A DNA stretch of 44,379 nucleotides from sequence record ON548431.1; one strand, written 5' to 3'. Positions 1 through 44,379 of the stretch are shown here, piece by piece. Both the position numbers and the translations under genes were made by a program. The first letter of the stretch is position 1. Every line of letters begins with the position of its first letter. The notes under the pieces were generated by a model. The model did not search any database, had not been told where the DNA came from, and worked only from the letters and a program-made list of their open reading frames with translations. Origin of the DNA: Escherichia phage PEC9.

Positions 1-39
1 CAGCAGATAGCGATCAACTTTTTCATGCGCATGATTAAT

Positions 40-49
40 ATTGGTTGCA
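40..49. promoter_or_regulatory. Recurrent intergenic motif ATTGGTTGCA (reverse complement TGCAACCAAT)
   Basis: Exact 10-mer at 40-49 upstream of the first plus-strand gene; degenerate copy ATTGGTCGCA at 71-80; same core recurs at many other intergenic sites. Confidence 0.45.
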
Positions 50-101
50 TCCATGCCAGCACCCTGCTAGATTGGTCGCACACCAACATGAGGACTGAAC
101 G

Positions 102-407
102 ATGAAAGCATTAATCTGGAATTACACAACGGCGGTGGCGAAGCTGTACGAAGCGAAGCACACAAACGGCAACGCAGACGACGCGCGCCAGGTTGTTATC
201 CTTGCCCAGCAGGGAATAATGAACGCGTTCGACGATATGTTTGCCAGCCTGGACGAACTGGAACCGCTGCGCGTGGCGATCTGCGACTACGCGATGGCAT
301 TTGCCCGTGAGCGCCTGGCGTATCGCTTCGGGATCGGTGAGACGGCAGTGACAAACGTCGCCAGGATTAAAGCCCAGCGCGAACTATTCGCCCAGCTTGC
401 GAAATAA
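102..407 (+). CDS. Hypothetical protein (101 aa)
   Basis: ATG at 102 preceded by GAGGA-like RBS; no recognisable motif. Confidence 0.5.
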   Translation: MKALIWNYTTAVAKLYEAKHTNGNADDARQVVILAQQGIMNAFDDMFASLDELEPLRVAICDYAMAFARERLAYRFGIGETAVTNVARIKAQRELFAQLAK

Positions 408-416
408 GGGGCCAAA

Positions 417-686
417 ATGGACCGCAGACGAGCTAAACAGCTTTCGTGGCATATTCCGCTGCATTGCATACGAATATGGGCGCAGAATGCGGTTGAGGGC
501 GATTCTGTGTTCTGGTGCTATCGCGACGATGTGAAGCCATTAACGCAGACTCGCTATCTGCACCAGTTCGCCAGGGAGCATGGGCTTGCCATAAAAACGT
601 CCTTGCAACCAATTGGCATCCGTATTACATTACGCCGGAAGCCCGCAGTCGAGCGGGTAGGCAAACACTGGAGACTGAGCAAATGA
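417..686 (+). CDS. Hypothetical protein (89 aa)
   Basis: ATG at 417 preceded by AAGGGG; stop overlaps next start (ATGA). Confidence 0.45.
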   Translation: MDRRRAKQLSWHIPLHCIRIWAQNAVEGDSVFWCYRDDVKPLTQTRYLHQFAREHGLAIKTSLQPIGIRITLRRKPAVERVGKHWRLSK

Positions 687-1216
687 AATTACTATTCCGC
701 CGCAAATCCGACGGCAAAATTCTCAGGCCAATACAGACCCTGGCCGCACACGTGCGCCTACACCACGCCGCAAGCGATCGGGTCTGGTGGGAGTCAAAAG
801 CTAAACTGCCGGAGAAATACGATATCGTCACGCATGATATCGAGCGCGGCGATGTGCTGCGTGATATTCGCGACGGTAGTATGCGGATCGTCGAGTATGT
901 CGGTCTTCATGGTCTGCGTATGCAGAACCGCAAGGATGGCGTCGCCGGTATGACTTACTTCGGCCTTGTCAACTACGAACGAGTGGGCCGCAAATACAGC
1001 CTTAGGGACCGCCAGCAGAATGGGCGCGCCTACGCGACCTACGACTCCCACCAGGTGCAGGCGAAGATGGGCAACGCAGTACGCCAAATCGTCAACCGCT
1101 TTGATGCCGTGACGAACGCACAGCGCCATGCGCAGGAATATGGCGTTGGATTCATCCAGGTGGAACGAGACGGCAGCATGAAAGCCATCGACCCGCGCTC
1201 GGTGATTCTGAAATGA
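683..1216 (+). CDS. Hypothetical protein (177 aa)
   Basis: Internal ATG of ORF 515-1216 chosen: ATG at 683 follows GGAG and overlaps upstream stop; N-terminal extension of the ORF track looks non-coding. Confidence 0.5.
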   Translation: MKLLFRRKSDGKILRPIQTLAAHVRLHHAASDRVWWESKAKLPEKYDIVTHDIERGDVLRDIRDGSMRIVEYVGLHGLRMQNRKDGVAGMTYFGLVNYERVGRKYSLRDRQQNGRAYATYDSHQVQAKMGNAVRQIVNRFDAVTNAQRHAQEYGVGFIQVERDGSMKAIDPRSVILK

Positions 1217-1353
1217 GTGCGACTATCCGTGATATGCTTCAGCATAACCGCTTTGAGATAGGCGGTAGGGTGTTTCGCAATTACTTCGTGGCGCGTGCAT
1301 GGGCGCGCCATATTGGCAAACCGGAAGGGGCAATTCGATGTTACACGATGTGA
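1213..1353 (+). CDS. Possible small protein (46 aa), below ORF-track cut-off
   Basis: ATG at 1213 overlaps stop of previous gene (ATGA); codons stepped by hand to TGA at 1351-1353; overlaps next gene in another frame. Confidence 0.2.
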   Translation: MSATIRDMLQHNRFEIGGRVFRNYFVARAWARHIGKPEGAIRCYTM

Positions 1354-1625
1354 TTTATTGGTTTGGTTTGATCTGCGGGTTGTGCCTGCTTACCGCGGTG
1401 CTGTTGGGCGTTCTGATGTTCGTAGTATGGCCCGCTGTGGAAGCCGCCAGCATTACCCGCATGACGTTCGAGATCTACAAGCGCCGTGGAATAACGGAGC
1501 ACCCGACCAGGTTGCGCATGTGGTGGCTGTGGTATCGGGATATGATAGGCGGTCGAACATTCGAAGCCGTCCGATCATCCGGGTGGGAGTGGAAAGGCGT
1601 CGGCAAGTGGTCCATTTTCGATTAA
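1338..1625 (+). CDS. Small membrane protein (95 aa)
   Basis: ATG at 1338 after AAGGGG; hydrophobic segment WFGLICGLCLLTAVLLGVLMFVVW. Confidence 0.4.
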   Translation: MLHDVIYWFGLICGLCLLTAVLLGVLMFVVWPAVEAASITRMTFEIYKRRGITEHPTRLRMWWLWYRDMIGGRTFEAVRSSGWEWKGVGKWSIFD

Positions 1626-1645
1626 TTATGCAAGCGTGATATAAT

Positions 1646-1677
1646 CCCAGTGAGATAAAACTTACTGGGACTTTTTT
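1646..1677 (+). terminator. Hairpin plus T-tract immediately upstream of holin start
   Basis: CCCAGT-N12-ACTGGG stem followed by TTTTTT ending 1 nt before ATG 1678. Confidence 0.35.
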
Positions 1678-1968
1678 ATGGATAAGCTAAACGAGTGGTT
1701 ATTCGCCCTTGCGTGTCTGGCTGGCGGCTTCGTAGGCGCACGCATTCATGGCGAGGCTACGAAAGGGCCGCTAAACTTCGTTTTGTATGTTGTAGTTGGC
1801 TTCCTGTGTGCCATATTTGGCGCACCGGCTATCGCTGAGTGGGCTGGTTTGTCGGGTGAGCGCACTGTCGCCGGTTTAGGCTTCGTAACCGCGATCTTCT
1901 GGATGCCAATCGCCGACCGGATCAGGGAGACTATTGCGTCGTTCCTACTTCCGGGGGGTGCAAAATGA
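1678..1968 (+). CDS. Putative holin
   Basis: 96 aa with several hydrophobic helices; first gene of a three-gene block ending in the endolysin. Confidence 0.5.
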   Translation: MDKLNEWLFALACLAGGFVGARIHGEATKGPLNFVLYVVVGFLCAIFGAPAIAEWAGLSGERTVAGLGFVTAIFWMPIADRIRETIASFLLPGGAK

Positions 1969-2210
1969 TTATCTCCGTCCTGTTGTTTGTTATCATAGGG
2001 GCTTCGTCCCTGTTTAACGTATATGCGCCGTCCGTTCAGGATGGTATCTTAGGCCGGGTGCTGTATCTGTTAACGGCAATGATCTGTCTTATCGGATTGT
2101 TGCAAACAGGAGACGTATCTGATACCACCTGGACCGCGTTAATCTGGCTGTTTGCATTGCGCACCCTGCGTAATGCTGTTTTGAATGGGGTAAAACATGC
2201 GATTCAGTGA
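1965..2210 (+). CDS. Membrane protein, possible second holin or antiholin
   Basis: 81 aa, two hydrophobic segments; start overlaps holin stop (ATGA); directly upstream of endolysin. Confidence 0.4.
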   Translation: MIISVLLFVIIGASSLFNVYAPSVQDGILGRVLYLLTAMICLIGLLQTGDVSDTTWTALIWLFALRTLRNAVLNGVKHAIQ

Positions 2211-2688
2211 CAACGGTCTACGATTTACGGCAGCCTGGGAGGCTTTCAGCCCGGTGCCGTATTTCGCGACCAAGAAAGAGCAGGCCCGCGGCCTGTACAC
2301 CTGGGGTTATGGTCATACCGGCACTAATCCGCCTCGAAGCATTACCCGCGAGGAAGCGCTGGCACTTCTCAAGCGCGATGTGGCGTATGCCGAGGATTGG
2401 GTGAACAAATACGCACATCCGAGCATTAACCAGGCGCAATTCGACGCGCTGGTGGACCTGGTAATCAATGCCGGTCCGGGGCCGATCGTACCGGATGACG
2501 TCGCGAATGATTTCGATGATGCGGTGCGACTGGGAGACTGGGCGAAGGTCCGTGCTACTCTGCCGCAGTTCCGCAAGCAAGGTGGGGAAGTGCTTAAGGG
2601 TCTGGTACGCCGTGCAATCGGCAGACAGGCGTTGTTTGATGGTAAGCAGTGGGACGTTGCCGAGAAAATCGGGCGTAACGCTGCATAA
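2197..2688 (+). CDS. Endolysin, phage lysozyme-like (GH24-type inferred)
   Basis: 163 aa; N-terminal Glu in WEAF, YTWGYGHTG segment, C-terminal GGEVLKGLVRRAIGRQALF typical of phage lysozymes. Confidence 0.7.
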   Translation: MRFSDNGLRFTAAWEAFSPVPYFATKKEQARGLYTWGYGHTGTNPPRSITREEALALLKRDVAYAEDWVNKYAHPSINQAQFDALVDLVINAGPGPIVPDDVANDFDDAVRLGDWAKVRATLPQFRKQGGEVLKGLVRRAIGRQALFDGKQWDVAEKIGRNAA

Positions 2689-2704
2689 TACGAGGTAACA
2701 CAGT

Positions 2705-2872
2705 ATGTTAAAAAGCATTCTTGATCATAACGCCGACGCGCTCGCCGCGCTGGCTAAAACCGAAGACCCCGGCGCCCGCGCTATCATCGCGGACACTATC
2801 AACCACGCTGGGGTCTTCGATGCGAAGCTGCCAAGCCCACCACCGCAGGATGCATCCGGCCACGCAGCGTAA
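2705..2872 (+). CDS. Small hypothetical protein (55 aa), below ORF-track cut-off
   Basis: ATG at 2705 after GAGG; codons stepped by hand to TAA 2870-2872; followed by terminator. Confidence 0.3.
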   Translation: MLKSILDHNADALAALAKTEDPGARAIIADTINHAGVFDAKLPSPPPQDASGHAA

Positions 2873-2880
2873 ACAATTAA

Positions 2881-2904
2881 GCCCGGTTAATTCCGGGCTT
2901 TTTA
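2881..2904 (+). terminator. Rho-independent terminator
   Basis: GCCCGG-TTAATT-CCGGGC hairpin followed by TTTTT. Confidence 0.55.
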
Positions 2905-2967
2905 TTGCTTGACTCGCAACCAACATAGACGCCATACTGCGACCAATCAACGAGAGGAGTAATCAAG

Positions 2968-3048
2968 ATGGCACGTAAAGATATTTGGGTATTAGCGATC
3001 TGGACCACCGCGGCTTTTATCGGCATGGTTATTTGCGAATTGATATAG
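2968..3048 (+). CDS. Possible hydrophobic micro-peptide (26 aa)
   Basis: Strong RBS GAGGAG 7 nt before ATG 2968; translation MARKDIWVLAIWTTAAFIGMVICELI; stop TAG 3046-3048. Confidence 0.25.
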   Translation: MARKDIWVLAIWTTAAFIGMVICELI

Positions 3049-3061
3049 CCCGCCGCCATAC

Positions 3062-3087
3062 GGACCGTGGTATATTGTCCACGGTCC
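3062..3087. promoter_or_regulatory. Perfect 9-bp inverted repeat GGACCGTGG / CCACGGTCC with 8-nt AT-rich loop
   Basis: Read directly; lies 22 bp upstream of ATG 3110; no T-tract follows, so not a classical terminator. Confidence 0.4.
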
Positions 3088-3109
3088 ACTAATCAGGAAT
3101 TAATTAAAT

Positions 3110-4252
3110 ATGCACCCGCAAACTAAAATTACCGATGAGCAATTGATCGCAGAAATTCAGGCAGGGACTACGGTTAAAGAGATTGCGAAGAAATACGGGA
3201 TTGCCCTGCGCAATGTCTATATGCGCAAAGCCCGCCTGTCGAAAAAGGGAATTGGTCACGGCAATGATGCCGTGATCCGTAAGCGCGTTGCCGATGGTTT
3301 TGGGGTTAAGCGCGTATCGGCCCTGGTGCGCGGAAATGGCGAAGAGGTCATGTCGTGGGTCATCACTGAGCAGGACAAGGAGCGCCAACTCGAAGCTATG
3401 CGCGCTGTTGTCGAGGGTATGAACAGCGAAATCACACCGGCAGCGCCTGTAAACGCCCCGCCAGTACCGATCCAGGCGCTCGACTTGCTCAACCTGTACA
3501 CCGTGTCAGACTTTCACCTGGGAATGCTGGCATGGGGTGAGGAGACTGGCGAAGACTGGGATATGGCGATCGCCGAAGACTTGTTCTACCGCTGGTTTGT
3601 CGAAGCCTTCGCCCGCGCACCGGACGCAGGCACTGCCGTTATCAATATCCTCGGGGATATGGCCCACTTTGATAGCCTGGATGCAGTCACCCCGGCAAGC
3701 GGTCACGTACTGGACGCCGACACCCGCTACCAGAAACTGGTCCGATACATGATTCGCATGGTGCGCAACGTCGTAGAACTTGCGCTGCAAAAACACCACA
3801 AAGTCAAACTGCTAATCGTCCAGGGTAATCATGACGAATCCGGTATGATTTGGCTTGCTGAGATGTTCAATACCTTGTATGAGAACGAGCCGCGCGTCGA
3901 TGTGGACACGTCCCCGGACGTCTACAAAATGGTGCAGCACGGTAAGACTACGCTATTTTTCCACCACGGGCACAAAGCGCGATTCGATGTTATCGAGCAG
4001 GTTATGATCGCTAAATTCAGACAGGCGTTCGGGTCGAGCGAATACAGCTACGCGCACGTAGGCCATTTGCACCACCAGAAGATTGTTGAATCCCGCAACA
4101 TGATTGTTGAACAGCACCGGACGCTCGCAGCGAAAGACGCCTACGCCAGTCGTGGCGGTTGGATGTCTGGTCGCAGCGCCAACGTCATTACCTACAGCGC
4201 CAACTACGGCGAAGTAGCGCGCTTAACCATTAGCCCAGAAATGTTGAAGTAA
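3110..4252 (+). CDS. HTH domain fused to calcineurin-like metallophosphoesterase
   Basis: 380 aa; N-terminal helix-turn-helix-like segment (TVKEIAKKYGIALRNVYMRKARL); phosphoesterase motifs SDFHLG, GDMAHFD, GNHDE, HHGH, GHLHH in canonical order. Confidence 0.6.
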   Translation: MHPQTKITDEQLIAEIQAGTTVKEIAKKYGIALRNVYMRKARLSKKGIGHGNDAVIRKRVADGFGVKRVSALVRGNGEEVMSWVITEQDKERQLEAMRAVVEGMNSEITPAAPVNAPPVPIQALDLLNLYTVSDFHLGMLAWGEETGEDWDMAIAEDLFYRWFVEAFARAPDAGTAVINILGDMAHFDSLDAVTPASGHVLDADTRYQKLVRYMIRMVRNVVELALQKHHKVKLLIVQGNHDESGMIWLAEMFNTLYENEPRVDVDTSPDVYKMVQHGKTTLFFHHGHKARFDVIEQVMIAKFRQAFGSSEYSYAHVGHLHHQKIVESRNMIVEQHRTLAAKDAYASRGGWMSGRSANVITYSANYGEVARLTISPEMLK

Positions 4253-4382
4253 CGACAACCAGTAATCCTCCCAGCCTGCCGATTTGGTGGGCTTTTTTGT
4301 GCCTGTTATAATCCCCATTAGATGGCAGGGCCGTCTCCTATGTTGCCGATGGTCGGCGCATATGAACAAAAGGGCTTATATC

Positions 4383-4934
4383 ATGGCAGAAATCAAAGTT
4401 AAGGGCCGACGCGCCAAACTGGACGGACGAGTCGCAGTTACCCCGCGCCGTAAACCCGGCGAGCAAACCGAGCATACCAATCTCGGACCTGAAATCGAGT
4501 ACGGAAAGCGCCGTAAAGGCGGCAAATGTGGACGCCCTACTGACTACCGATCCGTTTACTGCGACCAGCTTCGCCGCTATTTTGCCGACGCCGACGCCTG
4601 GCAGGTCAACTACTCCGATAAAGGCGCTGCGCAAGTAATACCCCGCAACAAAATGCCAACCTTCGGTCGATTTGCCGCGGAAATCGGCGTGGGCGTAGCT
4701 TGCCTGTATCGCTGGGCGCGTGCGCATGAGGAGTTCGCTGAGGCGATGGCGGACGCAATGGAGTTACAAAAAACCTTCCTGATGGAAGCTGGTGGCGTAA
4801 CCATCGCGGCGGGCTTCGCTACATTCCTGCTTAAAGCAAACCACGGCGTCCGCGACGATGTGCCGCTGGATGACGACGAAGATGATAACGGCGACGTCGT
4901 TGTGGAGCCTACCGGCAAAGGCCAGGGTGAATAA
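4383..4934 (+). CDS. Terminase small subunit
   Basis: Immediately upstream of and overlapping the large subunit (TAATG); acidic C-terminus; start ATG 4383 chosen within ORF 4284-4934, alternative ATG 4362. Confidence 0.55.
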   Translation: MAEIKVKGRRAKLDGRVAVTPRRKPGEQTEHTNLGPEIEYGKRRKGGKCGRPTDYRSVYCDQLRRYFADADAWQVNYSDKGAAQVIPRNKMPTFGRFAAEIGVGVACLYRWARAHEEFAEAMADAMELQKTFLMEAGGVTIAAGFATFLLKANHGVRDDVPLDDDEDDNGDVVVEPTGKGQGE

Positions 4935-6319
4935 TGCGTAACTATGCGGCAGAACACCGCGCCCTTGAACGAGCGATCGCAAAGCGAAACAGACCGCCGC
5001 GCCCGACACGCGTTGCGCAGGCCGTCCGCCTTTACCGGCCAGATTGCTTGCCGCACCAGGTTGAACTACTGCGCGACACGAAGACTAAAATCCTCGGCCT
5101 GTGTTCCGGCTTCGGCGGTGGAAAGTCGTGGGTCGCTGCGCGTAAGGTCATCCAGCTTTTAACCCTGAACCCCGGTCATGACGGCATCGTTACAGAACCG
5201 ACTATTCCCCTTCTGGTTAAAATCATGTACCCGGAATTGGAAAAGGCGTTTGATGAGGCTGGATTCCGGTGGAAGTTCAATAAGCAGGACAAGATCTATA
5301 ACGTGCTGGTGAAAGGGAAATGGACCCGCGTTATCTGTGAATCAATGGAAAACTATACCCGCCTGATCGGGGTCAACGCCGCGTGGATTGTTGCCGATGA
5401 ATTCGACACTACGAAGCAAGACGTCGCGCTGGCGGCATATCACAAACTGCTCGGTCGTCTGCGTGCGGGCTTCGTCCGCCAGTTCGTCATCGTGTCAACG
5501 CCTGAAGGCTACCGGGCGATGTACCAAATTTTCGAGGTGGAGAAAGACAACCAGAAACGCTTGATCCGGGCGAAGACCACGGACAACCACCATTTACCGG
5601 CAGACTTTATCGACACGCTGCGTAGTCAGTACCCAGCTAACCTGATCGACGCGTACTTGAACGGCCTGTTTGTTAACCTTACGTCGGGCGCGGTATACAA
5701 GATGTTTAACCGTGAGGAGAACGCAAGCACCGAAGAAGTGCAGCCGGAAGACACGCTGATTATCGGTATGGACTTTAACGTCACGAAGATGGCGGCGGTT
5801 GTGTACGTCAGACGGCAGCGAGTCACCGAGAACAAGGAGTTCCGCGACGAGATTCACGCGGTGGGCGAATTTGTGGACCTATTTGATACCCCGGCTATGA
5901 TTGAGGCGATCGAGGAGCGCTACCCCGATCATTGTGCTGCCGGTCGTGTTGTCGTTTACCCGGATAGCAGCGGCAAATCACGCAAGACGGTCAACGCGTC
6001 GTCGTCCGATATCGCGCAACTGGAAGACGCAGGCTTTGATGTGGAGTATGACAGCGTTAACCCGCCTGTTAAAGACCGATTGATCGCGATGAATACGATG
6101 ATGTGCAACTCGAAGGGCGTGCGCCAGTATTTTGTCAACCTGGATAAATGCCCTACACTAGCGAAATGTCTGGAACAGCAGGTGTACGACCTGAAGAAAG
6201 GCGAACCGGATAAAACTGCCGGTGTGGACCACATGAATGACGCGGCGGGCTACCCTATTGCGCACTTGTTCCCTGTGATTCGTCCGATCGCCGTTGTTCC
6301 AGCCGTAGACTTCTACTAA
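4934..6319 (+). CDS. Terminase large subunit
   Basis: 461 aa; Walker A-like GFGGGKS near N-terminus; position before portal. Confidence 0.8.
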   Translation: MRNYAAEHRALERAIAKRNRPPRPTRVAQAVRLYRPDCLPHQVELLRDTKTKILGLCSGFGGGKSWVAARKVIQLLTLNPGHDGIVTEPTIPLLVKIMYPELEKAFDEAGFRWKFNKQDKIYNVLVKGKWTRVICESMENYTRLIGVNAAWIVADEFDTTKQDVALAAYHKLLGRLRAGFVRQFVIVSTPEGYRAMYQIFEVEKDNQKRLIRAKTTDNHHLPADFIDTLRSQYPANLIDAYLNGLFVNLTSGAVYKMFNREENASTEEVQPEDTLIIGMDFNVTKMAAVVYVRRQRVTENKEFRDEIHAVGEFVDLFDTPAMIEAIEERYPDHCAAGRVVVYPDSSGKSRKTVNASSSDIAQLEDAGFDVEYDSVNPPVKDRLIAMNTMMCNSKGVRQYFVNLDKCPTLAKCLEQQVYDLKKGEPDKTAGVDHMNDAAGYPIAHLFPVIRPIAVVPAVDFY

Positions 6320-6330
6320 GGAAACCGACC

Positions 6331-7851
6331 ATGACCGTTAACGTTGACAACCAGCACCCGCTCTATGCGCGCATCGCGCCAGAGTGGAAAATGATTCGCG
6401 ATTGTGTAGCAGGGGAGCGCGCCGTGAAGGCGTGCGGACCATTGTACCTGCCACACCCAGCCAGCGGCGACACCACCGACCCGAAATCGCGTGCGCGCTA
6501 TAAGGCATATAAGCAACGCGCTGTCTTCCTGAATGCCACCGCCCGAACCCTTAACGCGCTGTTAGGCGTAGCCTTCGCCAAACCGGTGAGTATGGACCTT
6601 TCCGGGGCAATGGCGGACCTGATTGATGACGTAGACGGCAGCGGGATGCCCCTGGCGCAACTCCTGCGCGGCGCTATGTCGGAAGTGCTGCAATCGGGCC
6701 GTGCTGGCTTTATGGTGGACTACGACCGCCAGGCTAACTTTGATGAACTGGGTAACGTAGTGCCGCAGACAGCCGCTGAAATGGCGACACACCGCCCGCT
6801 TATCCGCCTGTATACGGCAGAGCAGATCATCAACTGGCGGCAGACCCACGGTGTCGACACGCTAATCGTGCTGAAGGAAACGGACGAAATCAGCACCGAA
6901 GACCCGGACGACTTCGCAAACCACGAGGTAACCATCTGGACCGAGCTTCGCATGATTGACGGCAAGGCACATGGTCGACGCTGGTTTTACAACGCGGACA
7001 CGTCAGACGTGCAGATGGACTTGCCGCGCGGCTTCACCCGCACCGACTTAGTGCCGCTGGTGGATGCCTCCGGTAATGCGCTTACTCAACTGCCATTTTG
7101 CTGGTGTGGTGCTGTGGACAACAACGCGACGCCGGACGCCGCACCGCTGGCGGATATTGCATCCATCAACATTAAGCACTACAACGCCGAAGCAGACGTC
7201 GCCGAGATTGCGCACATTGTGGGCCAACCTACACTCATTGCGACCGGTCTGACCCAATCATGGGCCGATAAAAACCTGAAGGGCGGCATCGCACTGGGCG
7301 CGACTAAGGGCGTTATCCTGGGGCAGAACATGGACGCTAAACTTCTTCAGGCGGAGGAGCGCAACTTGTCTGTTGCCCTGTGTGAGCGTCGAGAATTGCA
7401 AATGGCTAAACTGGGCGCTGCCCTGGTTGAGAAAGGGACTGCACCTAAGACGGCAACCGAAGCGGCCTACGATGCGCAGACCGATAACAGTATCCTGTCG
7501 CTTATTGCCGGTAATGTCGAGAAGGCTTTCAACCGTGCGCTGCAAATTGTCCAGCTATTCACTGGCGACACCGCCGACCAGCGCGTAACGCTGAACAAGT
7601 TCTACACTGAAATCACGGTTGATGCGCAGCTTATGACCGCGATGATGGCAGGTGTGCAGACCGGTACTGTCCGACTGGCGGATTTCATCAAGTGGATGAT
7701 GGCCCAGGGCGTTATCGATGACTCGCAAACCGTTGAGCAGGTGGAAGACGAATTGCGAAATCAGAATCCATTGCCTCAAATGTCCCCGGATGCGGTAGAA
7801 TCTGCCGAAGAAGACCCGGACAAGGTAGCGGACAATGGCGAAGACAATTAA
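6331..7851 (+). CDS. Portal protein
   Basis: 506 aa directly after terminase large subunit, RBS AAGGAAA, acidic C-terminus; call by size and order. Confidence 0.7.
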   Translation: MTVNVDNQHPLYARIAPEWKMIRDCVAGERAVKACGPLYLPHPASGDTTDPKSRARYKAYKQRAVFLNATARTLNALLGVAFAKPVSMDLSGAMADLIDDVDGSGMPLAQLLRGAMSEVLQSGRAGFMVDYDRQANFDELGNVVPQTAAEMATHRPLIRLYTAEQIINWRQTHGVDTLIVLKETDEISTEDPDDFANHEVTIWTELRMIDGKAHGRRWFYNADTSDVQMDLPRGFTRTDLVPLVDASGNALTQLPFCWCGAVDNNATPDAAPLADIASINIKHYNAEADVAEIAHIVGQPTLIATGLTQSWADKNLKGGIALGATKGVILGQNMDAKLLQAEERNLSVALCERRELQMAKLGAALVEKGTAPKTATEAAYDAQTDNSILSLIAGNVEKAFNRALQIVQLFTGDTADQRVTLNKFYTEITVDAQLMTAMMAGVQTGTVRLADFIKWMMAQGVIDDSQTVEQVEDELRNQNPLPQMSPDAVESAEEDPDKVADNGEDN

Positions 7852-8938
7852 TCAATATATGGCGGATCGAATGATTCGCCGACACATTTTCACCCAGCGC
7901 CTGAGTAATGACCAGGCGCGAAGGGTGCTGTCCATGTGGGAGAAGTTCCGGCCTACATTACTGGGGAAGCTGACCGAGTTGCTTGATGGCAAATCGTCAA
8001 TGAATAACCGGGCACTTTCCACGCTGTTAACGCAACTCGACAAGACCGTTAAAGCAGAATTGCGCACCGAGTTTAAGGTGTTGGCTGAAAGCCTTCAGGA
8101 GTTTGCCGACACGGAGGCTGATTATCTCGCCGACACATTAACGGCAGCGATCCAGCCGGTGGTCGCCGTACCTGCGGTCGAGGTGGTTGGCGTAGTGACC
8201 GGTGCGCAGATCGCAGCGACGGCTATGAAAAACCCGTTCCAGGGAAATACCATGATGCAATGGCCTGATTCATTGTCTGAGTGGACCAGGACGCAGATCG
8301 GGAATCAGGTGCGCGCTGGATTCATCCAGGGCAAGCCAACTATGGAAATTATAGCGGACGTGAGGCGCGCGCTCGGCGGTCGTAGTGCGCAAGCCATCTC
8401 GAGCGTTGTTAAGTCCGCAGTCAACCACTATGCGGCGACAGCCCGCGAACTAATGGTAAAAGCAAATGACGATATTCTCGAAGGTCGCCAATGGTTATCT
8501 ACATTGGACACGCATACTTCTCCCATGTGCCAGCTACGCGATCGCCTGTTTTATCCGGTTGATGTTACTCCCGACACCAAAGGAAAGCGCGGCGGGAAAG
8601 TGGTGGCTGGGTCACAATATGGCGCTGGTCCGGGCAAGTTGCATTATTGTTGCCGGTCGACGGAGACGTGGAAGGTTAAAGGCATGGAAGATTGGCCCAG
8701 TGGTAAGCGTCCGGCCCTGAAGGCTGATGCGGGTCGATTGCTGAGTGAGCAGGTCGACGCGCAGACTGATTTCTTCTCATGGGTGCAGCGCCAGCCGCGC
8801 CATATCCTGGAAGAATTATACGGAGTGCAACGCGCCGACCAGATTATGCGCGGCGTGAAAGTGCCGAAGATGTTCACCGATTCAGGCGAACTAATGACTA
8901 TCGCACAGCTTAAAAACCGGGGGTTATGGCGTGATTAA
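7835..8938 (+). CDS. Head morphogenesis (minor head) protein
   Basis: 367 aa directly after portal with overlapping start; Cys-rich C-terminal region; call by order. Confidence 0.55.
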   Translation: MAKTINQYMADRMIRRHIFTQRLSNDQARRVLSMWEKFRPTLLGKLTELLDGKSSMNNRALSTLLTQLDKTVKAELRTEFKVLAESLQEFADTEADYLADTLTAAIQPVVAVPAVEVVGVVTGAQIAATAMKNPFQGNTMMQWPDSLSEWTRTQIGNQVRAGFIQGKPTMEIIADVRRALGGRSAQAISSVVKSAVNHYAATARELMVKANDDILEGRQWLSTLDTHTSPMCQLRDRLFYPVDVTPDTKGKRGGKVVAGSQYGAGPGKLHYCCRSTETWKVKGMEDWPSGKRPALKADAGRLLSEQVDAQTDFFSWVQRQPRHILEELYGVQRADQIMRGVKVPKMFTDSGELMTIAQLKNRGLWRD

Positions 8939-9260
8939 ATATGCAGCGATTGGACTGATTATCGGTCTGGCGGTAGGATTCTGGCTAGGTGACTCCTATC
9001 GTGCTGGCGTAGTGGCGGAGGCGGCGCAAGAAGCGCAAGCCCAAGCCCAACGGCAGCAAACTAAAGTCGTTGAGCGCTCCGTGCAGGCCGAACAAGCCCG
9101 CGACGTAGAATACCGGACTATCACGAAAGAGGTTGTTAAATATGTTACGCGCCCTAACCGCCCTGATTGTAGTTTTGATGTTGAGCGCGTGCGGATCAAG
9201 CAACGTGCCGTTGATGCCGCTAACGGAGTCGGCACTGCGACCGCCGTGCAAGTTCGATAG
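8931..9260 (+). CDS. Putative i-spanin (Rz-like)
   Basis: GTG start overlapping previous stop; N-terminal transmembrane helix AAIGLIIGLAVGFWLG; Gln/Ala-rich coiled-coil-like region; o-spanin ORF begins inside it in another frame. Confidence 0.5.
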   Translation: MIKYAAIGLIIGLAVGFWLGDSYRAGVVAEAAQEAQAQAQRQQTKVVERSVQAEQARDVEYRTITKEVVKYVTRPNRPDCSFDVERVRIKQRAVDAANGVGTATAVQVR

Positions 9261-9372
9261 CCCGTCCGCAGACCCCGACGAGGATTTGATGATTGACGTG
9301 AAAAATATGGAATGCGGGGCGAAGCTAAGGGCGCAGGTGCTGGAGTTGCAGCAAATAATTAAGGGGCCGTAA
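9142..9372 (+). CDS. Putative o-spanin (Rz1-like outer-membrane lipoprotein)
   Basis: Signal peptide with lipobox LMLSAC; Pro-rich mature part; overlapped arrangement with upstream gene; ATG 9142 chosen (ORF track starts at TTG 9133). Confidence 0.55.
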   Translation: MLRALTALIVVLMLSACGSSNVPLMPLTESALRPPCKFDSPSADPDEDLMIDVKNMECGAKLRAQVLELQQIIKGP

Positions 9373-9384
9373 TGGCCCCTTTTT
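9362..9384. terminator. Bidirectional rho-independent terminator between convergent genes
   Basis: AGGGGCC-GTAAT-GGCCCCT hairpin followed by TTTTT on plus strand; minus-strand gene ends at 9387. Confidence 0.5.
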
Positions 9385-9386
9385 CG

Positions 9387-10151
9387 TTAGCGCGGAATGC
9401 CGCAAATCTCGTTGAGTGTTTTCACATCCAGCGCCACCGCCGTGGATTTTGGCTTGTCCGGGTATGGGATGAATTGCTCAACTTCAGGCCATGCCTTAAT
9501 CAGCTTCTTGTCAGTATTGTGCAGGTCCAGTACACCGGTAACGGTGAGTTTGAACGCATCATACTTCGCGCGCAACTCGCGACGGGCCTTGTCGTTGCGG
9601 TCCAGGCGCTTACAGAAATCATGATCCGCCGGGAAATCTGCACGGCAGCGTGGCTTATAGATCGGCAGCGCTTTCCCGTCCTCGTCCACTTCACACACTG
9701 AAGCCAGCATAACTTCTTCAAACCCCGGTACGATATCGCCGAGATCGGGAGATAGCTTATTCATGTATTTATATTCCCAGTATCCGCGATGTACGCGGTA
9801 TTGGTGGCCGTCACCGCTCAAGGATAAGGTGCGAACATTTCCGCCTGCGTTGATTTCGAAAGTGGCGTCGTAAACGCTGCCGATACCTTTCGGGCGGTCG
9901 GTGTTATAACTATATGTCGCCTTGTTGGTGTAGACGCAGACGCCGTACATCTGCGACGGGTCATCGCTGATTGCCTCGATACGCTCGCGTAGCGCGGAGA
10001 ATGTGCGAATGCCGTCCGGCATACAGTCCAGCGTGATTGCGTACGCCAGATCGCGTGAGTCCATCATGATTGTTTTGGCTTCGGTAGCGATTTCGTGGTC
10101 GCGCAGGATGTTAGCCAGGATCTGATTTTTAATATCTTTCGTCAGTCTCAT
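9387..10151 (-). CDS. Hypothetical protein (254 aa), accessory gene inside virion module
   Basis: Minus-strand ORF with GAGGA RBS; C-terminal Cys-x16-Cys-x7-His-x2-Cys cluster suggests a zinc-binding domain; no family recognised. Confidence 0.55.
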   Translation of the reverse strand: MRLTKDIKNQILANILRDHEIATEAKTIMMDSRDLAYAITLDCMPDGIRTFSALRERIEAISDDPSQMYGVCVYTNKATYSYNTDRPKGIGSVYDATFEINAGGNVRTLSLSGDGHQYRVHRGYWEYKYMNKLSPDLGDIVPGFEEVMLASVCEVDEDGKALPIYKPRCRADFPADHDFCKRLDRNDKARRELRAKYDAFKLTVTGVLDLHNTDKKLIKAWPEVEQFIPYPDKPKSTAVALDVKTLNEICGIPR

Positions 10152-10189
10152 TTTTGTGTCCTCATGTTGGGGCTTTCGCCCCGTTTGGT

Positions 10190-10504
10190 TTAGTTAAATT
10201 TGATGTTGCCACCGGTGGAAGTTAAGCGGGCACATACAGCTTCAACGGCATCAACGCACATGAAATCGTTAAAGGCTTCGACCAGGGCGTTTATGAAAGA
10301 TGCCGGAACCAGGCCGCAAGCCGGATTATCGAATGCCGCGGAGTTGATCGCCGCTTTTGCCGCTTCAGAAGCATTCATGCTCTGGCACAGATTCAGCGCT
10401 TCCGCGTTACGCATTGCGTGAAAGGTAAAGGTATTCGCTACGGTAGCTTTATTGAAACGGGCCATTGCGGCGTCTACTGGAGTTGCTACGGTCATGTTAG
10501 TCAT
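10190..10504 (-). CDS. Hypothetical protein (104 aa), accessory gene inside virion module
   Basis: Internal ATG at 10504 with AAGGAAG RBS chosen within ORF 10190-10558; Ala-rich, no motif recognised. Confidence 0.45.
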   Translation of the reverse strand: MTNMTVATPVDAAMARFNKATVANTFTFHAMRNAEALNLCQSMNASEAAKAAINSAAFDNPACGLVPASFINALVEAFNDFMCVDAVEAVCARLTSTGGNIKFN

Positions 10505-10532
10505 TTTGTCTTCCTTCATATCTCTGTTGGTG

Positions 10533-10556
10533 TGCAACCAATATACTGCAACCAAC
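10533..10556. promoter_or_regulatory. Two direct copies of TGCAACCAAT / TGCAACCAAC in a divergent intergenic region
   Basis: Read at 10533-10542 and 10547-10556, between minus-strand start 10504 and plus-strand start 10659. Confidence 0.45.
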
Positions 10557-10576
10557 ATTCACAATGCAAGCGAATT

Positions 10577-10604
10577 TTGCGATTATTTTTATCGCTGATA
10601 ATAT
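10577..10604 (+). promoter_or_regulatory. Candidate sigma70-like promoter for scaffold/capsid genes
   Basis: TTGCGA, 16-bp spacer, TAATAT; about 55 bp upstream of ATG 10659; weak match. Confidence 0.25.
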
Positions 10605-10658
10605 TAAGGCGTGAAGTCAAGCGGGTGGCCCGCTTTGCCACAATCCCAGGGGGATAGC

Positions 10659-11363
10659 ATGAAACTTACTAAAGCAGAATATGACGCGTTGCCCGAGGGC
10701 ATGAAGGCTTTATTTGTTGCCGATGGTGATGGGTATAAATCCACGTTCATGACCGCCGAAGAAGTACAGGCGGAGATCAAGGGTCTGAAAGACAACAACG
10801 CGAAGCTGGTTAGCGAGAAGAAAGCAGAAGCCGAACGTCGCGCCGAAGCCGAGCGCCTTGCGAAAGAGAAAGAGGAAGCCGCCGCGCGCAAAAATGGCGA
10901 CCTCGAAGCGATCGATAAGTCCTGGAAAGATAAGTTCGCAAAACATGAAGCGGACACATCTGGGAAGATCGAAGCCTACCGCAAGCAGATCCACGACCTA
11001 ACCATCGGCAGCGCTGCCAAAGATTTGGCCTCGAAGCTGTTCGGTAAGAATGCAGGCATCATGCAACGCCACGTTATGGACCGCCTCACGCTGGAAGACG
11101 GCGAAGACGGCAGCCTGAAGGTGCGGGTGTTGAAGGACGGCAAACCATCCGCGCTGACTATGGAAGAACTGGAGAAAGAATTCCGTAGTAACGCCGATTT
11201 TGCATCCGTCCTGGCTGGCACGCCAGCCGGTGGTGCGCCGAGCAAACCGACGCAGGTCGTAGAAGATGTGAAGTCGAAAATCACTATGGGCCACAGCTTC
11301 GGTATCGCTGACTTGACGAAACAGGCAGGGGATATCATCGCTAAAATGGGCGACGACGAGTAA
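10659..11363 (+). CDS. Head scaffolding protein
   Basis: 234 aa, highly charged and helical (KKAEAERRAEAERLAKEKEEAAAR), directly upstream of major capsid gene; ATG 10659 with AGGGGGA RBS. Confidence 0.55.
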   Translation: MKLTKAEYDALPEGMKALFVADGDGYKSTFMTAEEVQAEIKGLKDNNAKLVSEKKAEAERRAEAERLAKEKEEAAARKNGDLEAIDKSWKDKFAKHEADTSGKIEAYRKQIHDLTIGSAAKDLASKLFGKNAGIMQRHVMDRLTLEDGEDGSLKVRVLKDGKPSALTMEELEKEFRSNADFASVLAGTPAGGAPSKPTQVVEDVKSKITMGHSFGIADLTKQAGDIIAKMGDDE

Positions 11364-11367
11364 GCAG

Positions 11368-11393
11368 ATCGCCCGCGAAAGCGGGCGATTTTG
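11368..11393 (+). terminator. Rho-independent terminator after scaffold gene
   Basis: ATCGCCCGC-GAAA-GCGGGCGAT hairpin followed by TTTG. Confidence 0.5.
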
Positions 11394-11460
11394 CGAGCGC
11401 GTAAATCTAAGGTAACATTAACGACACTGAGCGAATGCTCATAACTCAAAGGATTCTAAT

Positions 11461-12561
11461 ATGTCTTTAACAGTGTTCCAGCGTAAACTCGTCACCGCGG
11501 TTACGCAAATGATTCCCGATAACCTGAACGTGTTCAACGCTGCCGCTAACGGCGCTGTTGTTCTCGGCACGGGTGAAGTGCTGAAGGACGTTGTAGAAAA
11601 AATGTCCGTAGGCTTGATCGCCAACCTCGTTACCGACCGTAACGCCTACGCCCCTGTCGGTACTCCGGCGACCGCAAAAGTGCTGGCGCGTATGCTGACC
11701 AACTCGGTTAACCTTTCCGCGAAAGTTGGTCCGGTAGCAATCACTAAGGCCATGATGGCTAAGATCGAAACCAACGTTAACAGCGTTGCGGCTGAGATTG
11801 CGGCGCAGGCTACCCAAGCGATTATGCTGCACTACCTGAAAGCGGGTATCGGCGCAAGTAAAGCGGCTATTGAAAGCAACGCAGCGGCAAAATACACCCA
11901 ACCGGCGCGCGTTGACGGCGTGGGTGGTCGTACCTTCCCGACCCTGGCAGACTTTCCGCTGGCGGCTTCCAAGTTCGGCGATCAGGCGTCTTTGATTAAA
12001 TCCTGGTTTATGGACGGCGTTACCTGGGCGAATTTCATTGCATACCAGGCGCTCCCATCTGCCGAGCAGGTATTCGCGATCGGCGATCTGCAGGTAATGG
12101 GCGATGGCCTGGGCCGCCGTTTCATTATCTCCGATGCCGCTGCCGATGCAATGGGCGCGGGTAAAATGCTGGGCCTGGTGCCTGGCGCGGTTGCAGTTAC
12201 CACCAACGGCCTCGATATGCTGGCGCAAGAAAAAGGCGGTAACGAGAACATTGAACGCTGGTGGCAGGGCGAGTTCGACTTCAACGTGGCTGTTAAAGGC
12301 TATCGTCTGAAGGCGTCCGCTCGTACTCCGATCGAAGGTGTTCGCTCGTTCAAACTGGACGATATTACCACTTCCGCTAACTGGGAACTGGATCAGGGCC
12401 AGGTAGACAACGCACCGGCAACCGTTCAGGATGTTGGCGCTGTTGGTGACGGCGATACTAAAGGCCGTCGTAAGACCCAGGCCGCACAGGCAGTGCCGAC
12501 CCGTCACATCAAGGAAACGGCGGGCGTACTGGTTACGCTGACTGCGACCACAGCGTCCTAA
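11461..12561 (+). CDS. Major capsid protein
   Basis: 366 aa, AAGGA RBS, follows scaffold and is followed by a strong terminator; call by order and composition. Confidence 0.7.
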   Translation: MSLTVFQRKLVTAVTQMIPDNLNVFNAAANGAVVLGTGEVLKDVVEKMSVGLIANLVTDRNAYAPVGTPATAKVLARMLTNSVNLSAKVGPVAITKAMMAKIETNVNSVAAEIAAQATQAIMLHYLKAGIGASKAAIESNAAAKYTQPARVDGVGGRTFPTLADFPLAASKFGDQASLIKSWFMDGVTWANFIAYQALPSAEQVFAIGDLQVMGDGLGRRFIISDAAADAMGAGKMLGLVPGAVAVTTNGLDMLAQEKGGNENIERWWQGEFDFNVAVKGYRLKASARTPIEGVRSFKLDDITTSANWELDQGQVDNAPATVQDVGAVGDGDTKGRRKTQAAQAVPTRHIKETAGVLVTLTATTAS

Positions 12562-12576
12562 CAGGCGCACATCCCA

Positions 12577-12604
12577 AAGGGGCGGGCTTATGCCCGCCTT
12601 TTTT
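12577..12604 (+). terminator. Rho-independent terminator after capsid gene
   Basis: GGCGGGC-TTAT-GCCCGCC hairpin followed by TTTTTT. Confidence 0.6.
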
Positions 12605-12619
12605 ACAGGAGTGAATAAA

Positions 12620-13120
12620 ATGTATGGCGACCCACAAACCTTTATTGATTATGCCGCCGCGCGAGGTGTTGAAGTCACGCTGATCGATGCAACGCGACAC
12701 CTTACCGTCGTTAATGACTTCCTTAACGGCATCAACTGGATCGGAGAACCAGCGGACCAGACAGGCATCGACGCATGGCCCCGCATCAATTACCCATCTG
12801 ACGGTAAGCCGGTGCAAAACACGCTTACTGAAGATTTGGCAGTAGTTCCAGCGGGGCAAATAGTAGACTTCGCATCAATCCCCGTTGCCGTTGAGCAAGC
12901 CGTTTACCGGTTGGCGATGTTGGTGGCGGACGAGGTCGATATTTCTCCGGTTGGCAGTGGTAAGGAGACTATCCGCGAAACTGTTGGCCCGATCACGATG
13001 GAATATGACCCTGCGACGATTGGTAGCGGTGTTTCGTTCCCGTGGTGGGATGGCTTGCTGGGACACTGGATTGACACAGACGGCAACGCAGCGGGTAATT
13101 TTGACGTATTCCGGGGGTGA
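12620..13120 (+). CDS. Putative head-tail connector/adaptor protein
   Basis: 166 aa from ATG 12620 (AGGAG RBS); first gene after capsid terminator; call by position only. Confidence 0.4.
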   Translation: MYGDPQTFIDYAAARGVEVTLIDATRHLTVVNDFLNGINWIGEPADQTGIDAWPRINYPSDGKPVQNTLTEDLAVVPAGQIVDFASIPVAVEQAVYRLAMLVADEVDISPVGSGKETIRETVGPITMEYDPATIGSGVSFPWWDGLLGHWIDTDGNAAGNFDVFRG

Positions 13121-13121
13121 T

Positions 13122-13238
13122 ATGAATCCTGCATTACTGGCGGCTATTATCGCCGCAAATACTAAACGCCAACCAGAACCGGAACCAGCGCCAGAACCGG
13201 AACCACCGGTACAGGAGGATGATAATGGCGGGCTTTAA
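13122..13238 (+). CDS. Small Pro/Glu-rich protein (38 aa), below ORF-track cut-off
   Basis: ATG 13122 two nt after upstream TGA with GGGGG before it; translation MNPALLAAIIAANTKRQPEPEPAPEPEPPVQEDDNGGL. Confidence 0.3.
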   Translation: MNPALLAAIIAANTKRQPEPEPAPEPEPPVQEDDNGGL

Positions 13239-13578
13239 TTACGCTGGCTTGAAGCGGAAAGTCAATCCGCTGATTAAAAAGTTCGGAATGACGGCTACGG
13301 TGACGCGTCCTGGTACAGTCGACCGCGTAGACGGCGACGAAGTTGTCATCCCTCCGACCTCGTTTGACGTCATCGGACTTCGCGAGGAATACAAGCCAAG
13401 CGAGATCGACGGGACGCGTATCGTTGCCGGGGATGTGAAGTTTTTGTGCCAGGCAGTAAAGCCGGTGCAGGTCGGGGATTTGGTTAGCCTGAACAATACA
13501 GACTACAGGGTCATCAATCCAAACCCACTGCAACCGGCTGGAACAACCATGCTGTTTCAACTACAGCTAAGGGGTTAA
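13225..13578 (+). CDS. Putative head closure/neck protein
   Basis: 117 aa from ATG 13225 with AGGAGG RBS; call by position. Confidence 0.45.
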   Translation: MAGFNYAGLKRKVNPLIKKFGMTATVTRPGTVDRVDGDEVVIPPTSFDVIGLREEYKPSEIDGTRIVAGDVKFLCQAVKPVQVGDLVSLNNTDYRVINPNPLQPAGTTMLFQLQLRG

Positions 13579-13579
13579 C

Positions 13580-14173
13580 GTGGCTGAGGTCTACTCATTC
13601 GCCACCACTATTGCAACGTGGGTGGATAAGACGAAGGAGAACAACGACAAGGCGGTGCGTGCGTACGGTATGCAAATACTTGGACGCCTGATCGAGATCT
13701 CCCCGGTGGGCGACCCCCGCCGGTGGAAAATTAACAGGGCTTACGCGCTGGCCCGCCAGCACGCGAACAAGGTGAACGCCGCACAGCGTCGCAAGAATGG
13801 TGGCAAACTGAAGCGCGGGCAGAAGAAGCACGCCAGCGTGCTGGTATCATTCAAGACTAAAAACGGCAACGTCACGTTCCGCCAGCGTGGCTGGGCCGCG
13901 AAGAATTACACCGGCGGACGCTTCCGTGGAAACTGGCAGGTGACGTTCGACCGCCCGGCTGTCGGAGCTATTGATCGCGTGGATAAGGCAGGAACGGCAA
14001 CATTAGCAGCGGGGCGTGAAGTGCTGGCGCACTACGATTCGAGTGAATACGGGTCTATCTGGTTTACTAACAACGTGCCGTACGCGCAGCGCCTGGAGTA
14101 TGGCTGGAGTAAACAAGCGCCCGCTGGGATTGTTCGCGTAGTAGCGGCAGAAATTAATTCGAAGGTGAAATAA
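13580..14173 (+). CDS. Putative neck protein
   Basis: 197 aa, GTG start after AAGGGG; basic central region; call by position between head and tail genes. Confidence 0.45.
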   Translation: MAEVYSFATTIATWVDKTKENNDKAVRAYGMQILGRLIEISPVGDPRRWKINRAYALARQHANKVNAAQRRKNGGKLKRGQKKHASVLVSFKTKNGNVTFRQRGWAAKNYTGGRFRGNWQVTFDRPAVGAIDRVDKAGTATLAAGREVLAHYDSSEYGSIWFTNNVPYAQRLEYGWSKQAPAGIVRVVAAEINSKVK

Positions 14174-14595
14174 TGAGCAATACTCTAATACGCAAGGCGC
14201 TTAACCGCGTGGTGGAAGATTTATCAGTAAGCCTGAGCACCATCCAGCGACCGATCCTTGTTAACTGGGAGAACGTGCAAGGGGACCACGCAAACGGTAG
14301 TGGTGTCTACCTAGAGCCGTACCTACTACCGGCACCGACCCAGTTTGTGGGCTTCCAGCAAAAGGGGCGAATCTATGCTGGCGTTTATCAGGTTGCCGTG
14401 GTGTTCCCCGCGGGTACGGGCACACAGTACGCGAGCGAACTGGCGGACGCCATCGCTACGTCGGATAAGTGGCTGGCGGTAAAGATTTCCGGCGCTGCAT
14501 TCCAGCTTCAGGACGCGCCATACACCAGTTCAGTGGTTGAGGACGTTGACCGCGCCCGCATCGTGGTTACAGTCCCCTACACATGTTGCGCCTGA
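14173..14595 (+). CDS. Putative tail terminator/completion protein
   Basis: 140 aa, start overlaps previous stop; immediately upstream of major tail protein. Confidence 0.45.
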   Translation: MSNTLIRKALNRVVEDLSVSLSTIQRPILVNWENVQGDHANGSGVYLEPYLLPAPTQFVGFQQKGRIYAGVYQVAVVFPAGTGTQYASELADAIATSDKWLAVKISGAAFQLQDAPYTSSVVEDVDRARIVVTVPYTCCA

Positions 14596-14656
14596 TTTGG
14601 CACTATTCTGCGCGTGCTGTATCATTGAACCGTATATCTAAACAGGAGCGTTCATT

Positions 14657-15382
14657 ATGGGTTATCAACTTCCTAACGGGTCTAGCGTCCAGATTGGGTC
14701 CGTACTGGGCAACGGTATCGCTGTTACGGCAGCTACCAACGCCGCCGCGTCGATCTCTGATCTTACGAAAGGGTGCATTATCACCTGCGCGGCTTCTCAT
14801 GGCTTGAGAGTTGGTGACGTGGTTATGTTCACTAAAACCCCATGGGTCCGTGCGCTGAACCGCGCGTTCATCGTTGGTAAAGTGGCGACTAACGACGTTA
14901 CGCTGGCGCGCTTCGACACCTCGGACGTCACCAAATATCCTGCCGGTGCTTTTGGGGCGGGAACCCCAGGCGAAGTGGTGAAAGTGTCGAATTTTATCGA
15001 CTTCCCGTATATCACTAACGTTGCCGTGTCGGGTGGCGACCAGCAGACCACCACCTTCCAGCCGTTGCAGGTGAATACCGCGATCAGTCTGAACACCACG
15101 AAAAACCCGTTGGTCCAGACCTACACTTTCACCCACGACGAAGAAGACCCGATCCGCCCGATTCTGGAAGACCTGGACGACACACAGAAAACCACTGTGA
15201 TTAAGTTCACCAACCCGGCAGCGGCAAGCGGCAAAGGTGAGATCCGCATTTACCCGGCTAAGGTGTCTTTCCAGAAGATTCCATCGGCTGAGGTAAACAA
15301 CGTGGAGACGGTGGAGTCCACCCTCACTATGCAGTCCGATATGGTTATTTACCGTAAGGACCTGGTTGAAGCGCTGTCGTAA
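14657..15382 (+). CDS. Major tail protein
   Basis: 241 aa, AGGAG RBS, followed by terminator and then the chaperone genes. Confidence 0.6.
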   Translation: MGYQLPNGSSVQIGSVLGNGIAVTAATNAAASISDLTKGCIITCAASHGLRVGDVVMFTKTPWVRALNRAFIVGKVATNDVTLARFDTSDVTKYPAGAFGAGTPGEVVKVSNFIDFPYITNVAVSGGDQQTTTFQPLQVNTAISLNTTKNPLVQTYTFTHDEEDPIRPILEDLDDTQKTTVIKFTNPAAASGKGEIRIYPAKVSFQKIPSAEVNNVETVESTLTMQSDMVIYRKDLVEALS

Positions 15383-15412
15383 TTTGGTCGCTTAAATAGC
15401 GGGTGATAATAT

Positions 15413-15436
15413 GGGGCCAGTACGGCCCTTTTTTTT
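15413..15436 (+). terminator. Rho-independent terminator after major tail gene
   Basis: GGGGCC-N5-GGCCC hairpin followed by eight T. Confidence 0.55.
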
Positions 15437-15452
15437 ATTGGAGAATACGACA

Positions 15453-15815
15453 ATGGCTAAAGCACCACTCTTTACACTCGACCCTAAGCCGACCTTTAAG
15501 CTGCCGATTGAGATCCCGCGCCCTGGTGAGAACGAACCGGGCAAAATGACGTTTACCGTGCGCCACCGCCCTATCGACGAATTTTCGCAGACCATGCAGG
15601 ACACTGAGCGCAAATTGTCGGAGTATGACGACAATGACCCGGAAGGATTTAACGTTATGGTCGAGGCCATCATGCACGTCGCTGAAGGCTGGAATTTGCC
15701 GGACGAATTTAATGCCGCCAACGTCCGCCGCCTGGTGGTCAACTACCCGCGCGCGTTCGGCGTGTTCCATACGTCGTACTACCTCGAATTGATGGGGTTG
15801 CGTGAAAAAAACTAA
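15453..15815 (+). CDS. Tail assembly chaperone (lambda G-like)
   Basis: 120 aa from ATG 15453 (GGAG RBS); acidic; ends at a slippery A-run; sits between major tail and tape-measure genes. Confidence 0.6.
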   Translation: MAKAPLFTLDPKPTFKLPIEIPRPGENEPGKMTFTVRHRPIDEFSQTMQDTERKLSEYDDNDPEGFNVMVEAIMHVAEGWNLPDEFNAANVRRLVVNYPRAFGVFHTSYYLELMGLREKN

Positions 15816-16129
15816 TTGAGGCGGCGCGGCGCTTTTATGGCCCGCCGCCACCCTCCGAAGATTTAGCCGCGAGTTTATGGGGCGCGACACCTGAAGACGT
15901 GTGTCCTCCCGTTGCGCTGTGGCCCGACAACGCGAAGGTAGTCGCAGTCTTCACAGATTGCTCCACGCAATGGCGTACCGGATTCGGGGGCGCATACGGC
16001 ATCGACTACGGCGTACTGGAATGGCTATTTAAGATGCACGGCATCGAAAACGCGCAACGTGCGTTTAAAGATATCAAGCTAATGGAACGCGTTGCGCTGG
16101 ATGAAATGGCGCGGCAGAACCCCGCATAA
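15453..16129 (+). CDS. Tail assembly chaperone frameshift fusion (lambda GT-like), made by -1 slip near 15806-15812
   Basis: Downstream frame is open from 15806 to 16129 but has no ATG or RBS of its own (ORF track starts it at a GTG); slippery heptamer at end of the G-like gene. Confidence 0.5.
15806..15812 (+). other. Programmed -1 ribosomal frameshift slippery site A_AAA_AAC
   Basis: Zero-frame codons gaa aaa aac taa; heptamer fits the X_XXY_YYZ pattern; position matches conserved G/GT frameshift of long-tailed phages. Confidence 0.5.
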
Positions 16130-16133
16130 CGAA

Positions 16134-16450
16134 GCGGGACAGGCGGGACGTCCCGTTTTGTCCCGCCACCATTAAACTGCATATATACTCACTACCAGTG
16201 CATAAACTAAAAGCGGGACAGGGGTGCTGTCCCGATCTGTCCCGCCCCTTAAAAGTGAATAGCTAAGCGGTTTTTCTGCATAAAACAAACGGGACAAAAA
16301 ACGGGACAGACCAGGGGCGGGACAAAGCGGGACAGCACCCTGTCCCTGCCAGTGCTGCCGCGGGTTTTAGCCGATCGGGACAGGCGGGACAAAGCCCAGT
16401 CTTTCAGACTAGACGGGGGTCATTGGCCCCCCTCGTCTGAGACTGAATAA
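16134..16450. repeat. GGGACA-rich iteron-like repeat region with palindromes, ending in a 75-bp structured element
   Basis: About 14 copies of GGGACA(G/A) in both orientations; palindrome GGGACGTCCC; GGGACAG-N5-CTGTCCC units; 16290-16450 is a near-copy of 44109-44269. Confidence 0.7.
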
Positions 16451-16513
16451 GGTTTGTTTTAAATTCGCTGATACAATGACCGACGGCAACTGCATAAAAA
16501 GGGGGACTGCATA

Positions 16514-19159
16514 ATGGCAGATCAGGCAGCGGGCATCACGCTCAAGGCGGACGTCGCGCAAATTAAAACGGCTAATACTGTGCTGGACACATTTGCGCAG
16601 AAATCCGAGAACACAGAACAGAAAGTAAAGAAATTAAACGACACCCTCGGCAAGTCGAAAAAGGTTACTGGCGACGCCGCTGGCGGAATGGAGAAGTTAG
16701 CGACTGAATCGCAGCGTGCCGCCGATGGCATGACGAAACAGGAGCGACTCGCCAGCCGATTAGGCATGTCTACCAAAAACCTGGGATTCGCATCGCGGAA
16801 CGCCGCATTCCAGTTGCAGGATATTGCGGTAACGCTTGAGATGGGTATGCCGGTCCACCGCGTTATGCTTCAGCAGCTACCGCAGCTTACTGGGGCGTTT
16901 GGCGGACTTGGAAACACACTGCGATATGTTGCGGGCTTTCTCGGCCCAGTAGGGATCGGCCTTTCGGCATTAACGGCGACGTTAGGCGTAGGGGTGGCAA
17001 TTACGACCCGCGCAGAGAACCAGGTGGCGGCGCTTAATAAGACGCTGGCGCTATCCGGTAATATTTCAGGCCTCACAGCTAACCAGATCCTTGTGCTGTC
17101 CGAGAACGCCGAGCGCATGGGCGGGTCATTCCGCAAGACGCGTGACACAATCCAGGCGCTGGCGGCGGCGGGTGTGAAAGCGGGTGGTGACTTCGGCGCA
17201 TTGGCTAAGGTAGTTAATGACTTTGCGAAGGTGTCCAGCCAGCCGATCGAGGATGTGGTAGCGGCGGTGGCGAAGCTGTCAACCGACCCCGTTGGCGGAC
17301 TGCGTGCGCTGGCGGATAAGTATCACGTCGTAAACGAAGCGCAGATCCAGCAGGTACAGTCGCTCGTTGATACGGGTCGTGAGACAGACGCAGTTGCGTT
17401 GGCTAACAAAACAGCCGCGGCGTCGTTCACCAGCATGACCAATGAGATCAAGGCGAACATGGGTACGCTTGAGCGGTCGATGAACGTCGTTACATCGGCA
17501 GCTAAGTCTATGTGGGATGCCATCCTGGATGTGGGCCGCGCGCAGTCCTCCAATGAGTCCGAGATGAAAGCGCGCGAATCACTACAGCGCATGACCACGG
17601 CTTACTATGCCGAGATGAAAGCGGTAAACGCTGCCGGTGGAGTGATGACCGAAGCTCAGAAAGCGCGTATTAACATGCTTTATAGCGAACTGGTCGCCCA
17701 GGAGAAAGTAGTGGCGTCGCTCACCCTTCGTAACCGTGCGGAGCGAGACAACGCCCGCGCCGCAGACGAATCCGCAAAGGCGAACGAGGAGGCTAACCGC
17801 ACCGCCCGCGACCGCGCTGCGTTCGAGAAGGAGTACGCAACTAACGCGAAGAAGCGCGCAGACGAGATAGCCCGCCTCAATTTGCTGAATAAGCGCGGCG
17901 TTATTGACGAGAAAGAGCTTGCTGAGGCGGTTAAGCAGGTAAACGAGCGTTACAAAGACCCGGCCCCGAAGAAGGCCGCGGCTGTTCGCGTGGATGCCGG
18001 TATGAAAATGCTGGAAGTCGCACGGAGCGAACTGGCCCAGCTTCGAGAATCAGGCAAACAGATCGAAGCCAACGCATCGACGCAGACCCGCACGCAACGC
18101 GCTCAAGCGGCCCTAAACAAGCTGATCGCCGACAATGAGCAGTTAATCGCTGCGAGCAAAGAAAGAGCGCTAACGGCAGCCGAAAAGCAGCAGATGGTGG
18201 AATTTGGACGCGTGAAGGAAGTGCGCGAGCAGATCGTCGAAGAAGCCAAATTGCTGGACGCGAAAGAGAAGCAGGTTAAGGCGCACGCGCAGATCGATGC
18301 CTTCGTTAAGAACCAGAACGCCGAACTAAAAGCCACCGCGGCGGGCTATGCGCTTTCCACTCGCGAAGCGGCAAACCTGCGCGAAGAATTGCAGCTAATC
18401 GACCGTCTGAAGAGGGTTGGCGCTAACGATACCGATATAGACAAGGCGGTGTCTAAGCTGCGGGAAGTGCAGGAGGCGCAGACCGGCGCTAACGCCTCGC
18501 TATGGGATGGATTCAGTCGCGGGCTTAAGGATAGCGTGGATGAGATGGGTAACGGATATACGCAGATGACGTCACTCACAAAATTCACGTTCAGCGCTAT
18601 GCAGGACACGATGAACGAGTTTTTCGAGACGGGCAAGATTAACGCGAAGGATATGGTCAAATCCATCCTGAGCGAGTTAATCAAGCTGGCTACCTCGCAG
18701 GCGTTCAAGTCGATTGTTAGCGCTTTCGGTGGTGACGGCGGCAAAAACGGATTGTTCGGCGCTATCTTCTCGGGCCTCACTAAGAATGCGGACGGCGGAG
18801 CGTACGCAGGAGGCAATCTGGCGGCCTATTCGGGGAAAGTGGTAAGCCAGCCTACCTTTTTCAGTTATGGCGTCCAGGCGTTCGCTAAGGGCGCAGGATT
18901 GATGGGTGAGGCCGGTCCCGAGGCCATCATGCCTCTGAAGCGCGGGCCGGACGGGAAACTGGGCGTTGCCGCTTCGGGTGCTGGCGGCGGTGGTATGGTC
19001 GTGACGACTAACGTTTACACGGGGACTGGTAAAACGGATACCAGTGTCAGCGGGCCGGACCCCCGTACCGCGCAGGCGTTCGGCAAGCAAATCACCGAGG
19101 CGGTGAAGGCTGAGATCGTGAAAGCGACGAAACCGGGTGGTGTACTTTACAAACGATGA
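16514..19159 (+). CDS. Tail tape measure protein
   Basis: 881 aa, Ala/Gln-rich with long predicted helices, Gly-rich C-terminus; located between chaperone and tail-tip genes. Confidence 0.8.
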   Translation: MADQAAGITLKADVAQIKTANTVLDTFAQKSENTEQKVKKLNDTLGKSKKVTGDAAGGMEKLATESQRAADGMTKQERLASRLGMSTKNLGFASRNAAFQLQDIAVTLEMGMPVHRVMLQQLPQLTGAFGGLGNTLRYVAGFLGPVGIGLSALTATLGVGVAITTRAENQVAALNKTLALSGNISGLTANQILVLSENAERMGGSFRKTRDTIQALAAAGVKAGGDFGALAKVVNDFAKVSSQPIEDVVAAVAKLSTDPVGGLRALADKYHVVNEAQIQQVQSLVDTGRETDAVALANKTAAASFTSMTNEIKANMGTLERSMNVVTSAAKSMWDAILDVGRAQSSNESEMKARESLQRMTTAYYAEMKAVNAAGGVMTEAQKARINMLYSELVAQEKVVASLTLRNRAERDNARAADESAKANEEANRTARDRAAFEKEYATNAKKRADEIARLNLLNKRGVIDEKELAEAVKQVNERYKDPAPKKAAAVRVDAGMKMLEVARSELAQLRESGKQIEANASTQTRTQRAQAALNKLIADNEQLIAASKERALTAAEKQQMVEFGRVKEVREQIVEEAKLLDAKEKQVKAHAQIDAFVKNQNAELKATAAGYALSTREAANLREELQLIDRLKRVGANDTDIDKAVSKLREVQEAQTGANASLWDGFSRGLKDSVDEMGNGYTQMTSLTKFTFSAMQDTMNEFFETGKINAKDMVKSILSELIKLATSQAFKSIVSAFGGDGGKNGLFGAIFSGLTKNADGGAYAGGNLAAYSGKVVSQPTFFSYGVQAFAKGAGLMGEAGPEAIMPLKRGPDGKLGVAASGAGGGGMVVTTNVYTGTGKTDTSVSGPDPRTAQAFGKQITEAVKAEIVKATKPGGVLYKR

Positions 19160-19165
19160 TAAAAT

Positions 19166-19195
19166 GGCCCTCACATCCATCGTGGGGGCTTTTTT
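19166..19195 (+). terminator. Hairpin plus T-tract after tape-measure gene
   Basis: GCCCTCAC-N7-GTGGGGGC stem (one G-T pair) followed by TTTTTT; next ATG at 19196. Confidence 0.4.
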
Positions 19196-19795
19196 ATGTC
19201 ACAAGGTACGATCACATTAACTAAGGGTAGTAAGACCGTTACAGGCGCGGGGACGGCGTTCCTTAGCGAGATCGGGAAGGTACTCGTATTCGCCCGCATC
19301 GACGGCAACGACTACACCGGCAAAATTGCGGCGTTCAACTCGAACACGGTCATTACACTGAAAGATAACTGGGCCGGTCCAACGAAATCCGGTGCGGTAT
19401 ATGAGCTAATCGAAGCACACGACCCCCGATCAAACGAATGGCCCTATTACTGGCACATGCAATTGCAGGGCGGCGGCGACGTGCAGTTAGCTTTCCGGTC
19501 GGAGGAATTGCAATTCGGTAACGGTTACGGTCAGAACATCGCGGACGGCCCGAACGCCGAAACGAAACAGTTCCCCGTGCAATTCATAGGACTGACTACC
19601 GACAAGTGGTGTAACCCTAAGCTGGTTTACAACTTCCTTCGCGGGCACTTTGTAAAACCGTTCATCGTCACCGCGCCGGATGGCGAGACAGGTTTATTCG
19701 TGGTCGAGCGTTCGAGCTTGTCGTACACTGACAACGGGCACTACACGGCAACGGTATCCGCCACCCTTAAAACAGCTATTGGATTCGTAAGATGA
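19196..19795 (+). CDS. Minor tail protein (lambda M-like / distal tail protein position)
   Basis: 199 aa; first gene after tape measure; start abuts terminator T-tract. Confidence 0.5.
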   Translation: MSQGTITLTKGSKTVTGAGTAFLSEIGKVLVFARIDGNDYTGKIAAFNSNTVITLKDNWAGPTKSGAVYELIEAHDPRSNEWPYYWHMQLQGGGDVQLAFRSEELQFGNGYGQNIADGPNAETKQFPVQFIGLTTDKWCNPKLVYNFLRGHFVKPFIVTAPDGETGLFVVERSSLSYTDNGHYTATVSATLKTAIGFVR

Positions 19796-20580
19796 ATAAA
19801 CTCTATCGTGAAGCGACGCGCTTTGACCCATCGGGCCGCGTTCGCCTGATTCACATTGACGCGCAGGACGTGGAACCCGGCGACGGCGCGATCGGCGCGG
19901 GGCACCACTATTTTCACTACTGCTTTATTCCGCACACTGCCGAGGATATTGCTGCCGCTGGGGGTGACGAGGATAAGCTAAAACCTAAATCAATCTTCTT
20001 CGGCGGGCAGGAGTTCGAATTCTGGCCCTTCGATCTGTCGGGCCTTAACTTCTCCACATCAACGGCAGCAGAACCGCAGCTGACCATTGTCGATATTGGC
20101 GGAATTATCACCCGGCTGTCGCTGAATCACGACCAGCTACTGGGCGCGAAGGTTGAGATCATTGATACGTTCGCGAAGTTCCTGGACAACGGGACAGATC
20201 CAGACCCGACGCAGAAACGAGTTCAGGAGTATTACATCGACTCGCAGGTCGGGCGCAATCCGGGCAAGCAAATCACCTTCGCACTATCCTCACCTGCGGA
20301 TATGGAAGGGCAGGTCGTACCACGTCGCCAAATCATGAATATGTGCGAATGGGCGCTCAACGGGAAGTACGCCAGCGGGGACGGGTGCACCTGGAACCTT
20401 GCGAAGCCTGGTATCAAGTATTACGACGAGCGAGGTAATGAAGTCATCGCGATGAACATGGACCGATGCGGCGGCTGTTTGTCCGACTGTTATCTTCGAT
20501 TCGGGCAAGGGCTTGCGGACCCTAAAGCGGCGGTGCTGGACTTCGGCGGCTTTCCGGGGTCCAGATTAATTAAGGGGTAG
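19792..20580 (+). CDS. Minor tail protein (lambda L-like)
   Basis: 262 aa; C-terminal Cys cluster (CEWA...C...CGGC...C) compatible with the Fe-S site of L-type proteins; order M-L-K-I-J. Confidence 0.6.
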   Translation: MNKLYREATRFDPSGRVRLIHIDAQDVEPGDGAIGAGHHYFHYCFIPHTAEDIAAAGGDEDKLKPKSIFFGGQEFEFWPFDLSGLNFSTSTAAEPQLTIVDIGGIITRLSLNHDQLLGAKVEIIDTFAKFLDNGTDPDPTQKRVQEYYIDSQVGRNPGKQITFALSSPADMEGQVVPRRQIMNMCEWALNGKYASGDGCTWNLAKPGIKYYDERGNEVIAMNMDRCGGCLSDCYLRFGQGLADPKAAVLDFGGFPGSRLIKG

Positions 20581-20582
20581 TT

Positions 20583-21323
20583 ATGTTAACGAAGAAGGTT
20601 AAAAGCGATATCGCCGCACACGTCGCGGCCTGTCTGCCGGAAGAAGCCTGTGGCCTGGTTGTCATGGTGGGTCGTAAGCAAGTGTTCGTCCCATGTCTGA
20701 ACGTATTCGAAGACCCGACCGGCGTGCGCTCACGCAAAGACGCTTTTACGATTAGTGATATGGCCTGGATGGATGCCGAGGATATGGGCGACGTCGTGCG
20801 CGTAGTCCACTCGCATCCAGGCCAGAGAGAGCTTACCCCCTCACTGGGCGACGTTAACGGATGCAACGGCAGCGGCGTAGTCTGGACCATCACTAACGAA
20901 TATGGCGATTTTATCGAGATCGACCCTGAAGACCCTCCGCTGGTGGGGCGTCGATTTGTTCTCGGAATTACGGATTGTTACGGCCTCGTCATGGACTGGC
21001 ACAAAAAGCAGGGCGTAAACCTGCCAGACTTCCGCGTGCCGTATAACTGGTGGGAGACAGGCGAAAATCTGTATATGGATAATTGGTACGGTGCTGGCTT
21101 CAGGGAATGCGAGGAGAATACGCCGGGGGCAATGGTCATCATGCAGATTAGCGCGCCAGTGCCTAACCACGCTGGGATATTCCTTCCGGGCAACCAACTA
21201 CTACACCATATCTACGGCAGTCTGTCGAGCGTAGTCCCCTTCCGGGCAGGATTTTTCCGCGACAATGTGGTTAAATGGGTCCGTCATAAAGACCTACCGG
21301 GGAATATCACAGAATGGCAATGA
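20583..21323 (+). CDS. Tail assembly protein (lambda K-like; JAMM/MPN plus NlpC/P60-like)
   Basis: 246 aa; HSHP motif (VVRVVHSHPGQ) and downstream Cys/His (ITDCYG, WH); order in tail-tip block. Confidence 0.65.
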   Translation: MLTKKVKSDIAAHVAACLPEEACGLVVMVGRKQVFVPCLNVFEDPTGVRSRKDAFTISDMAWMDAEDMGDVVRVVHSHPGQRELTPSLGDVNGCNGSGVVWTITNEYGDFIEIDPEDPPLVGRRFVLGITDCYGLVMDWHKKQGVNLPDFRVPYNWWETGENLYMDNWYGAGFRECEENTPGAMVIMQISAPVPNHAGIFLPGNQLLHHIYGSLSSVVPFRAGFFRDNVVKWVRHKDLPGNITEWQ

Positions 21324-21931
21324 CAACGTTTAAATTGTACGGCGTCTTGGGGCGTCGTTTTGGTAGAGTGCATAAGCTGGACTGCTTCACACCGGGCGAA
21401 GGCATCACCGGCTTGTGTGTGAAGTTGCCAGGGTTACAAGACTTTTTAATGTCCGCCCACCTGGACAACATGATGTTCAAGGTGCGCAAAGGCAACCACA
21501 CAATGACCGGTTATGATGAGCTTGGCGAGTTCCACGGCAACCGCGTCGTTACCATCGCGCCGGTTATGACTGGCGCAAAAAGAGGATTGGGCCAATTGCT
21601 GGCGGGTGTTGCGATCGTAGTGGCGTCGTTCTATACGGGCGGACTTGCTACTGCCGCTTTCGGGGCTTCGGCTGCAACCGCTGCCGCTATTGGTACAGCG
21701 ACGTTTTCGTTCGGCATGTCGATGGCGCTGGGTGGCGTTATGCAATTGCTGTCGCCTCAACCGAAAGGATTGCAGACACGGCAGGACGTGGATAACAAGG
21801 CTTCGTATGCGTTCGGTGGCCCGGTAAACACGACCGCGCAAGGTACGGCGCTTGGTGTATTATGGGGCGAGCGTGAGATCGGCGGCGCTATTATTTCAGC
21901 AGGAATCGTAACCGAGGATTTGAACGAATGA
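21314..21931 (+). CDS. Tail assembly protein (lambda I-like)
   Basis: 205 aa; hydrophobic Gly/Ala-rich C-terminal half; between K-like and J-like genes. Confidence 0.55.
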   Translation: MAMTTFKLYGVLGRRFGRVHKLDCFTPGEGITGLCVKLPGLQDFLMSAHLDNMMFKVRKGNHTMTGYDELGEFHGNRVVTIAPVMTGAKRGLGQLLAGVAIVVASFYTGGLATAAFGASAATAAAIGTATFSFGMSMALGGVMQLLSPQPKGLQTRQDVDNKASYAFGGPVNTTAQGTALGVLWGEREIGGAIISAGIVTEDLNE

Positions 21932-24900
21932 CGATTATTTACGACGTCACGGGCCATAAAGGCGGCGGTGGCAAACAGCACACCCCACAGGAGACACCCG
22001 ATAGCCTGCATTCTCTGGCTAAAATCCGCATCTTGCTTGCGCTGGGAGAAGGTGAGTTCGAAGGTATTCCAGACCCTAACGAATTACGGCGGCGCGTATA
22101 TCTGGAAGGAACACCGATCCAGAATGCAGACCTGTCTGAAAACTTCCCTGGGGCGCGTGTGGAGTTCCGCCCCGGAACACAGCACCAGGATGTGATCCAC
22201 GGATTTTCAGCGGTGGAAAGTGAGCAATCTGTCGGCGTAAAACTGGAAAACGGCACGCCGTGGGTGCGCCAGGTTAACGACACCAGTCTGGACGCCGTTC
22301 GCATTCGCATCGGCATTCCGGCCCTGTACACTAACGAAGATAACGGCGACCTGGTGGGCGGGCGCATCGACTATAAGATCGTTGTATATACGGATAACGC
22401 CGACCCGCGTGAGTTCAGATTCGCCGCCGTTGGTAAAACAATGTCGCTATATGAGCGCGACCACCGCATCGAATTACCGCCGAACGTGAATGCCGGCTGG
22501 CGAGTGGAGGTGCACCGCATAACGGCAGACTCCACATCGGCGAAAGTTGTTAATGATATCCGGGTGCAATCCATCACTGAGATTATCGACGCCCGCCTGC
22601 GTTACCCGCTAACCGCGCTGTTGTTTGTGGAGTTCGACGCTAAAGCGTTCCAGAACATCCCGCGCGTGTCCATTAAGTGCAAAGGTCGCAAAGTTCTAAT
22701 ACCGAACAACTACGACCCGATCAATCATACCTATTCCGGTGACTGGGACGGCACGTTTAAACGCGCATGGACGGATAACCCTGCGTGGCACTGGTACGAT
22801 ATTTGTATTACTGAGCGCTTCGGCCTCGGTCGGCGTATCAAACCGCAAATGCTAAACCGATACGCGCTCTACCAGATTGCGCAGCGCTGCGATCAGTTGG
22901 TCAGCGACGGCAACGGTGGTCGAGAAATCCGCTTTAAGAATGATATGTACATTCAGTCACAGACGGATGCCTGGACCGTGCTTAAGGATTTAGCCGCCAT
23001 CTTCGCCGGAATGACCTGGTGGGGCAACCAGATGTTGAATATCGTCAGTGACCAACCGGTCGCAGCAGTGTCGCACACTATCACCAACGCCTCGGTAATT
23101 GATGGTCGATTCGACTACGCATCTGGCAGCCAGAAAACTCGCTATTCCACATTTGCGGTCGCATACGGCAACCCGAAGAACCACTATGAAGATGCCATCG
23201 CCACGGGGCAGCGCGTCGAACTGGTACGCCGCCATAAGATTAACCGTCTTGATATTACGGCGATCGGCTGTACGCGCGAATCTGAAGCGCAACGCCGCGG
23301 GCATTGGGCGCTAATATCCAACCAGCTTGACCAGCAAGTTAGTTTTAAGGTAGGCATGGAAGGGTTATTCTTTATTCCTGGTAGCGTAGTCGCGATCGCG
23401 GATACAAACATTTCTGGCGGATTCGAGACTCGCGGCGGTCGCCTGTTGTCGGACCCCGGAACGCGTACCGTGCTGAACACGGACAGCGAAATCACATTCC
23501 GCCCTGGCGACAAGTTCCTGGTGCGCACCGATAGCGGTAACGTGGAGACTCGCGAGATCGCCAGCGTCAACGGCAACAAGGTCACGCTAAAAACCGCACT
23601 GGATGCCGACCCGATTCCAGACCAACCGTTTTGCGTTGATGGCGATGATATCCAGTTGCAAAAATTCCGCATCACCGATCTGGAGTATGACGACTCTACG
23701 AGCACTTTCTCGGTGCGCGGGATTGAATACAACGATAGCAAGTATGATGCCGTTGATAATGGCGCTCGCCTTGATCCTGGTATCTTCACGCAAGTGCCAG
23801 ACGGTGTAATGAAGGGGCCGGAATCCGTTACCATCACCCCGTCGCAGATCTCATCGCAAGGCCAGCTAATCACCAACGTGGATATTGTTTTCCCGCCGGT
23901 GAAGGATGCCGTTGTTTATGAAATCCAGTGGCGGCGTACAAGCCTGCAGAATATGGCGGTCCAGTGGGGTAACGACTGGGTGAATATCCCACGCACGGCG
24001 TCGAATGGCGCGCACATCCCTAACGTGTTCTCCGGCAACTACCAGGCGCGCGTCCGTGCGATCGGTATGGGCGAGATTTCATCCCCGTGGGTGTCGTCCG
24101 CCATCACGCCGGTCGAAGGTCGCCTCGGTGGGCTTAACGCACCAATCATCACCAACGCGATTTCGGGTCTGCACCAGATTCTATGGAAGTGGAACCACAA
24201 CAACGCCGCTACGGATATCTCATACACCGAGCTTGAAGTGCGCAAGACGGGTGAGACGGAATGGAAATTCCTGTCCAACGTCCCATACCCAGGGTCGGAT
24301 TATGCGCAAACGTCGCTGGAGTTCGGGATTTACCAGCAGTTGCGCGCCCGTGTAGCGGATAAAATCGGCAACCTGTCGGACTGGTCCGCCCCGTTCGAAG
24401 GCCAGGTTAGTGACAAAGTTGACGAGTACATGAAGGGGCTTGAAGACGAGTTCTTGACTTCCGAGGATGGTAAACACTTCCAAGAAGCCATTAATACGAT
24501 TCCGCAAGGCATTTACGAATCAATGCTCACGGACGCCCAGCAGATGTTCAACGCCCGCGCCGAGTACAAAGGGATTTACGCAGAAATCAAGGTCGCATAT
24601 AACGTGGCGGCAGACGCCAACAAGGCTGTCGCGCAACTGGAAACGTTGATCGGCACTCGCCTTGACGATGCGGAAGCGGCAATCCACACGTTGCAGACAG
24701 CGCAAAGCACGCACGAGCAAGCATTCGCCCAGTATCAGCAAACTGTTGCCGCTAAGTTCGGGGAACAGGACGCCGCCATCCAGCAGGTACAAACGGCAAC
24801 GGCAGACGTAGCGGGCGTGCTGGCGGAGTACAAGACCCAGGTGGCGGCACAGTTCGGTAAGCAGTCTGCAGCTATCGAGCAGAAGATGACGTCTTCGTTT

Positions 24901-25374
24901 AATCATGCTGGGGGCAGCGCCACATATAGCCTTAAGGCTGGCGTGACGTATAACGGGGCTTACTACGATGCCGGTATGCAGCTTTCCGTCGTTGCGGAAG
25001 GCGGCGCGGTTAAATCACGCATCGCGTTCAAGGCGGACCAGTTCTACATCATGCACCCGTCGAATGGGTCGCTTTCGTCCGCGTTTATCGTTGACGGCGG
25101 ACAGGTGTACATTGACACGGCGCGCATCAAGAATGCGTCCATCAACTTCGCACAGATCACGGACACGCTGCAATCCAATAACTGGAATCCGGGTAGCAGC
25201 GGCTGGCGTATCGCGAAGGATGGCGGGGCGGAGTTCAACAACGTAACGGTCCGAGGCAACTTGTTCGCGACTACGGGTAATTTCGGATTCTCCGGCGGGT
25301 CCGTTACGATCGACGCAACGGGCGTTAACGTGCCATTACCTGGCGGTGGTAGGGTGAAAGTGGGGACGTGGTAA
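21928..25374 (+). CDS. Central tail fibre / host specificity protein (lambda J-like)
   Basis: 1148 aa; size and position after I-like gene; conserved-looking N-terminal region, divergent C-terminal region. Confidence 0.75.
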   Translation: MTIIYDVTGHKGGGGKQHTPQETPDSLHSLAKIRILLALGEGEFEGIPDPNELRRRVYLEGTPIQNADLSENFPGARVEFRPGTQHQDVIHGFSAVESEQSVGVKLENGTPWVRQVNDTSLDAVRIRIGIPALYTNEDNGDLVGGRIDYKIVVYTDNADPREFRFAAVGKTMSLYERDHRIELPPNVNAGWRVEVHRITADSTSAKVVNDIRVQSITEIIDARLRYPLTALLFVEFDAKAFQNIPRVSIKCKGRKVLIPNNYDPINHTYSGDWDGTFKRAWTDNPAWHWYDICITERFGLGRRIKPQMLNRYALYQIAQRCDQLVSDGNGGREIRFKNDMYIQSQTDAWTVLKDLAAIFAGMTWWGNQMLNIVSDQPVAAVSHTITNASVIDGRFDYASGSQKTRYSTFAVAYGNPKNHYEDAIATGQRVELVRRHKINRLDITAIGCTRESEAQRRGHWALISNQLDQQVSFKVGMEGLFFIPGSVVAIADTNISGGFETRGGRLLSDPGTRTVLNTDSEITFRPGDKFLVRTDSGNVETREIASVNGNKVTLKTALDADPIPDQPFCVDGDDIQLQKFRITDLEYDDSTSTFSVRGIEYNDSKYDAVDNGARLDPGIFTQVPDGVMKGPESVTITPSQISSQGQLITNVDIVFPPVKDAVVYEIQWRRTSLQNMAVQWGNDWVNIPRTASNGAHIPNVFSGNYQARVRAIGMGEISSPWVSSAITPVEGRLGGLNAPIITNAISGLHQILWKWNHNNAATDISYTELEVRKTGETEWKFLSNVPYPGSDYAQTSLEFGIYQQLRARVADKIGNLSDWSAPFEGQVSDKVDEYMKGLEDEFLTSEDGKHFQEAINTIPQGIYESMLTDAQQMFNARAEYKGIYAEIKVAYNVAADANKAVAQLETLIGTRLDDAEAAIHTLQTAQSTHEQAFAQYQQTVAAKFGEQDAAIQQVQTATADVAGVLAEYKTQVAAQFGKQSAAIEQKMTSSFNHAGGSATYSLKAGVTYNGAYYDAGMQLSVVAEGGAVKSRIAFKADQFYIMHPSNGSLSSAFIVDGGQVYIDTARIKNASINFAQITDTLQSNNWNPGSSGWRIAKDGGAEFNNVTVRGNLFATTGNFGFSGGSVTIDATGVNVPLPGGGRVKVGTW

Positions 25375-25378
25375 ATGC

Positions 25379-25401
25379 GAAGGGGCCATCTGGCCCCTTT
25401 C
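25379..25401. terminator. Bidirectional terminator hairpin between convergent genes
   Basis: AGGGGCC-ATCT-GGCCCCT hairpin followed by TTTC; plus gene ends 25374, minus gene ends 25401. Confidence 0.5.
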
Positions 25402-26366
25402 TAATACATGTTAGGGATGACTAGTAACGGTGTGGGTACGGTTACATTACGATTAGGAATCTGGAATTGCTGCCGTGAGTAGTTACCGATCACGCGATTT
25501 CGTGCCGCGCTAACCACGTTTCCCGCCATGCGTATCCCGTTCATTCGCACGTGGTTATATCCGCTGTTGTTCTCAATGAGCGCGCCGGTATATGAAAGCT
25601 GTACTAGGCTGTTGCCGATATTCTGACCGCCAGTGCCGATATTAATTACGGAATTGAGGACGAACGGCTTGTTAACGGTAGAGAACGTGACCTGTCCCTG
25701 GTTGTTAGTCATGGTGATCCCGGCCCCCGGCGTGGGTGGTGTATTGTTGAATATTACCAGGTCCATGTCCACCGAAGCCGCCACATCGTCGATACCACCA
25801 TAGGACGCGTTGCGGACGATAATACTGCCACCATCGAAGCCTACTGATACGTTGCCGTCATCCCAGCGGGCGAACGGGACACCGCTAACTGGCAAGGCCA
25901 TACTCCCGTTGACGCGCACGCGCTTCGCGTATCGGCAGGTCATCAGCTTTGCCACGTTGGATATTGCGGTGAAGTCCGTTGAGTTAGCTACGAGCAGGCC
26001 CGCGTTGCGCGAACCAACCGGCAGCACTTCCATTATGACGCCCGCCCATTGTGGTAAACCAGAGTACGCGCCATACGCATCATCACCGCGCAGGGTGATT
26101 CCGCTATTACCGTTGCGAGTAACAGACGTGACGTAAAACGGATCGGGTATTACCAGGGTCTGGTCGAACACTTCAATCACCTCTACCGGGCGAGTGAGCG
26201 CGACGATGACCTGCGACCCCGCCGTAAGAGGGGTGTTAATGGTTAGCGTCTTGTTGGATTGCGCCCGCTGGTTAAAGCTGGTGCAGTATGACGGCGCGCG
26301 GAGTCCCGCGGTTATCTCCATGACAGGTCTACCGTCGTTGTAGTCTATTAATATTCCAGCGCCCAT
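25401..26366 (-). CDS. Beta-rich tail-associated protein, possible receptor-binding protein
   Basis: 321 aa from ATG 26366 (ORF track starts at GTG 26375); Gly/Asn/Ser/Thr/Val-rich; antisense to flanking tail genes and coupled to upstream lipoprotein gene. Confidence 0.4.
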   Translation of the reverse strand: MGAGILIDYNDGRPVMEITAGLRAPSYCTSFNQRAQSNKTLTINTPLTAGSQVIVALTRPVEVIEVFDQTLVIPDPFYVTSVTRNGNSGITLRGDDAYGAYSGLPQWAGVIMEVLPVGSRNAGLLVANSTDFTAISNVAKLMTCRYAKRVRVNGSMALPVSGVPFARWDDGNVSVGFDGGSIIVRNASYGGIDDVAASVDMDLVIFNNTPPTPGAGITMTNNQGQVTFSTVNKPFVLNSVINIGTGGQNIGNSLVQLSYTGALIENNSGYNHVRMNGIRMAGNVVSAARNRVIGNYSRQQFQIPNRNVTVPTPLLVIPNMY

Positions 26367-26368
26367 TA

Positions 26369-26590
26369 TTACCACTCCCGTGATTTAACTGAAACAGTGC
26401 CGGAAAAATTGCCGTCACTGTCGGCAGACAGACCAGTGAAGCGCATGTCCACATCCCCGGACGGGATTTTTCGCCCGTCAACGTAACGCAACATGCAGCT
26501 GCCGTACGCAACCGTAATGCAATCGCCGTTGTTGCGTTCTACGGCACAACCGGACAAAAGAACCGCACAAATCATAATTAAAGTTTTCAT
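26369..26590 (-). CDS. Small lipoprotein, candidate superinfection-exclusion protein
   Basis: 73 aa from ATG 26590; signal peptide with lipobox LLSGC; two further Cys in mature part. Confidence 0.5.
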   Translation of the reverse strand: MKTLIMICAVLLSGCAVERNNGDCITVAYGSCMLRYVDGRKIPSGDVDMRFTGLSADSDGNFSGTVSVKSREW

Positions 26591-26644
26591 GGTATCATCA
26601 CCTATATTTGGTCGAGTTTTAGTATTACACCGCTCGATCAAGAA

Positions 26645-26654
26645 TGCAACCAAT
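26645..26654. promoter_or_regulatory. Recurrent motif TGCAACCAAT upstream of tail fibre gene
   Basis: Exact 10-mer 17 bp upstream of ATG 26671, in a divergent intergenic region. Confidence 0.45.
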
Positions 26655-26670
26655 TTACGAGGATTTAGCT

Positions 26671-28503
26671 ATGGCAGCGGGTACACTATCCGTAACGAAT
26701 AACAGCAAGGCGGTTGTCGGGGTAGGCACGACGTTTACCGCGTTTAAAGCCGGAGACTTCTTATCGCTGGTAGTGGGGCAAGTACCCTACACTGTTGCGA
26801 TCGCGTCCGTAGAAAGCGACACCGCGATTACGCTTGTGCTGCCGTTCGACGGACCCACGGCAACTGGCCTCGCGTGGGATGGCGTTAAGCGCGATACCAT
26901 GTCGCTGGCAACGATGGGCGTAACAGTACAGGCGCAGAAAGCGTTGCGCTTGATGATCGCGGACGAAAACAACTGGCGCGCAATCTTCGGAGACGAGGAA
27001 GAAATCGCGGTAACGCTGCCGAACGGGCAAGTTATGCAGGGTATGTCGTGGGGCTATCTGTCGCAATTGCTGAAGGAAGTTGACCCCGTTGAAATGCGCA
27101 ACCTGCAACAACAAGCCGCGGCATCTGAAGCAGCAGCGCTGGTATCGCGTAATGAGGCCGAAGGCTTCAAGAACGATACCAATACCATCAAGACGCAGAC
27201 CAACCAGATTAAGGCAGATACGCAGGCTATCCGCGACGCCACCAATACCATCAAGACGCAGACCAACAAGATTAAGGCAGATACGCAGGCCATCAAAGAC
27301 CAGACGAACCAGATCAAGACTGACACCGGCGTTATGAGGGACCAGGCCAACGCTGCGAAGACTGACGCGCAAGCTGCCAGCGCAGCCGCGCAGGGATTCC
27401 GCGATCAGGCCGAGGAGTGGGCGCAAAGCGTTAACGCGGATAACCTGCTAACAAAATCCGGCAACCTGGCAGGGCTTGCGGATAAATCGGCGTCGTGGAA
27501 GAACCTTATGCCTGCGGGGCCGCTGCGAATTGGGGCGCACCCCGTTGCGGACCTGGATGCCGCGACCCGGAAATGGACGCTGGAGCGTTTTACCAAAGGC
27601 GTGGCGGAGTCGTCGTGGACTGTCAGGAAAACCGTCACCACCACACCACAGAACGGCACTGTCGTCCGTGGCGGTGAGGTGGAATCGAGATATTCCAACC
27701 CAACATCTACGCAGTTCGCCCGTCTGTACTCAAGCTCTGTATTTGGTTCTTCTAACGCGGCTGTTGTTGAGGCAGAGGGTTCTTCCAGGCACGCTTATAA
27801 ATTCTATGAGGATGGCACAGTTGACTTCCGACAGTCAGGGAAGACCAACCCATTCCGCATGTATACAAATATTGGAACATGGAATGGCATAACGGACGCC
27901 ACGGCATCCAACTTGACAACTAACGGAATGGACAGGGTGGCCATTTCGAGCGGCTCAGATACTCTGGTGCACGGATATTCTATCGGCGGCACCAAACCTA
28001 ATGGATATCCAACAAAGGTTGGATATCACATGTATATTCCAGGCAATAATGCATTTGGTATTGCTTGCATGGTAATCGGTGGGGATAACGGAAAATTTTG
28101 CCGTTACTTTTTTGACATTGATGGTCTAATATATGGTTCGACCGATTACGGGAACTTCAGTTATATGAAAAATGGCACTTCTGACTTACGTGTAAAACAC
28201 GGCATCGCCCATGTTGGAGTTGACAAATCATACTCTAATATTAAAGGGCTGGAATTTGTAGAGTTCATTTATGATAATGACGAACAAAATCGAGTTCGGC
28301 ATGGCGTGATTGCACAGCAAGCAGAGGTTGTTGAGCCTTTATATGTCAAGACGCGCAAATATGTTGGCAATAATCCAGGAGAGATTGTGGAGCAGAAGGA
28401 ACTGGACACTACGCCGATGCTTCTGGATACCATGCATGTTGTGCAGACGTTGATGCAGAAGATCGAGGCTATGGAGGCCGAGATCGCGGCGCTGAAGAAA
28501 TGA
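26671..28503 (+). CDS. Tail fibre with predicted C-terminal intramolecular chaperone domain
   Basis: 611 aa from ATG 26671 (GAGGA RBS); internal repeats TNTIKTQTNQIKADTQAI; C-terminal region ending ...EAMEAEIAALKK resembles autocleaving chaperone domains of phage fibres. Confidence 0.65.
   Translation: MAAGTLSVTNNSKAVVGVGTTFTAFKAGDFLSLVVGQVPYTVAIASVESDTAITLVLPFDGPTATGLAWDGVKRDTMSLATMGVTVQAQKALRLMIADENNWRAIFGDEEEIAVTLPNGQVMQGMSWGYLSQLLKEVDPVEMRNLQQQAAASEAAALVSRNEAEGFKNDTNTIKTQTNQIKADTQAIRDATNTIKTQTNKIKADTQAIKDQTNQIKTDTGVMRDQANAAKTDAQAASAAAQGFRDQAEEWAQSVNADNLLTKSGNLAGLADKSASWKNLMPAGPLRIGAHPVADLDAATRKWTLERFTKGVAESSWTVRKTVTTTPQNGTVVRGGEVESRYSNPTSTQFARLYSSSVFGSSNAAVVEAEGSSRHAYKFYEDGTVDFRQSGKTNPFRMYTNIGTWNGITDATASNLTTNGMDRVAISSGSDTLVHGYSIGGTKPNGYPTKVGYHMYIPGNNAFGIACMVIGGDNGKFCRYFFDIDGLIYGSTDYGNFSYMKNGTSDLRVKHGIAHVGVDKSYSNIKGLEFVEFIYDNDEQNRVRHGVIAQQAEVVEPLYVKTRKYVGNNPGEIVEQKELDTTPMLLDTMHVVQTLMQKIEAMEAEIAALKK
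27178..27303 (+). repeat. 63-bp tandem direct repeat (2 units plus partial third) inside tail fibre gene
   Basis: Unit 27178-27240 and unit 27241-27303 differ at a few positions; partial third unit follows. Confidence 0.7.
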
Positions 28504-28506
28504 ATC

Positions 28507-28532
28507 AGAGGGGCCATTCGGCCCCTCTTTTT
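28507..28532. terminator. Bidirectional terminator between tail fibre and minus-strand block
   Basis: AGAGGGGCC-ATTC-GGCCCCTCT hairpin followed by TTTTT; overlaps stop of minus gene at 28531. Confidence 0.55.
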
Positions 28533-29106
28533 AGTTTGAGTTTTCCCAGTCCATTTTGCGCCGCACAAGCGGGCTTTCGTAATATTCCTTACCTTCCACT
28601 TCCACTAAAGGCCAATCGTTCACGATCACGTATGGCTCTGCTATGTCCTCAATCACACCGTGCGCGCTATGCTGCCCGAACGACACACCGACCAGAATAA
28701 CCCCGGCAACTCGACGTGAAAGATACTCGCGAGCGCAACGGGCCTCAACCAGACCGCGACGGATGCCGCTGGTGGCTTTGACCTCATATGTCCAGACGGC
28801 ATCAATCATATGCTCTTTGTAGTCGGGACCGGATTTTACCTTGCGCTTGCCAACCATGATAATATCGCCGCGGTCGATAGTGTTAGCGCTAAACAGGCCG
28901 GTACGCATTAGCAAACCTTGCGGGATACAGCTACGCCCGCCCGCCTGCCCTTCGAGGTACATGCCCGCAAACATCTCGCCAAGCACACCGACAAGACGGC
29001 TTTGCTTGCACGCGTCAGACTTGTATCGCCACTGGTCAAACTCGATGCTTGCTATCATTGCCGCCAGGTGGAATTGTTTACCGGTTATTTCATATTCGCC
29101 GTACAT
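28531..29106 (-). CDS. Hypothetical protein, possible PD-(D/E)xK-type nuclease
   Basis: 191 aa; GAGGGG RBS; segment GPDYKEHMIDAVWTYEVK gives PD-x13-ExK spacing; weak evidence. Confidence 0.35.
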   Translation of the reverse strand: MYGEYEITGKQFHLAAMIASIEFDQWRYKSDACKQSRLVGVLGEMFAGMYLEGQAGGRSCIPQGLLMRTGLFSANTIDRGDIIMVGKRKVKSGPDYKEHMIDAVWTYEVKATSGIRRGLVEARCAREYLSRRVAGVILVGVSFGQHSAHGVIEDIAEPYVIVNDWPLVEVEGKEYYESPLVRRKMDWENSN

Positions 29107-29148
29107 TGTGAACCCCTCATTGATGCGGGCCGAAGCCCGCTATTAGAA

Positions 29149-29670
29149 TTATTTAAGTGCGCCAGTCACCAGTGTTTTTTCCATGTTACGGAAATCTTCC
29201 TGCGTCATGCAGATTTTCGATCCGTCTTCGCCCGTGAGCACGACCATAGGCTGGACGTCCTGGGCTACAACTCCAAAATTGGCGGCGTTAACCGTCTTGC
29301 CAACAGATGAAGAAGGATGCCACGTCCCCGCGACGTCGATGGGCCAACCTTTGAGGCTATCGTATTGCGCTGCCGTTGTATCGATCTGAATCTCGTCATG
29401 CACGGTCATGTAAGACTCGCCCAGCAGGGCGGCATACGCCACCAGATCCACGATGTTATCTTCCTGGTGTTTACGGTGCTGGCGCACCAGCTTCAGGCAG
29501 ATCAGGAAGGTCCAGGCTTCTTGCTCGGACAGGTCGCGCCCGGTAAGCGCGTTAAACACGGCAGCGATTTGTTTAGCGCTGCGTTCTTCTTTCGCGTTGT
29601 CATAGCCGTTTTCTTTCCCGCGCTGTTCCATAGTGGTGGCGGCGTTTTTGCAGTATTCGTATGCTTTCAC
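29149..29670 (-). CDS. Hypothetical protein (173 aa)
   Basis: GTG start at 29670 with AAGGG upstream, or internal ATG 29631; no motif recognised. Confidence 0.45.
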   Translation of the reverse strand: MKAYEYCKNAATTMEQRGKENGYDNAKEERSAKQIAAVFNALTGRDLSEQEAWTFLICLKLVRQHRKHQEDNIVDLVAYAALLGESYMTVHDEIQIDTTAAQYDSLKGWPIDVAGTWHPSSSVGKTVNAANFGVVAQDVQPMVVLTGEDGSKICMTQEDFRNMEKTLVTGALK

Positions 29671-29724
29671 AGTATTACCCTTTTTAGTGAGGGGGCTGTA
29701 TTGCCCCCGACACGTTTACTATAG

Positions 29725-29747
29725 TGCAACCAATCTATTGGTTGCAA
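29725..29747. promoter_or_regulatory. Perfect palindrome TGCAACCAAT-cta-ATTGGTTGCA
   Basis: Read directly; overlaps the stop codon of the minus-strand HAD gene and lies about 55 bp upstream of the next minus-strand start; adjacent GGGGGC-N6-GCCCCC hairpin at 29691-29708. Confidence 0.55.
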
Positions 29748-30205
29748 GTGAATTTTGCAACGTTTATCGCGTAAATTTTCGGGACCAAATCACCACACGC
29801 CCGACGAATTGCTGCGATGTTCTTCGGGCAGTCTTCAATGATGACCAGTTCCGACACGTCCGCATAACAGACCATTTTGAACACGGCGCACGCCTTAAAC
29901 TCTGGCGGCGGGGTGTCGTCCAGCATGTGGCGCATAAACAACCTGCCTACCGGGAAGACCTCCAATTGCTCGGCGGTGGTTTCCCAGCATTCTCGCTGCC
30001 GGTTGGTCAGATACGCGATCTCGAAGCCTTGCTCTTTATACATGCGCAGTAGCGGCAGCATATCCATGTTCAGGTCTTCGCGGACGTGCGCCTTGTGCCA
30101 CTTCGCCCAAAAGGTGGATTTAGTTTTTACACCCGGCACCAGGTCGGCACGCGCATCGCTTGAACCGTTAATAACGCCATCCAAATCGCAAATCAGTAAT
30201 TTCAT
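29735..30205 (-). CDS. HAD-superfamily hydrolase (nucleotidase/phosphatase-like)
   Basis: 156 aa; N-terminal DxDGV motif (LICDLDGV) typical of HAD phosphatases. Confidence 0.5.
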   Translation of the reverse strand: MKLLICDLDGVINGSSDARADLVPGVKTKSTFWAKWHKAHVREDLNMDMLPLLRMYKEQGFEIAYLTNRQRECWETTAEQLEVFPVGRLFMRHMLDDTPPPEFKACAVFKMVCYADVSELVIIEDCPKNIAAIRRACGDLVPKIYAINVAKFTCNQ

Positions 30206-30426
30206 TTTAAGCTCTCAATAAGGGTGTATCGGGCGCTGCGCGCGGTGAAGGAGTTACACACGAAATGGCAACGCGTGGTTATGACAAGCCAGCCGGTAAG
30301 ATCTAGGCCCAGAATATATTCAGGCCGCGACACGCGACGCACACGATCGCGGCGGGGGTCGATGCAGAAGTCTTTTTGCATTTGGTCTACTACCGCAGGG
30401 TCGCGGTCAACGATTAAGATATTCAA
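30202..30426 (-). CDS. Hypothetical protein (74 aa)
   Basis: TTG start with strong AAGGAG RBS 6 nt upstream; overlaps 3' end of upstream methyltransferase gene in another frame. Confidence 0.35.
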   Translation of the reverse strand: MNILIVDRDPAVVDQMQKDFCIDPRRDRVRRVSRPEYILGLDLTGWLVITTRCHFVCNSFTARSARYTLIESLK

Positions 30427-30892
30427 GGAGTTCTCCTTCGCTCATTATTTCAATTTGTGCGCTGCCGGTGGGCGGCGCTTCGTCAAAGATTATCAATTGC
30501 TGGCACTTGTTATTGCTCGGACCGACTTCACCGGTTACAGCATGTATGAATCGGATCCGCCAGTCCAGAAGAATTATCAGGTTTGCAGTCTTCCGGGCCA
30601 GCTTTGCCCACTTCGTCGACGTGTCCTGATTCAGCAGCATGACGGTCCGGCGTCCGTGCGCTGCACACTCGACCCACGGCAGCGGATCGGAATACGGCGG
30701 GTTGCACCACTTCCACCCTTTCAACTCTGACCAGTCCGCCTCAAGCGCGCTGTGCTCTGCCGTGAAGTAACGCGGTAGCAGGTGGTTGGCATCGCTCGCC
30801 GCCATGTCATAACGGAATCGGTACTTCCGGCGCAGCGGTTTAAATAAAGCTGGCGGCGTGCGCCAGCTATCTTTTTGCTCACTCTTCTGCAT
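30407..30892 (-). CDS. DNA N6-adenine methyltransferase (phage Dam-like)
   Basis: 161 aa; NPPY catalytic motif (WCNPPYSD); compact size typical of phage amino-methyltransferases. Confidence 0.65.
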   Translation of the reverse strand: MQKSEQKDSWRTPPALFKPLRRKYRFRYDMAASDANHLLPRYFTAEHSALEADWSELKGWKWCNPPYSDPLPWVECAAHGRRTVMLLNQDTSTKWAKLARKTANLIILLDWRIRFIHAVTGEVGPSNNKCQQLIIFDEAPPTGSAQIEIMSEGELLEYLNR

Positions 30893-31343
30893 GGTCGGTG
30901 TCTATCGCATACAGGGCGATTTTATCGCCGGTTTTGAGAATGCGTTGCACGCGCTTTGTCCCCTCGACACTAAGCGGACGCGCGTCCGGGTAGAAGCTGC
31001 CATTTGTAGGGTTGCGCCACGCCATAAGCACCAAATCTTTACGGTCAACCTTAGACTGGCGACCCTTCGGTCGCACGTACTCCTCGGCCCGTTTACAGTG
31101 CTCCCGCAACGCCTCAGCCGTGATGCGGTTTAGTGCAACGCTGGTGGTGTATCCGGTGCGCTGCATAATCCCCATCAATTCGAATAGCAGTCCGAAGCGC
31201 TCCGCTAGATCCTGGCGCACTTTCTTCTCTCCTTCATATAGCGCCTGGTTGGTGTCCGCCAACGCGTTCGCACGTTCGGCCTGTTCGCGGGCTTTAAGGC
31301 ATTGCGCAGCCCAGTAATCCTTTTCTTCTTGTAAAATTTTCAT
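30879..31343 (-). CDS. Hypothetical protein (154 aa)
   Basis: Minus-strand ORF in replication block; helical N-terminal half; no motif recognised. Confidence 0.45.
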   Translation of the reverse strand: MKILQEEKDYWAAQCLKAREQAERANALADTNQALYEGEKKVRQDLAERFGLLFELMGIMQRTGYTTSVALNRITAEALREHCKRAEEYVRPKGRQSKVDRKDLVLMAWRNPTNGSFYPDARPLSVEGTKRVQRILKTGDKIALYAIDTDHAEE

Positions 31344-31586
31344 CTATTTAAACTCCGTTGTGCGGATTTCCTTGCGTGGTATAAATTTGCCGTCTTTCTC
31401 GACCCAGCAAGTGCCACCGCGCCACTGGGTGTTACGACCTGTTAGTTCTGCGTAGACAATCCGGCATTCATATTTATCGAGGTTATACGTGCAGGAAATC
31501 GGCAGCAGGAGACAAAAGAATAAGAACAGCACCATACACACCCAAAAACGTAAATCCCCGTCGTCGTCAAAAAAGAATCGTTTCAT
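31344..31586 (-). CDS. Small membrane protein (80 aa)
   Basis: ATG 31586 with GAGGA RBS; one strong hydrophobic helix (FWVCMVLFLFFCLLLPI). Confidence 0.4.
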   Translation of the reverse strand: MKRFFFDDDGDLRFWVCMVLFLFFCLLLPISCTYNLDKYECRIVYAELTGRNTQWRGGTCWVEKDGKFIPRKEIRTTEFK

Positions 31587-31638
31587 GGTTAAATCCTCAT
31601 ATAAAAAAGGGCATCCAAACCGGACACCCTCAATATAA

Positions 31639-31665
31639 TGCAACCAATATGATTATGCAACCAAT
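31639..31665. promoter_or_regulatory. Two direct copies of TGCAACCAAT, 17 bp apart
   Basis: Read at 31639-31648 and 31656-31665, about 55 bp upstream of minus-strand start 31586. Confidence 0.5.
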
Positions 31666-31989
31666 TTACGCATAAAAGTTAGGGTCGCGTGCAACGTCTA
31701 CCAAATACAGATTGCTGATTCGGTTGCCGTAGTGGCCTGGCGTGCGCTGACGGCACACTACGGCATAGCCTGGAGGTATTGTATTGCCAGTCTCAATGAT
31801 CCACGCCACGCGTGCGCCAGACAGCGTCTTGCCGTTGTACTCGATACGAGTACCGCCATCGGCAGTGTTAAGGTTGCCAATCTTGCTACCGGTAGACTTC
31901 AGGCGGATGACGCCCGTTTTACTGTCGTAGGTGAATAGCTGATTGGTCATTGCTACCGAAAAATCGATGGCTTCGAATGTGGTATTCAT
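31666..31989 (-). CDS. Hypothetical protein, weak HNH-endonuclease-like C-terminal pattern
   Basis: 107 aa; segment GHYGNRISNLYLV loosely resembles HNH H-x-D-G-N...N-L motif; not confident. Confidence 0.3.
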   Translation of the reverse strand: MNTTFEAIDFSVAMTNQLFTYDSKTGVIRLKSTGSKIGNLNTADGGTRIEYNGKTLSGARVAWIIETGNTIPPGYAVVCRQRTPGHYGNRISNLYLVDVARDPNFYA

Positions 31990-32696
31990 TCTAAATTTTC
32001 CTCGTTAACTGCGATTGCGAAGCCGCGCGGGGTGCGCGACCTGATTAGTTTGGTGCGGGCCGATTTGCCTCCGAGGCGACTATACTGCTTCGAGTACCCT
32101 TTTTCAACGAAAACAGGTTTCTTCTCTGGCATACGGAAGCCGTTGCCGGTCCATAAGCAGGTCAGCTTCGGATATGAATCGCGGGCGTTGATGTATTCAG
32201 GGAATAACGGGTGTACGTCATCCTCTGGCAAATAGCCTCCATACTCCCACGGGTCAAACGAGTGGTCCGGCTTACGCCATTGAGTGGAGAGCACGCTGCG
32301 CGGATTCTCAATCATATACGGCACTTCGAAGAAATCACCCAGGTAAGCGGCGATCTTCGCGGTGCGCACCGCCTTAAGCTGGAAGGCAGGGTCGCGGGCG
32401 CGTTTGCGCGGGAACGCTGGCGCACCACTAACCGCCAGATCCGTACACGGCGGGAATGCATAGATGATATCCGGCGTGCCGAAATCACCATTCATCGCGC
32501 GGTCCACGAAGTCCAGATCGATAAACTCATTACGATATCGGATACCGCGCCCATAAATCCGGTAGTCCAGGTACGACCCGTGATCGGCTTCGGAGTAGTT
32601 GAAGCAATAACACTTATGCCCCATCTCGGCAGCACGCTCAATCATCAAGCCGCTGCCGTCGAATAATGACCAGATTGTCATTTTAGCAATAGTCAT
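31986..32696 (-). CDS. DNA cytosine-5 methyltransferase-like protein (compact)
   Basis: 236 aa; motif I-like LFDGSG, catalytic PPC (AFPPCTDLAVSGA), ENP resembling the ENV motif; short for a full C5 enzyme. Confidence 0.45.
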   Translation of the reverse strand: MTIAKMTIWSLFDGSGLMIERAAEMGHKCYCFNYSEADHGSYLDYRIYGRGIRYRNEFIDLDFVDRAMNGDFGTPDIIYAFPPCTDLAVSGAPAFPRKRARDPAFQLKAVRTAKIAAYLGDFFEVPYMIENPRSVLSTQWRKPDHSFDPWEYGGYLPEDDVHPLFPEYINARDSYPKLTCLWTGNGFRMPEKKPVFVEKGYSKQYSRLGGKSARTKLIRSRTPRGFAIAVNEENLE

Positions 32697-34117
32697 TTGC
32701 GCGCCTTTTTAGCTTTCATATATTCCATCAGGTCGTCCTGAATATCTCGCTTACTGTCTCGACGCTCTGCGACTAGTTCATCCAGTGTGCCGCGCGCCTG
32801 GATAATGTAGACGAATACCGGACGAGGGTGTCCGGCTTGCATCTGGCGAACTGGCCCGATACGCTCCACGATCTGCGCAAAGTGCTCATAGTTCCAGGTA
32901 TCTGAGAAGATAGCAAGGTGGTGCCCGCCATCCTGCAAGTTAAGGCCGTGACCCGCCGATGCCGGGTGCGCGAACATGATGGGGATCTCGCCCCTGTTCC
33001 ACGCTTCCATATCCTTATTGCCTTGCTTACCCTTACCCATCGCTACGCCGTGAGGGAATTTCTTCTTAAGACGTGCCAAGTCATGCTTGTACTGGTATGC
33101 TACGAGCAACGGTGCGCCGTTCAACTCTTCCACGATACTTTCCAGCGCGTCCAGTTTAGCGTCGTGAATTTTCACCCATTCGTCGGTGCGCTCGCCGTCT
33201 TCGTCGACCTTATACACGGCCCCGGAAGCAAGCTGAAGGCACTTAATGGTCTTCGAAGCAGCGTTCGCCGCCTCCACCGTTCCGCTTTCCAGTTCGGCAA
33301 ATAGCTCCGCTTCGAACTGGTCATAAATCTTGCGGGCTTTCTTCGGCAGGTCCACAACAACCGGCGTATAGATTGGCTTGTCACATCCGAAGTATTCAGC
33401 CGCGTCAACGGTAAGGGATACGTCAGACAGGCGTTGTTGGATCTCCTTCTCGGAGTTCTTTAGCGGGGCGTGCTGCATAGTGAAGCTGCCAGGCTTAACA
33501 GGCTTGCTAATAAACCAGCGATCCGTAAATGCCTTATAGCTACTGCCGAGGCGTTCGCCACCATCGACAAACCATGTCTGCCCCCATAGGTCTTTCAGCC
33601 CGTTCGGTGCGGGTGTGCCGGTCAGGTTAATCCAGCGCTTGACGTGCTTATGTGCGATCGCTGCCAGCGCACGGGCGCGCTTGCTCCCCTGCTTGCTACG
33701 ATAGCCTTTCAGCTTAGTCGATTCATCGGCAACAACGACCGTAAAGGGCCACGCATCGCCGTAATAGTCGACCAGCCACTCAACCACATCGTAGTTAACA
33801 CAAACCACGTTAGCGTCGCTCTCAAGCGCCGCAATACGGTCCTTCTCCGGCCCGGTGCCGTCTACGACCAGCAGGGATGAGAATCGCCATTTCTCCTGTT
33901 CCGGGGGCCAGGTGCCGGACGCAACGCGCAGCGGGGCCAGCACCAGTACGCGGTCCTCCTGGCTGGACAGGATACCAGTCTGGAACATTTTATTCAGCGC
34001 CCACATAGTCGCGCCGGTTTTACCCGACCCCATTGTCGCCCATATATTGCATCGCTTATGTTTTAGGATGAACGCGGTTATCAACTTCTGATATTCGCGA
34101 CGTCGGAATCGTGCCAT
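32693..34117 (-). CDS. Superfamily 2 helicase (SNF2/DEAD-like)
   Basis: 474 aa from ATG 34117 (ORF track start is upstream); Walker A GSGKTG, DExx-like VVADES box, further helicase-like segments. Confidence 0.75.
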   Translation of the reverse strand: MARFRRREYQKLITAFILKHKRCNIWATMGSGKTGATMWALNKMFQTGILSSQEDRVLVLAPLRVASGTWPPEQEKWRFSSLLVVDGTGPEKDRIAALESDANVVCVNYDVVEWLVDYYGDAWPFTVVVADESTKLKGYRSKQGSKRARALAAIAHKHVKRWINLTGTPAPNGLKDLWGQTWFVDGGERLGSSYKAFTDRWFISKPVKPGSFTMQHAPLKNSEKEIQQRLSDVSLTVDAAEYFGCDKPIYTPVVVDLPKKARKIYDQFEAELFAELESGTVEAANAASKTIKCLQLASGAVYKVDEDGERTDEWVKIHDAKLDALESIVEELNGAPLLVAYQYKHDLARLKKKFPHGVAMGKGKQGNKDMEAWNRGEIPIMFAHPASAGHGLNLQDGGHHLAIFSDTWNYEHFAQIVERIGPVRQMQAGHPRPVFVYIIQARGTLDELVAERRDSKRDIQDDLMEYMKAKKARK

Positions 34118-34121
34118 ATCT

Positions 34122-34346
34122 TTATTCCGCCTTTTTCCAGACTTCGGTTTCACTGTTCCAATTCCTCTTAGTGGCGTAATAGTATGGGTCGTGCTCAAGG
34201 TGCACACCGGTAGCGCGGAAGCTCTGGAACTTTTGCCAGCACACGGTCAGCGGCAGCGGTTTAGCCATTCCTGAAGTAAACCATACGCGATCGCCCGGTT
34301 TACATTCGCCCAGCTTGGTGAGTCGGTAATGTTCTTTCATCGTCAT
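34122..34346 (-). CDS. Hypothetical protein (74 aa)
   Basis: ATG 34346 with GGAGAT RBS; the longer 143-aa ORF upstream overlaps another ORF and is less likely. Confidence 0.35.
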   Translation of the reverse strand: MTMKEHYRLTKLGECKPGDRVWFTSGMAKPLPLTVCWQKFQSFRATGVHLEHDPYYYATKRNWNSETEVWKKAE

Positions 34347-34383
34347 ATCTCCCAAAAATGGCGGGACAAGCCCGCCATATTGA

Positions 34384-34557
34384 TTATTCTTGTTCTGCAC
34401 GATAGCGGCGCTGCCGTTCGCGCTCTTTCTTATTGCGGCAAGACTTGCACTCGGCCCGATGACCGTCTGGACTTCGCGCAGTCTTGCCGGTGTACTTGTG
34501 GAACTGGGATAGCGGCTTGATGCATCCGCAATTACTACAACGTTTTTCTTCAATCAT
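34384..34557 (-). CDS. Small zinc-ribbon-like protein (57 aa)
   Basis: ATG 34557 with GAGGA RBS; CSNCGC ... ECKSC cysteine pairs; basic C-terminus. Confidence 0.35.
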   Translation of the reverse strand: MIEEKRCSNCGCIKPLSQFHKYTGKTARSPDGHRAECKSCRNKKERERQRRYRAEQE

Positions 34558-34597
34558 TTCTAAAATCCTCGATAGTGCCAACCTGCACACTATACCG

Positions 34598-34876
34598 CTA
34601 CGCGACCAATTCAGCAACCAATAAATCGCAGTCGGATATGTTGTCGATAACGCGAACGTCAGCACCGCGGCGGGCCATTCGCTCATGTTCACGTACCTGG
34701 TGCGGCTTCGGTTTTCCTCCGGGGCGCTTCACTTCGACGAACACTATTTTGCCGTTGATGATAATAATCAGGTCGGGCGCACCTGCGCGCCCCTCCCATG
34801 CCAGTTTTCGGCAGAATCCGCCAACATCTTTCACCCGTCTCATCAGGTGACTTTGTATCTTGCCCTCTGGTGTCAT
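34598..34876 (-). CDS. VRR-NUC-type nuclease
   Basis: 92 aa from ATG 34876; segment GAPDLIIIINGKIVFVEVKRPGGKP matches the PD...E-x-K core of VRR-NUC domains; directly downstream of polymerase. Confidence 0.55.
   Translation of the reverse strand: MTPEGKIQSHLMRRVKDVGGFCRKLAWEGRAGAPDLIIIINGKIVFVEVKRPGGKPKPHQVREHERMARRGADVRVIDNISDCDLLVAELVA
34614..34622. promoter_or_regulatory. Motif core GCAACCAAT
   Basis: 9-mer at 34614-34622, about 60 bp upstream of minus-strand start 34557. Confidence 0.35.
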
Positions 34877-37167
34877 TATTTCCTGTACCTGTACATAATG
34901 TCGCCTTCCGCGGCAAGCGGGAAGCCTTTCGCCCAAACAGGCAGGTCGCACATCAGCGCGCACAACTCCTCGGTTGTGTAGTCGTCAGTATCCGGCACTT
35001 CGGTTATCAGTTCATCGTGTACGGACAGTACGATCTCATATCCCGCAGCTTCAACGCCAGGCATGGACCATGCGAGGATATCGCGACACAGCGCCTGCAC
35101 GATGTTTTCCGTGAGTTTGCCGCCGTAGGTGTACTGGAAGCCCCACTGGCGGGTCGTCTGATTCTCGCCCTGATATTTAATGCGGGTGCTGGTGCGTTTC
35201 TTGCCAGTATCTTCGTCGATCTCGGTCGTCACTGACAGCGCAATGCCTGGATAACTCATGATGCGCCCCGACGGCAACTCAATTTTCAACCACCACCCCG
35301 CGGCGTTCGGATCGTCGCGCTCCTCGTCGAAGGTAGGGTCGTGCTTCGCCTTCGTGCGGACTATCTTGAGCGCTTTCTTACCATCCGGGCGAACGTTCGC
35401 GCCAGCCCAGTACGCTTTGCCCGGATTGCGGATTGCGCAAAGCACCGCGTCTTCTAGTTCGGCCCAAAATGCCACCGTCTTCGGGTGCGACTCGCGCCAC
35501 ATACGTTTGATCGCATCACACGTCAGCCATACGTTTTTAGGCAGTATGTAAGTTGGGCGCTCGTCCTTCTTGCCAGGCTTCGGCGGGCGCTTCGCTTCGT
35601 TGATCCGGGCGTACTCATAACCCCGTTTCGCCGCCGCCCAAATGTGACCGGGGAATGTTCCCTTCATCACTTCAGCCATCGCGTAAAGGTCGAGGCCCAG
35701 GTTTTTAGCGAACTGCAAGAACGCAGCCACGCCGCCGCCATAGCCAAGGCCCAATTCGCACGCCTTACCGATCTGGCGTAAGTCTTTGCGGTTGGCTTTA
35801 ATGTATTCCGGGTCAAGGCCGAACATCTTACCGGCAGTCTCACAATAAATATCTCGATCGGCCTTAAACACCATGAGCGCTGTTTTCTCGCCAGCGATCC
35901 AGGCAAGTCCACGCCCTTCCACGTTGGAGTAGTCCGCTACGACAAACTTCTTACCCTTCGCCGGAATAATGCACCCACGAACGGTCGAGGCGGTTAGCTT
36001 CGATATGTCATACGCCCAGTGTGCGGTCCCACGTAACAGGGAATTGATGCCGTTGGTGAGCATGTGCGACCGCACCCAAAACGCGACGTCGCTCTCGCCT
36101 TCACGGCGTTTAATCTTCCCTTCGTGGTCGTCGCTATACTCGCCACGCGCCAGGTTTTGAGGCTGAAAGCCTTTACCGGCCCAGCGTAGCGTGCGCTTTG
36201 CGCCGCCATACTGAAGACACCCACGGCGGCGACCATCGGCGGACAGGCCATTTACGAGCGGATTGTACTTAGTCGATGCCGTTGATGACGCACCGAGGCG
36301 CATCTCGATAAGCACTTTGCCTTCGTCGGGGAAGTCTGGATCTTCCAGCAGGTCGTTAAGCGTGGATTTCTGCGCGTTGTGGATTGTGAACGCAGGCGCG
36401 AGGTCGCGCAGCGCAGGCAGGAAGTCATTGCCGGTCAGCTTACCGCCGAAGCGCTCCCAGGCTTCTTCCTTCAATTCTTCTTTATGCGCCTGCACCGCTT
36501 TGATCGCGGCGCGCGCCAGGTCAACGTCAACATAGAAGCCGCGGTCGTTAATCAACTGGTCAATAAGCAGGATTTCGTCTTCCTTCGGCGTGTTACCCCA
36601 GTCTGGTATGCGCCAATAGACTTCCCTCATCGCGATGATATCCAGCGCGGCATAGCGCAGAAATTTGGCCCATTCTTCAGGGTGAGTCTCGCGAGTGTAG
36701 CGGCGGATTTTGTAAGTCTTAGGGGTCGGCTTACAGAAGCGTTTGATCAGCGCCTTGCCCGCCTTATCCTTCGCGTGCTCTGCGTCAACGCCAAGCACCT
36801 GGCACTGCATATCGAGACTACCCGGCAACGCGTGTCGAAAGGCCATAATCATGGTGTCTTCGATCTGGCACACTGGCAGGTCAATACCCCACTTCTCGCG
36901 AATAACCAGGCGGTCAAACAAGAGGCCGTTAGCCATCACGATTTTTGCTTTCTTGCGGGATACCCGGCGGAGCGCCTTGCGCAGTTCACGCGGCATTGTG
37001 GGGGACTCGGTGCAATCCCACGTTTGCACGCGGCCTTCGTCGATGGCGTATGTGCAAATCATAATCTCGGTAGTTGGGTGTTCCGCGTAGGCGTACGCAC
37101 CAACTTTCTTCAGGTCTACCCCGCTAAATGTCTCGGTGTCGAGAAACAGGCGTTCGAAGTCTTTCAT
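34876..37167 (-). CDS. DNA polymerase I (family A) with 3'-5' exonuclease domain
   Basis: 763 aa; N-terminal exonuclease motif LDTETF; polymerase motifs DYSNVEGR, K...LGLGYGGG and VHDEL. Confidence 0.9.
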   Translation of the reverse strand: MKDFERLFLDTETFSGVDLKKVGAYAYAEHPTTEIMICTYAIDEGRVQTWDCTESPTMPRELRKALRRVSRKKAKIVMANGLLFDRLVIREKWGIDLPVCQIEDTMIMAFRHALPGSLDMQCQVLGVDAEHAKDKAGKALIKRFCKPTPKTYKIRRYTRETHPEEWAKFLRYAALDIIAMREVYWRIPDWGNTPKEDEILLIDQLINDRGFYVDVDLARAAIKAVQAHKEELKEEAWERFGGKLTGNDFLPALRDLAPAFTIHNAQKSTLNDLLEDPDFPDEGKVLIEMRLGASSTASTKYNPLVNGLSADGRRRGCLQYGGAKRTLRWAGKGFQPQNLARGEYSDDHEGKIKRREGESDVAFWVRSHMLTNGINSLLRGTAHWAYDISKLTASTVRGCIIPAKGKKFVVADYSNVEGRGLAWIAGEKTALMVFKADRDIYCETAGKMFGLDPEYIKANRKDLRQIGKACELGLGYGGGVAAFLQFAKNLGLDLYAMAEVMKGTFPGHIWAAAKRGYEYARINEAKRPPKPGKKDERPTYILPKNVWLTCDAIKRMWRESHPKTVAFWAELEDAVLCAIRNPGKAYWAGANVRPDGKKALKIVRTKAKHDPTFDEERDDPNAAGWWLKIELPSGRIMSYPGIALSVTTEIDEDTGKKRTSTRIKYQGENQTTRQWGFQYTYGGKLTENIVQALCRDILAWSMPGVEAAGYEIVLSVHDELITEVPDTDDYTTEELCALMCDLPVWAKGFPLAAEGDIMYRYRK

Positions 37168-37340
37168 TGCTTAATCCTCACTACGGCGTCGGCGCTGCCG
37201 ATCATGGAGAAGATACCATCGGAAAGGGTAATCTCCTCGCCGTTGTTGCGAATCTCGGCAACTGTGAAATATTCGCCCAGCATTTTGGACCATACTTGCA
37301 TTCCGACTTTTACTTCGCTGGCTTTAATACGCATTTTCAT
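37164..37340 (-). CDS. Small protein (58 aa) translationally coupled to DNA polymerase
   Basis: Codons stepped by hand: ATG 37340 to TGA 37164-37166, which overlaps the polymerase ATG (ATGA); below ORF-track cut-off. Confidence 0.35.
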   Translation of the reverse strand: MKMRIKASEVKVGMQVWSKMLGEYFTVAEIRNNGEEITLSDGIFSMIGSADAVVRIKQ

Positions 37341-37345
37341 TGTCC

Positions 37346-37374
37346 TATTAAAAAGCCCGCATTAAGCGGGCTTG
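37346..37374 (-). terminator. Rho-independent terminator (minus strand) after SSB-like gene
   Basis: Minus-strand reading gives AAGCCCGC-TTAAT-GCGGGCTT followed by TTTTTAATA. Confidence 0.5.
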
Positions 37375-37391
37375 AATAGTGGGCTTTGCCC

Positions 37392-38177
37392 TTAACGGCG
37401 GCGACGTTTACGTGGTGCTTCGTCTTCGTCGTCTTCGTCCTCATCTTCATCGTCGCGCGGCTTACGACGTTTACGAGGTTTCTCATCTTCGTCGTCTTCG
37501 TCGTCATCGCGGCGCTTGGACTTTTTGGACTTGCGCGGCTTGTCGTCTTCGTCATCGTCATCACGACGTTTTGACTTTTTGGCCTTGCGCGGGCTTTCAT
37601 CTTCGTCATCGTTGTCCAGGTCTTCGTCGGAGCAAGAAGACCCGCCACCGCCGAAGGCTTCACCGTCATCACGGAAGCGTAAACCCAGCAAGCCAGCACC
37701 GAGTCCCTTGCCGTTGGTGTTGTTCCACGCCCAAATATCCAAGGACACGTTGCAATAACATCCGGAGTAGATCTCCTGGCCTTCGATCTCGTCGCCTTCT
37801 ACGGTCAGACCTTGTTCAGTCTGCTTCTCGCCGAGTGACGTTTGAATGTTTGGCTGTTTGAACGATTTGGCGTTGATGTACAACATGCCTTCGAATTCTT
37901 CGGTCACTTCATCGCGCTCGTCACCGTCGCGAACTGCGCATTCCTTAGAATCCTGTGCGTAGTGGCGGTCCATCCACTTATCGGCGTTCTTCTCGGATTT
38001 CAGCTTGTCGGTGAGCACTGCGCGCGCTGCCGCTTCCACTTTGTCCACCTGCGGATCTTCTTTATCAAGAAGAATCACTGCACGGTATGCCGGTTTTTGA
38101 CCATCCTGTTTAGGGGTATCGCGTTCCCAAATTTTAAGGAAACATACGCGCACATTTTTCAGGTTGACTTTAGCCAT
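37392..38177 (-). CDS. SSB-like protein with alternating acidic/basic repetitive C-terminal tail
   Basis: 261 aa from ATG 38177 (GAGGA RBS); C-terminal about 80 aa made of repeats such as DEDE-KPRKSKKSKRR-DDDEDDEDE; co-located with Cas4-like nuclease; SSB role inferred. Confidence 0.5.
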   Translation of the reverse strand: MAKVNLKNVRVCFLKIWERDTPKQDGQKPAYRAVILLDKEDPQVDKVEAAARAVLTDKLKSEKNADKWMDRHYAQDSKECAVRDGDERDEVTEEFEGMLYINAKSFKQPNIQTSLGEKQTEQGLTVEGDEIEGQEIYSGCYCNVSLDIWAWNNTNGKGLGAGLLGLRFRDDGEAFGGGGSSCSDEDLDNDDEDESPRKAKKSKRRDDDDEDDKPRKSKKSKRRDDDEDDEDEKPRKRRKPRDDEDEDEDDEDEAPRKRRRR

Positions 38178-38232
38178 TTTCCAATTCCTCATTTTAACAT
38201 GTATCGGGGCTATTGTGAGCCACCCCGTTCGG

Positions 38233-38257
38233 CTTGGTTGCTAATCTACTTGGTTGC
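38233..38257. promoter_or_regulatory. Two direct copies of CTTGGTTGC (reverse complement GCAACCAAG)
   Basis: Read at 38233-38241 and 38249-38257 between two minus-strand genes. Confidence 0.4.
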
Positions 38258-38267
38258 GCCTAAGCGG

Positions 38268-38510
38268 TCAAGCACTTTCATTAAAAAGATTTCTGGTCAC
38301 GTAGTTGGTAGCGTTCTCGACCCCGCTTAACGGCGGTCGGTCGATGTTCTTCTCCACCCAGTCGACGGCAGCGTCACTATATCCGTCGTCCAGCCAGCGG
38401 GTCGGATGGCGAATCATCCACGCCACCATTAACACGCCTTGCACGCAATGCAGGATAAAGCCCAGCGCGCCGAGCAAAAACATCAATAAGATTGCGAATA
38501 CTTTATTCAT
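38268..38510 (-). CDS. Small membrane protein (80 aa)
   Basis: GAGGA RBS; two hydrophobic helices (FAILLMFLLGALGFILHCVQGVLMVAWMI). Confidence 0.45.
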   Translation of the reverse strand: MNKVFAILLMFLLGALGFILHCVQGVLMVAWMIRHPTRWLDDGYSDAAVDWVEKNIDRPPLSGVENATNYVTRNLFNESA

Positions 38511-39933
38511 TGCTTAAGTCCTCGTCGGTAGCTTCAGACCACGCGGGGCGCGGGTCGTCGATTGGTGCTAACACCGGTTTTGCAGGTGCGCGTGTGATTT
38601 TAGCACACAGCTTCGCCCACACTTTCGGCTTCTCGTCCTTCAATACCTTCTCGGCATCCGTAGGACTGAGCAATGTTTCTTTGTACATCACATCGCGCTT
38701 GATCCTGGCCTTCGTGAAGATTTCAATCACTTCGCTCTCGTCCGCCCACTTACGGATACCTTCCTTACCGGCAACCATCTTGAGGCCCAGCGATTCGCCA
38801 TCGCCAGCCATGACCGCCTTGAATACCGCGGACTCGATAGCCTTGATGTGCTGGCGCATTGCGTCCAGACCTTCATATGCCTTGCGAAGTTCCGCCGCGC
38901 TCATAGCGCCGGGGGCCGCTTCTTTCTTACCACGCTTCGCGCGTCGTGCCTCCTTCCGGGCTTCGCGGGCCATATTGCGGGCATGGTTGGCGCATTCTTC
39001 CTCTGTCGCAATACTCACGTCGTCGCCCAGATCGTCATCGGTTGCCGTTGGTGGTGTCATCGTGTCGATTGCGGCCTTAGTGCGGGCACTACACTGATCC
39101 GCAAATCTGCACCACTGGCACGCATCAACGCTGGGCCGGAAGTCGGCGCGGGTGAGTCCTTTTTTACCACGGGCGTACGCTTCCAGTGCGGCGATAGCAC
39201 GCTTGGACGCAAACTTCGCGAATATCTCCAGCGCTTCCACTGAGATATCCCACTCTGACGCCCCGCCGCAATACGGCTGGAAGATGACCAGGCGCACGGT
39301 CGTAATGTCATACATGGTTTGCAGCTTGCGCAGCAGGCCGAGCGCGTACAACATAAGCTGTTTGTTTTCTTTTGCCTCGACCTTATGTCGCCCGGTCTTC
39401 AGGTCGCCAACAATCAGCATGTACGTGCCGTCGGTCTTTTTCATGACCGTGACCATATCGGCAGTGCCGAACGTTTTAACCCTGTTGCCTTCGATCTCGA
39501 AGCCTGGGTGAAGGACGCGGGTCAGATCGGCGCGCATCTCAAGCTGGACAAACTCCGCCACTTCGAGGAGCGGTCGCCAGTGGTCGATGTACGCGTCGCA
39601 CTGTTTCACCATGTCGTCATTGACCAGTACGCCGCCTTTCGGTGCTTTCGGGTGCGCCTTTACTGGCCCCTTGCCTTCATTCTCGACGTAACATCCTTTA
39701 TACGTCTTTGCTGTTATCAGCTTTTCACCGGCGATAATGCGGTTTAGCACCACTTCAGATACGGTGTGCATACTCGTACCGTTAATCGCGGCTTGCCCGG
39801 ATTCGTTCGGGATATCTTTTTCTACCACCAGGGCGGCGGGACACCCCATCCATTTTTTAGCACCGGATGGCCCGAGTAATGAGTGTTCCGTATTGCTGCC
39901 GGATTGCGTTTTACGTTTTGGTTTAATCGCCAT
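38503..39933 (-). CDS. RecB-family (Cas4-like) PD-(D/E)xK nuclease with Fe-S cysteine cluster
   Basis: 476 aa; motifs D...GDLK, QLMLY (QxxxY) and four Cys (QPYCGG, CQWCRFADQC); basic/acidic C-terminal extension. Confidence 0.6.
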   Translation of the reverse strand: MAIKPKRKTQSGSNTEHSLLGPSGAKKWMGCPAALVVEKDIPNESGQAAINGTSMHTVSEVVLNRIIAGEKLITAKTYKGCYVENEGKGPVKAHPKAPKGGVLVNDDMVKQCDAYIDHWRPLLEVAEFVQLEMRADLTRVLHPGFEIEGNRVKTFGTADMVTVMKKTDGTYMLIVGDLKTGRHKVEAKENKQLMLYALGLLRKLQTMYDITTVRLVIFQPYCGGASEWDISVEALEIFAKFASKRAIAALEAYARGKKGLTRADFRPSVDACQWCRFADQCSARTKAAIDTMTPPTATDDDLGDDVSIATEEECANHARNMAREARKEARRAKRGKKEAAPGAMSAAELRKAYEGLDAMRQHIKAIESAVFKAVMAGDGESLGLKMVAGKEGIRKWADESEVIEIFTKARIKRDVMYKETLLSPTDAEKVLKDEKPKVWAKLCAKITRAPAKPVLAPIDDPRPAWSEATDEDLSNE

Positions 39934-40121
39934 TATTCCACCCTTGAAAACTGAGCTATATAATAATCGTGTTTAACATTTGCCTTCTTCGCTGCTTCGT
40001 TCATGGTTGAAGCAAGTTCGCTGGCTTGCGTCCAGCAGCTAACCCAGTTCTGATTCATAACGATTTCGGGTTGCTCATCGCCGGTAATACGGCAGCGAAA
40101 TAAAACAAAGAATGTAGCCAT
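39933..40121 (-). CDS. Hypothetical protein (62 aa)
   Basis: ATG 40121 with GGGAGA RBS, immediately after stop of upstream gene. Confidence 0.4.
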   Translation of the reverse strand: MATFFVLFRCRITGDEQPEIVMNQNWVSCWTQASELASTMNEAAKKANVKHDYYIAQFSRVE

Positions 40122-40373
40122 TTATTTTGTCTCCCAGCGGTCAATTGTTTTTGCTTCTGATGCAACGGCGAATCTAACATATTCTAGGTTGGAATCCGCC
40201 CAAATATAAAAGTCGGGATTAGTAAAGGTGGTGCGCTTAATTTGCGCGGGGGTGTTGCGGCGTTTATCAATTACGGCAACGCGCGATTGAAAGCTGCCGA
40301 TGCGTTCGAATAGCCAATAATATGGGCGCTGGTCGCGAGAATCCACCGCCTCGATTAATGTAAATCGTGCCAT
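40122..40373 (-). CDS. Hypothetical protein (83 aa)
   Basis: ATG 40373 with GAGGA RBS; preceded by terminator. Confidence 0.45.
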   Translation of the reverse strand: MARFTLIEAVDSRDQRPYYWLFERIGSFQSRVAVIDKRRNTPAQIKRTTFTNPDFYIWADSNLEYVRFAVASEAKTIDRWETK

Positions 40374-40380
40374 TGTCTCG

Positions 40381-40412
40381 TCCTCTAAAAAGAGGCCCGC
40401 TAATCTGCGGGC
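40381..40412 (-). terminator. Rho-independent terminator (minus strand) after first early gene
   Basis: Minus-strand reading: GCCCGC-AGATTA-GCGGGC followed by CTCTTTTT. Confidence 0.5.
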
Positions 40413-40551
40413 CAGATAATATTAGTCTTCTCCGCCGAGTTGTTTATAAACTTCGTCCGGGTCGTCGCCTCTTTCTTCGCAGAAGGCGGTGAATGCCGCC
40501 CAGCTTTCTGCTATGAAATCGAGCGCGATTCTCATTTCATAGTCCATGATA

Positions 40552-40995
40552 TTAGTCCTCCAGTTCGAAATAGGTTTCGACGATTTCTTTCAATTCGGTG
40601 TGGAAGTCCGCCACGTCGTCGTCTTCCAGTTTAGCGATTGATTTGATCTCGAACGATTCCAGCAGGTCGTCGAATTCGTCGTTCGCATCGTCATCATCAC
40701 CGCCTGCGATAATCGCGGCATACTGTTTGATTTCGTCGCGCATCTCTGCCAGCGGGTCGGCATCTTTCTTACCTTTGCCTTTCGCTGGTGCTTTTTTACC
40801 CTTCGCCGTGGCTTTTTTACCTTTCGCCGGTGCTTCGTCTTCAGCGTCGTCATCTTCTACGACTTCTTTTTTGGCCTTAGCTGGCTTTTTATCTTCCTGC
40901 TTACCAACGGCAGCGCCGACGGTTTCATAATGCTTAGCGATGGTTTCCAGTGCTACTACGCCGCGAGTGATCAGGTTTACGATTTGCTCAAACAT
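40552..40995 (-). CDS. Highly acidic protein with Lys-rich AKGKK repeats; first gene of minus-strand early block
   Basis: 147 aa from ATG 40995 (GGAGAT RBS); KGKK repeats followed by Asp/Glu-rich C-terminal half; ORF-track N-terminal extension rejected. Confidence 0.5.
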   Translation of the reverse strand: MFEQIVNLITRGVVALETIAKHYETVGAAVGKQEDKKPAKAKKEVVEDDDAEDEAPAKGKKATAKGKKAPAKGKGKKDADPLAEMRDEIKQYAAIIAGGDDDDANDEFDDLLESFEIKSIAKLEDDDVADFHTELKEIVETYFELED

Positions 40996-41198
40996 GGTAT
41001 ATCTCCGATTGGTTAAGTTTAGGTGTCGACCATTAACTTCGTCGGTGGCCTTAACATAGCGCCCGGTTGCGCGTTCTCCCTTTCGGGTAGTGGACCGGGT
41101 TATATAATCACGGTTGGGAATCCTGACACTTCGATCCGGCCCCTGCGTTGCCCCTCTCCAGTTTGCGTCCTGCATCCTGTCGACGGAGTGAATATTAG

Positions 41199-41208
41199 AT
41201 TGGTTGCA
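41199..41208. promoter_or_regulatory. Recurrent motif ATTGGTTGCA in divergent early control region
   Basis: Exact 10-mer between minus early gene (40995) and plus gene (41397). Confidence 0.45.
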
Positions 41209-41230
41209 GAAGGGAGTCAACAACTAATTT

Positions 41231-41265
41231 AAAAAAAAAAGCGCCGAAGCAAAATGCGACGGCGC
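41231..41265 (-). terminator. Hairpin with A10/T10 tract, terminator-like on minus strand
   Basis: Plus strand: ten A then GCGCCG-N13-CGGCGC; on minus strand hairpin is followed by ten T. Confidence 0.4.
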
Positions 41266-41336
41266 TAACCAATAAGAGACAATGAGACGGGAATTATTAT
41301 TACACGCGTGCGCGCCCGTTTCAATATCCAAAGGAT

Positions 41337-41365
41337 TTGACACCGTGCAGTTTTGGGTGTAGTTT
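41337..41365 (+). promoter_or_regulatory. Candidate sigma70 promoter for the plus-strand HTH/primase operon
   Basis: TTGACA at 41337-41342, 17-bp spacer, TAGTTT at 41360-41365; about 30 bp upstream of RBS AGGAG and ATG 41397. Confidence 0.4.
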
Positions 41366-41396
41366 CGTTGGTCATTAGCCAACAGGAGACTGAATT

Positions 41397-41726
41397 ATGA
41401 ATATCAAAGAAGCAATTGAAGTGTTATCTAATGCAATCCGCGGCGAAGCGGGTAAATCCTGGTATTACACAAATGCGGTGGATACTCTGTTATTTGAAGT
41501 GTCCAGATTATCGCGTGCTGAGAAGGAGCTTACCGCGAAGCTGGAATTACTCAACGGCACGGCAGCAAGCAAGCTGCAAAAGCACAATGAAGAAATGGAA
41601 GAATACAAAAAACAGGTTATCCGTTTGCGCGCCGAGGGCAAATCCTGGGCAATGATCGCTGAGTTGACAGGAATTAATCAGAGCACCGTGCGCTCCTGGG
41701 TACGCAATAATAAAACTTCGAAGTAA
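41397..41726 (+). CDS. Small HTH DNA-binding protein (putative transcription regulator)
   Basis: 109 aa; C-terminal helix-turn-helix-like segment (SWAMIAELTGINQSTVRSWV); AGGAG RBS. Confidence 0.5.
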   Translation: MNIKEAIEVLSNAIRGEAGKSWYYTNAVDTLLFEVSRLSRAEKELTAKLELLNGTAASKLQKHNEEMEEYKKQVIRLRAEGKSWAMIAELTGINQSTVRSWVRNNKTSK

Positions 41727-41736
41727 GGCAACGGCA

Positions 41737-44001
41737 ATGAGCTTAATTAAATTCGCGGTAACACGACCCGCTAAAAAAGGCGAAAAAGCCAGGGCGGAAA
41801 ACTTCCAGATGACCACCGATGAATTTTTCGAATTTATCAATGACGCGAAAGAAATCTCCTCGGTGCATATCAACAAGACGGAAGATAAAGCCGAGTATGC
41901 GCGCCGCAAGCGTAAGGCCGATGGCATCGTAGCTTATACCAGTGACGGCCTGCGCCGCAAGACCAGTGCGGTGGACCGCTCGATCCTGTTCTTCGATATT
42001 GACCGCACCGACACTCGCACCCTACGCCGCTGCCGTAAGGCTTTCATCGACGCGGGGCTGGAGCACGTATTCCACACAACCACCGGCGACCGCCACCCGC
42101 TGAAAGGCGGCACGCGTTGCGCCCGTTTCCTGGTACTCACTGACAAGCCTGTACCGGCGGAAGACCTGGGCCGTGTCCAGTATGCGCTATTACACCAACT
42201 TGGCCTGTCAGATGTGGACTTCGACGATTGCACGAAAGACACAAACCGCCTGATGTACCTGCCGCACCAGCAGTCTGTCATTAAGTGTCACTACGGCAAA
42301 CGTGCCCGCGTCCGTCGTCTGCTCCGCCTGGCGGATACGCTTGGCGTGGAGAAGGAAGAAGTACGCCGCGAGCTTACCCAGGGCGACGACGCAGTGGCAG
42401 ACGGCATTCTGGACTGGTGCTTCCAGGCAGGATTCGAGGAGTTATCTTCCGGTCGCGGTTATGAAGTGCCGTGCCCGAACGAACATCTGCACAGCGGCGA
42501 AGGGTCGACGGCTATCATGGTCAAGGATGGCGAGATCCGTTTCAAGTGTATGCACACCGGCAACGAGTGTTGCTCGGAGCTAAATAGACACCAGCACCTG
42601 GCGCTACGTCTTATCGGGATACCGGACCACCTGAACGTCGAGCCGCACAACATGTCACGTAAGCAAATTGCCGCCATCCTCCCAGGGCTGGACGACGAGG
42701 AAGTCGAATCCTTATATGAACATATTGTTGATGCGGTTGGCGACGGCGAAGAATACGGCGTGTGCACCGATGCGGATCTGGATAACGAGCCGGTCGCACT
42801 ATTCAGTAAGCACGACCCGATCATCGAAGGTCTGATTAACTTCAAATCGACCTGGTATATGGCTGGCGAGTCGAACATCGGCAAGTCCTTCTATGTGCTG
42901 GGGCAGATGGGCGCGGTTGCCGCGGGTATCCCGTTTGGCGGTGCGAAGGTCGTCCAGTCTCATTGCTTCTATTTCGATGCGGAAGGTGGTGAAGCCTCTA
43001 ACCAGCGCAAAGAAGCATTGCAGATTAAATACGAGCACGACCTGGACAAGCTGCACATTATCGACCTGCAGTCTCGCGGCTGGGATATCACCAGCAAGTC
43101 CGGTTTGCGCGAAGTTATCAGCTTTATCAACCGCACCGCTAACGGCGAACCTGTTGGCCTGGTGGCGTTCGACTCACTCAACCAGACTGTTGCGCTGCGG
43201 TCCGCCGATGCTAAACCGTTTGACGAGAACAACGCCAGCGATATGGGTGAAGTAGTCAAAGCGCTGAAAGCCATTGCGGAAAACACGGGGGGCAGTGCGG
43301 GCGTCATCCACCACCCGGCGAAGGGTGCAAACGGCAGCAGAACCCCACGCGGATCCGGCGCACTGCATGGCGCTGTCGATTCCGCTTTCTTCCTGGAACA
43401 GCCGGACGACAACCAACCAGGCCAATTGAACCTGTATCACGAAAAATCACGTAACGGTATCAAGCAAGCGCCGCGTGGCTTCGTCCTGCTCAAGTGCAAG
43501 GTGAAGGTGGATCTCCGCAAGTCAGAAGCGTTCGAGGCGCACCAGTCCACCAGCACCGGTCCGGACTTCGGAGACGTAGTTGCCGGTTGGGACGTCAAAC
43601 CAATTGCGTCCACCCCGCGCGACGAGACTTTATACCTCGTACCGGTCGCCCTGGCACCGTTCGCTATAGAACAGGCGAAGGCCGCAGGAAAAGCCGCAGT
43701 TAAGGAAGAGAACACCGCCGGACCGCGCACCGAAAAAGAAAAGGTACTTTACGCGGCCCTGGAAAAACTGATGGAAGATAACCCGGACCATACTGGTTTC
43801 AGTAAATCGGCAATTGTCCGCCAGGCTGGACTCGCGAAGGGTGGCACTTCGACGAAGGCAATAGACGATATGGTCGAGCGCGGCGTGATTGGTTTCTATA
43901 CAGACCCGCACACCGGGGCCATATATGGGTCATCGAATTTAGTCATTAAATCGGATATCCCCATTACACTTTCTGCGACCGATGACGACCTGAAAGATTA
44001 A
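41737..44001 (+). CDS. Primase-helicase (N-terminal primase-like domain, central P-loop ATPase, C-terminal putative DNA-binding domain)
   Basis: 754 aa; acidic motif FFDIDRTD, Cys/His cluster (CPNEHLHSGEG ... FKCMHTGNEC), Walker A GESNIGKS, Walker B-like LVAFDSL; C-terminal domain assignment is a guess. Confidence 0.7.
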   Translation: MSLIKFAVTRPAKKGEKARAENFQMTTDEFFEFINDAKEISSVHINKTEDKAEYARRKRKADGIVAYTSDGLRRKTSAVDRSILFFDIDRTDTRTLRRCRKAFIDAGLEHVFHTTTGDRHPLKGGTRCARFLVLTDKPVPAEDLGRVQYALLHQLGLSDVDFDDCTKDTNRLMYLPHQQSVIKCHYGKRARVRRLLRLADTLGVEKEEVRRELTQGDDAVADGILDWCFQAGFEELSSGRGYEVPCPNEHLHSGEGSTAIMVKDGEIRFKCMHTGNECCSELNRHQHLALRLIGIPDHLNVEPHNMSRKQIAAILPGLDDEEVESLYEHIVDAVGDGEEYGVCTDADLDNEPVALFSKHDPIIEGLINFKSTWYMAGESNIGKSFYVLGQMGAVAAGIPFGGAKVVQSHCFYFDAEGGEASNQRKEALQIKYEHDLDKLHIIDLQSRGWDITSKSGLREVISFINRTANGEPVGLVAFDSLNQTVALRSADAKPFDENNASDMGEVVKALKAIAENTGGSAGVIHHPAKGANGSRTPRGSGALHGAVDSAFFLEQPDDNQPGQLNLYHEKSRNGIKQAPRGFVLLKCKVKVDLRKSEAFEAHQSTSTGPDFGDVVAGWDVKPIASTPRDETLYLVPVALAPFAIEQAKAAGKAAVKEENTAGPRTEKEKVLYAALEKLMEDNPDHTGFSKSAIVRQAGLAKGGTSTKAIDDMVERGVIGFYTDPHTGAIYGSSNLVIKSDIPITLSATDDDLKD

Positions 44002-44011
44002 ATTTTGCGCG

Positions 44012-44056
44012 CATTGGTTGCCATTTTGAGTGTTTTTAGCCGGTCGCATTGGTTGC
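44012..44056. promoter_or_regulatory. Two direct copies of CATTGGTTGC just downstream of primase stop
   Basis: Read at 44012-44021 and 44047-44056; reverse-complement copy GCAACCAATG at 44329-44338 on the far side of the repeat. Confidence 0.45.
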
Positions 44057-44108
44057 CGTGTAGTGTGAATATAATGCATAGTTATGCAATAAAACTGCAT
44101 AAAGTAAG

Positions 44109-44269
44109 CGGGACAAAAAGCGGGACAGACCAGGGGCGGGACAAAGCGGGACAGCACCCCTGTCCCGCCCCGGATGACGCGGCCTGGCGGGGAGCGGGAC
44201 AGGCGGGACAAAGCCCAGTCTTTCAGACTAGACGGGGGTCATTGGCCCCCCTCGTCTGAGACTGAATAA
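44109..44269. repeat. Second copy of the ~160-bp GGGACA-rich structured repeat (last 75 bp identical to 16376-16450)
   Basis: Left part 44109-44165 about 90 percent identical to 16290-16346; 29-bp divergent middle; right part 44195-44269 identical to 16376-16450. Confidence 0.75.
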
Positions 44270-44328
44270 AATCCGGGATTGCATAATACACGGCAGCACA
44301 TTGGAAATCGCGGTCGTCGCTGAACTAG

Positions 44329-44338
44329 GCAACCAATG
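44329..44338. promoter_or_regulatory. Recurrent motif GCAACCAATG, inverted relative to 44012-44056
   Basis: Read directly in the terminal non-coding region. Confidence 0.4.
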
Positions 44339-44379
44339 CGAGATGCAGAACGGGGTGTGAAAAATGCAGTTTGCAGTCA

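Follow-up and report, generated by a model that had tools for sequence, protein, structure and literature searches.

The 75-bp unit that occurs in two identical copies in the genome of Escherichia phage PEC9 (ON548431.1; all 44,379 nt were analyzed and are referred to here as the window) is, to judge from its architecture and its relatives, on balance probably the most constrained part of an iteron-type replication origin, or at least a loading site for a primase-helicase, which is present twice in Dhillonvirus. The window represents this genus of HK578/SO-1-like E. coli siphophages. Copy A (16376..16450, plus strand) is flanked by the tail-chaperone ORFs and the tape-measure gene, while copy B (44195..44269, plus strand) is found 27.8 kb away, directly after the gene for a fused protein with AEP-primase, RepA-like helicase, and predicted C-terminal winged-helix domains. 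Both are embedded in a repeated non-coding module of ~200 bp, termed region A and region B in the following. These regions were previously annotated as repeat regions in Sodalis phage SO-1, and the searchable literature on Dhillonvirus promoters and transcriptomes, HK578 repeats, and EP23/SO-1 origins contained no description of regions A and B and no replication origin for Dhillonvirus. A search of E. coli genomes and plasmids did not return the region.

The exact duplication reported by the sequence-only reading was borne out by comparison of the copies: positions 16376-16450 and 44195-44269 are identical throughout, and the neighbouring bases differ on both sides, so that the identity cannot be extended by a single base to the left or right. 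Chance origin of such a repeat in 44 kb is essentially impossible (~1e9 position pairs × 4^-75). The identical stretch is nested in a longer direct repeat of 195 nt (16256-16450 versus 44075-44269, 84 % identity). Each copy consists of two direct CGGGACA iterons (16376-16382 and 16385-16391 in A; 44195-44201 and 44204-44210 in B) and a 49-nt imperfect palindrome (16397-16445 and 44216-44264, respectively), followed by AATAA.

The heptamer CGGGACA is strongly enriched, with 22 occurrences in the window as compared to 6.5 expected, a number reached in 0 of 100 shuffles, and 18 of the 22 copies fall into the two non-coding regions, with identical spacing in both (12, 16, 10, 48, 9). The main array of region A (16290..16346, plus strand) comprises four direct copies (16290, 16302, 16318, 16328) and an inverted TGTCCC that pairs as a hairpin with the fourth copy, and that of region B (44109..44167, plus strand) likewise four direct copies (44109, 44121, 44137, 44147) and one inverted copy (44161-44167), bringing region B to seven heptamers in total. 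Two heptamers make up the first 16 nt of the 75-bp unit, which had gone unmentioned in the sequence-only reading, as had the heptamer array as a whole and its tie to a replication gene. Only region A carries additional iteron palindromes (16132..16249; 16132-16167 and 16211-16249), with a GCATAA box ahead of each. Region B begins where the primase-helicase gene ends with its stop codon (44001), whereas copy A is not adjacent to this gene. The left part of region B (44002..44108, plus strand) contains two CGCATTGGTTGCC boxes (44010-44032 and 44045-67), a TATAAT (44070-44075), and an inverted pair TTATGCA/TGCATAA (44082-44102).

Further conserved features flank the palindrome. Between the main array and the unit, region A holds a spacer motif GGGTTTTAGCCGA (16362..16374, plus strand), whose counterpart GGGTTTGTTGCCGA, kept in other lineages, repeats the ACGGCAAC anchor in inverted orientation. 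This anchor lies at 16483..16490 (plus strand) beyond copy A and as ACGGCAGC at 44290..44297 (plus strand) beyond copy B, where it is preceded by a -10-like CATAAT (44282-44287); a (C)ACGGCA(A/G)C was found downstream of the palindrome in every lineage examined. A long-range stem between spacer (GTTTGTTGCCG) and anchor (CGGCAACAAAG) was considered and rejected, as the variable positions show no co-variation (T/C and A/G combine freely), and the two motifs are therefore better read as putative inverted binding sites than as a helix. An exact 14-mer search of viral contigs with the conserved GTGAATAGTTATGC box mostly gave chance matches. AT-rich patches of about 30 bp lie on either side of the GC-rich block, and the one after copy A (16446..16477, plus strand; GC 0.30) ends in an extended -10-like TGaTACAAT (16469-16477) that is invariant among the A copies; it may serve as an unwinding element, as the tape-measure promoter, or as both. 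Read from left to right, copy B is thus arranged as four direct iterons, one inverted iteron, spacer, two direct iterons, imperfect palindrome, short AT-rich stretch, and ACGGCARC.

All inverted repeats named by the sequence-only reading were found, namely AGTCT-TTC-AGACT (16398-16410), AGACGGGGG-TCATTGG-CCCCCCTCGTCT (16411-16438), and GTCTGAGAC. They can be drawn as two adjacent hairpins (AGTCT/AGACT at 16398-16410 and the second at 16411-16438) followed by a distal GAGACTG (16439-16445); the minimum-energy fold, however, merges them into one long imperfect hairpin of 20 pairs spanning 16397-16445. As RNA, this hairpin reaches -32.9 kcal/mol on the plus strand (z = -3.2; equal stability in 0 of 200 shuffles) and -31.1 kcal/mol on the minus strand, and as DNA -15.0 and -15.4 kcal/mol for the two strands. 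The fold shows no consistent strand preference, and in most lineages the minus-strand fold equals or exceeds that of the plus strand in stability, which is what a DNA palindrome should show. At the apex, TTGGCCCC (or TTGTCCCC in LM40P1-like phages) is similar to an inverted iteron.

The gene preceding region B (41737..44001, plus strand) encodes a 754-aa primase-helicase that is proposed here, from sequence comparison, as the iteron-binding initiator. Comparison of the N-terminal model (residues ~1-210; mean pLDDT 86) with known structures identified an AEP prim-pol fold and not a Toprim (DnaG-type) primase, the best fold match being the AEP domain of S-2L PrimPol (E 4.9e-6) and the second RSF1010 RepB' (3h20; E 4.4e-3, prob 0.99), a similarity at the fold or family level only. 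The helicase domain (residues 357-531) belongs to Pfam AAA_25 (RecA/RepA-like; E 2e-19) and not to AAA+ superfamily-3, and the best PDB sequence match of this region is RSF1010 RepA, at an E-value of 0.53. At the C-terminus (residues ~666-738, nt 43732-43950), the AF2 model shows an H-H-H-strand-strand topology (pLDDT 80-89), and the leading Foldseek PDB matches are predominantly winged helices (prob ≤0.99 over 76 columns, every E-value >0.1). As a homologue search with the C-terminal 176 aa alone gave no match, the full-length protein was used as query. No separate initiator resembling RepC was identified, and the protein has a fused, predicted winged helix instead. Immediately upstream, a 109-aa HTH protein (41397..41726, plus strand; HTH_23 and Sigma70_r4_2 matches) is probably a transcription regulator; it was rejected as reader of the iterons, since in other lineages one and the same HTH regulator accompanies three iteron types.

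Within the genus, 16 B loci and 15 A loci were retrieved via their flanking proteins and hence were not selected for the element. The palindrome follows the primase-helicase gene at 15 of 16 loci and precedes the tape-measure gene at 14 of 15, and since both loci without it end at contig ends, it is present in every locus that is not cut short. Its arms are invariant in 29 protein-anchored loci, with the exception of the 68 %-identity lineage L166 (two changed bases in the distal arm). Among 29 copies of the unit retrieved by pattern, 53 of 75 positions are invariant, which is partly due to the retrieval pattern fixing some of them. In all 15 Dhillonvirus genomes that gave access to both loci, regions A and B are 27.8 kb apart, and the two copies within one genome differ at 0 to 11 positions, with variants circulating between both loci. 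The perfect identity seen in the window is thus the extreme of a distribution shaped by strong constraint and occasional short-patch gene conversion, which agrees with the two causes, selection or gene conversion, originally put forward for it. The gap before the tape-measure gene in the Cornellvirus-like SaI_NFG_5577 was considered as an equivalent of copy A but is not an iteron region, and the second copy accordingly is specific to Dhillonvirus.

Beyond the genus, the 3' side of the primase-helicase gene shows a common order in at least seven related lineages (direct repeats, inverted repeat, two repeats, long palindrome, ACGGCARC), although the sequences of iteron and palindrome are specific to each. 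The iterons are GGGGGAG, TCCGACA, CGGACAA (in two lineages), TTGCGAGT/TTGCGA, and TCCGCACA; in a further lineage with the iteron TGTGGCA, the contig stops inside the array. A long imperfect hairpin occupies the same position in eight lineage types with unrelated sequences, and covariation within lineage L6 supports its pairing (26 pairs, four with compensatory changes, none broken). The segment corresponding to the recognition helix is specific to each iteron type. There are also natural chimeras, proteins that are 91-100 % identical up to residue 600 but only 44-50 % identical in the last domain and that are accompanied by different iterons: L188 and L181, for example, share 91-100 % identity over residues 1-600 and 44 % in the last ~70 residues, with different iterons (GGGGGAG in L188, CGGACAA in L181) and palindromes, and the pairs L184/L186 and L188/L189 follow the same pattern. 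The upstream Cro-like HTH protein, on the other hand, is identical in L188, L189, and L181 despite their differing iterons. In these comparisons, the repeat type tracks the predicted winged-helix domain and neither the primase-helicase core nor the HTH regulator, from which we infer that iteron specificity resides in the C-terminal domain. The co-inheritance could nevertheless reflect physical linkage instead of recognition, because the segment coding for the winged helix is less than 300 bp away from the iterons. Moreover, the link between protein and iterons is not universal, as L175-L182 and L192 encode a similar protein with winged helix but have a terminator and opposite-strand genes after the gene and no iterons. 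The Guernseyvirinae (Kagunavirus and Jerseyvirus) encode a helicase-primase of about 32-35 % identity, and nothing comparable in the way of non-coding DNA was found after its gene.

In the origin model, copy B is the ancestral copy, and the winged-helix domains of a primase-helicase hexamer would bind the direct iterons together with the inverted, iteron-like apex of the palindrome. The palindrome between and around the bound iterons would be distorted or extruded as a cruciform, upon which the neighbouring AT-rich DNA could melt and the helicase load itself, with the AEP primase priming close by, perhaps at the ACGGCARC motif, which does not depend on lineage. For copy A, inserted behind the tail-chaperone ORFs and ahead of the tape-measure gene, the model proposes one of two roles, that of a second origin or that of a helper site acting in cis in the manner of P4 crr. 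Recognition of both copies by one protein, together with short-patch conversion between them, would presumably keep them nearly identical. Among the functions suggested by the sequence-only reading, a protein-recognized DNA cruciform comes closest to the evidence, and a small RNA, a structured terminator, or a promoter module are not favored.

Several observations could also suit a role in transcription control, in which an activator or repressor of the phage would bind the heptamers and the palindrome would be an operator, the two together controlling a weak promoter just downstream (TGaTACAAT before the tape-measure gene at A, CATAAT before the small-gene/lysis/terminase block at B). Long blocks of plus-strand genes follow both copies, a -10-like hexamer and then ACGGCA lie 17-26 nt past each copy, the version at A being invariant in the genus, and sigma-70 region-4-like features are present in an HTH protein of the phage. 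We nevertheless consider this unlikely: a consensus scan returned no sigma-70 promoter in region A or B, no promoter was found upstream of the unit in region A, and the 75 bp themselves contain no -35/-10 pair, the only -10-like hexamers (16472-16477 and 44282-44287) lying downstream at distances from the palindrome that differ by 9 nt between A and B. A sigma-70-like promoter does occur at 41..73 (plus strand; TTGCAT at 45-50, 17-nt spacer, TAGATT at 68-73, overlapped by TTGGTTGC at 41-48), just upstream of the first gene past region B (ATG at 102), so the genes downstream of region B have a promoter of their own. Similarly, other lineages lack a -10 where the Dhillonvirus hexamer sits, and a separate strong promoter (TTGCAn-17-TAATAT/TATTGT) serves the genes downstream. 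It is the last ~70 residues of the replication protein, and not the HTH regulator, with which the iteron type changes, and the ancestral position at the 3' end of the replication gene is that of the SaPI, P4, and pRN1 origins. A combined and bolder scenario would have the RecA-type (SF4, RepA-like) primase-helicase load itself without a loader at a palindrome with opposed iterons, with two identical origins firing and the firing or occupancy of the one in the tail operon gating the tape-measure and tail-tip genes via the TGaTACAAT promoter; if this rather improbable proposal were true, replication initiation would be physically coupled to late gene dosage.

At the RNA level, the hairpin is markedly stabler than shuffles (z -3.2 to -4.4), L6 shows compensatory changes and two G-U/G-C alternations on the plus strand, and transcription is probable, since no terminator precedes either copy and both would be reached by read-through. 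RNase III substrates typically comprise about 20 bp of imperfect duplex, which the hairpin matches in size, and it could accordingly be an RNase III site, a stabilizer of mRNA 3' ends, a non-canonical terminator, a put-like antiterminator, or a small RNA. Against such a cis-acting RNA, which we regard as improbable, stands that Rfam 15 gave no match anywhere in the window at gathering score, put-like antiterminator RNAs included, and in region A at E up to 10 only sub-threshold miRNA/snoRNA-like matches, mostly on the iteron palindromes; a tRNA/tmRNA scan returned none. The tails after the palindrome (TGAGACTGAATAA on the plus strand, TAGTCTGAAAGAC on the minus strand) contain no T/U run and were negative in terminator scans, while canonical terminators occur elsewhere in the window, and promoter and terminator scans of both regions and the whole window placed no site at the element that could frame a discrete RNA. 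Furthermore, the minus strand folds as well or better in most lineages, the element lies amid direct 7-bp repeats 9-16 bp apart, as is typical of binding sites on double-stranded DNA, and the sequence of the arms, not their pairing alone, is near-invariant in the genus apart from L166. A narrower version of the origin model, to which we give a slim chance, takes the palindrome sequence as a recognition site of the AEP primase domain, that is, an ssi signal like ssiA/ssiB of RSF1010 for RepB'. The fold-level match of the N-terminal domain to RepB' fits this, as does the nature of the RSF1010 ssi signals as 40-nt hairpin-containing sequences beside iterons. Palindromes are unrelated, however, where the primase and helicase parts are 91-100 % identical, so the primase cannot read the palindrome specifically by sequence and only structure-specific reading is left; the lineage-independent ACGGCARC would better fit a conserved primase. 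Finally, repeated protein-binding sites with a palindrome are also known from packaging, recombination, and partition sites, and direct repeats could mediate recombination. A pac, recombination, or partition site unrelated to replication is nonetheless very improbable, as neither copy lies near the terminase genes (4284-6319), no partition or recombinase gene adjoins either copy, and the iteron type tracks the replication protein.

An origin of this kind would have counterparts in several known systems. The alpha protein of P4 combines primase, helicase, and a C-terminal winged-helix origin-binding domain in one polypeptide, and its short iterons occur at two separate genome sites, ori and the cis replication region crr, much as regions A and B carry the same iterons. 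Alpha is, however, built from a Toprim primase and an SF3 helicase, in contrast to the AEP fold and RepA-like helicase of the Dhillonvirus protein, and we know of no long palindrome described for P4 ori. Alpha and ori are partly covered in PMC4234260, as is pRN1, in which a small regulator gene (orf56) and a gene for a prim-pol/helicase/winged-helix protein (orf904) form one operon and a long stem-loop downstream of the replication gene is required for replication, with similar arrangements in some phages. The order of HTH gene, multifunctional primase-helicase gene, and long hairpin, the last of which is found in eight lineage types, resembles this, although pRN1 has an SF3 helicase, no iterons, and a stem-loop of ~100 nt, as compared to prominent iterons and a palindrome of ~50 nt in Dhillonvirus (50-115 nt in relatives).

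In SaPIs, short iterons are read by the C-terminal winged helix of the initiator-helicase Rep with lineage-specific specificity; 6-12 of them, some opposed, lie directly 3' of the rep ORF with AT-rich DNA nearby, and the Rep of SaPI5 is fused to a primase (PMC9371898). Region B and at least seven related lineages likewise have iterons right behind the helicase ORF, but SaPI Rep is an AAA+ superfamily-3 helicase instead of a RecA-type AAA_25 (RepA-like) protein, and SaPIs have a single ori, which is AT-rich at its centre and lacks a long conserved palindrome. The 20-bp iterons of RSF1010 are read by RepC. This IncQ plasmid further encodes the hexameric helicase RepA and an AEP-class primase, and its oriV combines iterons with the hairpin-forming ssiA/ssiB (PMC8567376). 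The Dhillonvirus protein shares the RepA-type helicase and the RepB'-type primase fold, and its candidate target the combination of iterons with a hairpin; however, a single fused protein and 7-bp iterons replace the three separate proteins, and the palindrome sequence changes between lineages while the primase stays the same, whereas the RSF1010 primase recognizes the ssi hairpins by their sequence.

Some points count against the origin model. Its basis is architecture and co-variation, the AT-rich stretches measure only about 30 bp, and a transcriptional role would equally suit the location of copy A, mid-operon among the late tail genes and immediately followed by an invariant extended -10. 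The GC-skew profile of the window follows gene orientation and marks neither region. If the model is true, it would provide an origin and a determinant of initiator specificity for Dhillonvirus, Cornellvirus-like Salmonella phages, and several uncultured lineages, the natural domain-swap chimeras making iteron recognition directly testable. It would also mean that a RepA-like (SF4) helicase is fused to its own origin-binding domain and an AEP primase, thus uniting three RSF1010 Rep functions in one protein. Phage-defence and therapy studies make use of Dhillonviruses, which are common E. coli phages and include the BASEL phages and SECphi4. For phage engineering, the origin regions are relevant in that deleting or inserting sequence at these sites may be lethal. 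Such regions could also act as decoys that titrate the initiator, and origin-based interference by this means is known from dairy phages. Gene callers have placed spurious small ORFs over regions A and B.

The two 75-bp units at 16376-16450 (copy A) and 44195-44269 (copy B) are identical over their full length, with the identity ending on either side in a comparison within the window; the duplication proposed in the sequence-only reading is thus real and far beyond chance. Both units are enclosed by a longer direct repeat of 195 nt (16256-16450 vs. 44075-44269, 84 % identity). The nested inverted repeats named in that reading are present as well, and the minimum-energy fold merges them into a single 20-bp imperfect hairpin (16397-16445; -32.9 kcal/mol as RNA, z = -3.2, with comparable results for the other strand and with DNA parameters). 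Each unit opens with two copies of the heptamer (iteron) CGGGACA, which had gone unmentioned; it occurs 22 times in the window (6.5 expected), and 18 of these copies fall within the two non-coding regions A and B that surround the units, with identical spacing in both.

The window represents a Dhillonvirus, one of the E. coli siphophages of the HK578/SO-1 type. Region A (16130-16513) separates the ORFs behind the major tail gene from the tape-measure gene (start 16514). Region B begins at 44002, reaches the window end, and carries on through 1-101; it comes after the gene of a 754-aa replicative helicase-primase (41737-44001) and precedes a block of small plus-strand genes, lysis genes, and terminase genes. 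Phage PEC14 is 100 % identical over both loci, and each of about 150 related records has both regions. In the GenBank record of Sodalis phage SO-1, they already appear as repeat regions A and B, with repeats of direct, inverted, and palindromic type; literature searches found no paper describing them. Mechanical ORFs overlap the iteron regions (43939-44211, minus strand; 44005-44259, plus strand), and small 'hypothetical proteins' (XRM22914-XRM22916) are annotated there in Salmonella phage SaI_NFG_5577 (locus L036, 15795-16314); these are probably not genes.

Loci of the genus were fetched via flanking proteins and hence not chosen for the element. In this protein-anchored set, the palindrome is found in 15 of the 16 loci behind the primase-helicase gene and in 14 of the 15 in front of the tape-measure gene, the two exceptions (one in each group) both being cut by contig ends. 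Its arms are invariant except in lineage L166 (two changed bases in the distal arm), and variation is confined to the apical loop and the bulge. Among 33 pattern-retrieved copies, 29 have a unit of 75 nt and the other 4 one of 76 nt; no variation is seen at 53 of the 75 positions, some of them being fixed by the pattern itself. In the most distant genomes, the DNA around the element is just 76-79 % identical. Over about 200 nt, orthologous copies share identities of 0.89 (A-A) and 0.90 (B-B), as compared to 0.83 for A vs. B in one genome and 0.82 for A vs. B from different genomes. Since A and B differ within the 75-nt unit at 0, 1, 1, 1, 2, 4, 4, 4, 6, 6, 6, 6, 10, 10, and 11 positions per genome, and a given unit variant can be found at locus A in one phage and at locus B in another, the perfect identity in the window is the extreme of a distribution. 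The earlier suggestion of selection or gene conversion holds in this light: strong purifying selection on both copies and occasional short-patch conversion set the A/B identity.

Alignment of the primase-helicase led to phage loci with a protein identity of 43-88 %, and further contigs were obtained via exact protein look-up (L-numbers denote the loci compared). In several lineages, a common order of elements directly follows the primase-helicase stop codon: one or two GTGAATAGTTATGCA boxes, three or four copies of a direct 7-8-nt repeat, an inverted repeat copy that pairs with the last of these into a hairpin, a conserved spacer (GGGTTTGTTGCCGA), two further direct copies, a long imperfect palindrome, a short AT-rich stretch (TTATTCA...), the motif (C)ACGGCA(A/G)C, and a strong sigma-70-like promoter of the next gene. 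The repeat sequence itself varies by lineage: CGGGACA in Dhillonvirus and a 68%-identity lineage (window, L164-L166), GGGGGAG in Cornellvirus-like Salmonella phages (L035, L174, L188), and, in uncultured lineages, TCCGACA (L179, L186, L189), CGGACAA (two lineages; L181, L183 and L089, L184, L185), TTGCGAGT / TTGCGA (L169-L173, L187, L191), TCCGCACA (L193), and TGTGGCA (L194, whose contig ends inside the iteron array). The region is missing after the gene in some lineages (L175-L182, L192) and in Guernseyvirinae. A second copy is restricted to Dhillonvirus; the gap before the tape-measure gene of a Cornellvirus-like phage was rejected as such a copy, its sequence being unrelated.

At the equivalent position, eight lineage types have an imperfect hairpin of 50-115 nt with unrelated sequences, as exemplified by the first small stem (AGTCT/AGACT, CTCCT/AGGAG, or TCATC/GATGA). 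Two subtypes of the TTGCGAGT lineage differ at 12 hairpin positions, eight of which make up four compensatory pairs, two change G-C to G-U, and two are unpaired, with no pair broken. The apex is an inverted copy of the lineage's own repeat in several lineages (TCTGTCGGA, TCTGTCCGA, TTGTCC), including LM40P1-like Dhillonviruses (TTGTCCCC). Judged by these comparisons, the palindrome is conserved across lineages as a structure and not as a sequence. Neither hairpin strand is consistently more stable in the eight types, which is more in keeping with a DNA palindrome than with an RNA made from a single strand.

The N-terminal 350 residues of the primase-helicase are well modeled (mean pLDDT 86), with matches to the cyanophage S-2L primase-polymerase of AEP type (E 4.9e-6) and to the RSF1010 primase RepB' (E 4.4e-3, prob 0.99); residues 357-531 correspond to AAA_25, a RepA-like ATPase (E 2e-19). 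Residues ~666-738 are modeled as helix-helix-helix-strand-strand (pLDDT 80-89), and the leading structural neighbors of this last domain are mostly winged-helix domains, all with E-values above 0.1. The segment starting its third helix, the predicted recognition helix, changes with the repeat type: TSTKAIDD / TNTTAINA accompanies CGGGACA, DRYKILKD GGGGGAG, RRRPA... TCCGACA, N(Q/S)RRR..VKE CGGACAA, NYKKVLEE / HYGKTLAK TTGCGA(GT), RYSDALKK TCCGCACA, and SSTKPIND TGTGGCA. L188 and L181 (also L183) are 91-100 % identical over residues 1-600 vs. 44 % in the last domain, and their repeats and palindromes differ; the same chimeric pattern is seen for L184/L186 and L188/L189, with last domains 44-50 % identical across chimeric pairs and the iteron and palindrome set swapped downstream. 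In the pairs L181/L184 and L186/L179, both members have a common repeat and a common last domain (66-69 % identical), but not a common core. These natural chimeras are decisive for what co-varies, the repeat going with the last domain and not with the core, and they show that presumed origin specificity is exchanged as a module among uncultured phages. The co-variation could, however, stem from linkage alone, because the repeats lie no more than 300 bp from the stretch coding for the last domain. A small Cro-like HTH protein encoded upstream was rejected as reader of the repeats, because L188, L189, and L181, whose repeats are of three kinds, have it in identical form; a 109-aa HTH protein of Dhillonvirus is found in that clade only.

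We read region B as the putative phage replication origin, because its arrangement resembles SaPI Rep/ori, P4 alpha, pRN1, and RSF1010 oriV, and the 75-bp unit as the likely origin core, with two direct iterons and a palindrome with inverted iteron-like apex beside AT-rich DNA; all mechanistic steps of this reading we infer. Region A would represent a duplicated origin core, serving either as second origin or as helper similar to crr, the second iteron site of P4. In SaPI Rep/ori, the C-terminal winged helix of the initiator-helicase reads lineage-specific iterons directly 3' of its own gene (PMC9371898), and in the phage, too, lineage-specific iterons lie directly 3' of a helicase gene with a predicted C-terminal winged helix. 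P4 alpha is likewise a helicase-initiator whose C-terminal winged helix reads lineage-specific iterons just downstream of its gene, as proposed for the phage protein (for P4 as iteron-type comparison system, see PMC4234260). pRN1 has a regulator gene together with the gene of a multifunctional prim-pol-helicase, and needs a stem-loop downstream of them (PMC4234260); a regulator gene, a prim-pol-helicase gene, and a downstream palindrome are found in that arrangement in the phage. RepA-type helicase, AEP primase, iterons, and hairpins are common to the phage and RSF1010. That the primase recognizes the palindrome by its sequence, as it does in RSF1010, is unlikely, since a nearly identical primase accompanies different palindromes; the lineage-independent ACGGCARC and GTGAATAGTTATGCA / TTATGCA boxes would be better candidates for a conserved domain or host factor. 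By analogy, the element is best filed as a presumed iteron origin of a self-loading primase-helicase, a variant of a known arrangement. Unusual are the fusion of an SF4-type helicase to both an AEP primase and a predicted origin-binding domain, the strictly conserved palindrome, and the duplicate within the tail operon. The element opens origin recognition to direct tests in phages that are widely used.

That the element is instead a transcription-control module seems unlikely to us, though less so for copy A, which is embedded in a late operon and has behind it an extended -10 that is invariant among A copies (TGaTACAAT, 16469-16477); copy B is followed by the -10-like CATAAT (44282-44287). 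Such a module would leave unexplained both the link to the replication protein and the separate promoter after region B. Unit-to-hexamer distances differ by 9 nt between A and B, and ACGGCA then comes after both hexamers. We are more doubtful still of an RNA role, be it as processing site, stabilizer, or put-like element; although the element is probably transcribed, Rfam searches gave no family match, and neither strand preference nor transcript boundaries speak for it. Searches for tRNA and tmRNA were likewise negative. A packaging or partition role, for which we see no support, is highly improbable. Among the functions suggested from sequence alone, a protein-recognized DNA structure comes closest to the preferred origin reading, while a small RNA, a terminator, and a promoter do not stand, given the lack of an Rfam match, of a T run after the palindrome stem on either strand (the phage has canonical terminators elsewhere), and of a sigma-70 promoter within the 75-bp unit.

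Several further motifs were observed. The stretch 16469-16516 comprises the invariant extended -10, ACGGCAAC, two TGCATAA boxes, the last overlapping the tape-measure ATG, and a G-rich Shine-Dalgarno sequence directly before this start codon; transcription of the tape-measure and distal tail genes may start here from a regulated promoter of their own. The window contains 14 TTATGCA / TGCATAA boxes (5.8 expected), seven of them in regions A and B (16199-16205, 16277-16283, 16491-16497, 16508-16514, 44082-44088, 44096-44102, and 44280-44286); taken with their flanks, the boxes match the DnaA-box consensus TTATNCACA at 7-8 of 9 positions; the end of the 75-bp unit, TGAATAA (TGCATAA in many relatives), is a further copy. 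Action of host DnaA at these boxes is possible. ACGGCAGC and ACGGCAAC, a lineage-independent anchor after the palindrome, are the genome's two commonest 8-mers (36 on the plus and 14 on the minus strand, e. g., 16483-16490 and 44290-44297), with Markov z-scores of only about 2.5; their abundance may be codon-driven (xAC-GGC-AxC) or mark primase sites. The octamer TTGGTTGC (usually ATTGGTTGC; 18 observed vs. 1.7 expected) is mostly intergenic or promoter-like and lies on both sides of region B (41-48, 605-612, 2916-2923, 10534-10555, 21190-21197, 26646-26653, 29726-29745, 31640-31664, 34614-34621, 38234-38257, 41200-41207, 44014-44056, and 44329-44336). It is probably an operator or promoter motif of a phage HTH regulator; other lineages have ATGTTGGCTG or GCGGCCAAC at equivalent places. 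Coding repeats were also noted: three tandem 63-nt (partly 42-nt) units, 63-89 % identical, at 27173-27340 in a 619-aa plus-strand ORF (26644-28503), probably a tail fiber or tip protein, and GTC/TTC-rich 9-nt and 54-nt periodic repeats on the plus strand at 37402-37596, which fall in the minus-strand gene of a gp2.5-like ssDNA-binding protein (37392-38192), where they would specify a repetitive acidic/basic tail.

Follow-up and report, generated by a model that had tools for sequence, protein, structure and literature searches.

An antisense gene pair beside the J-like gene of Escherichia phage PEC9 as a probable LptD-type host-recognition cassette

Gene order and transcription signals

The window analysed here, the whole stretch of 44,379 nucleotides, is a complete Dhillonvirus genome, which matches Escherichia phage PEC14 at 99.9-100% identity and many other phages of the genus at about 90-95%. 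Between the J-like gene and the lateral tail fibre gene lie two adjoining genes on the opposite strand, which code for a small lipoprotein and for a 321-residue protein that is probably a receptor-binding protein (RBP) (Table 1). The pair, its coordinates and its place between these two genes had been given in a preliminary description of this DNA and are all confirmed, with both minus-strand frames present in the list of open reading frames (ORFs) exactly where they had been reported. Both are genuine genes and not chance frames, with E-values of 4e-21 for the lipoprotein against PF24052 and of 2.4e-120 for the RBP against PF20051.

Table 1. Genes and candidate signals at the locus, in order of position in the window
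Feature	Position	Strand	Details
J-like central tail fibre / tail-tip gene	21928..25374	+	1148 aa; PF24801, PF13550, PF09327, phrog_31 'central tail fiber J'
GC-rich hairpin	25380..25399	.	8-bp stem, 4-nt loop; between the convergent J and RBP stops
Probable LptD-type receptor-binding protein (RBP) gene, DUF6453	25401..26366	-	321 aa, 34 kDa; PF20051
Predicted superinfection-exclusion lipoprotein gene	26369..26590	-	73-aa precursor; PF24052, phrog_4281, Rtp45 match
Candidate sigma-70 promoter for the cassette	26621..26649	-	TTGCAT, 17-nt spacer, TG-t-AATACT; ~30 nt upstream of the lipoprotein ATG
Lateral tail fibre gene	26671..28503	+	phrog_1980, E 7.5e-121; PF13884 Peptidase_S74

The two genes of the pair are closely spaced. 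The RBP ATG lies 2 nt past the TAA of the lipoprotein gene and is preceded by GGGAG 8 nt upstream, and the lipoprotein ATG follows 7 nt after a Shine-Dalgarno sequence, AGGTGA (26598..26603, minus strand), whose placement favours the 73-residue start over the TTG start of a 94-residue form that appears in the ORF list and is annotated in some relatives. At the other end of the pair, the stops of the RBP gene and the J-like gene converge across a gap of 26 nt, and the same convergent arrangement is found in the phages Oekolampad, StarDew and Rtp. Homologs were found by tblastn in 321 phage records for the lipoprotein and in 345 for the RBP, and in PEC14, bov11C2, 101114BS4, AHS24 and Rtp the two matches lie on one strand, 5 nt apart. 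An antisense position is the conserved norm for this cassette and not an oddity.

The start of the lateral fibre gene bears on where the cassette might be transcribed from. Its true start is most likely at 26671 (MAAGTLSV...), following the annotation of StarDew and Oekolampad, and not at 26644, where the mechanically called ORF begins. The fibre gene and the lipoprotein gene are consequently separated by a divergent intergenic region of 80 nt, and the candidate cassette promoter is intergenic and does not fall within the fibre gene. The promoter-like motif, TTGCAT-17-TGtAATACT, is conserved in 8 of 9 aligned relatives and scores below the threshold of the consensus promoter scan; we regard it as a plausible candidate. 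The scan itself returned no convincing promoter for the cassette, its only nearby minus-strand match (26598-26571) overlapping the coding start.

The preliminary description had also proposed that convergent terminators bound the unit, which turns out to be only half right: there is a hairpin at the 3' end, whereas the 5' end is formed by the divergent intergenic region and has no terminator. The hairpin between the J-like and RBP stops, AAGGGGCC-ATCT-GGCCCCTT, has a folding energy of -17.3 kcal/mol (z -2.8) on one strand and of -15.8 kcal/mol (z -3.1) on the other. Its stem GGGGCC/GGCCCC is invariant in 9 relatives, with loops that vary, and locus L008 shows one compensatory change in the pair flanking the stem. 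The structure is a probable bidirectional terminator or RNA-end stabiliser, which the consensus terminator scan did not call because its T tract is weak; the scan found 6 terminator-like sites against 5.1 expected from shuffled sequences, a number no higher than chance would give. Within the lipoprotein gene, a terminator-like site at 26426-26410 has a stem of just 5 bp and was treated as chance. A strong bidirectional terminator hairpin is present further along, at 28507-28528, between the stop of the fibre gene and a convergent ORF of 191 residues (28531-29106; phrog_10558, of unknown function). It has a 9-bp stem, a folding energy of -19.8 kcal/mol (z about -4.5) and a T run on the plus strand, and its core, GGGGCC-N4-GGCCCC, is the same as that of the J/RBP hairpin.

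The receptor-binding protein, the lipoprotein and their neighbours

The J-like protein is 96% identical to bas18_0024 of Oekolampad and is presumed to be the docking platform for the RBP. On the other side of the pair, the lateral fibre protein carries a C-terminal intramolecular chaperone domain (Peptidase_S74, PF13884, residues 513-565). Within its gene, a 63-nt tandem repeat at 27178-27320 (2.3 copies, 83% matches) encodes a recurring TNTIKTQTNQIKADTQAI(R/K)D segment of the predicted coiled-coil fibre shaft.

The 321-residue protein had been described as rich in Gly, Asn, Ser and Thr, and these four residues do account for 34.6% of it (V 11.2%, G 10.3%, N 9.7%). It belongs to the family PF20051 (DUF6453), scoring 401.7 bits against a cut-off of 25, with residues 4-297 aligned to positions 1-290 of the 291-position profile. 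The earlier suggestion that it is a receptor-binding protein is supported by its 93% identity, over 321/321 aligned residues (E 6e-198), to the LptDE-bound RBP of Oekolampad, bas18_0025, whose chain bears the name 'Tail fiber protein' in the PDB entries 9RPT, 9RPW and 9RQI. It also shares 32.9% identity with Rtp44 at 100% coverage. One study assigned proteins to the LptD-binding RBPs when their identity to an experimentally validated member was above 30% at about full coverage (10.64898/2026.04.02.716166), and the protein encoded here exceeds that identity with both the Oekolampad RBP and Rtp44. From its identity to the solved chain the protein would be expected to be beta-rich; the RBP family of that chain has been described as consisting of two beta-sandwiches (PMC13035648). 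No signal peptide was found in the RBP and no transmembrane segment either, since its highest 19-residue Kyte-Doolittle average is only 1.22.

Conservation is distributed unevenly along the RBP. Residues 1-20 form the best-conserved stretch among 83 homologs, while 20 of the 22 differences from the Oekolampad RBP fall within residues 215-309, and relatives that are more than 75% identical (77-97% to the window RBP) also show most of their variation in the C-terminal third. A conserved N-terminus combined with a variable region at 215-309 would suit a protein that is attached by the former and contacts its receptor with the latter, and in published modelling the conserved residues map to an N-terminal 'base', whereas the LptD-binding 'tip' carries the variable loops (PMC13035648). 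Gln299, which in the Oekolampad RBP hydrogen-bonds Ser350 of LptD and is the sole contact residue named in the accessible part of the structural report (PMC12685063), is conserved in the window RBP. Attachment of the RBP to the distal end of the J-like fibre has the status of a proposal in the literature. In Citrobacter phage HCF1 (29341-29442), only residues 1-34 of the RBP find a match, with 82% identity, which suggests that a portable N-terminal adaptor segment may be common to RBPs with different receptor-binding bodies.

The lipoprotein assignment made in the preliminary description can be read directly from the residues. The precursor starts with MKTLIMICAVLLSGC... and has Lys2, a hydrophobic core (11-residue Kyte-Doolittle average 2.69), the lipobox L-S-G-C15 and Ala at position +2; the mature protein comprises 59 residues (6.4 kDa). 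In E. coli, the Lol sorting rule holds that lipoproteins without Asp at +2 are localised to the outer membrane. As the protein has Ala and not Asp at this position, and hence no inner-membrane retention signal, sorting to the outer membrane is expected. The lipoprotein scores 75.2 bits against PF24052 'Phage_lipoprotein' (cut-off 27), matches phrog_4281 with an E-value of 2.6e-32 and is 95% identical to bas18_0026 of Oekolampad, from which it differs by 4 substitutions, all in residues 39-56. A search of the PDB sequences matched it to Rtp45 of phage Rtp (9RPS chain D; E 1e-7), with an identity of about 33-38%, and its Cys24 and Cys32 align with the disulfide Cys30-Cys38 of Rtp45. In an alignment of five sequences spanning Dhillonvirus, Rtp and phiEco32, the lipobox Cys, both disulfide cysteines, G22, P43, G45, D48, R50, G53, E72 and W73 are invariant.

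The preliminary description had further raised the idea that the lipoprotein blocks the phage's own receptor. This is supported by the Rtp45 homology and by the near-identity to bas18_0026, which the authors of the structures named the Oekolampad superinfection-exclusion (SE) lipoprotein (PMC12685063). For the Dhillonvirus-type lipoprotein the exclusion role rests on homology, because these authors could not express the Oekolampad-type protein; the lipoprotein whose LptDE complex was solved is Rtp45 (PMC12685063). The accessible portion of the literature on the LptD-type cassette reports neither an exclusion phenotype nor LptDE binding for the Dhillonvirus-type lipoprotein.

Proposed role in host recognition and superinfection exclusion

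It is very probable that the gene pair is the LptD-type host-recognition cassette of small siphoviruses (Dhillonvirus, Drexlerviridae, Queuovirinae). This locus of LptD-type RBP and SE genes is already known, having been described genomically in 2021 and explained structurally in 2025. The cassette lies directly downstream of gpJ, where the literature maps receptor specificity, and the allelic families found at this locus match the terminal receptor, which may be FhuA, BtuB, YncD or LptD (PMC8594841). We hypothesize that the 321-residue DUF6453 protein acts as the terminal RBP, that it is attached to the virion through its N-terminus and that its far end inserts into the extracellular lumen of the LptDE lipopolysaccharide translocon in its open state, which would lead to irreversible adsorption. 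Binding of the RBP to LptDE, binding of Rtp45 to LptDE and the LptD dependence of Oekolampad were all shown on near-identical or homologous proteins (PMC12685063); for Oekolampad the evidence comprises cryo-EM, binding in vitro and lptD mutants that are resistant. The Oekolampad RBP is located deep in the extracellular lumen of open LptDE with an interface of about 1,700 A^2, and the LptD point mutations Y671N and D352Y each abolish RBP binding and infection (PMC12685063). Oekolampad is also blocked by the lptD loop mutations delta(Y658-Y678)::H and delta(L394-V396)::Y.

The 73-residue product, in turn, would be exported, lipidated at Cys15 and sorted to the inner leaflet of the outer membrane. 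As Rtp45 does, it may then bind the periplasmic side of LptDE and force extracellular loop 4 outward, which would keep the RBP from binding. In the solved complex, Rtp45 occupies the periplasmic side of LptDE and is held between LptE and LptM (PDB 9RPS; PMC12685063), and a hairpin of the protein rises up the LptDE lumen and shifts extracellular loop 4 by up to 20 A, with the result that the RBP cannot bind (PMC12685063). In the accessible text, exclusion was deduced from the structure and not from a plating phenotype (PMC12685063). Blocked LptDE would protect infected cells from superinfection and would spare the progeny from loss on lysis debris. The two genes would be transcribed together as an antisense unit that begins with the lipoprotein gene and probably has a promoter of its own.

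The locus closely follows that of Oekolampad (Bas18), which belongs to the same genus and has the cassette at the same locus, with an unchanged gene order and products of equal length (321 and 73 aa). The RBPs are 93% identical, the lipoproteins 95% and the J-like proteins 96%, and the hairpin and the promoter-like motif are common to both phages; the lateral fibre gene codes for 606 residues in Oekolampad and for 610 here when counted from the 26671 start. Rtp, which is placed in another family (Drexlerviridae), encodes Rtp44 and Rtp45 in the same two Pfam families, PF20051 and PF24052. Its genes are also arranged as in the window, with rtp45 followed by a co-oriented rtp44 and both convergent on the J homolog rtp43, and Rtp45 keeps the lipobox and the disulfide cysteines. 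However, identity to Rtp is low, with about 33% between the RBPs and 33-38% between the lipoproteins, and the rtp genes overlap by 1 nt, in contrast to the 2-nt gap seen here.

A similar logic, in which a tip RBP is paired with an adjacent lipoprotein gene whose product disables the receptor, is found in T5 (pb5 (oad) and Llp) and in T1, phi80 and N15 (Cor). In these phages, however, the receptor is the TonB-dependent transporter FhuA, and the proteins are unrelated in sequence to those of the cassette. Llp disables FhuA by binding its periplasmic face and works through long-range allostery, whereas Rtp45 displaces a loop physically. GpJ of lambda, which recognises LamB, and the TolC-type J extensions share the homologous J-like hub, with specificity encoded by the 3' end of gpJ or directly behind it, but the receptor-binding domain is in those cases part of J, while in the present phage the opposite strand encodes it as a polypeptide of its own. 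Since the exclusion gene would be translated first on the RBP transcript, exclusion could be tied to late RBP synthesis and so serve to guard the progeny against lysis debris, unlike the early Llp of T5, and the allele pair could at the same time be a specificity variant, in which the 20 clustered RBP substitutions and the 4 in the hairpin region of the lipoprotein reflect co-adaptation to escape mutants or to another allele of the LptD loops; taken jointly, we consider these two ideas speculative and rather unlikely to hold.

Existing annotation invites two other readings of the pair, in both of which LptD would have no part. The PHROG family 'Cor superinfection exclusion protein' (phrog_1119) matches the lipoprotein weakly (E 7e-4) and some of its homologs are annotated 'Cor' in GenBank, so that the protein might be a Cor/Llp-type blocker of FhuA or of another TonB-dependent transporter, which the phage would then use in place of LptD. 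We consider this highly improbable, given that the phrog_1119 match is confined to residues 1-30, which constitute the signal peptide, whereas the strong matches are to PF24052, phrog_4281 and the LptDE-bound Rtp45, and the partner RBP is nearly identical to an LptDE-binding protein. FhuA-, BtuB- and YncD-linked loci carry unrelated protein families in the literature (PMC8594841), and Llp gave no match to the lipoprotein in the PDB sequence search at E<=1. A Cor identity was therefore rejected, the mature lipoprotein showing no similarity to Cor, and the likeness is one of functional analogy. The labels on the 321-residue family, on the other hand, would fit a moron or accessory cassette (a membrane protein, or a defence or toxin system) that was inserted antisense and has nothing to do with adsorption: PHROGs lists the family as 'moron, auxiliary metabolic gene and host takeover; membrane protein', RefSeq relatives are likewise called 'membrane protein', and the cassette runs opposite to the tail operon. 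The PHROGs label does not agree with the structural data, nor with the absence of a transmembrane segment from the RBP, and neither protein of the pair gave a match in PADLOC (E<=0.01) or NCBIfam. Cryo-EM places the 93%-identical protein at the extracellular side of LptDE, and Oekolampad needs LptD for infection; in prophage-like relatives, moreover, the DUF6453 gene shares its strand with J and the fibre gene and is aligned with them like a structural gene, and the GC content of the cassette (0.537) is close to that of the genome (0.544). An accessory role unrelated to adsorption hence appears extremely doubtful.

A milder alternative accepts the LptD-type family and supposes that its specificity has shifted, the C-terminal substitutions having adjusted the allele to a different host range or a variant LptD, with co-adaptation of the lipoprotein. 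The differences from Oekolampad are indeed clustered, in residues 215-309 of the RBP and 39-56 of the lipoprotein, and single LptD point mutations suffice to abolish binding; as the RBP cluster includes the region of the LptD-contacting Gln299, fine specificity could differ from that of Oekolampad. Against this stand the overall identity of 93-95%, the conservation of Gln299 itself and the isolation of PEC14 on E. coli. The relatives with more than 75% identity vary most in the same third of the RBP, so that the pattern looks like ordinary allelic drift, and we give a shifted specificity a small chance, well above that of the two readings without LptD.

With the pair read as an LptD-type cassette, the sequence alone allows the terminal receptor of the window phage to be called LptD, and the labels 'hypothetical protein', 'membrane protein', 'moron' and 'Cor' that databases attach to these genes in relatives can be corrected. 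Because the outer-membrane protein LptD is essential and conserved, phages that target it are attractive for phage steering and engineering; LptD-targeting phages are also contaminants of FhuA-deficient production strains.

Distribution of the two families and other features of the genome

The two families do not always occur together. In 74 IMG/VR loci (L009-L082), a DUF6453 protein is encoded that is 50-56% identical to the window RBP, and tblastn with the window lipoprotein found no lipoprotein homolog within 2.5 kb. In the two of these loci that were inspected, L014 and L036, the DUF6453 gene is on the J strand and starts within about 10 nt of the J stop (with an overlap in L036), and it is followed by a lateral fibre gene on the same strand. 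The 74 loci resemble lambdoid prophages: L036 has dinI/umuD-like ORFs downstream, and the Salmonella phages SPN3UB and Oslo match at 54-55%. The inverted cassette with its exclusion gene may therefore be specific to virulent small siphoviruses.

The lipoprotein family also occurs apart from the RBP. phiEco32 (NC_010324, 66050-66331), NJ01, AnnaHegner (Bas87) and other Kuravirus/Gordonclarkvirinae podoviruses encode a lipoprotein of the PF24052/Rtp45 family (124 bits). In the phiEco32 type, the gene is part of a small early-type ORF cluster beside a tRNA-Arg, with no DUF6453 gene nearby, and going by family membership these podoviruses could act on LptDE as well. Enterobacter phage F20 has homologs of both the RBP (about 31%) and the lipoprotein (about 40%), which are not adjacent and lie roughly 10 kb apart, and Klebsiella siphoviruses of about 50 kb likewise have homologs of both.

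A few observations concern the genome as a whole. No tRNAs were found in the window. The deposited record of PEC14 (OP046317 / NC_073051) is 37,268 bp long, compared with 44,379 bp for the window, and the best matches listed for positions 25001-44379 are other Dhillonvirus phages at about 90-92% and not PEC14; the PEC14 record therefore appears to be without part of the replication-side half. Further short tandem repeats (periods 9, 54 and 21 nt) occupy 37420-37612 and 40774-40835, on the right-hand side of the genome.

Follow-up and report, generated by a model that had tools for sequence, protein, structure and literature searches.

The genome of Escherichia phage PEC9 carries a dispersed 9-bp box, GCAACCAA[T/C] (position 3 also G), which, judged from sequence comparison, is probably an operator-like element for a conserved phage protein and lies inside sigma-70-type promoters. 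A sequence-specific protein encoded by the phage would read the box as one asymmetric 9-bp unit, whichever way round it lies. The window analysed here, 44,379 nucleotides of record ON548431.1, is a complete Dhillonvirus genome that is circularly permuted and identical to phage PEC14. The form GCAACCAAT is present in 13 exact copies against an expectation of 0.60, and 100 shuffled sequences gave a maximum of 2. The exact copies, by first position and strand, are as follows.

Exact GCAACCAAT copies: 40 (minus), 605 (plus), 10534 (plus), 26646 (plus), 29726 (plus), 29737 (minus), 31640 (plus)
Exact GCAACCAAT copies, remainder: 31657 (plus), 34614 (plus), 41199 (minus), 44013 (minus), 44048 (minus), 44329 (plus)

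The degenerate form GC[AG]ACCAA[TCG] yields 22 sites, comprising 16 that are wholly noncoding, three over the last codons of gp30 or gp40 and three that are intragenic. Noncoding DNA makes up 5.8% of the genome, and 19 of the 22 sites lie in it or touch it (binomial P 9e-16 to 4e-21). The box coordinates of the original prediction are all right to within 1 nt, and its statement that every copy is intergenic or at a gene end holds for most copies, with the exact copy at 605-613 inside gp54 as the exception. The sites that it placed at 38233, 38249 and 10548 are present as variants (GCAACCAAG at 38233 and 38249, GCAACCAAC at 10548), and four further variants escaped it: GCGACCAAT at 71 (minus), 2939 (plus) and 34602 (plus), and GCAACCAAC at 2916 (plus). 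Copies are overwhelmingly intergenic rather than as numerous inside genes as between them, and the motif is present in related genomes. As a phage-specific word that is strongly over-represented, intergenic and kept among relatives, the box has the properties of a PHIRE-type repeat.

A comparison of five Dhillonviruses reveals that the box positions are 97.8% identical, versus 86.5% for the intergenic flanks (P 1.5e-10). Spacers that separate boxes are free to vary, and position 3 swaps between A and G among the Dhillonvirus genomes, as it does in the box at 2939..2947. The core GCAACCAA is abundant in PEC9 (18 copies), SO-1 (21), eiAU (23), 37P2 (13) and Otaku (12), with 14 copies in 22 kb of L135, and is scarce in phiEap-2 (3), VSiA (0), Jersey (1), Bas75 (4) and XY1 (1); of the relatives poor in the core, two carry a variant box and three have no box. 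No intergenic word ranks higher in Edwardsiella phage eiAU-183, and the core is also enriched in Klebsiella phage 37P2 and Serratia phage Otaku. The reader would be a protein common to Dhillonvirus, Eiauvirus and no fewer than two lineages of Guernseyvirinae-like phages. A scan of viral contigs for tandem GCAACCAA pairs returned mostly collagen-like Gly-Asn-Gln coding repeats (GGC-AAC-CAA) and chance matches, and the distribution is not mappable in this way.

In the sister lineages VSiA and phiEap-2, a variant box, CAGCCAAC, is observed at the homologous spot beside the helicase-primase gene, and variant boxes are kept only at this locus. This variant at a homologous locus argues for a co-evolving phage reader over a host factor. 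The frequent word GGCAACA of VSiA was considered as an analogue of the box and rejected, as it is mostly coding. The hosts of the box-bearing phages are all Enterobacterales (E. coli, Sodalis, Edwardsiella, Klebsiella and Serratia), and no phage regulator tracks the box, both of which would fit a host protein (a conserved Enterobacterales transcription factor, a nucleoid protein or RNA polymerase) that the phages have recruited. The right half, ACCAAT, presumably resembles the half-sites of GntR/FadR-type regulators such as PdhR, although the host motifs of PdhR/UxuR (half-sites), CytR, NtrC, IHF, DnaA and BirA are not known to match the box beyond a shared ACCAAT or TGCAA fragment. Salmonella and Enterobacter have essentially the same global regulators as E. 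coli, yet the relatives that infect them carry CAGCCAAC, and the related E. coli phages Bas75 and XY1 have none. Single 9-mers at variable spacing are also a poor fit to dimeric host factors. Additionally, no published site matches the string: searches of the literature for the motif on either strand and for its 8-mer core led only to primers and papers on other subjects, and the motif was not found described in the literature searched. Reading by a host protein is therefore quite unlikely.

The information content is limited to the 9-mer, and the flanks show no conservation. Only one of about 12 loci is an inverted pair, and the others are single copies or direct repeats with spacings of 12, 14, 16, 17, 23, 31 or 35 bp, which together indicate that the recognised unit is a single asymmetric 9-mer. 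Dyad symmetry with a fixed half-site spacing, as at palindromic HTH operators, is absent from most sites, and orientations the same as and opposite to transcription are both common. These features do not favour the dimeric protein that had been proposed. The more general part of that proposal stands, in that a specific, conserved, noncoding signal is best explained by putative binding of a sequence-specific DNA-binding protein. The inverted pair and the methyltransferase gene considered with it are as follows.

29725..29746, no strand assigned: inverted box pair, TGCAACCAAT-ct-ATTGGTTGCA
30407..30892, minus strand: Dam-like N6-adenine methyltransferase

The pair had been described as a perfect 23-bp palindrome; it consists of two 10-nt arms (29725-29734 and 29737-29746) that are 2 nt apart and span 22 bp in total. 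Its left arm is GCAACCAAC in four other Dhillonviruses, so the pair is conserved and is perfect only in this isolate. The reported overlap with the HAD gene is confirmed, the pair covering the last codons and the stop of a HAD-like phosphatase gene, but the HAD identity itself is weak (PF03767, E 4e-5, under the Pfam cutoff). The pair also lies in the core of one or two predicted leftward gp29 promoters, TTGCAA-17-TAGATT and/or TTGCAA-18-TATAGT.

A scan flags this pair as terminator-like, which might suggest that the box is an RNA-level or hairpin element such as a terminator or processing site; alternatively, it might be the target of the Dam-like methyltransferase. The pair lacks a U-tract on the gene strand, however, and the copies occur in both orientations, mostly upstream of predicted start sites. 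A hairpin or terminator reading of the box family was rejected, since most copies are single and can form no hairpin. The methyltransferase is the only perfect presence/absence correlate of the dispersed boxes (10 of 10 lineages: found in 5/5 box-rich and 0/5 box-poor), a correlation that may come from shared ancestry. GATC is absent from the box, and one would not expect a methylation target to be restricted to promoters. Both variants of this explanation are most improbable.

Inspection of the sequences around the boxes reveals that most of them lie within predicted core promoters, as listed below.

40..48, minus strand: box GCAACCAAT; its plus-strand TTGC forms the -35 (TTGCAT) of the rightward gp53 promoter, at -40..-32
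71..79, minus strand: box GCGACCAAT at -9..-1 in the gp53 promoter, where it overlaps the discriminator and the -10 hexamer TAGATT
2916..2924, plus strand: box GCAACCAAC in the spacer (-29..-21) of TTGACT-18-CATACT (2909-2938), directly preceded by a terminator at 2879-2900
2939..2947, plus strand: box GCGACCAAT abutting the -10 hexamer CATACT, at -6..+3
10534..10556, plus strand: boxes GCAACCAAT and GCAACCAAC on either side of TATACT; on the minus strand, at -9..-1 and -23..-15 of TTGCAT-18-TATATT, the promoter of ORF 10190-10558; the element is the exact start point of cross-genome conservation
26646..26654, plus strand: box in the divergent gp26/lateral-tail-fibre region, at -40..-32 of leftward TTGCAT-17-AATACT and abutting AAGAAT on the plus strand
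31640..31665, plus strand: two boxes, at -23..-15 and -40..-32 of the leftward gp34 promoter TTGCAT-17-TATATT
34602..34622, plus strand: boxes GCGACCAAT and GCAACCAAT, overlapping the 3' end of the VRR-NUC gene gp40, at -28..-20 and -40..-32 of the leftward gp39 promoter TTGCTG-17-TATAGT; the orthologous position is also boxed in 37P2, Otaku, eiAU and L135
38233..38257, minus strand: two GCAACCAAG boxes in the SSB promoter TTGACC-17-TAGATT, at -21..-13 and -5..+3
41199..41207, minus strand: box at -22..-14, within the spacer of TTGACT-17-TAATAT, the promoter of gp48 and the replication operon
41296..41365, no strand assigned: predicted divergent early promoters, both box-free; rightward TTGACA-17-TAGTTT (41337-41365) drives gp50 and gp51, and leftward is TTGAAA-17-AATAAT (41324-41296)

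At the best promoter of the adjacent gene, the box occupies -40..-32 (four promoters), -23..-15, about -22..-13, -9..-1 or -6..+3. Among 58 sites pooled from four lineages, a -10-like hexamer directly abuts the box at 15 (P 4e-13), which is the commonest layout, and such hexamers occur at three other exact offsets in 10, 9 and 6 of the 58, against a background of 2%. The original prediction held that the motif is something other than a sigma70 promoter element, a distinction that has to be revised because the box is built into sigma-70-type promoters at fixed offsets. The box sometimes provides the TTGC of a -35 or the ATT of a -10, so the exact offsets are partly intrinsic; such exactness is unusual for a purely steric repressor. 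No convincing promoter is predicted around the boxes at 44013, 44048 and 44329. A good promoter-like site at 14597-14625 has no box, and consensus promoter scans of PEC9 show overall no excess over shuffles. The literature searched contains no mapped transcription start sites for any Dhillonvirus and no description of a Dhillonvirus transcriptional programme.

The offsets, exact in four lineages, and the contribution of the reverse complement (TTGC) to the -35 and of ATT to the -10 could also mean that a possibly phage-modified RNA polymerase holoenzyme reads the box directly, as a promoter element in its own right (an extended -35 or a discriminator/start-site consensus). A core element would be expected at one fixed position and orientation, but the box is found at no fewer than five positions and on either strand, and some copies lie outside promoters (44013, 44329 and the 3' ends of helicase-primase genes). 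The orthologous SSB promoter has a box in its spacer in PEC9 and 37P2 and is a plain, boxless TTGACA-17-TATTAT in VSiA and Jersey, which indicates that the box is an add-on rather than a core promoter element. Additionally, a Pfam search of the PEC9 proteins detects no sigma factor or RNA polymerase. An intrinsic element is thus very improbable, and an operator-like box for a phage protein remains the preferred reading.

The remaining boxes are located beside a repeat array adjoining the helicase-primase gene.

44013..44056, minus strand: two boxes that directly follow the stop codon of the helicase-primase gene and flank the iteron array on its left
44090..44215, no strand assigned: GCGGGACA iteron array, the putative origin ('region B')
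44329..44337, plus strand: box on the right flank of the iteron array, outside predicted core promoters

Because the genome is circularly permuted, the sites at 44013-44337 and those at 40-79 share one intergenic region. Every box-bearing lineage has a box cluster that coincides with or follows the 3' end of its helicase-primase gene, and the clusters flank the iteron array. The GCGGGACA iterons are lineage-specific, unlike the box, and in eiAU the box itself is the main repeat beside this gene, with 11 copies in 900 bp.

Two of the candidate readers are proteins that the original prediction had named as possible HTH binders, at 41397-41726 and 3110-4252. The latter, gp65, is a metallophosphoesterase in which visual inspection shows no more than an HTH-like stretch at the N-terminus; eiAU, 37P2 and Otaku lack it and motif-poor lineages have it, and it was rejected because of its enzymatic identity and its anti-correlation with the box. 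An XRE-type (Cro/CI-type) HTH protein, unrelated to gp50, occupies the syntenic place in eiAU-183, 37P2 and Otaku; it was likewise rejected, being present in box-rich and box-free lineages with recognition helices that do not sort by motif, and no homologue was found in PEC9. The other candidates are the following.

41397..41726, plus strand: gp50, with a long helix and then, at the C-terminus, an HTH (HTH_23 / Sigma70_r4_2)
41737..44001, plus strand: gp51, helicase-primase, a conserved candidate reader
34384..34557, minus strand: gp39, a 57-aa CxxC...CxxC zinc ribbon with a basic tail, a conserved candidate reader

The designation of gp50 as an HTH protein is well founded. It is the sole PEC9 protein with a Pfam-significant HTH, scoring above the gathering thresholds for HTH_23 (30.5 bits, cutoff 24.6, E 3e-7) and Sigma70_r4_2 (29.2 bits, cutoff 25.7, E 7e-7), and the structure model (pLDDT 88.7) shows a 59-residue helix that could dimerise, followed by a three-helix HTH fold. 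Its structural neighbours are the HTHs of LuxR/GerE/NarL, IstA and resolvases at about 1 A rmsd, all with E>0.7, so no finer HTH family can be assigned. The C-terminal 60 residues are invariant, and the N-terminus is swapped between strains. Together with its strong box-free promoter and the one inverted pair, these features could make the box the operator of a dimeric, Cro-like regulator. However, gp50 homologues are confined to Dhillonvirus-type phages (154 phage records, 24 protein clusters), and neither tblastn nor a profile search finds one in eiAU-183, 37P2 or Otaku, which have 12-23 boxes each; operator and regulator thus do not co-occur across genomes. Instead, gp50 pairs with the lineage-specific GCGGGACA iterons, and most box loci are single or variably spaced direct repeats. 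The proposed role of gp50 as reader was rejected on these phyletic grounds, and both it and a gp50 operator are improbable. The reader is probably a protein other than the one HTH protein that can be recognised, which corrects the guess that annotation would suggest.

No phage DNA-binding protein tracks the box cleanly across the lineages. The gp39 gene sits behind a box-bearing promoter in every lineage examined, and lineages that have just a few variant boxes also encode gp39 and gp51, at 43-46% identity. The helicase-primase gp51 combines an N-terminal primase-like domain, an invariant Cys/His cluster, a RepA-like core and a variable C-terminal winged-helix-like unit, and it is the only conserved protein expressed from the box-free early promoter. 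As readers, gp51 and gp39 are the leading, though tentative, candidates and of similar standing, each having perhaps one chance in a handful or slightly better, and a host factor is unlikely.

A role for gp51 may take two forms. It could read the box through its conserved zinc-finger/primase module, thereby marking the origin and gating almost every delayed promoter, a proposal that we regard as rather speculative. Alternatively, the box could primarily be a replication signal for gp51 as initiator/primase, the promoter copies coupling replication to transcription or serving to load or prime at opened DNA, which by analogy with DnaA boxes is conceivable though not likely. The asymmetric 9-bp unit in both orientations and the clustering by the gp51 gene are consistent with such a signal, as are the repeats of eiAU and the variants of VSiA and phiEap-2 at this locus; the boxes at -9..-1 and -6..+3 would, we infer, fall in the region melted in the open complex. 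Nevertheless, no DNA-binding domain of gp51 is identified by sequence, a PDB sequence search returned nothing, and a Foldseek search with the full model gave only RecA-fold matches, the terminal modules being uninformative. The lineage-specific iterons are more conventional initiator targets. Moreover, identity to PEC9 gp51 hardly differs between GCAACCAA lineages (46-48%) and variant lineages (43-44%), and the 21 residues that are invariant in the former and different in the latter are scattered, mostly in the helicase core, rather than clustered in one module, and are not diagnostic.

Under the preferred reading as an operator-like box, about 11 predicted promoters would each have one or two boxes over the -35, the spacer, the -10 or the start site; between them they would serve operons for replication, lysis/early-right, head, tail-fibre and accessory functions. 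No box is found in the strongest promoters, those of the divergent pair that would express gp50 and gp51. By occupying the RNA-polymerase footprint, the reader would most likely coordinate the delayed promoters through steric repression or timing, and the recurrent -40..-32 position could also permit activation. If it represses almost every promoter of a virulent phage, such a reader would also have to be timed or relieved by some further mechanism.

Dhillonviruses (HK578, SSL-2009a, SECphi18 and the BASEL phage Oekolampad) are much used in studies of phage defence and host range, and the box provides a map of about 11 predicted regulated promoters that are set apart from the box-free early pair. 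Because it reaches Eiauvirus and Guernseyvirinae-like phages, the box would define a cross-genus regulon with natural controls, namely orthologous promoters that carry the box, a variant of it or neither. Knowing which protein reads the box would explain how small virulent siphophages that lack their own RNA polymerase or sigma factor time their expression, and would yield a compact, portable operator/regulator pair. If gp51 reads the box, a DnaA-like coupling of replication and global transcription would exist in virulent phages of several genera.

A 21-nt PHIRE-type repeat, aaATAGCACnnnTTGnTAAAA, occurs at 21 sites in the T1-like phage TLS, and its authors also weighed stoperators, enhancers and UP elements (PMC11447400). 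The PEC9 box resembles this repeat as a short phage-specific word with about 20 copies, nearly all intergenic and located by terminators and promoters ('transcriptons'). The sequences are unrelated, however, and the box differs in being 9 bp long, in occurring in both orientations at exact offsets in the core promoter, in its conservation across several genera and in also flanking a putative origin.

The operators of P1 C1 and the stoperators of mycobacteriophage L5 gp71 are asymmetric single units in short intergenic regions, many over promoters, and P1 C1 operators include occasional inverted pairs. The box is likewise an asymmetric site dispersed in short intergenic regions, but its orientation relative to transcription is mixed, unlike the single orientation of L5 stoperators. 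Furthermore, the P1 and L5 sites are 13-17 bp long and belong to temperate phages, whereas the box is 9 bp and the phage is virulent, with no integrase or repressor found in PEC9. The T4 MotA box is a 9-bp element that replaces the -35 at middle promoters, in a single position and orientation. The PEC9 box is similarly a 9-bp phage-specific element in promoters of the host polymerase, with four promoters boxed at -35, and would mark a temporal class; it differs in taking five positions and either orientation, and homologues of MotA and AsiA are not detected.

DnaA boxes are asymmetric 9-bp sites that are clustered at oriC and scattered in DnaA-regulated promoters, and the alpha protein of phage P4 recognises octamers at ori and crr. 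The PEC9 box is unrelated in sequence to the DnaA box TTATCCACA, and separate lineage-specific iterons share its region. Nevertheless, it is similar to the DnaA and P4 alpha sites as an asymmetric 9-bp unit used in both orientations, clustered by the iteron/putative-origin region and the putative initiator gene, with further copies in promoters.

The window (44,379 bp) represents the complete genome, circularly permuted, of a Dhillonvirus, one of the virulent E. coli siphophages in the HK578 / SSL-2009a / EK99P-1 group; its two ends are contiguous in phage Oekolampad, from which the annotation was transferred to give the gene map. The plus strand carries gp50, the helicase-primase gene gp51, and the small early-right, lysis, gp65, terminase and structural genes; the replication and nucleotide-metabolism genes occupy the minus strand from 28.5 to 41.3 kb. 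Many other Dhillonviruses are approximately 90% identical to the window, and Escherichia phage PEC14 is 100% identical across the stretch covered by its 37-kb record. That record (OP046317 / NC_073051) has 37,268 bp; since complete Dhillonvirus genomes are collinear with all 44,379 bp of the window, the PEC14 deposit appears incomplete. A 122-aa ORF (10190-10558, minus strand) without a Pfam match is present in the window and CHD5UKE2, absent from Oekolampad and SO-1, and replaced by a different sequence in EK99P-1; this position, beside the Nmad5-domain gene gp07, is a variable 'moron'-like slot.

The 9-bp word GCAACCAAT, termed the box, occurs in 13 copies on the two strands, where 0.60 would be expected and none of 100 dinucleotide-preserving shuffles gave more than 2. 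With the variation actually seen, GC[AG]ACCAA[TCG], there are 22 sites: 16 wholly noncoding, 3 over the last codons of gp30 (HAD-like) or gp40 (VRR-NUC), and 3 within genes, including an exact copy at 605 inside gp54. The original prediction placed all copies between genes or at gene ends, which holds for 19 of the 22, and the excess outside genes is clear, as noncoding sequence makes up 5.8% of the genome (binomial P 9e-16 for 16 sites and 4e-21 for 19 sites). In the 19 aligned sites, the information content is confined to nine core positions, and the unit is therefore a compact asymmetric 9-mer. What had been described as a perfect 23-bp palindrome consists of two 10-nt arms (29725-29734 and 29737-29746) that lie 2 nt apart; the arms are perfectly inverted in the window, but the left arm ends in C in four other Dhillonviruses, so the inverted pair is conserved and is perfect only in this isolate. 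The pair does overlap the gene that had been called HAD, although the HAD-superfamily match of this gene is weak.

Other repeated words are also present. TGCAAG[CT]GAATTTTGC[GA]A closely follows the box pairs at two loci (10567-10584 and 29744-29761) and is kept in 5/5 Dhillonviruses. Across the window, ACGGCAGCG has 14 copies (0.8 expected), and its CGGCAGC core has 53 (8.2 expected), all but 2 within genes, with both strands and every reading frame represented (for example at 5812, 6635, 8141, 9642, 20866, 29558, 30676, 38365, 40089 and 40907). GCTGCCG-type words are also among the top words of phages 37P2, VSiA and Otaku, and 37P2 carries five copies of GTCGATAAATTT, which contains the high-affinity H-NS motif TCGATAAATT.

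Oekolampad, EK99P-1, CHD5UKE2 and SO-1 each contain 14-15 exact boxes in orthologous places. Identity at box positions (n=171) reaches 97.8% in five-genome alignments of the ten intergenic regions that carry boxes, versus 86.5% at other intergenic positions (n=1013; one-sided Mann-Whitney P 1.5e-10, with columns that are not independent). Classic footprints are visible in these alignments. Ahead of the 2968 ORF and gp65, the terminator, TTGACT, GCAACCAAC, CATACT and GCRACCAAT are kept, and the 8 nt separating the first box from the -10 are wholly different between genomes. At the 10534 locus, conservation starts exactly at the element despite differing gene content upstream. The 2968 ORF (2968-3048, plus strand), directly downstream of the box-bearing promoter at 2909-2938, is unannotated and encodes a hydrophobic 26-aa product (MARKDIWVLAIWTTAAFIGMVICELI) that is conserved in 5/5 Dhillonviruses.

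The box extends beyond the genus. From composition, each genome should have about 1.3 copies of GCAACCAA. In Edwardsiella phage eiAU-183, this word ranks first among intergenic 8-mers (23 copies, 17 intergenic), and it is enriched in Klebsiella phage 37P2 (13 copies; extended consensus tATT-GCAACCAAC-ATT), Serratia phage Otaku (12 copies) and the intermediate metagenomic lineage L135 (14 copies in 22 kb). The comparison with related phages that had been proposed thus finds the motif in the five Dhillonviruses and in these four. Five other phages have next to no GCAACCAA: VSiA (0) and Jersey (1) of Salmonella, phiEap-2 (3) of Enterobacter, and Bas75 (4) and XY1 (1) of E. coli. Sister lineages of closely related hosts have a different box or none, which makes a host factor less likely as the protein that reads it.

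Genera share orthologous box positions in front of the SSB gene; behind the VRR-NUC gene, preceding the homologue of gp39 (zinc-ribbon protein); and before the gp48 homologue. Additionally, in every box-bearing lineage, boxes cluster at the 3' end of the helicase-primase gene or beyond it, next to an iteron array. Iteron sequence varies by lineage (GCGGGACA for Dhillonvirus, TTGCGAGT for 37P2, TTCCGCACA for Otaku, GGGGGAGA for VSiA and CGGACAA for phiEap-2), while the box is constant across box-rich lineages. In eiAU, the main repeat beside this gene is the box itself (11 copies), and VSiA and phiEap-2 have a one-substitution variant, CAGCCAAC(AT), at exactly the homologous locus and hardly anywhere else. 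The window has GCGGGACA(R) arrays, with some copies inverted, in two mutually similar regions that are both annotated as repeat regions in SO-1 and are a likely origin of replication, and the small ORFs called in iteron regions may be spurious.

44090-44215: iteron region B
about 16130-16240: iteron region A
44074-44259: gp52, small ORF
16276-16440: gp18, small ORF

For each box-bearing region, the best sigma-70-like promoter aimed at the adjacent gene was taken, with the -10 hexamer set as -12 to -7. The boxes fall into a few position classes.

Box positions in predicted promoters, with each box read along transcription as ATTGGTTGC or GCAACCAAT
-40 to -32: ATTGGTTGC; four promoters, gp53, gp26, gp34 and gp39; TTGC of the box is the -35
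-23 to -15: ATTGGTTGC; ORF 10190-10558, gp34 and gp29
-9 to -1: ATTGGTTGC; gp53, ORF 10190-10558 and gp29; ATT of the box ends the -10
-29 to -12, spacers: GCAACCAAT; boxes 2916, 41199, 38249 and 29737
-6 to +3, directly after the -10: GCAACCAAT; boxes 2939, 38233 and 26646

Generic consensus promoter scans did not exceed shuffles. When 58 boxes that are not gene-interior were pooled from four independent lineages (the window, eiAU-183, 37P2 and Otaku), a -10-like hexamer abuts the box at 15/58 sites (P 4e-13; background 2% per position), and such hexamers occur at three further exact offsets (10/58, 9/58 and 6/58; P 2e-7, 2e-6 and 1e-3), one offset class being partly intrinsic because the box supplies ATT to the hexamer.

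The SSB promoter is recognisably orthologous in four lineages, with the same -35, a 17-nt spacer and a -10 followed by a conserved 5'-UTR hairpin and ribosome-binding site.

SSB promoter
VSiA and Jersey: plain TTGACA-17-TATTAT, without a box
Window: TTGACC-gcttaggcGCAACCAAG-TAGATT-a-GCAACCAAG
37P2: TTGACA-tctGCAACCAACtaaat-TAACGT

The plain promoters of VSiA and Jersey indicate that the box was inserted into an ordinary promoter, as an operator would be. The hairpin is GC-rich, and its position downstream of the promoter is conserved in the four lineages (window 38160-38230, minus strand; 37P2, L005, 16780-16822; L008 31050-31100; L009 32870-32920). The box-free orthologous promoters, together with the multiple box positions, make it unlikely that the box is a direct RNA-polymerase element. 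Box orientation, and location upstream of predicted start sites, rule out RNA-level roles for the family as a whole.

Promoters without a box include a promoter-like site ahead of the major tail gene and a divergent pair, whose members score highest among the intergenic promoter candidates examined.

14597-14625: promoter-like site ahead of the major tail gene
41296-41365: divergent pair; TTGACA-17-TAGTTT drives gp50 and gp51; TTGAAA-17-AATAAT is the other half

TTGAAA-17-AATAAT, the strongest promoter-like site (minus strand, within 41228-41324), has an upstream TG, and a hairpin with a T10 tract (41262-41228) approximately 60 nt on points to a short early transcript. The 36-aa ORF annotated as gp49 (41265-41375), which starts upstream of this promoter, may not be a real gene. 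In L135, a full box (9678-9686) lies between a -10-like TATATT and the start codon of a gp50 variant; the equivalent site in the window (41367-41375) has only the degenerate GTTGGTCAT, and the early operon may here have a weak site for autoregulation.

On the best-supported reading, the box is operator-like and serves a conserved phage-encoded protein that would read single 9-bp units. Steric control of delayed promoters would be the simplest mechanism, given that boxes of either orientation lie at various places within the RNA-polymerase footprint (-40 to +3); with the recurrent -40 to -32 position, some promoters could also be activated. The cluster flanking the putative origin, and the location of gp51 in a box-free early operon, suggest a DnaA-box-like version with an initiator that would also regulate promoters, which is attractive but unproven.

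Two HTH proteins had been proposed as binders. The product of gp50 (41397-41726) is a genuine HTH protein, with an invariant C-terminal 60 residues and a variable N-terminus, and is confidently modeled as a 59-residue helix leading into a three-helix HTH; the closest structures are generic LuxR/GerE, IstA and resolvase HTHs, with E-values that are not significant. However, gp50 is restricted to Dhillonvirus-type genomes and was not found by tblastn and profile search in eiAU, 37P2 and Otaku, which nevertheless carry boxes, and this argues against it as the reader. Its co-occurrence with GCGGGACA iterons suggests a different job. The XRE-type HTH in its place in eiAU, 37P2 and Otaku was rejected, being orthologous in box-rich and box-free lineages and having no homologue in the window. 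The second proposed binder, gp65 (3110-4252), does not fit, as it is a metallophosphoesterase that is anti-correlated with the box. Its N-terminus (3110-3250, plus strand; …TDEQLIAEIQAGTTVKEIAKKYGIALRNVYMRKARL…) is HTH-like by eye only, without a Pfam call, and some records label the protein a transcriptional regulator.

The only gene with a perfect presence/absence match in a ten-lineage profile encodes a Dam-like N6-adenine methyltransferase (PF05869; 30407-30892, minus strand), found in 5/5 lineages with dispersed boxes and 0/5 without; the box contains no GATC, and the correlation may merely reflect phylogeny. Two conserved proteins, gp39 and gp51, have identities that rank with the box and are candidate readers. 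The 57-aa gp39, a CxxC...CxxC zinc ribbon whose tail is basic, has an identity of at least 56% in the box-rich lineages beyond Dhillonvirus and of 46% in VSiA and phiEap-2; the other lineages lack it. Its zinc-ribbon module also occurs in HNH and endonuclease VII proteins, as a fusion. No conserved protein other than the helicase-primase gp51 (46-48% in box-rich lineages versus 44% or less) lies behind the box-free early promoter, and the alignment and model of gp51 reveal four parts.

Parts of gp51
Part 1: N-terminal alpha/beta domain with invariant D87-x-D89, H120 and D163, a primase-like pattern
Part 2: invariant Cys/His cluster, residues 246-287
Part 3: RepA/DnaB-like core
Part 4, after a disordered linker: variable helix-helix-helix-beta-beta unit (666-737) that resembles a winged helix

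Judged from these genome comparisons, the box is a real, well-conserved regulatory box, and no description of the motif was found in the searchable literature. It parallels DnaA boxes, the P4 alpha ori/crr octamers, the dispersed asymmetric operators of P1 C1 and of L5 gp71, and the T4 MotA box. Among described elements, phage-specific intergenic repeats in virulent siphophages come closest, for example the 21-nt repeat of the T1-like phage TLS (PMC11447400).

Follow-up and report, generated by a model that had tools for sequence, protein, structure and literature searches.

Two orphan DNA methyltransferases with a presumed anti-restriction role in a conserved Dhillonvirus operon of Escherichia phage PEC9

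Introduction

What do two methyltransferase-like genes lying within 2.3 kb of each other do for a small phage, and do the genes around them belong to the same function? The question is raised by Escherichia phage PEC9 (ON548431.1), whose 44,379 nucleotides are the window analysed here. An initial annotation of the window recognized a Dam-like N6-adenine methyltransferase and a compact protein resembling C5-cytosine methyltransferases, with a possible HNH-like gene between them, and read the pair as self-protective DNA modification against host restriction. The present analysis established what the genes encode, which motifs and predicted folds their products have, what they are homologous to and how well they are conserved. 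The locus is very probably part of a conserved minus-strand DNA-metabolism operon of Dhillonvirus that encodes two orphan SAM-dependent DNA methyltransferases with a presumed anti-restriction role, next to an HNH-like protein that is most likely inactive and a HAD phosphatase that is independent of them.

Results

Gene organization of the locus

The phage is a Dhillonvirus, and over positions 29000-34300 its sequence matches that of Escherichia phage PEC14 with 100% identity. Of the 160 matching Dhillonvirus-group records, 147 contain at least 80% of these 5.3 kb, and the names "Dam-like N6-adenine methyltransferase" and "Dcm-like C5 cytosine methyltransferase" are used in many of the records. 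All genes of the set lie in a single minus-strand operon, in which stop codons overlap start codons (Table 1). At an ATGA junction, the TGA stop of the SNF2-family helicase gene shares bases with the ATG of the Dcm-like gene, and overlaps of this kind indicate that translation of the Dcm-like gene is coupled to that of the helicase gene and of the HNH-like gene.

The two methyltransferase reading frames had been located exactly in the initial annotation. Two more reading frames between them, of 154 and 80 codons, were absent from it. The mechanical frame of the shorter one reaches a TTG at 31643, and relatives annotate the 243-bp ATG form, for example Oekolampad at the same place. Similarly, the mechanical helicase frame extends to a GTG at 34207, and the 1425-bp form is the one annotated in relatives. 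The 154-aa protein has no detectable ligase domain and no match in Pfam, NCBIfam or PADLOC. Its gene is called "DNA ligase" in some records, one depositor remarking "putative DNA ligase but no evidence".

Table 1. Genes of the methyltransferase locus, in window positions.
Gene product	Coordinates	Strand	Basis
Probable HAD-superfamily phosphatase, 156 aa	29735..30205	-	phrog_415 E 9e-37
Hypothetical protein, 74 aa	30202..30426	-	phrog_10685 E 2e-45; 20-nt overlap with the end of the Dam gene
Dam-like N6-adenine DNA methyltransferase, 161 aa	30407..30892	-	PF05869, NPPY
Hypothetical protein, 154 aa	30879..31343	-	phrog_10530 E 5e-94 (family label "DNA ligase")
Hypothetical protein, 80 aa, one hydrophobic segment	31344..31586	-	phrog_18961 E 4e-45 over residues 20-99
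HNH-like protein, 107 aa	31666..31989	-	phrog_99, I-HmuI-like fold
Dcm-like protein, compact C5-cytosine DNA methyltransferase, 236 aa	31986..32696	-	ORF list, phrog_757, fold
SNF2-family DNA helicase, directly upstream of the Dcm-like gene	32693..34117	-	PF00176 E 9e-11; phrog_62 E 3.5e-158

The Dam-like N6-adenine methyltransferase

The Dam-like protein matches PF05869 far above the cutoff (E 6e-36, 124.1 bits versus 28.1) over model positions 5-146 of 169, and phrog_111 with E 6e-56. Its translation contains the catalytic motif (D/N)PP(Y/F) as N64-P65-P66-Y67. These results confirm the N6-adenine methyltransferase proposed from the sequence. The protein also matches the PADLOC orphan-methyltransferase model (E 4e-11), and it scores under the TIGR01712 equivalog cutoff (88.4 versus 97.05 bits). 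Homologues occur in 1756 phage records, including those of Stx-converting phages.

The protein shares the NPPY motif and the nearly whole-model Pfam match with the phage Dam family (PF05869/TIGR01712) of Stx-converting and T1-like phages. It is 37% identical to the enzymes of Stx-converting phages and 30% identical to the Dam-like enzyme of phage KarlJaspers (E 1e-14), and it is shorter than the T1-group enzyme of 233 aa. Phage Dam members of the PF05869 type methylate GATC. The Dam-like enzyme would methylate adenine at N6 through its NPPY motif, and by family precedent GATC is its most likely target.

Sequence and fold of the Dcm-like protein

The Dcm-like protein carries the catalytic motifs of C5-cytosine methyltransferases. 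The motif I SAM loop reads F12-D-G-S-G16, motif IV reads P82-P83-C84 with Cys84 as the catalytic cysteine, and motif VI reads E130-N131-P132, an ENP variant of ENV. Among 50 homologues, F12, S15 and G16 of the loop and the whole of motifs IV and VI are invariant. Towards the C-terminus the sequence reads L208-G-G-K-S ... R219-S-x-T-P-R-G-F-A. The insert of residues 137-190 has a conservation of 0.78, compared with 0.75-0.95 at the catalytic motifs, suggesting one specificity common to the family.

The profile search recommended in the initial annotation gave phrog_757 (E 7e-84), and the protein has 2714 database homologues. Pfam and NCBIfam gave no match to the protein as such, PF00145 being absent even at E 0.1 to 1, and the link to PF00145 runs through its homologues, 29 of the 50 matching that model at E<1 (best E 1.3e-6). 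No PDB relative was detectable by sequence. The AlphaFold2 model (pLDDT 91.9, pTM 0.90) has the catalytic-domain fold of C5-cytosine methyltransferases, and its best Foldseek matches are DNMT3A/B (E 1e-7, probability 1.00). Lack of a methyltransferase fold had been named beforehand as evidence against a methyltransferase; the predicted structure resembles DNA C5-methyltransferases. The motifs, phrog_757 and the DNMT3-like fold together identify the protein as a compact C5-cytosine methyltransferase.

Canonical C5 enzymes (PF00145; M.HhaI, M.HaeIII, E. coli Dcm) have the same I-IV-VI order and a nucleophilic cysteine in Pro-Cys. In contrast to the Dcm-like protein, they are about twice as large and contain a large target-recognition domain, and they show ENV and PCQ where the phage protein shows ENP and PPCTD. 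By analogy, Cys84 would attack cytosine C6, Glu130 would protonate N3, and SAM held by the FDGSG loop would donate the methyl group. The short insert 137-190 probably replaces the large target-recognition domain.

Orthology to host E. coli Dcm (M.EcoKDcm) was rejected. The hhalign comparison was insignificant (E 0.2) and aligned 25 columns, covering only motif IV (PPC versus PCQ). Host Dcm has 472 aa and a vsr partner; no vsr-like gene was found in the phage operon in the ORF list or by profile searches. Because the similarity is insignificant, "Dcm-like" denotes the presumed product, in the sense of a 5mC-forming enzyme, and implies no orthology to host Dcm. Identity to the eukaryotic DNMT3A and DNMT3B catalytic domains is just 13-16%, and the Dcm-like protein has neither the regulatory PWWP/ADD domains nor the DNMT3L-type partner of these enzymes. 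The DNMT3 resemblance probably reflects shared compactness rather than close ancestry.

Homology to the Dcm of KarlJaspers and its strain K42

The Dcm-like protein is 53% identical to the Dcm of KarlJaspers (Bas06; E 6e-85, residues 5-236 versus 3-236, both proteins 236 aa). The two share FDGSG, PPC, ENP, the conserved insert and the DNMT3-like fold. Both phages are small E. coli siphoviruses that also carry a Dam-like enzyme, whereas KarlJaspers belongs to Drexlerviridae/Hanrivervirus and has a different gene neighbourhood, the junction of the Dcm-like gene to a helicase operon by ATGA overlaps being found in PEC9.

The activity of the homologue and its triggering of a retron are known from work on K42, a KarlJaspers strain (bioRxiv 10.1101/2023.08.16.553469). 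The 711-bp K42 dcm raises 5mC on the msDNA of retron Ec86 as measured by LC-MS, and no 5mC increase is seen with the C82A/E128A/K175A/K176A mutant. Retron Ec86/Eco1 senses msDNA methylation by K42-type Dcm and aborts infection, which makes such an enzyme costly to the phage; K42 mutants that escape this defence have lost dcm and are viable. Mutating the CCTGG site of the msDNA abolishes defence, and the CCWGG specificity of K42-type Dcm was inferred from such msDNA mutants rather than from genome-wide mapping (bioRxiv 10.1101/2023.08.16.553469). KarlJaspers Cys82, Glu128 and Lys175 align with Cys84, Glu130 and Lys177 of the Dcm-like protein. The fourth residue mutated in K42, Lys176, corresponds to Leu178, at a position variable across the family. 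By this homology, the product of the Dcm-like enzyme would be 5mC in double-stranded DNA, presumably at CCWGG.

Natural losses of the dcm gene

The Dcm-like gene is deleted in at least four sequenced Dhillonviruses. The isolates come from different continents, and the loss arose independently at least three times. An in-frame remnant of 61 aa is left in Teewinot (USA) and in Shigella phage 1b (India), and one of 109 aa in PS2; Dru_SM5 (Japan) has a clean deletion. All loss alleles leave the flanking genes intact, and both remnant alleles stay in frame. These deletions indicate that the Dcm-like gene is dispensable.

Anti-restriction or another role

The presumed function of the two enzymes is to methylate the phage DNA as it replicates; progeny would then be fully modified whatever the Dam/Dcm status of the host, and would be protected from restriction enzymes blocked by Dam or Dcm marks. 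An anti-restriction role of both methyltransferases in this phage is plausible. GATC is not avoided in the genome (169 sites versus 171 expected from a zero-order model or 209 from a Markov model), and neither is CCWGG (150 sites). Common laboratory E. coli hosts already have Dam and Dcm, and their GATC and CCWGG sites are methylated, so any benefit of phage methylation would depend on the host. A broad anti-restriction benefit is unproven, because Dhillonviruses proved comparatively sensitive in BASEL phenotyping to the restriction-modification systems of types I and II used there, and methyltransferase content was not linked to restriction resistance in the related Drexlerviridae.

These BASEL patterns and the methylation already provided by the usual hosts would also fit active methyltransferases whose main role lies elsewhere, in packaging, replication timing, evasion of mismatch or very-short-patch repair, gene regulation, or countering of methylation-dependent defence sensing. 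The position of the genes in a replication operon, with translational coupling to the SNF2 helicase, points in the same direction. However, the natural deletions in Teewinot, Shigella phage 1b, PS2 and Dru_SM5 and the viability of the K42 escape mutants make an essential role in replication or packaging unlikely, at least for Dcm, and a main role outside restriction is on the whole rather unlikely.

The HNH-like and HAD neighbours

The HNH-like gene noticed between the methyltransferases was recovered as to family and fold, while its canonical catalytic histidine proved to be missing. The protein matches phrog_99 (E 1.5e-16) and stays below the Pfam HNH_3 gathering score (E 0.052, 13.6 versus 24.8 bits). 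I-HmuI is the sole meaningful PDB fold match of its AlphaFold2 model (pLDDT 86.9), with probability 0.99, E 0.012 and TM 0.50 over 86 columns. An N-terminal beta-rich region, a beta-beta-alpha core and NRxxNL are shared with the HNH_3/I-HmuI-type endonucleases with an AP2 tail (phrog_99). The canonical HR...DH...DNRxxNL reads A59-R ... C79-R80 ... G88-N89-R-I-S-N93-L, and the Asp-His that supplies the general base is absent, "IDHING" aligning to "VVCRQR". The protein stops 14 residues past the NL motif without an AP2-type C-terminal DNA-binding domain, whereas the canonical aligned relatives, of about 160-270 aa, have both the Asp-His and an AP2-like tail. The protein is probably a relic, a degenerate and truncated relative of homing endonucleases, and the gene product is most likely inactive.

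An active homing endonuclease that spreads its own gene or the adjacent methyltransferase gene among phages would agree with the I-HmuI-like fold, the phrog_99 match, the homing or HNH endonuclease annotation in relatives and the conservation of His86 in a small subgroup with the same variant motif. It is nevertheless improbable: besides the replaced Asp-His and the missing tail, the preceding His-Arg has become Ala59-Arg60, the position of the gene is fixed in about 150 Dhillonvirus genomes instead of patchy, and close homologues (5 clusters) are confined to Dhillonvirus.

The HAD protein is probably, judging from its sequence, a phosphatase domain of the polynucleotide kinase/phosphatase type. 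Its motif I (DxDG) lies in C6-D-L-D-G10 and reads D7-L-D9-G-V, and it is 27% identical, DLDG motif included, to a "putative polynucleotide kinase" of KarlJaspers. All Pfam and NCBIfam HAD models scored below their cutoffs (Acid_phosphat_B, 23.6 bits versus 27). Membership in one nucleotide-metabolism set with the methyltransferases, as suggested earlier, found no support, the shared operon being the sole link, and the HAD phosphatase would be an independent neighbour.

Is the Dcm-like protein a DNA methyltransferase?

With 236 aa against the 472 aa of E. coli Dcm, only motif IV aligned to that enzyme and no Pfam match of its own, the protein might appear too short for a DNA C5-methyltransferase, and the initial annotation had considered that it could be non-catalytic or modify free nucleotides. 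This is highly unlikely. Its family shows no variation at the catalytic cysteine, the ENP glutamate or the SAM loop, and the fold matches DNA C5-methyltransferases specifically. DNMT3-type enzymes, to which the protein is structurally similar, show that an enzyme with a small target-recognition region can be active. A strong argument comes from the homology to the KarlJaspers/K42 enzyme, which has the same length and methylates DNA in vivo in dependence on catalytic residues, the quadruple mutant without the catalytic cysteine making no 5mC.

Transfer of another group, such as a CmoX-type carboxymethyl from carboxy-SAM to give 5-carboxymethylcytosine, is scarcely credible: carboxy-SAM is made in E. 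coli by CmoA (PMC12783734), and the invariant Arg224 of the Dcm-like family starts the last helix near the position of the carboxylate-binding Arg350 of CmoX (a candidate equivalence), but CmoX has been published with a signature of SPPC together with Arg350 while the Dcm-like protein has FPPC with a nearly invariant Phe81, no cmoA or amide-ligase gene occurs in the scanned part of the operon, and LC-MS in the K42 study found a rise specifically in 5mC.

Discussion

Both enzymes are ordinary phage orphan methyltransferases that are already annotated in related Dhillonviruses. The locus carries little weight as a discovery, because of these annotations and because the Dcm family has been characterized biochemically and as a retron trigger. 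All of these genes are "hypothetical protein" in the GenBank record of PEC14, and a confident annotation is now possible.

For phages with the Dcm-like gene, the prediction is sensitivity to Ec86, a retron that E. coli BL21 carries naturally. Such sensitivity would bear on the choice of host and on phage-therapy cocktails, and isolates with a natural deletion already provide the controls. It is possible, if on balance doubtful, that dcm in wild Dhillonviruses is under active counter-selection by product-sensing defences of the retron Ec86/Eco1 type. If so, the locus would document in nature how a gene that serves against restriction also sets off host immunity, and whether dcm persists or disappears would depend on the defences present in local hosts.

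The methyltransferase genes lie in a conserved operon

Two intact and conserved methyltransferase genes, one Dam-like and one Dcm-like, are co-transcribed with replication genes in PEC9. The genes run in the order helicase, Dcm-like, HNH-like, 80 aa, 154 aa, Dam-like, 74 aa and HAD, as they do in Oekolampad. They are tightly packed, their stop and start codons overlap, including ATGA junctions between the helicase and Dcm-like genes and between the Dcm-like and HNH-like genes, and they therefore form a single minus-strand operon. An ORF check of the window reproduced the coordinates of the initial annotation exactly and found the HNH-like and HAD ORFs both to be real; the interval also holds the 154-aa and 80-aa ORFs, which that annotation lacked.

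Positions 29000–34300 of the window are matched at 100% identity by PEC14 and at 88–93% identity by about 150 further Dhillonvirus members, including SSL-2009a, EK99P-1 and the BASEL phages Oekolampad and KarlBarth. At least 80% of this 5.3-kb region was kept in 147 of 160 matching records, and for a 1.5-kb query with the cytosine methyltransferase gene at its centre the figure was 148 of 157. The PEC14 record calls each of the ten genes covered by the match 'hypothetical protein'. In many relatives, the labels are 'Dam-like N6-adenine methyltransferase', 'Dcm-like C5 cytosine methyltransferase', 'putative homing/HNH endonuclease' and 'putative phosphatase'. The PEC14 record (OP046317.1 / NC_073051.1) has 37,268 bp, versus 44,379 bp for the window.

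Coordinates of genes in and near the operon in PEC9 and of the dcm losses in related phages
Feature	Record	Position	Strand	Description
DUF6378 protein	ON548431.1	29149–29670	-	173 aa
HAD protein	ON548431.1	29735–30205	-	
Dam-like protein	ON548431.1	30407–30892	-	161 aa
154-aa protein	ON548431.1	30879–31343	-	154 aa
Small protein	ON548431.1	31344–31643	-	80 aa from ATG at 31586, or 99 aa from upstream TTG
HNH-like protein	ON548431.1	31666–31989	-	107 aa
Dcm-like protein	ON548431.1	31986–32696	-	236 aa
SNF2 helicase	ON548431.1	32693–34207	-	
dcm remnant	Teewinot NC_073053 (retrieved segment)	3486–3671		61 aa in-frame; matches window 31986–32696
dcm remnant	Shigella phage 1b OR420686 (retrieved segment)	987–1172		61 aa in-frame; matches window 31986–32696
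dcm remnant	PS2 PV637039 (retrieved segment)	2507–2836		109 aa in-frame; matches window 31986–32696
dcm full deletion	Dru_SM5 PP920550 (retrieved segment)	984–986		matches window 31986–32696

The SNF2 helicase, whose mechanical ORF begins 30 codons upstream of the start annotated in relatives, has weak PADLOC matches to the defence SNF2 components DpdE, ZorD and DrmD, which are probably generic helicase-domain similarity. Some related records give the 154-aa protein the doubtful name 'DNA ligase' (phrog_10530); no ligase domain was found in it with Pfam or NCBIfam, and one depositor remarked 'putative DNA ligase but no evidence'. Likewise doubtful is 'phosphofructokinase', the name of the DUF6378 protein in both PHROGs and the PS2 record. 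The 80-aa protein, which matches phrog_18961, a family without assigned function, contains a single strongly hydrophobic stretch (FWVCMVLFLFFCLLLPISC) and may be a membrane protein encoded within a DNA-metabolism operon.

The Dcm-like protein is a compact C5-cytosine methyltransferase

The Dcm-like protein contains the motifs F12-D-G-S-G16, P82-P83-C84 and E130-N131-P132, and none of these three catalytic motifs varies across 50 aligned homologues. It matches phrog_757 ('DNA methyltransferase', E 7e-84) and 2714 database proteins at E<=0.001. The protein itself has no match in Pfam or NCBIfam, while 29 of the 50 homologues match PF00145 (C-5 cytosine-specific DNA methylase; best E 1.3e-6), thus tying the phrog_757 family to the canonical enzymes, with the window member below detection. 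Defence-system models gave no match for the Dcm-like, HNH-like or 154-aa protein. Sequence searches of solved structures returned nothing meaningful for the Dcm-like protein or its 50-sequence profile, the Dam-like protein or the HNH-like protein, and fold comparisons alone were informative.

The 236-aa Dcm-like enzyme of KarlJaspers (Bas06) is 53% identical to the PEC9 protein over the full length (E 6e-85). K42, a KarlJaspers strain with a genome 95.4% identical to Bas06, was studied with retron Ec86 (Eco1), which senses methylation of its msDNA (Wang et al., bioRxiv 10.1101/2023.08.16.553469). In that study, the 711-bp dcm gene was lost or disabled in all four K42 mutants that escaped Ec86, and Dcm expression was toxic solely when Ec86 was present. 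Wild-type Dcm produced high 5mC on the Ec86 msDNA as detected by LC-MS, which was not seen with the C82A/E128A/K175A/K176A mutant, and defence was abolished when the CCTGG site of the msDNA stem was altered. Such a Dcm was encoded by 34 of 35 Ec86-sensitive phages (bioRxiv 10.1101/2023.08.16.553469). A later paper sums this up as activation of the Eco1 effector through methylation of the msDNA by a phage cytosine methyltransferase. For the homologue, these results show in vivo 5mC formation on double-stranded DNA by the K42-type enzyme, which is sensed by Ec86.

Cys82, Glu128 and Lys175 of the K42-type enzyme align with Cys84, Glu130 and Lys177 of the PEC9 protein, and Lys176 aligns with Leu178 at a position that is variable within the family. 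The initial annotation had considered that such a short protein could be non-catalytic or could modify nucleotides instead. The conserved motifs oppose this reading, and it is very unlikely because of the activity of K42 Dcm and the aligned catalytic residues. The proposal of a compact C5-cytosine methyltransferase is thus upheld by the invariant motifs, the PF00145-matching homologues and the 53%-identical tested enzyme.

The compact enzyme has half the length of E. coli Dcm and no vsr partner. Profile comparison between E. coli Dcm and the phage family was not significant (E 0.2), with only the Pro-Cys motif IV aligning; therefore capture of a host dcm gene was rejected. Within the C5 methyltransferase superfamily, the Dcm-like enzyme forms a minimal branch of its own. 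With the KarlJaspers enzyme as query, compact homologues were also found on plasmids of Escherichia, Pseudomonas, Acinetobacter and other genera (248 records). The majority of these plasmids are non-mobilizable and may be phage-plasmids.

Target specificity

In place of the large target-recognition domain of canonical enzymes, the phage enzyme has an insert of about 55 residues (137–190). Its mean majority-residue fraction is 0.78, where the motifs reach 0.75–0.95 and the remaining regions about 0.6. Because the insert is conserved nearly like the motifs, we infer that the compact family has a common target specificity. The best guess for this target is CCWGG, based on the msDNA mutants and not on a methylome.

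Site frequencies in the genome showed no depletion or enrichment of GATC, CCWGG or other short palindromes pointing to target sites, and this analysis is uninformative on methyltransferase specificity. The presumed sites are not avoided (169 GATC and 150 CCWGG), which is compatible with protection by modification and proves nothing. Separately, CTAG is strongly depleted in the window, with 15 sites versus 49.5 (Markov) or 171 (base composition) expected, and GGCC shows a mild depletion (ratio 0.71). Enterobacterial genomes are well known to avoid CTAG.

The Dam-like protein is a standard small phage Dam

The N6-adenine methyltransferase assignment was confirmed by an N64-P-P-Y67 motif and by matches to PF05869 (Dam; E 6e-36, 124 bits versus a cutoff of 28) and phrog_111 (E 6e-56). 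The score against the stricter NCBIfam equivalog TIGR01712 was 88.4 bits, slightly under the cutoff of 97.05. A tblastn search retrieved homologues from 1756 phage records, among them T1-like phages and, at 37% identity, Stx-converting phages. Identity to the 233-aa Dam-like enzyme of KarlJaspers is 30%. The PEC9 protein is a small phage Dam of the standard type. GATC methylation by this family was reportedly found in earlier studies of the Dam enzymes of T1, HP1 and VT-2. The literature on PF05869 target specificity yielded no usable statement, nor any placement of the non-specific adenine methyltransferases Hia5, Hin1523 and Nme1821 inside or outside PF05869. GATC specificity of the PEC9 enzyme is an assumption.

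The HNH-like and HAD genes

Close relatives of the HNH-like protein were found in Dhillonvirus only, as five clusters that are all at least 81% identical, and an exhaustive HMMER search gave 20 relatives at E<=0.001. Canonical relatives have HR..W....IDHINGN..DNRIENLRL followed by an AP2-like domain, where the PEC9 protein reads A59-R..W....VVC79-R80-QRTPGH86-YG-N89-RISN93-LYL and ends 14 residues later. The sole meaningful PDB match of its AlphaFold2 model (pLDDT 86.9) was the HNH homing endonuclease I-HmuI (probability 0.99, E 0.012, TM 0.50). The alignment and this match indicate an HNH-like fold without the canonical general-base His or DNA-binding tail, so that the initial HNH-like assignment holds for the fold only. 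We regard the protein as the remnant of a homing endonuclease, either domesticated or in decay. A residual or altered activity is possible, since a small subgroup has the same variant motif including a conserved His86.

The HAD protein has a DxDG motif, matches phrog_415 (E 9e-37) and is 27% identical to a 'putative polynucleotide kinase' of KarlJaspers; its Pfam and NCBIfam matches were all below threshold. The initial annotation had suggested that it could belong to one nucleotide-metabolism set with the methyltransferases, and no functional tie was found.

Natural loss of dcm

Four related phages have lost dcm. Teewinot and Shigella phage 1b have a common remnant with the junction FDGSG|FRMPEKK, and the PS2 remnant is distinct (RIYG|RDSYPK). 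Both in-frame remnants lack the catalytic Cys and ENP and keep the reading frame and the flanking genes. In Dru_SM5, the HNH-like gene directly follows the helicase. The gene is therefore dispensable and repeatedly lost in nature. Both in-frame remnants mirror the laboratory escape from Ec86 by dcm loss in K42, and the natural losses may reflect selection by, or escape from, Dcm-sensing defences such as retrons. Equally, they could be neutral losses during propagation on Dcm+ laboratory hosts. The Druantia/Zorya paper gave no link between Dhillonvirus methyltransferases and phage Dru_SM5.

Proposed role of the methyltransferases

The identification is right but the finding is ordinary, as the genes are conserved genus-wide and many relatives already carry them with methyltransferase annotations, and the cytosine enzyme family is already known, with published biochemistry and a role in phage defence. 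Both enzymes would methylate replicating phage DNA, so that progeny would be fully modified whatever the Dam/Dcm status of the host, and full modification would protect them from restriction enzymes blocked by these marks. In BASEL phenotyping, Dhillonviruses were comparatively sensitive to the type I and type II restriction-modification systems used there, and methyltransferase content and restriction resistance were uncorrelated in Drexlerviridae. Therefore, any benefit of methylation to these phages must be specific to particular restriction systems.

What the first reader, a model, noticed from the sequence alone, without database searches (positions are those of the whole stretch)
37392..37640. 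SSB-like protein carries an unusual alternating poly-acidic / poly-basic tail
The last ~80 residues alternate blocks such as DDDEDDEDE and KPRKSKKSKRR four times, encoded by imperfect DNA repeats (37400-37630). Known SSB tails are purely acidic, so this charge-patterned tail is atypical. It could mediate self-association, partner recruitment or condensate formation, and the DNA repeats make the tail length prone to variation.
Basis: seen in the sequence. Interest (0 to 1): 0.55.

Follow-up and report, generated by a model that had tools for sequence, protein, structure and literature searches.

The report
Phage SSB with alternating-charge tail

Summary
The minus-strand gene 37392..38177 encodes a 261-aa T7 gp2.5/Enc34-type SSB of a Dhillonvirus-like E. 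coli phage. Its last 79 residues have 37 acidic and 28 basic residues, net charge -9. They form only 8 charge runs, against 33±4 in shuffles.

The tail is translated and under purifying selection. pN/pS is 0.10, against 0.06 for the OB domain. In 37 of 38 related phage records the gene length is a multiple of three. AlphaFold2 predicts the tail to be disordered.

Within the genus the tail has 2-4 modules of the form [D/E block]-x-Pro-[K/R block], always ending PRKRRRR. Relatives have 2-12 modules.

It is atypical for the family: 127 of the 150 nearest representatives have short, purely acidic tails. It is not unique, though. Gp32-type SSBs of jumbo phages (Lu11, PaBG) carry similar tails almost universally. 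Net tail charge stays moderately negative whatever the number of modules.

The function is inferred, not shown. I propose an electrostatic, multivalent extension of the classical acidic tail that adds SSB-SSB or DNA contacts (cooperativity or condensation).

I found no prior description. Verdict: a new variant of a known kind, of moderate interest.

The parts
37392..38177 (-). SSB gene: 261 codons plus the stop codon. The likely start is ATG 38177 (MAKVNL...), not the upstream ATG 38192.
   Evidence: ORF. Pfam PF10991 and PHROG 112. GAGG lies 9-10 nt before ATG 38177. Phage CHD2B1 has a stop codon in the five upstream codons and eiAU starts at MAKVNL. The SECphi4/18 proteins in the escape-mutant table start at MAKVNL.
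37653..38177 (-). OB-fold ssDNA-binding domain, residues 1-175
   Evidence: AF2 pLDDT above 90 for residues 1-170. Foldseek hits to 4klk, Enc34 SSB and T7 gp2.5. Family profile against Enc34 5odj gives E=5.8e-39.
37629..37652 (-). Gly/Ser hinge GGGGSSCS, residues 176-183
   Evidence: Read from the sequence. pLDDT drops from 97 to 67 to 57 here.
37596..37628 (-). Acidic block 1, DEDLDNDDEDE (residues 184-194)
   Evidence: Translation.
37563..37592 (-). Basic block 1, PRKAKKSKRR (residues 196-205)
   Evidence: Translation. Pro at the acidic-to-basic junction.
37542..37562 (-). Acidic block 2, DDDDEDD (residues 206-212)
   Evidence: Translation.
37509..37541 (-). Basic block 2, KPRKSKKSKRR (residues 213-223)
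   Evidence: Translation.
37482..37508 (-). Acidic block 3, DDDEDDEDE (residues 224-232)
   Evidence: Translation.
37455..37481 (-). Basic block 3, KPRKRRKPR (residues 233-241)
   Evidence: Translation.
37419..37454 (-). Acidic block 4, DDEDEDEDDEDE (residues 242-253)
   Evidence: Translation.
37395..37415 (-). Basic C-terminus PRKRRRR (residues 255-261). Identical in all 15 Dhillonvirus sequences aligned.
   Evidence: alignment: every sequence ends DEAPRKRRRR.
37488..37612 (.). Imperfect 54-nt (18-codon) tandem repeat, 2.3 copies. This is the DNA substrate for in-frame gain and loss of modules.
   Evidence: TRF. Module-sized in-frame indels among relatives.
37350..37375 (-). Terminator-like hairpin (stem GCCCGC/GCGGGC, 5-nt loop, then TTTTT) starting about 20 nt after the stop codon
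   Evidence: RNA fold gives -24.6 kcal/mol, z=-3.7. Conserved in Ioannina. Missed by the pattern scan.

Best explanation
What is shown:
- The gene encodes the replication/recombination SSB (T7 gp2.5/Enc34 type) of a Dhillonvirus-like coliphage.
- Its C-terminal 79 residues are predicted to be disordered and are strongly charge-segregated.
- They consist of four modules of the form [7-12 Asp/Glu]-x-Pro-[7-11 Lys/Arg/Ser].
- The tail is translated and kept by purifying selection on the protein, not on the DNA.
- It changes length by in-frame duplication or deletion of whole modules.
- Its net charge (-9) lies in the range of the family's ordinary acidic tails.

What is inferred:
- The acidic blocks keep the classical tail roles known for gp2.5 and Enc34. 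In the free protein they would act as an ssDNA mimic occupying the basic OB cleft, suppress dsDNA binding, and contact basic patches on the polymerase and helicase.
- The interleaved basic blocks and the poly-Arg end would add valency. They could pair with acidic blocks of the same or a neighbouring tail, or touch the DNA backbone.
- SSB molecules lined up on ssDNA would then attract one another. The result would be cooperative coating, or a condensate-like concentration of replication and recombination proteins, tunable by module number.

The confidence of 0.45 refers to the inferred mechanism. The identity of the protein and the reality of the selected, translated tail I hold at about 0.95.
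For: Identity:
- Pfam PF10991 E=1.3e-31 and PHROG 112 E=2e-52.
- Sequence matches to solved structures 4klk, 4jg2 and 5odj at about E=1e-11, and E=5.8e-39 with a family profile.
- AF2 model plus Foldseek.
- The gene sits between a DUF2800 PD-(D/E)XK exonuclease and a family A DNA polymerase.
- The same module surrounds distant many-repeat homologues.
- The near-identical SECphi4/SECphi18 protein is the experimentally identified trigger of Retron-Eco8, and escapers carry T56P or a change upstream of the gene.

Selection on the tail:
- pN/pS is 0.099 for the tail and 0.061 for the OB domain.
- pS is 0.32 for the tail and 0.26 for the OB domain, so there is no extra DNA-level constraint.
- Indels are in frame.

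Architecture rather than sequence is conserved:
- 108 homologue tails have 2-12 basic blocks built from lineage-specific repeat sequences.
- 397 of 429 acidic-to-basic junctions carry a Pro within two residues, although Pro makes up only 6.4% of tail residues.
- Mean net tail charge stays between -8 and -16 while tail length grows from 29 to 131 aa.

Recurrence:
[quoted passage not shown] The AF2 model of that domain matches the RB69/T4 gp32 core.

Precedents for the inferred roles:
- Removing the Enc34 tail unmasks dsDNA binding, and the tail lies in a neighbour's beta-sheet groove in the crystal (PMC5686142).
- T4 gp32 uses a basic terminal peptide for cooperativity and an acidic tail for partner binding (PMC12424627).
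- E. coli SSB forms condensates through its tail (PMC7584906, listed).
Against: - No binding, cooperativity, partner or phase-separation data exist for this tail. The mechanism is inferred from composition and analogy.
- Copy number varies from 2 to 4 within one genus without obvious consequence. This fits a tolerant spacer as well as a tuned valency.
- The tail lacks the acidic/aromatic tip that gp2.5 needs for polymerase binding, so the 'classical roles retained' step may not hold here.
- In T4 gp32 the cooperativity contact shows no salt dependence, so that analogy is loose.
- Three public sequences show the tail frameshifted. If these are real, the phage tolerates loss of the tail.
- The homologue set is enriched for such tails, because low-complexity words were used to collect candidates.
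Confidence: 0.45

Rival explanations
1. Near-neutral spacer. The modules are a charge-balanced, highly soluble flexible linker, comparable to the disordered linker of E. coli SSB. Their only job is to set the reach between the OB domain and a terminal interaction motif, and the basic blocks merely neutralise the added acidic ones.
For: Net charge hardly changes as modules are added. Copy number is tolerated from 2 to 12 and from 2 to 4 within the genus. Many distant homologues, and most gp32-type ones, keep an acidic/hydrophobic tip (DDDVA, DDDDVV, WDDDDE) after the repeats.
Against: The Dhillonvirus tails have no terminal acidic/hydrophobic tip. They end in an invariant DEAPRKRRRR. pN/pS of 0.10 and the conserved junction Pro indicate more constraint than a pure spacer needs. 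A neutral Gly/Ser/Pro/Gln-type linker would do the same job without extreme charge segregation.
Confidence: 0.25
2. Second nucleic-acid-binding arm. The Lys/Arg blocks bind the DNA (or RNA) backbone directly. This would tether the SSB near duplex DNA or bridge two strands, boosting the strand-annealing and recombination role of this gp2.5-like protein alongside the adjacent DUF2800 exonuclease.
For: PHROG 112 is annotated as an ssDNA-binding and annealing protein. The gene lies just downstream of a PD-(D/E)XK exonuclease, separated by one small ORF, in the window and directly downstream in distant relatives. There are 28 Lys/Arg residues in four clusters plus a poly-Arg end.
Against: Each basic block is flanked by a longer acidic block and the tail is net negative, which should disfavour stable DNA binding. 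In Enc34 the tail reduces duplex binding rather than increasing it. No test was done here.
Confidence: 0.15
3. Counter-defence adaptation. The unusual, variable tail helps the SSB evade or blunt host systems that sense phage SSBs (Retron-Eco8, Hachiman, ShosTA, AbpAB).
For: The orthologous SECphi4/18 SSB is a known trigger or escape locus for such systems. Tail length is polymorphic.
Against: The escape mutations I read for SECphi4/18 are T56P in the OB domain or a change upstream of the gene, none in the tail. [quoted passage not shown] The tail architecture is conserved across very distant phages and hosts, which is unlike an arms-race trait.
Confidence: 0.05
4. No protein function. The region is a slippage-prone low-complexity DNA expansion, a DNA-level element such as origin iterons inside the gene, or an annotation artefact.
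For: Tandem DNA repeats are present. Other frames and the opposite strand are also open across the region. A few records are frameshifted.
Against: Synonymous divergence in the tail is as high as in the OB domain while non-synonymous change is ten-fold lower. 37 of 38 gene lengths are in frame. The charge architecture is conserved with unrelated nucleotide and repeat sequences. The open alternative frames follow from codons poor in T on the coding strand.
Confidence: 0.03

Closest known systems
Enc34 ORF6 SSB and T7 gp2.5 (T7-type SSBs; Pfam PF10991 Enc34_ssDNA-bd, formerly DUF2815)
   Same: Same OB-fold variant, with 26% identity to Enc34 ORF6 at E=6e-15 and structural matches. A disordered, net-negative C-terminal tail follows a Gly-rich hinge. 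The replication-module context is the same.
   Different: The described tails are acidic and end in an acidic/hydrophobic tip. In Enc34, 16 of the last 29 residues are D/E and the protein ends ...WDEDEV. gp2.5 ends ...DEDGDF. Here 28 Lys/Arg residues are interleaved in four blocks, there are no aromatic residues, and the C-terminus is PRKRRRR. gp2.5 has only one rudimentary basic patch in its tail (SAKASKPRDEES).
SSB of phages SECphi4, SECphi6 and SECphi18 (Dhillonvirus), the trigger of Retron-Eco8
   Same: Orthologues. The SECphi18 gene is 93% identical at the DNA level. The tail has the same architecture, with 3 basic blocks in SECphi4 and 4 in SECphi18.
   Different: None in kind. The published work modelled residues 1-186 and left the flexible tail out of the figure, so the tail was not discussed.
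gp32-type SSBs of jumbo phages Lu11 and PaBG and of Alcaligenes phage Afa-NA1 (PHROG 15004)
   Same: Similar tail: alternating D/E and Lys-rich blocks with the [D/E]n-x-Pro-[K]n junction, most often 5 blocks, with 116 of 120 homologues having at least two.
   Different: The DNA-binding domain is unrelated in sequence (BLASTP E=15). Its model matches the RB69/T4 gp32 core. The basic blocks are Lys-rich rather than Arg-rich. Most tails keep a W-DDDDE tip. Net charge is nearer zero and more variable (-4±15).
T4 gp32 (basic N-terminal LAST peptide plus acidic C-terminal domain)
   Same: An SSB that combines a short basic peptide, used for cooperative neighbour contact, with an acidic disordered region used for partner proteins and self-inhibition.
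   Different: In gp32 the two elements sit at opposite ends and occur once each. The exact (Lys/Arg)3(Ser/Thr)2 motif is absent from this tail. The gp32 cooperativity contact shows no salt dependence.
E. coli SSB disordered linker and C-terminal tip, which drive condensates and non-nearest-neighbour cooperativity
   Same: A disordered SSB tail providing multivalent weak interactions that concentrate SSB and its partners (PMC7584906).
   Different: The E. coli linker is Gly/Gln/Pro-rich and nearly uncharged, and it ends in DDDIPF. That protein is a tetramer. Here the valency would come from charge blocks on a gp2.5-type protein.
Eukaryotic proteins with alternating acidic and basic tracts (nucleophosmin, nucleolin, HMGB1 acidic tail); cited from memory, not tested
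   Same: Blocky charge segregation in a disordered region of a nucleic-acid-binding protein. Acidic tracts fold back on basic regions or bind Arg-rich partners.
   Different: There is no homology and the cellular context is different. This is an analogy only.

Membership tests
T7 gp2.5 / Enc34 ORF6-type SSB (PF10991) | OB-fold core with the family sequence signature | tested here: met
   Pfam E=1.3e-31, 110 bits against a cut-off of 26. PDB sequence hits. AF2 model plus Foldseek: E=1e-12 to 4klk, E=5e-12 to Enc34 5odl, E=2e-6 to gp2.5.
T7 gp2.5 / Enc34 ORF6-type SSB (PF10991) | ssDNA-contact residues seen in the Enc34-ssDNA crystal (Tyr30, Tyr37, Lys46, Arg112, Trp150, Asn154, Tyr156) | tested here: inconclusive
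   Pairwise alignment mapped onto the residues named in the paper. Four are kept or conservatively replaced: Tyr30 to F13, Arg112 to K104, Trp150 to W149, Asn154 to N153. Three are not kept: Tyr37 to K23, Lys46 to A30, Tyr156 to N155. Other aromatics (W17, W151) lie nearby.
T7 gp2.5 / Enc34 ORF6-type SSB (PF10991) | Unstructured C-terminal segment after the OB domain | tested here: met
   AF2 gives pLDDT of about 50 and no secondary structure for residues 178-261. This is a prediction only.
T7 gp2.5 / Enc34 ORF6-type SSB (PF10991) | Tail purely acidic, ending in an acidic plus hydrophobic/aromatic tip | tested here: not met
   The tail has 37 acidic and 28 basic residues in 8 alternating runs, no aromatic residue, and ends PRKRRRR. 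127 of 150 nearest representatives do have the canonical tail.
T7 gp2.5 / Enc34 ORF6-type SSB (PF10991) | Preferential ssDNA binding and a role in phage DNA replication/recombination | not testable with these tools
   Indirect support only: the replication-module context, and the orthologue's role in activating the SSB-sensing Retron-Eco8.
Blocky polyampholyte disordered regions that self-associate or form condensates | High fraction of charged residues with strongly segregated opposite charges | tested here: met
   Fraction of charged residues 0.82, net charge per residue -0.11. The charge-segregation measure is 10 sd above 20,000 shuffles, and my approximate kappa is 0.61.
Blocky polyampholyte disordered regions that self-associate or form condensates | Demonstrated self-association or phase separation | not testable with these tools
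   Needs purified protein or coarse-grained simulation.
T4 gp32 LAST-motif cooperativity peptide | (Lys/Arg)3(Ser/Thr)2 motif | tested here: not met
   By inspection of the tail sequence, no run of three K/R is followed by two S/T. The nearest stretches are RKSKKSKRR and RKAKKSKRR. This is a resemblance only.
Bacterial SSB-type tail (disordered linker plus DDDIPF tip) | C-terminal acidic-hydrophobic tip that docks on partner proteins | tested here: not met
   The C-terminus is RKRRRR. Some other PF10991 members do end in D(I/V)PF.

The most novel reading that the evidence does not exclude
Blocky acidic/basic tails are a convergent and so far undescribed design principle of phage SSBs. On this reading they arose independently on gp2.5-type and gp32-type DNA-binding domains. 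The modules zip neighbouring SSB tails together electrostatically, giving cooperative coats or replication condensates, and nature supplies a graded series of 2-12 modules with which to test how charge patterning tunes this behaviour.
Probability: 0.2. Interest if true: 0.7.

Novelty: new variant of a known kind. Interest (0 to 1): 0.45.

Why it matters
The textbook view is that bacterial and phage SSB tails are acidic, acting as an ssDNA mimic and as a docking peptide for replisome partners. This tail carries nearly as many basic as acidic residues, arranged in strict blocks, and it has a poly-arginine C-terminus. It is conserved under purifying selection across a whole genus of common coliphages, including the model phages SECphi4/18 and members of the BASEL collection. 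Similar tails recur in a structurally different SSB family.

If the blocks mediate SSB-SSB or SSB-DNA contacts, this would be a new way to build cooperativity or replication foci. It would also be a natural test bed for charge-patterning theory.

There is a practical consequence too. The repeats cause frameshifted or mis-started annotations in public records. The flexible tail was also left out of the published structural comparison of the orthologue, which is a defence-system trigger.

Tried and rejected
- The viral-contig search with the whole protein gave only 8 loci, because the low-complexity tail peptides saturated the pattern scan. I used GenBank phage records instead.
- The first homologue search is biased towards similar tails by its shared-word filter. 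I therefore repeated the survey with the OB domain alone against 1.84 billion representatives.
- I tested a DNA-level role for the repeats (origin or iterons) and rejected it, because synonymous sites in the tail are not conserved more than in the OB domain.
- I dismissed the alternative-frame and opposite-strand ORFs across the tail as a composition effect. The frameshifted proteins P0005 and P0009 and the Ioannina protein read one of these frames.
- The exact gp32 LAST motif is absent from the tail.
- Pfam and NCBIfam gave nothing for the PaBG/Lu11 proteins, and PDB sequence search gave nothing significant. Only the AF2 model with Foldseek placed them with gp32.
- The promoter/terminator scan missed the hairpin after the stop codon, which folding recovered.
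- Literature searches for any description of such tails found none in the library held. The searches covered DUF2815, Enc34, SECphi4/18, polyampholyte and PaBG/Lu11.
- An NJ tree of OB domains needs about 11 gains or losses of the tail type, against 70 for shuffled labels. At 30% identity and with a biased sample, I do not rely on that number.

Full report
**Observation**

The longest ORF over the finding is 37392..38192 on the minus strand, 266 codons. Its last ~80 residues read DEDLDNDDEDE-S-PRKAKKSKRR-DDDDEDD-KPRKSKKSKRR-DDDEDDEDE-KPRKRRKPR-DDEDEDEDDEDE-A-PRKRRRR, followed by TAA at 37392-37394.

Tandem Repeats Finder reports a 54-nt unit in 2.3 copies (83% matches) at 37488-37612 and a 9-nt period at 37420-37509.

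The 79-residue tail has 37 Asp/Glu and 28 Lys/Arg, is 82% charged, and has net charge -9. It has only 8 charge-sign runs. In 20,000 shuffles the mean was 32.9±3.9, the minimum was 19 and none reached 8. The charge-segregation measure lies 10 sd above the shuffles, and my approximate kappa is 0.61.

**What the gene is**

- The protein matches Pfam PF10991 (Enc34_ssDNA-bd, formerly DUF2815; E=1.3e-31, residues 8-198) and PHROG 112, annotated as a Gp2.5-like ssDNA-binding and annealing protein (E=2e-52).
- By sequence it matches the solved structures 4klk, 4jg2 and Enc34 ORF6 5odj. A profile of 74 homologues reaches 5odj at E=5.8e-39.
- An AlphaFold2 model has pLDDT above 90 for residues 1-170. 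Foldseek places it with 4klk (E=1e-12), Enc34 SSB (E=5e-12) and T7 gp2.5 (E=2e-6).
- Of seven Enc34 residues named as DNA contacts, four are kept or conservatively replaced and three are not.

The window is a Dhillonvirus-like coliphage. The region is 95-97% identical to phages SD276, SSL-2009a and many others. The gene lies between a DUF2800 PD-(D/E)XK exonuclease (38503..39933) and a family A DNA polymerase (34876..37167).

The SECphi18 orthologue is 93% identical at the DNA level. The SECphi4/6/18 SSB is the experimentally identified trigger of Retron-Eco8. The escape mutations I read are T56P or a change upstream of the gene, none in the tail. That paper modelled residues 1-186 and did not display the flexible tail.

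**Start codon**

The real start is most likely ATG 38177 (MAKVNL...), giving 261 aa. The reasons are:
- GAGG sits 9-10 nt upstream of it.
- Phage CHD2B1 has a stop codon within the five upstream codons, and eiAU begins at MAKVNL.
- The SECphi4/18 proteins in the escape-mutant table begin there.

**Is the tail translated and selected?**

Among 38 full-length matches in GenBank phage records, 37 gene lengths are multiples of three, ranging from 738 to 807 nt.

Fifteen Dhillonvirus genes aligned by codon give pN/pS=0.099 in the tail against 0.061 in the OB domain. Synonymous divergence is 0.32 in the tail against 0.26 in the OB domain. Constraint therefore acts on the protein, and no extra constraint acts on the DNA. 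This argues against an origin or iteron role for the repeats.

The tails differ by loss or gain of whole modules (2, 3 or 4 basic blocks), and all end DEAPRKRRRR. AF2 gives pLDDT of about 50 and no secondary structure for residues 178-261.

Three public sequences read the tail in another frame: Ioannina, vB_EcoS-22664B1 (P0005) and P0009. In Ioannina the reading frame is lost within a run of Gly (GGC/GGT) codons, while the native-frame tail and stop codon remain intact. A sequencing error is therefore the simplest reading.

**How unusual is it?**

I searched 1.84 billion cluster representatives with the OB domain alone, so the tail could not bias the result. That gave 1992 relatives. Of the best 150, 127 have short, purely acidic tails that usually end in a hydrophobic or aromatic residue. 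Twenty have mixed tails, and these include the six closest intact-frame relatives. The published description of the family says that all four solved members have a long acidic tail. The tail here is therefore atypical for its family.

It is not rare, however. Among the collected homologues, 108 have at least two basic blocks and some have up to 12. The repeat sequences are lineage-specific, for example KRGRSRSR, KRRSR, RRKRR and KSKKSKRR. Three regularities stand out:
1. 397 of 429 acidic-to-basic junctions have a proline within two residues, although Pro is only 6.4% of tail residues.
2. Mean net tail charge stays between -8 and -16 whether there are 0 or more than 6 basic blocks, while tail length rises from 29 to 131 residues.
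3. About half of these tails keep an acidic/hydrophobic tip (DDDVA, DDDDVV) after the repeats. The Dhillonvirus-like group instead ends in poly-Arg.

Two distant many-repeat homologues that I looked up sit in the same module: primase, DUF2800 exonuclease, SSB, a ~660-aa protein, then an SNF2-type helicase. A rough NJ tree needs about 11 changes of tail type, against 70 for shuffled labels. The trait is heritable within clades, but I do not trust the exact count.

**A second family**

DNA similarity of the tail pulled out the annotated SSBs of Pseudomonas phages Lu11 and PaBG and of Alcaligenes phage Afa-NA1. Each lies next to a UvsX/RecA-like recombinase.
- They belong to PHROG 15004.
- Their N-terminal domain shows no sequence similarity to the OB domain here.
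- An AF2 model of that domain matches the RB69 and T4 gp32 cores (E=3e-5 and 3e-4).
- A search with the N-terminal domain only found 116 of 120 homologues with at least two acidic/basic alternations. The most common number is 5, the mean tail length is 145 aa, and the tails I looked at show the same [D/E]n-x-Pro-[K]n junction. Most end in W-DDDDE.

So a similar tail design occurs on two structurally different phage SSB cores.

**Mechanism (inferred)**

Known facts:
- The gp2.5 tail is implicated in contacts with the T7 polymerase and helicase. [quoted passage not shown]
- Removing the Enc34 tail unmasks dsDNA binding, and in the crystal the tail lies in a neighbour's beta-sheet groove.
- T4 gp32 uses a basic terminal peptide for cooperativity and an acidic tail for partner binding.
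- E. coli SSB forms condensates through its tail.

From these facts and the anatomy, I consider the following most likely. The acidic blocks keep the classical self-inhibition and partner roles. The basic blocks add multivalent electrostatic contacts to acidic blocks of neighbouring tails or to DNA, giving cooperativity or condensation that is tunable by module number.

The main rival is a near-neutral spacer. That reading fits the constant net charge and the tolerated copy number. It fits less well with the invariant basic C-terminus, the junction proline and the low pN/pS.

A DNA-bridging or annealing role, a counter-defence role and 'no function' rank lower, for the reasons given under each rival.

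**Novelty**

I found no description of these tails in the papers on Enc34, DUF2815, SECphi4/18, PaBG/Lu11 or polyampholyte SSBs held in the library. The library is incomplete, so this is absence of evidence only.

The protein itself is known. The tail is a new variant of a known kind. Interest is moderate: it contradicts a textbook generalisation and offers a natural series for testing charge patterning, but no function has been demonstrated.

Noticed in passing
window 38175-38192 (-): The longest ORF starts at ATG 38192 (MRNWKMAKV...), but the real start is probably ATG 38177 (MAKVNL). GAGG lies 9-10 nt upstream of it. Phage CHD2B1 has a stop codon in the five extra codons. eiAU and the published SECphi4/18 proteins start at MAKVNL. 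Public records are split between the two starts.
   Followed up: yes
window 37350-37375 (-): A terminator-like hairpin (GCCCGC, loop TTAAT, GCGGGC, then TTTTT; -24.6 kcal/mol, z=-3.7) lies between the SSB stop codon and the 58-aa ORF. The pattern scan missed it. In the escape-mutant table for phage SECphi4, the changes listed as 'intergenic upstream of the 56-aa protein' are ATTAA->TTAAT, +TT and G->T. These look as if they fall in the loop and T-run of the equivalent hairpin, but I did not map the coordinates.
   Followed up: partly
window 37164-37340 (-): The small ORF between the SSB gene and the DNA polymerase gene belongs to PHROG 10102, of unknown function. Its 56-aa orthologue carries the frameshift E21fs in several SECphi18 and SECphi6 escape mutants. 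These are listed in the same block as the DNA polymerase mutation R171L, which the paper ties to the Borvo defence system. I did not confirm which system the frameshift rows belong to.
   Followed up: partly
L010 1700-2983, L011 1556-2767, L012 1598-2752: The annotated SSBs of phages Lu11, PaBG and Afa-NA1 (PHROG 15004, next to a UvsX/RecA-like recombinase) have 3-8 acidic/Lys-rich alternations with the same Pro junction. The AF2 model of the N-terminal domain matches the gp32 core. 116 of 120 homologues found with the N-terminal domain alone have such tails.
   Followed up: yes
L017 (Escherichia phage Ioannina, OQ589852.1) 151-1005; P0005 (vB_EcoS-22664B1); P0009: Three public versions of this SSB are frameshifted, so the tail is read in another frame (T/K/M-rich, ending ...GFLIGQ). 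Ioannina is annotated as a 284-aa 'DNA helix destabilizing protein'. In Ioannina the reading frame is lost within a run of Gly (GGC/GGT) codons while the native-frame tail stays intact. A sequencing error is likely.
   Followed up: partly
hit H2 (OQ221563.1): A record named 'Acinetobacter phage NJ01' (host given as A. baumannii, 44,487 bp) is 97% identical to this E. coli Dhillonvirus region over 1 kb. The host label looks doubtful.
   Followed up: no
T7 gp2.5 sequence as printed: The classical acidic tail of T7 gp2.5 itself contains one short basic patch with a proline (SAKASKPRDEES). It resembles a single rudimentary module of the repeats described here.
   Followed up: no
window 37337-37861, both strands: Several ORFs in other frames and on the plus strand stay open across the tail, for example 37337..37699 (-), 37379..37861 (+) and 37516..37758 (+). 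This follows from the repetitive GA-rich codons and is not evidence of genes.
   Followed up: partly

Follow-up and report, generated by a model that had tools for sequence, protein, structure and literature searches.

What is the function of the protein made from the first gene of the leftward operon in a Dhillonvirus genome? Dhillonviruses are among the most often isolated E. coli siphoviruses, and they are used in screens of defense systems and in phage-therapy engineering. The gene in question occupies positions 40552..40995 (minus strand) of a window of 44,379 bp, which is the whole stretch of DNA analyzed here and which represents Escherichia phage PEC9 (genus Dhillonvirus; HK578/EP23-like siphoviruses). 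Its product of 147 amino acids finds its best protein match in PEC9_54 and is a homolog of HK578 gp44 (PHROG 3127). A sequence-only reading of this DNA had noted AKGKK repeats followed by a half rich in aspartate and glutamate, and had proposed by analogy of composition and position that the protein is a DNA mimic or an anti-restriction factor. The coordinates, the composition and the quoted peptides are all accurate, and the translation contains AKGKKATAKGKKAPAKGKGKK, GGDDDDANDEFDDLLESFE and LEDDDVADFHTELKE verbatim. The proposed function fares less well, as described below. We find that the product is an orphan kept among many phages, whose parts are arranged in a distinctive, adaptor-like way, and that the RNA leader preceding it is the more novel object of this locus.

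The gene call itself needs some correction. Translation starts at the ATG at 40995 and ends with the stop codon at 40552-40554. The start is fixed by an N-terminus, MFEQ or MLEK, that is kept in all relatives. A Shine-Dalgarno GGAG, read from the sequence at 41003..41006 (minus strand), lies 7 nt 5′ of this ATG and is retained in all aligned phages, with slight variation in the bases around it. A non-coding leader is wrongly included in both the mechanically called ORF (40552-41223) and the 207-amino-acid GenBank call, and the start codon is likewise extended into the leader RNA in several homolog records. We reject an in-frame upstream extension to 207-223 amino acids as coding sequence: its substitutions are radical and show no bias toward third positions, four phages carry a deletion of it, and its RNA forms a covarying fold. 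The 147-codon gene is no chance ORF, as is evident from its presence in about 150 phage records and from pN/pS values of 0.06-0.08. A megablast search with positions 40300-41400 matched 175 phage records, nearly all of them from Dhillonvirus.

Calculation of charge upholds the description of the protein as strongly acidic. It has a pI of 4.53 and contains 39 aspartate and glutamate residues versus 23 lysine and arginine residues, which gives a net charge of -16, or -0.11 per residue. Among the crude ORF calls of the window, in which the target was scored in its ATG-extended form of 207 amino acids, only the 41-amino-acid ORF directly downstream is more acidic per residue. The lysine-rich AKGKK repeats derive from a 21-nt tandem repeat that is present in 3.0 copies at 40774-40835 (Tandem Repeats Finder).

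These features are distributed over three parts of distinct character. Alignments reveal that residues 1-23 (40927..40995, minus strand) form a conserved amphipathic helix with a three-heptad pattern, M[FLM][ED][KQ]..L..R.V.A.E..A, which has a narrow polar stripe and invariant residues at M1, L8, R11, V13, E17 and A20. Residues 24-78 (40762..40926, minus strand) constitute a disordered polyampholyte tether of K, A, G, P, D and E (pLDDT < 50), within which the three in-frame copies of the 21-nt repeat reside. Residues 79-147 (40555..40761, minus strand) make up a conserved acidic three-helix bundle according to AlphaFold2 (AF2; pLDDT 80-88) and alignments, with helices at residues 81-98, 102-114 and 125-143 (pLDDT 80-86). 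The family pattern of this C-domain is LRDEIK...DEFDDLLE...KL.D.DV..FH...Y[FY], and its invariant residues are R86, I89, A93, D106, L111, L112, K122, D125, D127, V128, F131 and Y142. Its 66 residues carry a median net charge of -19 among 144 family members. AF2 models the N-terminal helix (residues 2-24) with low confidence and leaves it undocked from the C-domain, and does so for the full-length protein as well as for a natural 115-amino-acid form with a short linker.

Judging from 21 Dhillonvirus alleles, both ends of the protein are under strong purifying selection, with pN/pS values of 0.084 for the N-helix and 0.061 for the C-domain, and the linker is free. Linker indels within the genus are in-frame and repeat-sized. 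Across the entire family, the linker ranges from 26 to 123 amino acids and averages 16.5 lysine and arginine residues versus 17.9 aspartate and glutamate residues, for a mean net charge of only -1.4.

The family is narrow and restricted to phages, as judged from homologs collected in a word-indexed search and in an exhaustive HMM search that used the C-domain as query. The latter screened 1.8 billion representatives and recovered nothing outside the family, which amounts to 41 clusters at the 50% identity level. Members span 31-212 amino acids when fragments are included, and full-length examples measure approximately 120-212. The acidic domain lies at the C-terminal end in all clusters, duplicated cases excepted, and the three-part architecture is retained down to 24-30% identity. 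The PEC9 protein exhibits all of the defining parts, namely the N-helix, the variable charged linker and the C-terminal domain. Over their full lengths, HK578 gp44 and Sodalis phage SO-1 gp46 are 78% and 81% identical to it, respectively, and Edwardsiella phage eiAU Gp46 is recovered by Foldseek at 35% identity. The sole family match is to the PHROG 3127 profile (E 9e-49), where residues 35-147 align with profile positions 71-178. No function is assigned to HK578 gp44, SO-1 gp46, eiAU Gp46 or PHROG 3127, and our literature search found no experiment on this protein from any phage. Two known functional genes of Dhillonviruses, the Avs2 trigger Ksap1 and the anti-Tmn ORF35, are different genes from the target. 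In the distant homologs P0122, P0123 and P0128, the acidic C-domain occurs in two tandem copies, an arrangement that suggests multivalency.

The composition of the protein invites comparison with T7 Ocr (gp0.3) and ArdA. A DNA mimic of this kind would be expressed first and would block type I restriction-modification (or BREX) in time to prevent cleavage of the genome. Indeed, the target is strongly acidic and helical, concentrates a charge of -19 on a C-domain of 66 amino acids, and is the first gene after an early-type promoter in a short, terminated unit. However, this resemblance does not extend to sequence or fold. Searches of Pfam, NCBIfam and the PDB with the single sequence and with profiles returned no match, so that Ocr, ArdA and other Pfam families are all without a counterpart here, and the Ocr family profile gave no match in Pfam scans at E <= 1 with the target and 31 family members. 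No relative among known DNA mimics and solved structures emerged by sequence, profile or fold, and a BFVD fold search returned only uncharacterized phage homologs such as eiAU Gp46. We also did not find the elongated fold, with carboxylates in the pattern of B-DNA phosphates and similarity to solved structures, that would mark an Ocr or ArdA relative. Unlike in those proteins, the charge sits on one small three-helix domain only, which in the predicted model has a generic fold that is uninformative on function, and the target adds a lysine-rich tether and a hydrophobic N-helix. The Ocr dimer mimics 24 bp of DNA and is far larger than a 65-amino-acid bundle. Furthermore, Ocr is effective because T7 DNA enters the cell slowly and in a manner coupled to transcription, and we know of nothing of this sort for these siphoviruses, which also counts against an Ocr-like role.

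Indirect but pertinent data contradict the anti-restriction half of the earlier interpretation. The BASEL paper (PMC8594841, S1 Data and S5 Table) gives recognition sites and plating efficiencies for phages that include Dhillonviruses with 0-1 EcoKI sites. In these tables, phage KarlBarth (Bas17) has 0 EcoKI and 2 EcoCFT_I sites, with an efficiency of plating (EOP) of 1.4 on EcoKI and 0.0016 on EcoCFT_I in one replicate, and phage GeorgBuechner has 0 sites, with an EOP of 1.25 on both (PMC8594841). Dhillonviruses that lack sites thus show an EOP of about 1. KarlBarth encodes an ortholog of the target with a near-identical C-domain and is nevertheless restricted approximately 600-fold by EcoCFT_I. 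This comparison, made with a wild-type phage, is an indirect test of type I protection; no protection is seen on EcoCFT_I. The EOP of 0.0016 implies that the conserved gene fails to neutralize at least one type I enzyme. PEC9 itself has a single EcoKI site (31351-31363) versus 7.6 ± 2.8 expected, and this depletion suggests that sites are avoided and not that an inhibitor is at work. Together, the EOP values of the two phages and the EcoKI depletion in PEC9 argue that type I escape occurs by site avoidance. Since the gene also belongs to a syntenic core and is kept by purifying selection (see below), we conclude that the protein is not an Ocr-type inhibitor of type I restriction, and we regard an Ocr- or ArdA-like DNA mimic that blocks restriction-modification (or BREX) as very unlikely. 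Dropping this tempting label should stop a wrong annotation from spreading.

The genomic context provides a more useful guide to function. The target opens the leftward operon, and a gene for a helix-turn-helix (HTH) protein and a helicase-primase gene lie divergently from it. Downstream lie homologs of HK578 gp43 and gp42 and genes for a DUF2800/PD-(D/E)XK exonuclease, a gp2.5/Enc34-type single-stranded DNA-binding protein (SSB)-annealase, PolA, a helicase and methyltransferases. In three distant contexts whose gene order was fully read, from relatives at 28-42% identity, we see the same arrangement: the helicase-primase and HTH genes run in one direction, and the target, small ORFs, the DUF2800 exonuclease, the Enc34-type SSB and PolA run in the other. 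More broadly, the exonuclease gene is downstream of the target in all 14 distant loci, and the helicase-primase gene is divergently upstream in 10. The PEC9 window itself shows the family's gene position, upstream of the exonuclease and divergent from the HTH and helicase-primase genes. This fixed synteny in distant loci identifies the target as a core, position-fixed member of a replication and recombination module rather than a shuffled accessory gene, and conservation of this first gene of a replication operon extends to at least several phage genera. Such core synteny combined with purifying selection is unlike the pattern of typical accessory anti-defense genes.

The divergent HTH gene, an ORF of 109 amino acids at 41397-41726 (plus strand), encodes an HTH_23 or sigma-70 region 4-like protein. 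Public records label it "DNA recombination nuclease inhibitor gamma" or "transposase", and both of these labels look unfounded. The "nuclease inhibitor gamma" label belongs to this ORF, and we rejected it as a label for the target. Thus, two kinds of mislabeling already exist at the locus: the names given to the HTH gene, and the start codons extended into the leader. The short acidic motif [ST]D[DE]DL marks three replication and recombination proteins: the exonuclease has two copies, one of them C-terminal, the helicase-primase carries one at its C-terminal end, and the SSB has a further copy. No crude ORF call other than these proteins, encoded at 37392-38192 and 38503-39933 (minus strand) and at 41737-44001 (plus strand), contains this exact motif, which may be a shared docking site.

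The location of the target at the head of an exonuclease and SSB-annealase operon recalls the gam-bet-exo genes of lambda and the 5.9-6 genes of T7. An analogue of lambda Gam or T7 gp5.9 would be an acidic helical decoy that plugs RecBCD (or SbcCD) and thereby shields linear phage DNA. The target is similarly a small acidic helical protein encoded just upstream of a phage exonuclease and annealase/SSB, it has a separate N-terminal helix, and HK578 is sensitive to the OLD defense, which responds when RecBCD of the cell is compromised. However, there is no homology to support this analogy, as comparisons with Gam and gp5.9 gave no Pfam match, PDB sequence match or fold match. In addition, PEC9 contains eight Chi sites (GCTGGTGG) versus 1.2 ± 1.05 expected, an approximately seven-fold enrichment that none of 100 shuffled sequences reaches. 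Seven are on the plus strand (2448, 4788, 7056, 12257, 20939, 28768 and 31140) and one is on the minus strand (43547). This strand preference holds whatever the gene orientation; two of the seven same-strand sites fall within minus-strand genes. Such an excess is the mark of a phage that tames RecBCD rather than inhibiting it, and PEC9 appears to use Chi to attenuate the enzyme, which argues that RecBCD is left active.

Genetic data from HK578 are relevant to the same proposal. Mutants of this phage that escape OLD (preprint 10.64898/2026.07.10.737580) carry a frameshift in gp43, changes in the helicase-primase gp46 or a deletion in the gp45 promoter region, and gp44 is not hit. The escape mutation in the recombination region is in gp43 rather than in the homolog of the target, which counts against gp44 as an inhibitor of RecBCD. 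On balance, we consider a Gam-like function to be quite improbable. The PEC9 counterpart of gp43 is an 83-amino-acid ORF at 40122-40373 (minus strand), and the gp45 promoter region corresponds to the intergenic region 41224-41396, which also houses the target promoters.

How the gene is transcribed bears on the amount of protein made and on another possible function. The target is, as the sequence-only reading had stated, the first gene of the minus-strand block: it is the first after the divergent promoter region and is downstream of a sigma-70-type promoter. This conserved promoter-like site, P2 (TTGACT-17-TAATAT; 41192..41220, minus strand), is a candidate promoter for both the leader and the target, and the HK578 GenBank record annotates the same promoters that are predicted in PEC9. 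The structured leader of the predicted mRNA (41016..41189, minus strand) begins a few bases after the -10 box. The short early unit is closed by a terminator or attenuator at 40385..40413 (minus strand), composed of GGCCCGC-loop-GCGGGCC followed by UCUUUUU (-16.4 kcal/mol, z -3.1). The earlier proposal that a terminator follows soon after the target is correct insofar as this element is real, is conserved in all eight Dhillonviruses aligned (and annotated in the WFI record) and ends a short unit, but a second acidic ORF of 41 amino acids intervenes. The RBS of the next gene overlaps the U-tract of the terminator, and no promoter is present between the terminator and the gp43 homolog. This predicted arrangement of promoter, leader, gene and terminator, with no promoter before the next gene, predicts that more gp44 is made than the downstream enzymes.

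The same layout brings to mind the pL-nutL-N-tL1 region of lambda, and could reflect a transcription factor that acts on host RNA polymerase (RNAP). The target might be an acidic helical module resembling sigma-70 region 1.1 or gp33, or a cofactor for read-through of the terminator at 40385-40413, perhaps acting with the structured leader RNA. A promoter, a structured leader, a first gene, a terminator and then replication genes without a promoter of their own speak for this proposal, and there is no RNA polymerase gene among the annotated or matched genes of the window, so that host RNAP is presumably reprogrammed. However, the leader precedes unrelated genes in other phages and is missing in four Dhillonviruses and in all distant gp44-family loci. 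Leader and target are thus not coupled. Moreover, lambda N-type proteins are basic whereas the target is acidic, the lysine-rich tract is freely variable and so cannot read a specific RNA, and fold matches to RNAP-associated chains are insignificant. For these reasons, a role as an RNAP factor seems unlikely.

We tentatively favor a different role, in which the target is an acidic adaptor or decoy, abundant and multivalent, that engages a DNA-binding protein of replication or recombination. This is the best-supported reading of a protein that has two constrained ends, a free tether, an acidic domain, predicted over-production and linkage to the replication and recombination module, even though we would not yet call it probable. 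The protein would be a conserved early component of this module, made in excess over the downstream enzymes if the promoter-terminator layout operates as predicted, and such an excess fits a stoichiometric binder. The N-helix most likely self-associates or grips a partner, because it does not pack on its own C-domain; oligomerization in particular is suggested by the heptad pattern and by the failure of the helix to dock in the models. The near-neutral tether of lysine, aspartate and glutamate is flexible, and its length drifts by in-frame gain or loss of repeats. Finally, the -19 bundle most likely docks on a basic nucleic-acid-binding surface and would thereby serve as an electrostatic decoy.

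If true, then which protein is the partner? The likeliest would be a conserved DNA-handling protein of replication or recombination that is regulated or recruited by the binding. Candidates are the phage Enc34/gp2.5-type SSB-annealase, the PD-(D/E)XK exonuclease, PolA and the helicase-primase, or a conserved host counterpart. Several facts weigh against an adaptor: a first gene whose position is conserved might just as well encode a regulator, the three-helix fold is generic, and the OLD escapers map to gp43, gp46 and the gp45 promoter rather than to gp44. A multivalent acidic adaptor, if this is what the protein is, would represent a new type of replisome organizer in the widespread module formed by DUF2800, Enc34-type SSB and PolA.

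A more elaborate alternative is a self-assembling hub or condensate scaffold that would concentrate replication and recombination proteins, with a layout like that of PopZ or the ribosomal L7/L12 stalk. PopZ consists of a client helix, a disordered linker and a C-terminal helical oligomerizer. The target has its parts in the same order, with a short N-helix, a polyampholyte linker of tunable length and three C-terminal helices, and is acidic overall. In this analogy, which concerns architecture only, the shared layout of an N-helix, a variable low-complexity linker and a small acidic C-terminal helical domain includes multivalent display, and self-assembly of the target is hypothetical. N-helix oligomers displaying acidic domains on tethers might gather the SSB-annealase, exonuclease, polymerase and helicase-primase into one compartment for replication and recombination; separately, the leader might have a riboswitch-like or RNAP-modifying function. 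The transcription-unit layout predicts the high expression that a scaffold needs, and the [ST]D[DE]DL motif of the SSB, the exonuclease and the helicase-primase is a hint that they dock by a common system. Against this, PopZ and L7/L12 are not homologous to the target (no Pfam match), and the order of roles may differ among these proteins. We consider a hub of this type rather unlikely, both by itself and in combination with such a leader, but if real it would be a viral counterpart to bacterial hub proteins.

The leader can be characterized in considerable depth by comparative analysis. It spans roughly 170 nt and is predicted to form a multi-helix junction. In an alignment of eight Dhillonviruses, which also contains compensatory changes, the approximately 195 nt from promoter to ATG are more conserved than the coding sequence (0.046 per site for the leader versus a synonymous pS of 0.17-0.37). 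Approximately 150 nt of it are missing in four Dhillonviruses. Matches by blastn extend to Drexlerviridae (PHB17, JLBYU38, slyngel, KMI8 and others), Murrayvirus Lumpael, Serratia phage MQ-4 and Alux-21. Every instance that we read is intergenic, is co-oriented with its neighbors, begins a few bases downstream of a -10-like box and is followed by an RBS after 25-60 nt, and the genes downstream are mutually unrelated. With a covariance model, each genome yields a single copy (149-195 bits), and the distant gp44-family loci yield none. Thus, the leader is not specifically coupled to the gp44 family.

Covariation supports the proposed structure. Compensatory changes occur in 19 of 36 base pairs in the model alignment, and pairing amounts to 95-100% in three helices, which use as many as four pair types. 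Scored for covariation, the alignment reaches 0.298, compared with 0.123 in shuffled alignments (0 of 500 reach the observed value) and at most 0.10 for slid partners; because the alignment was fitted to a hand-specified structure, these counts lean toward that structure. The single-sequence folding z-score of -0.6 is unremarkable, so the case for a structure is a comparative one. A search of Rfam 15 at E <= 10 matched nothing in the leader body (41016-41176); the only matches are sub-threshold and fall on the upstream terminator hairpin, one of them extending to 41177. The leader was not found in 5,426 complete E. coli genomes. Collectively, these data make a well-supported case for a new, previously undescribed family of structured RNAs.

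Like HK022 put, lambda nut and riboswitch aptamers, this RNA is located directly after an early promoter and before a terminator, and its multi-helix junction has invariant junction nucleotides. It differs from them in its combination of a length of about 170 nt, at least four helices, the lack of an Rfam match, a single copy per genome and unrelated downstream genes. Candidate roles include a riboswitch-like sensor, a 5′ stabilizer and an RNAP-modifying element. The leader is therefore a candidate for a new class of cis-regulatory RNAs in virulent phages, and it may prove to be a new riboswitch-like or RNAP-modifying element common to several virulent siphovirus families. The covariation already justifies experiments.

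Other elements surround the target. The second gene of the short unit is the ORF of 41 amino acids at 40422..40547 (minus strand), which has a net charge of -9; no other crude ORF call is as acidic per residue. This ORF is an indel with a direct repeat, GA(G/A)GACTAATAT, on both sides: PEC9, jat, 011D5 and WFI have it, and HK578, KarlBarth, SO-1 and Teewinot lack it. This small acidic accessory ORF fits the usual profile of an anti-defense gene better than the target does. Within the terminator (40394-40413, minus strand), the loop reads AGATTA in some phages and TAATCT in others, such that the whole palindrome is flipped. A search for iteron-like origin repeats in 40950-41450 gave nothing convincing, and no tRNA-like genes were found in the window.

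Upstream of P2 is a mini-unit (41230..41324, minus strand) composed of a promoter-like site, P1 (TTGAAA-17-AATAAT, preceded by TG), and a nearly invariant stretch of approximately 55 nt whose end is a hairpin with a run of 9-10 T residues. The hairpin has a folding energy of -16.2 kcal/mol (z -3.6). This unit is a candidate small RNA. The 5′ part of its putative transcript, TCTCTTATTGGTTA, could pair at 12 of 14 positions with the RBS region of the target, TAACCAATCGGAGA (41015-41002); by our own estimate, about 0.4 such matches are expected by chance, so this pairing is no more than putative. The motif ACCAAT/ACCAAC appears in the P2 spacer (41198-41205) and at the target RBS (41007-41014), is inverted in the small RNA unit (41266-41279), and takes the form of a palindrome, GTTGGnTAATGACCAAC (~41365-41385), in the 5′ UTR of the divergent HTH gene. 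This palindrome is perfect in most relatives, and PEC9 has GTTGGC. All of these sites look like operators, perhaps for the 109-amino-acid HTH protein.
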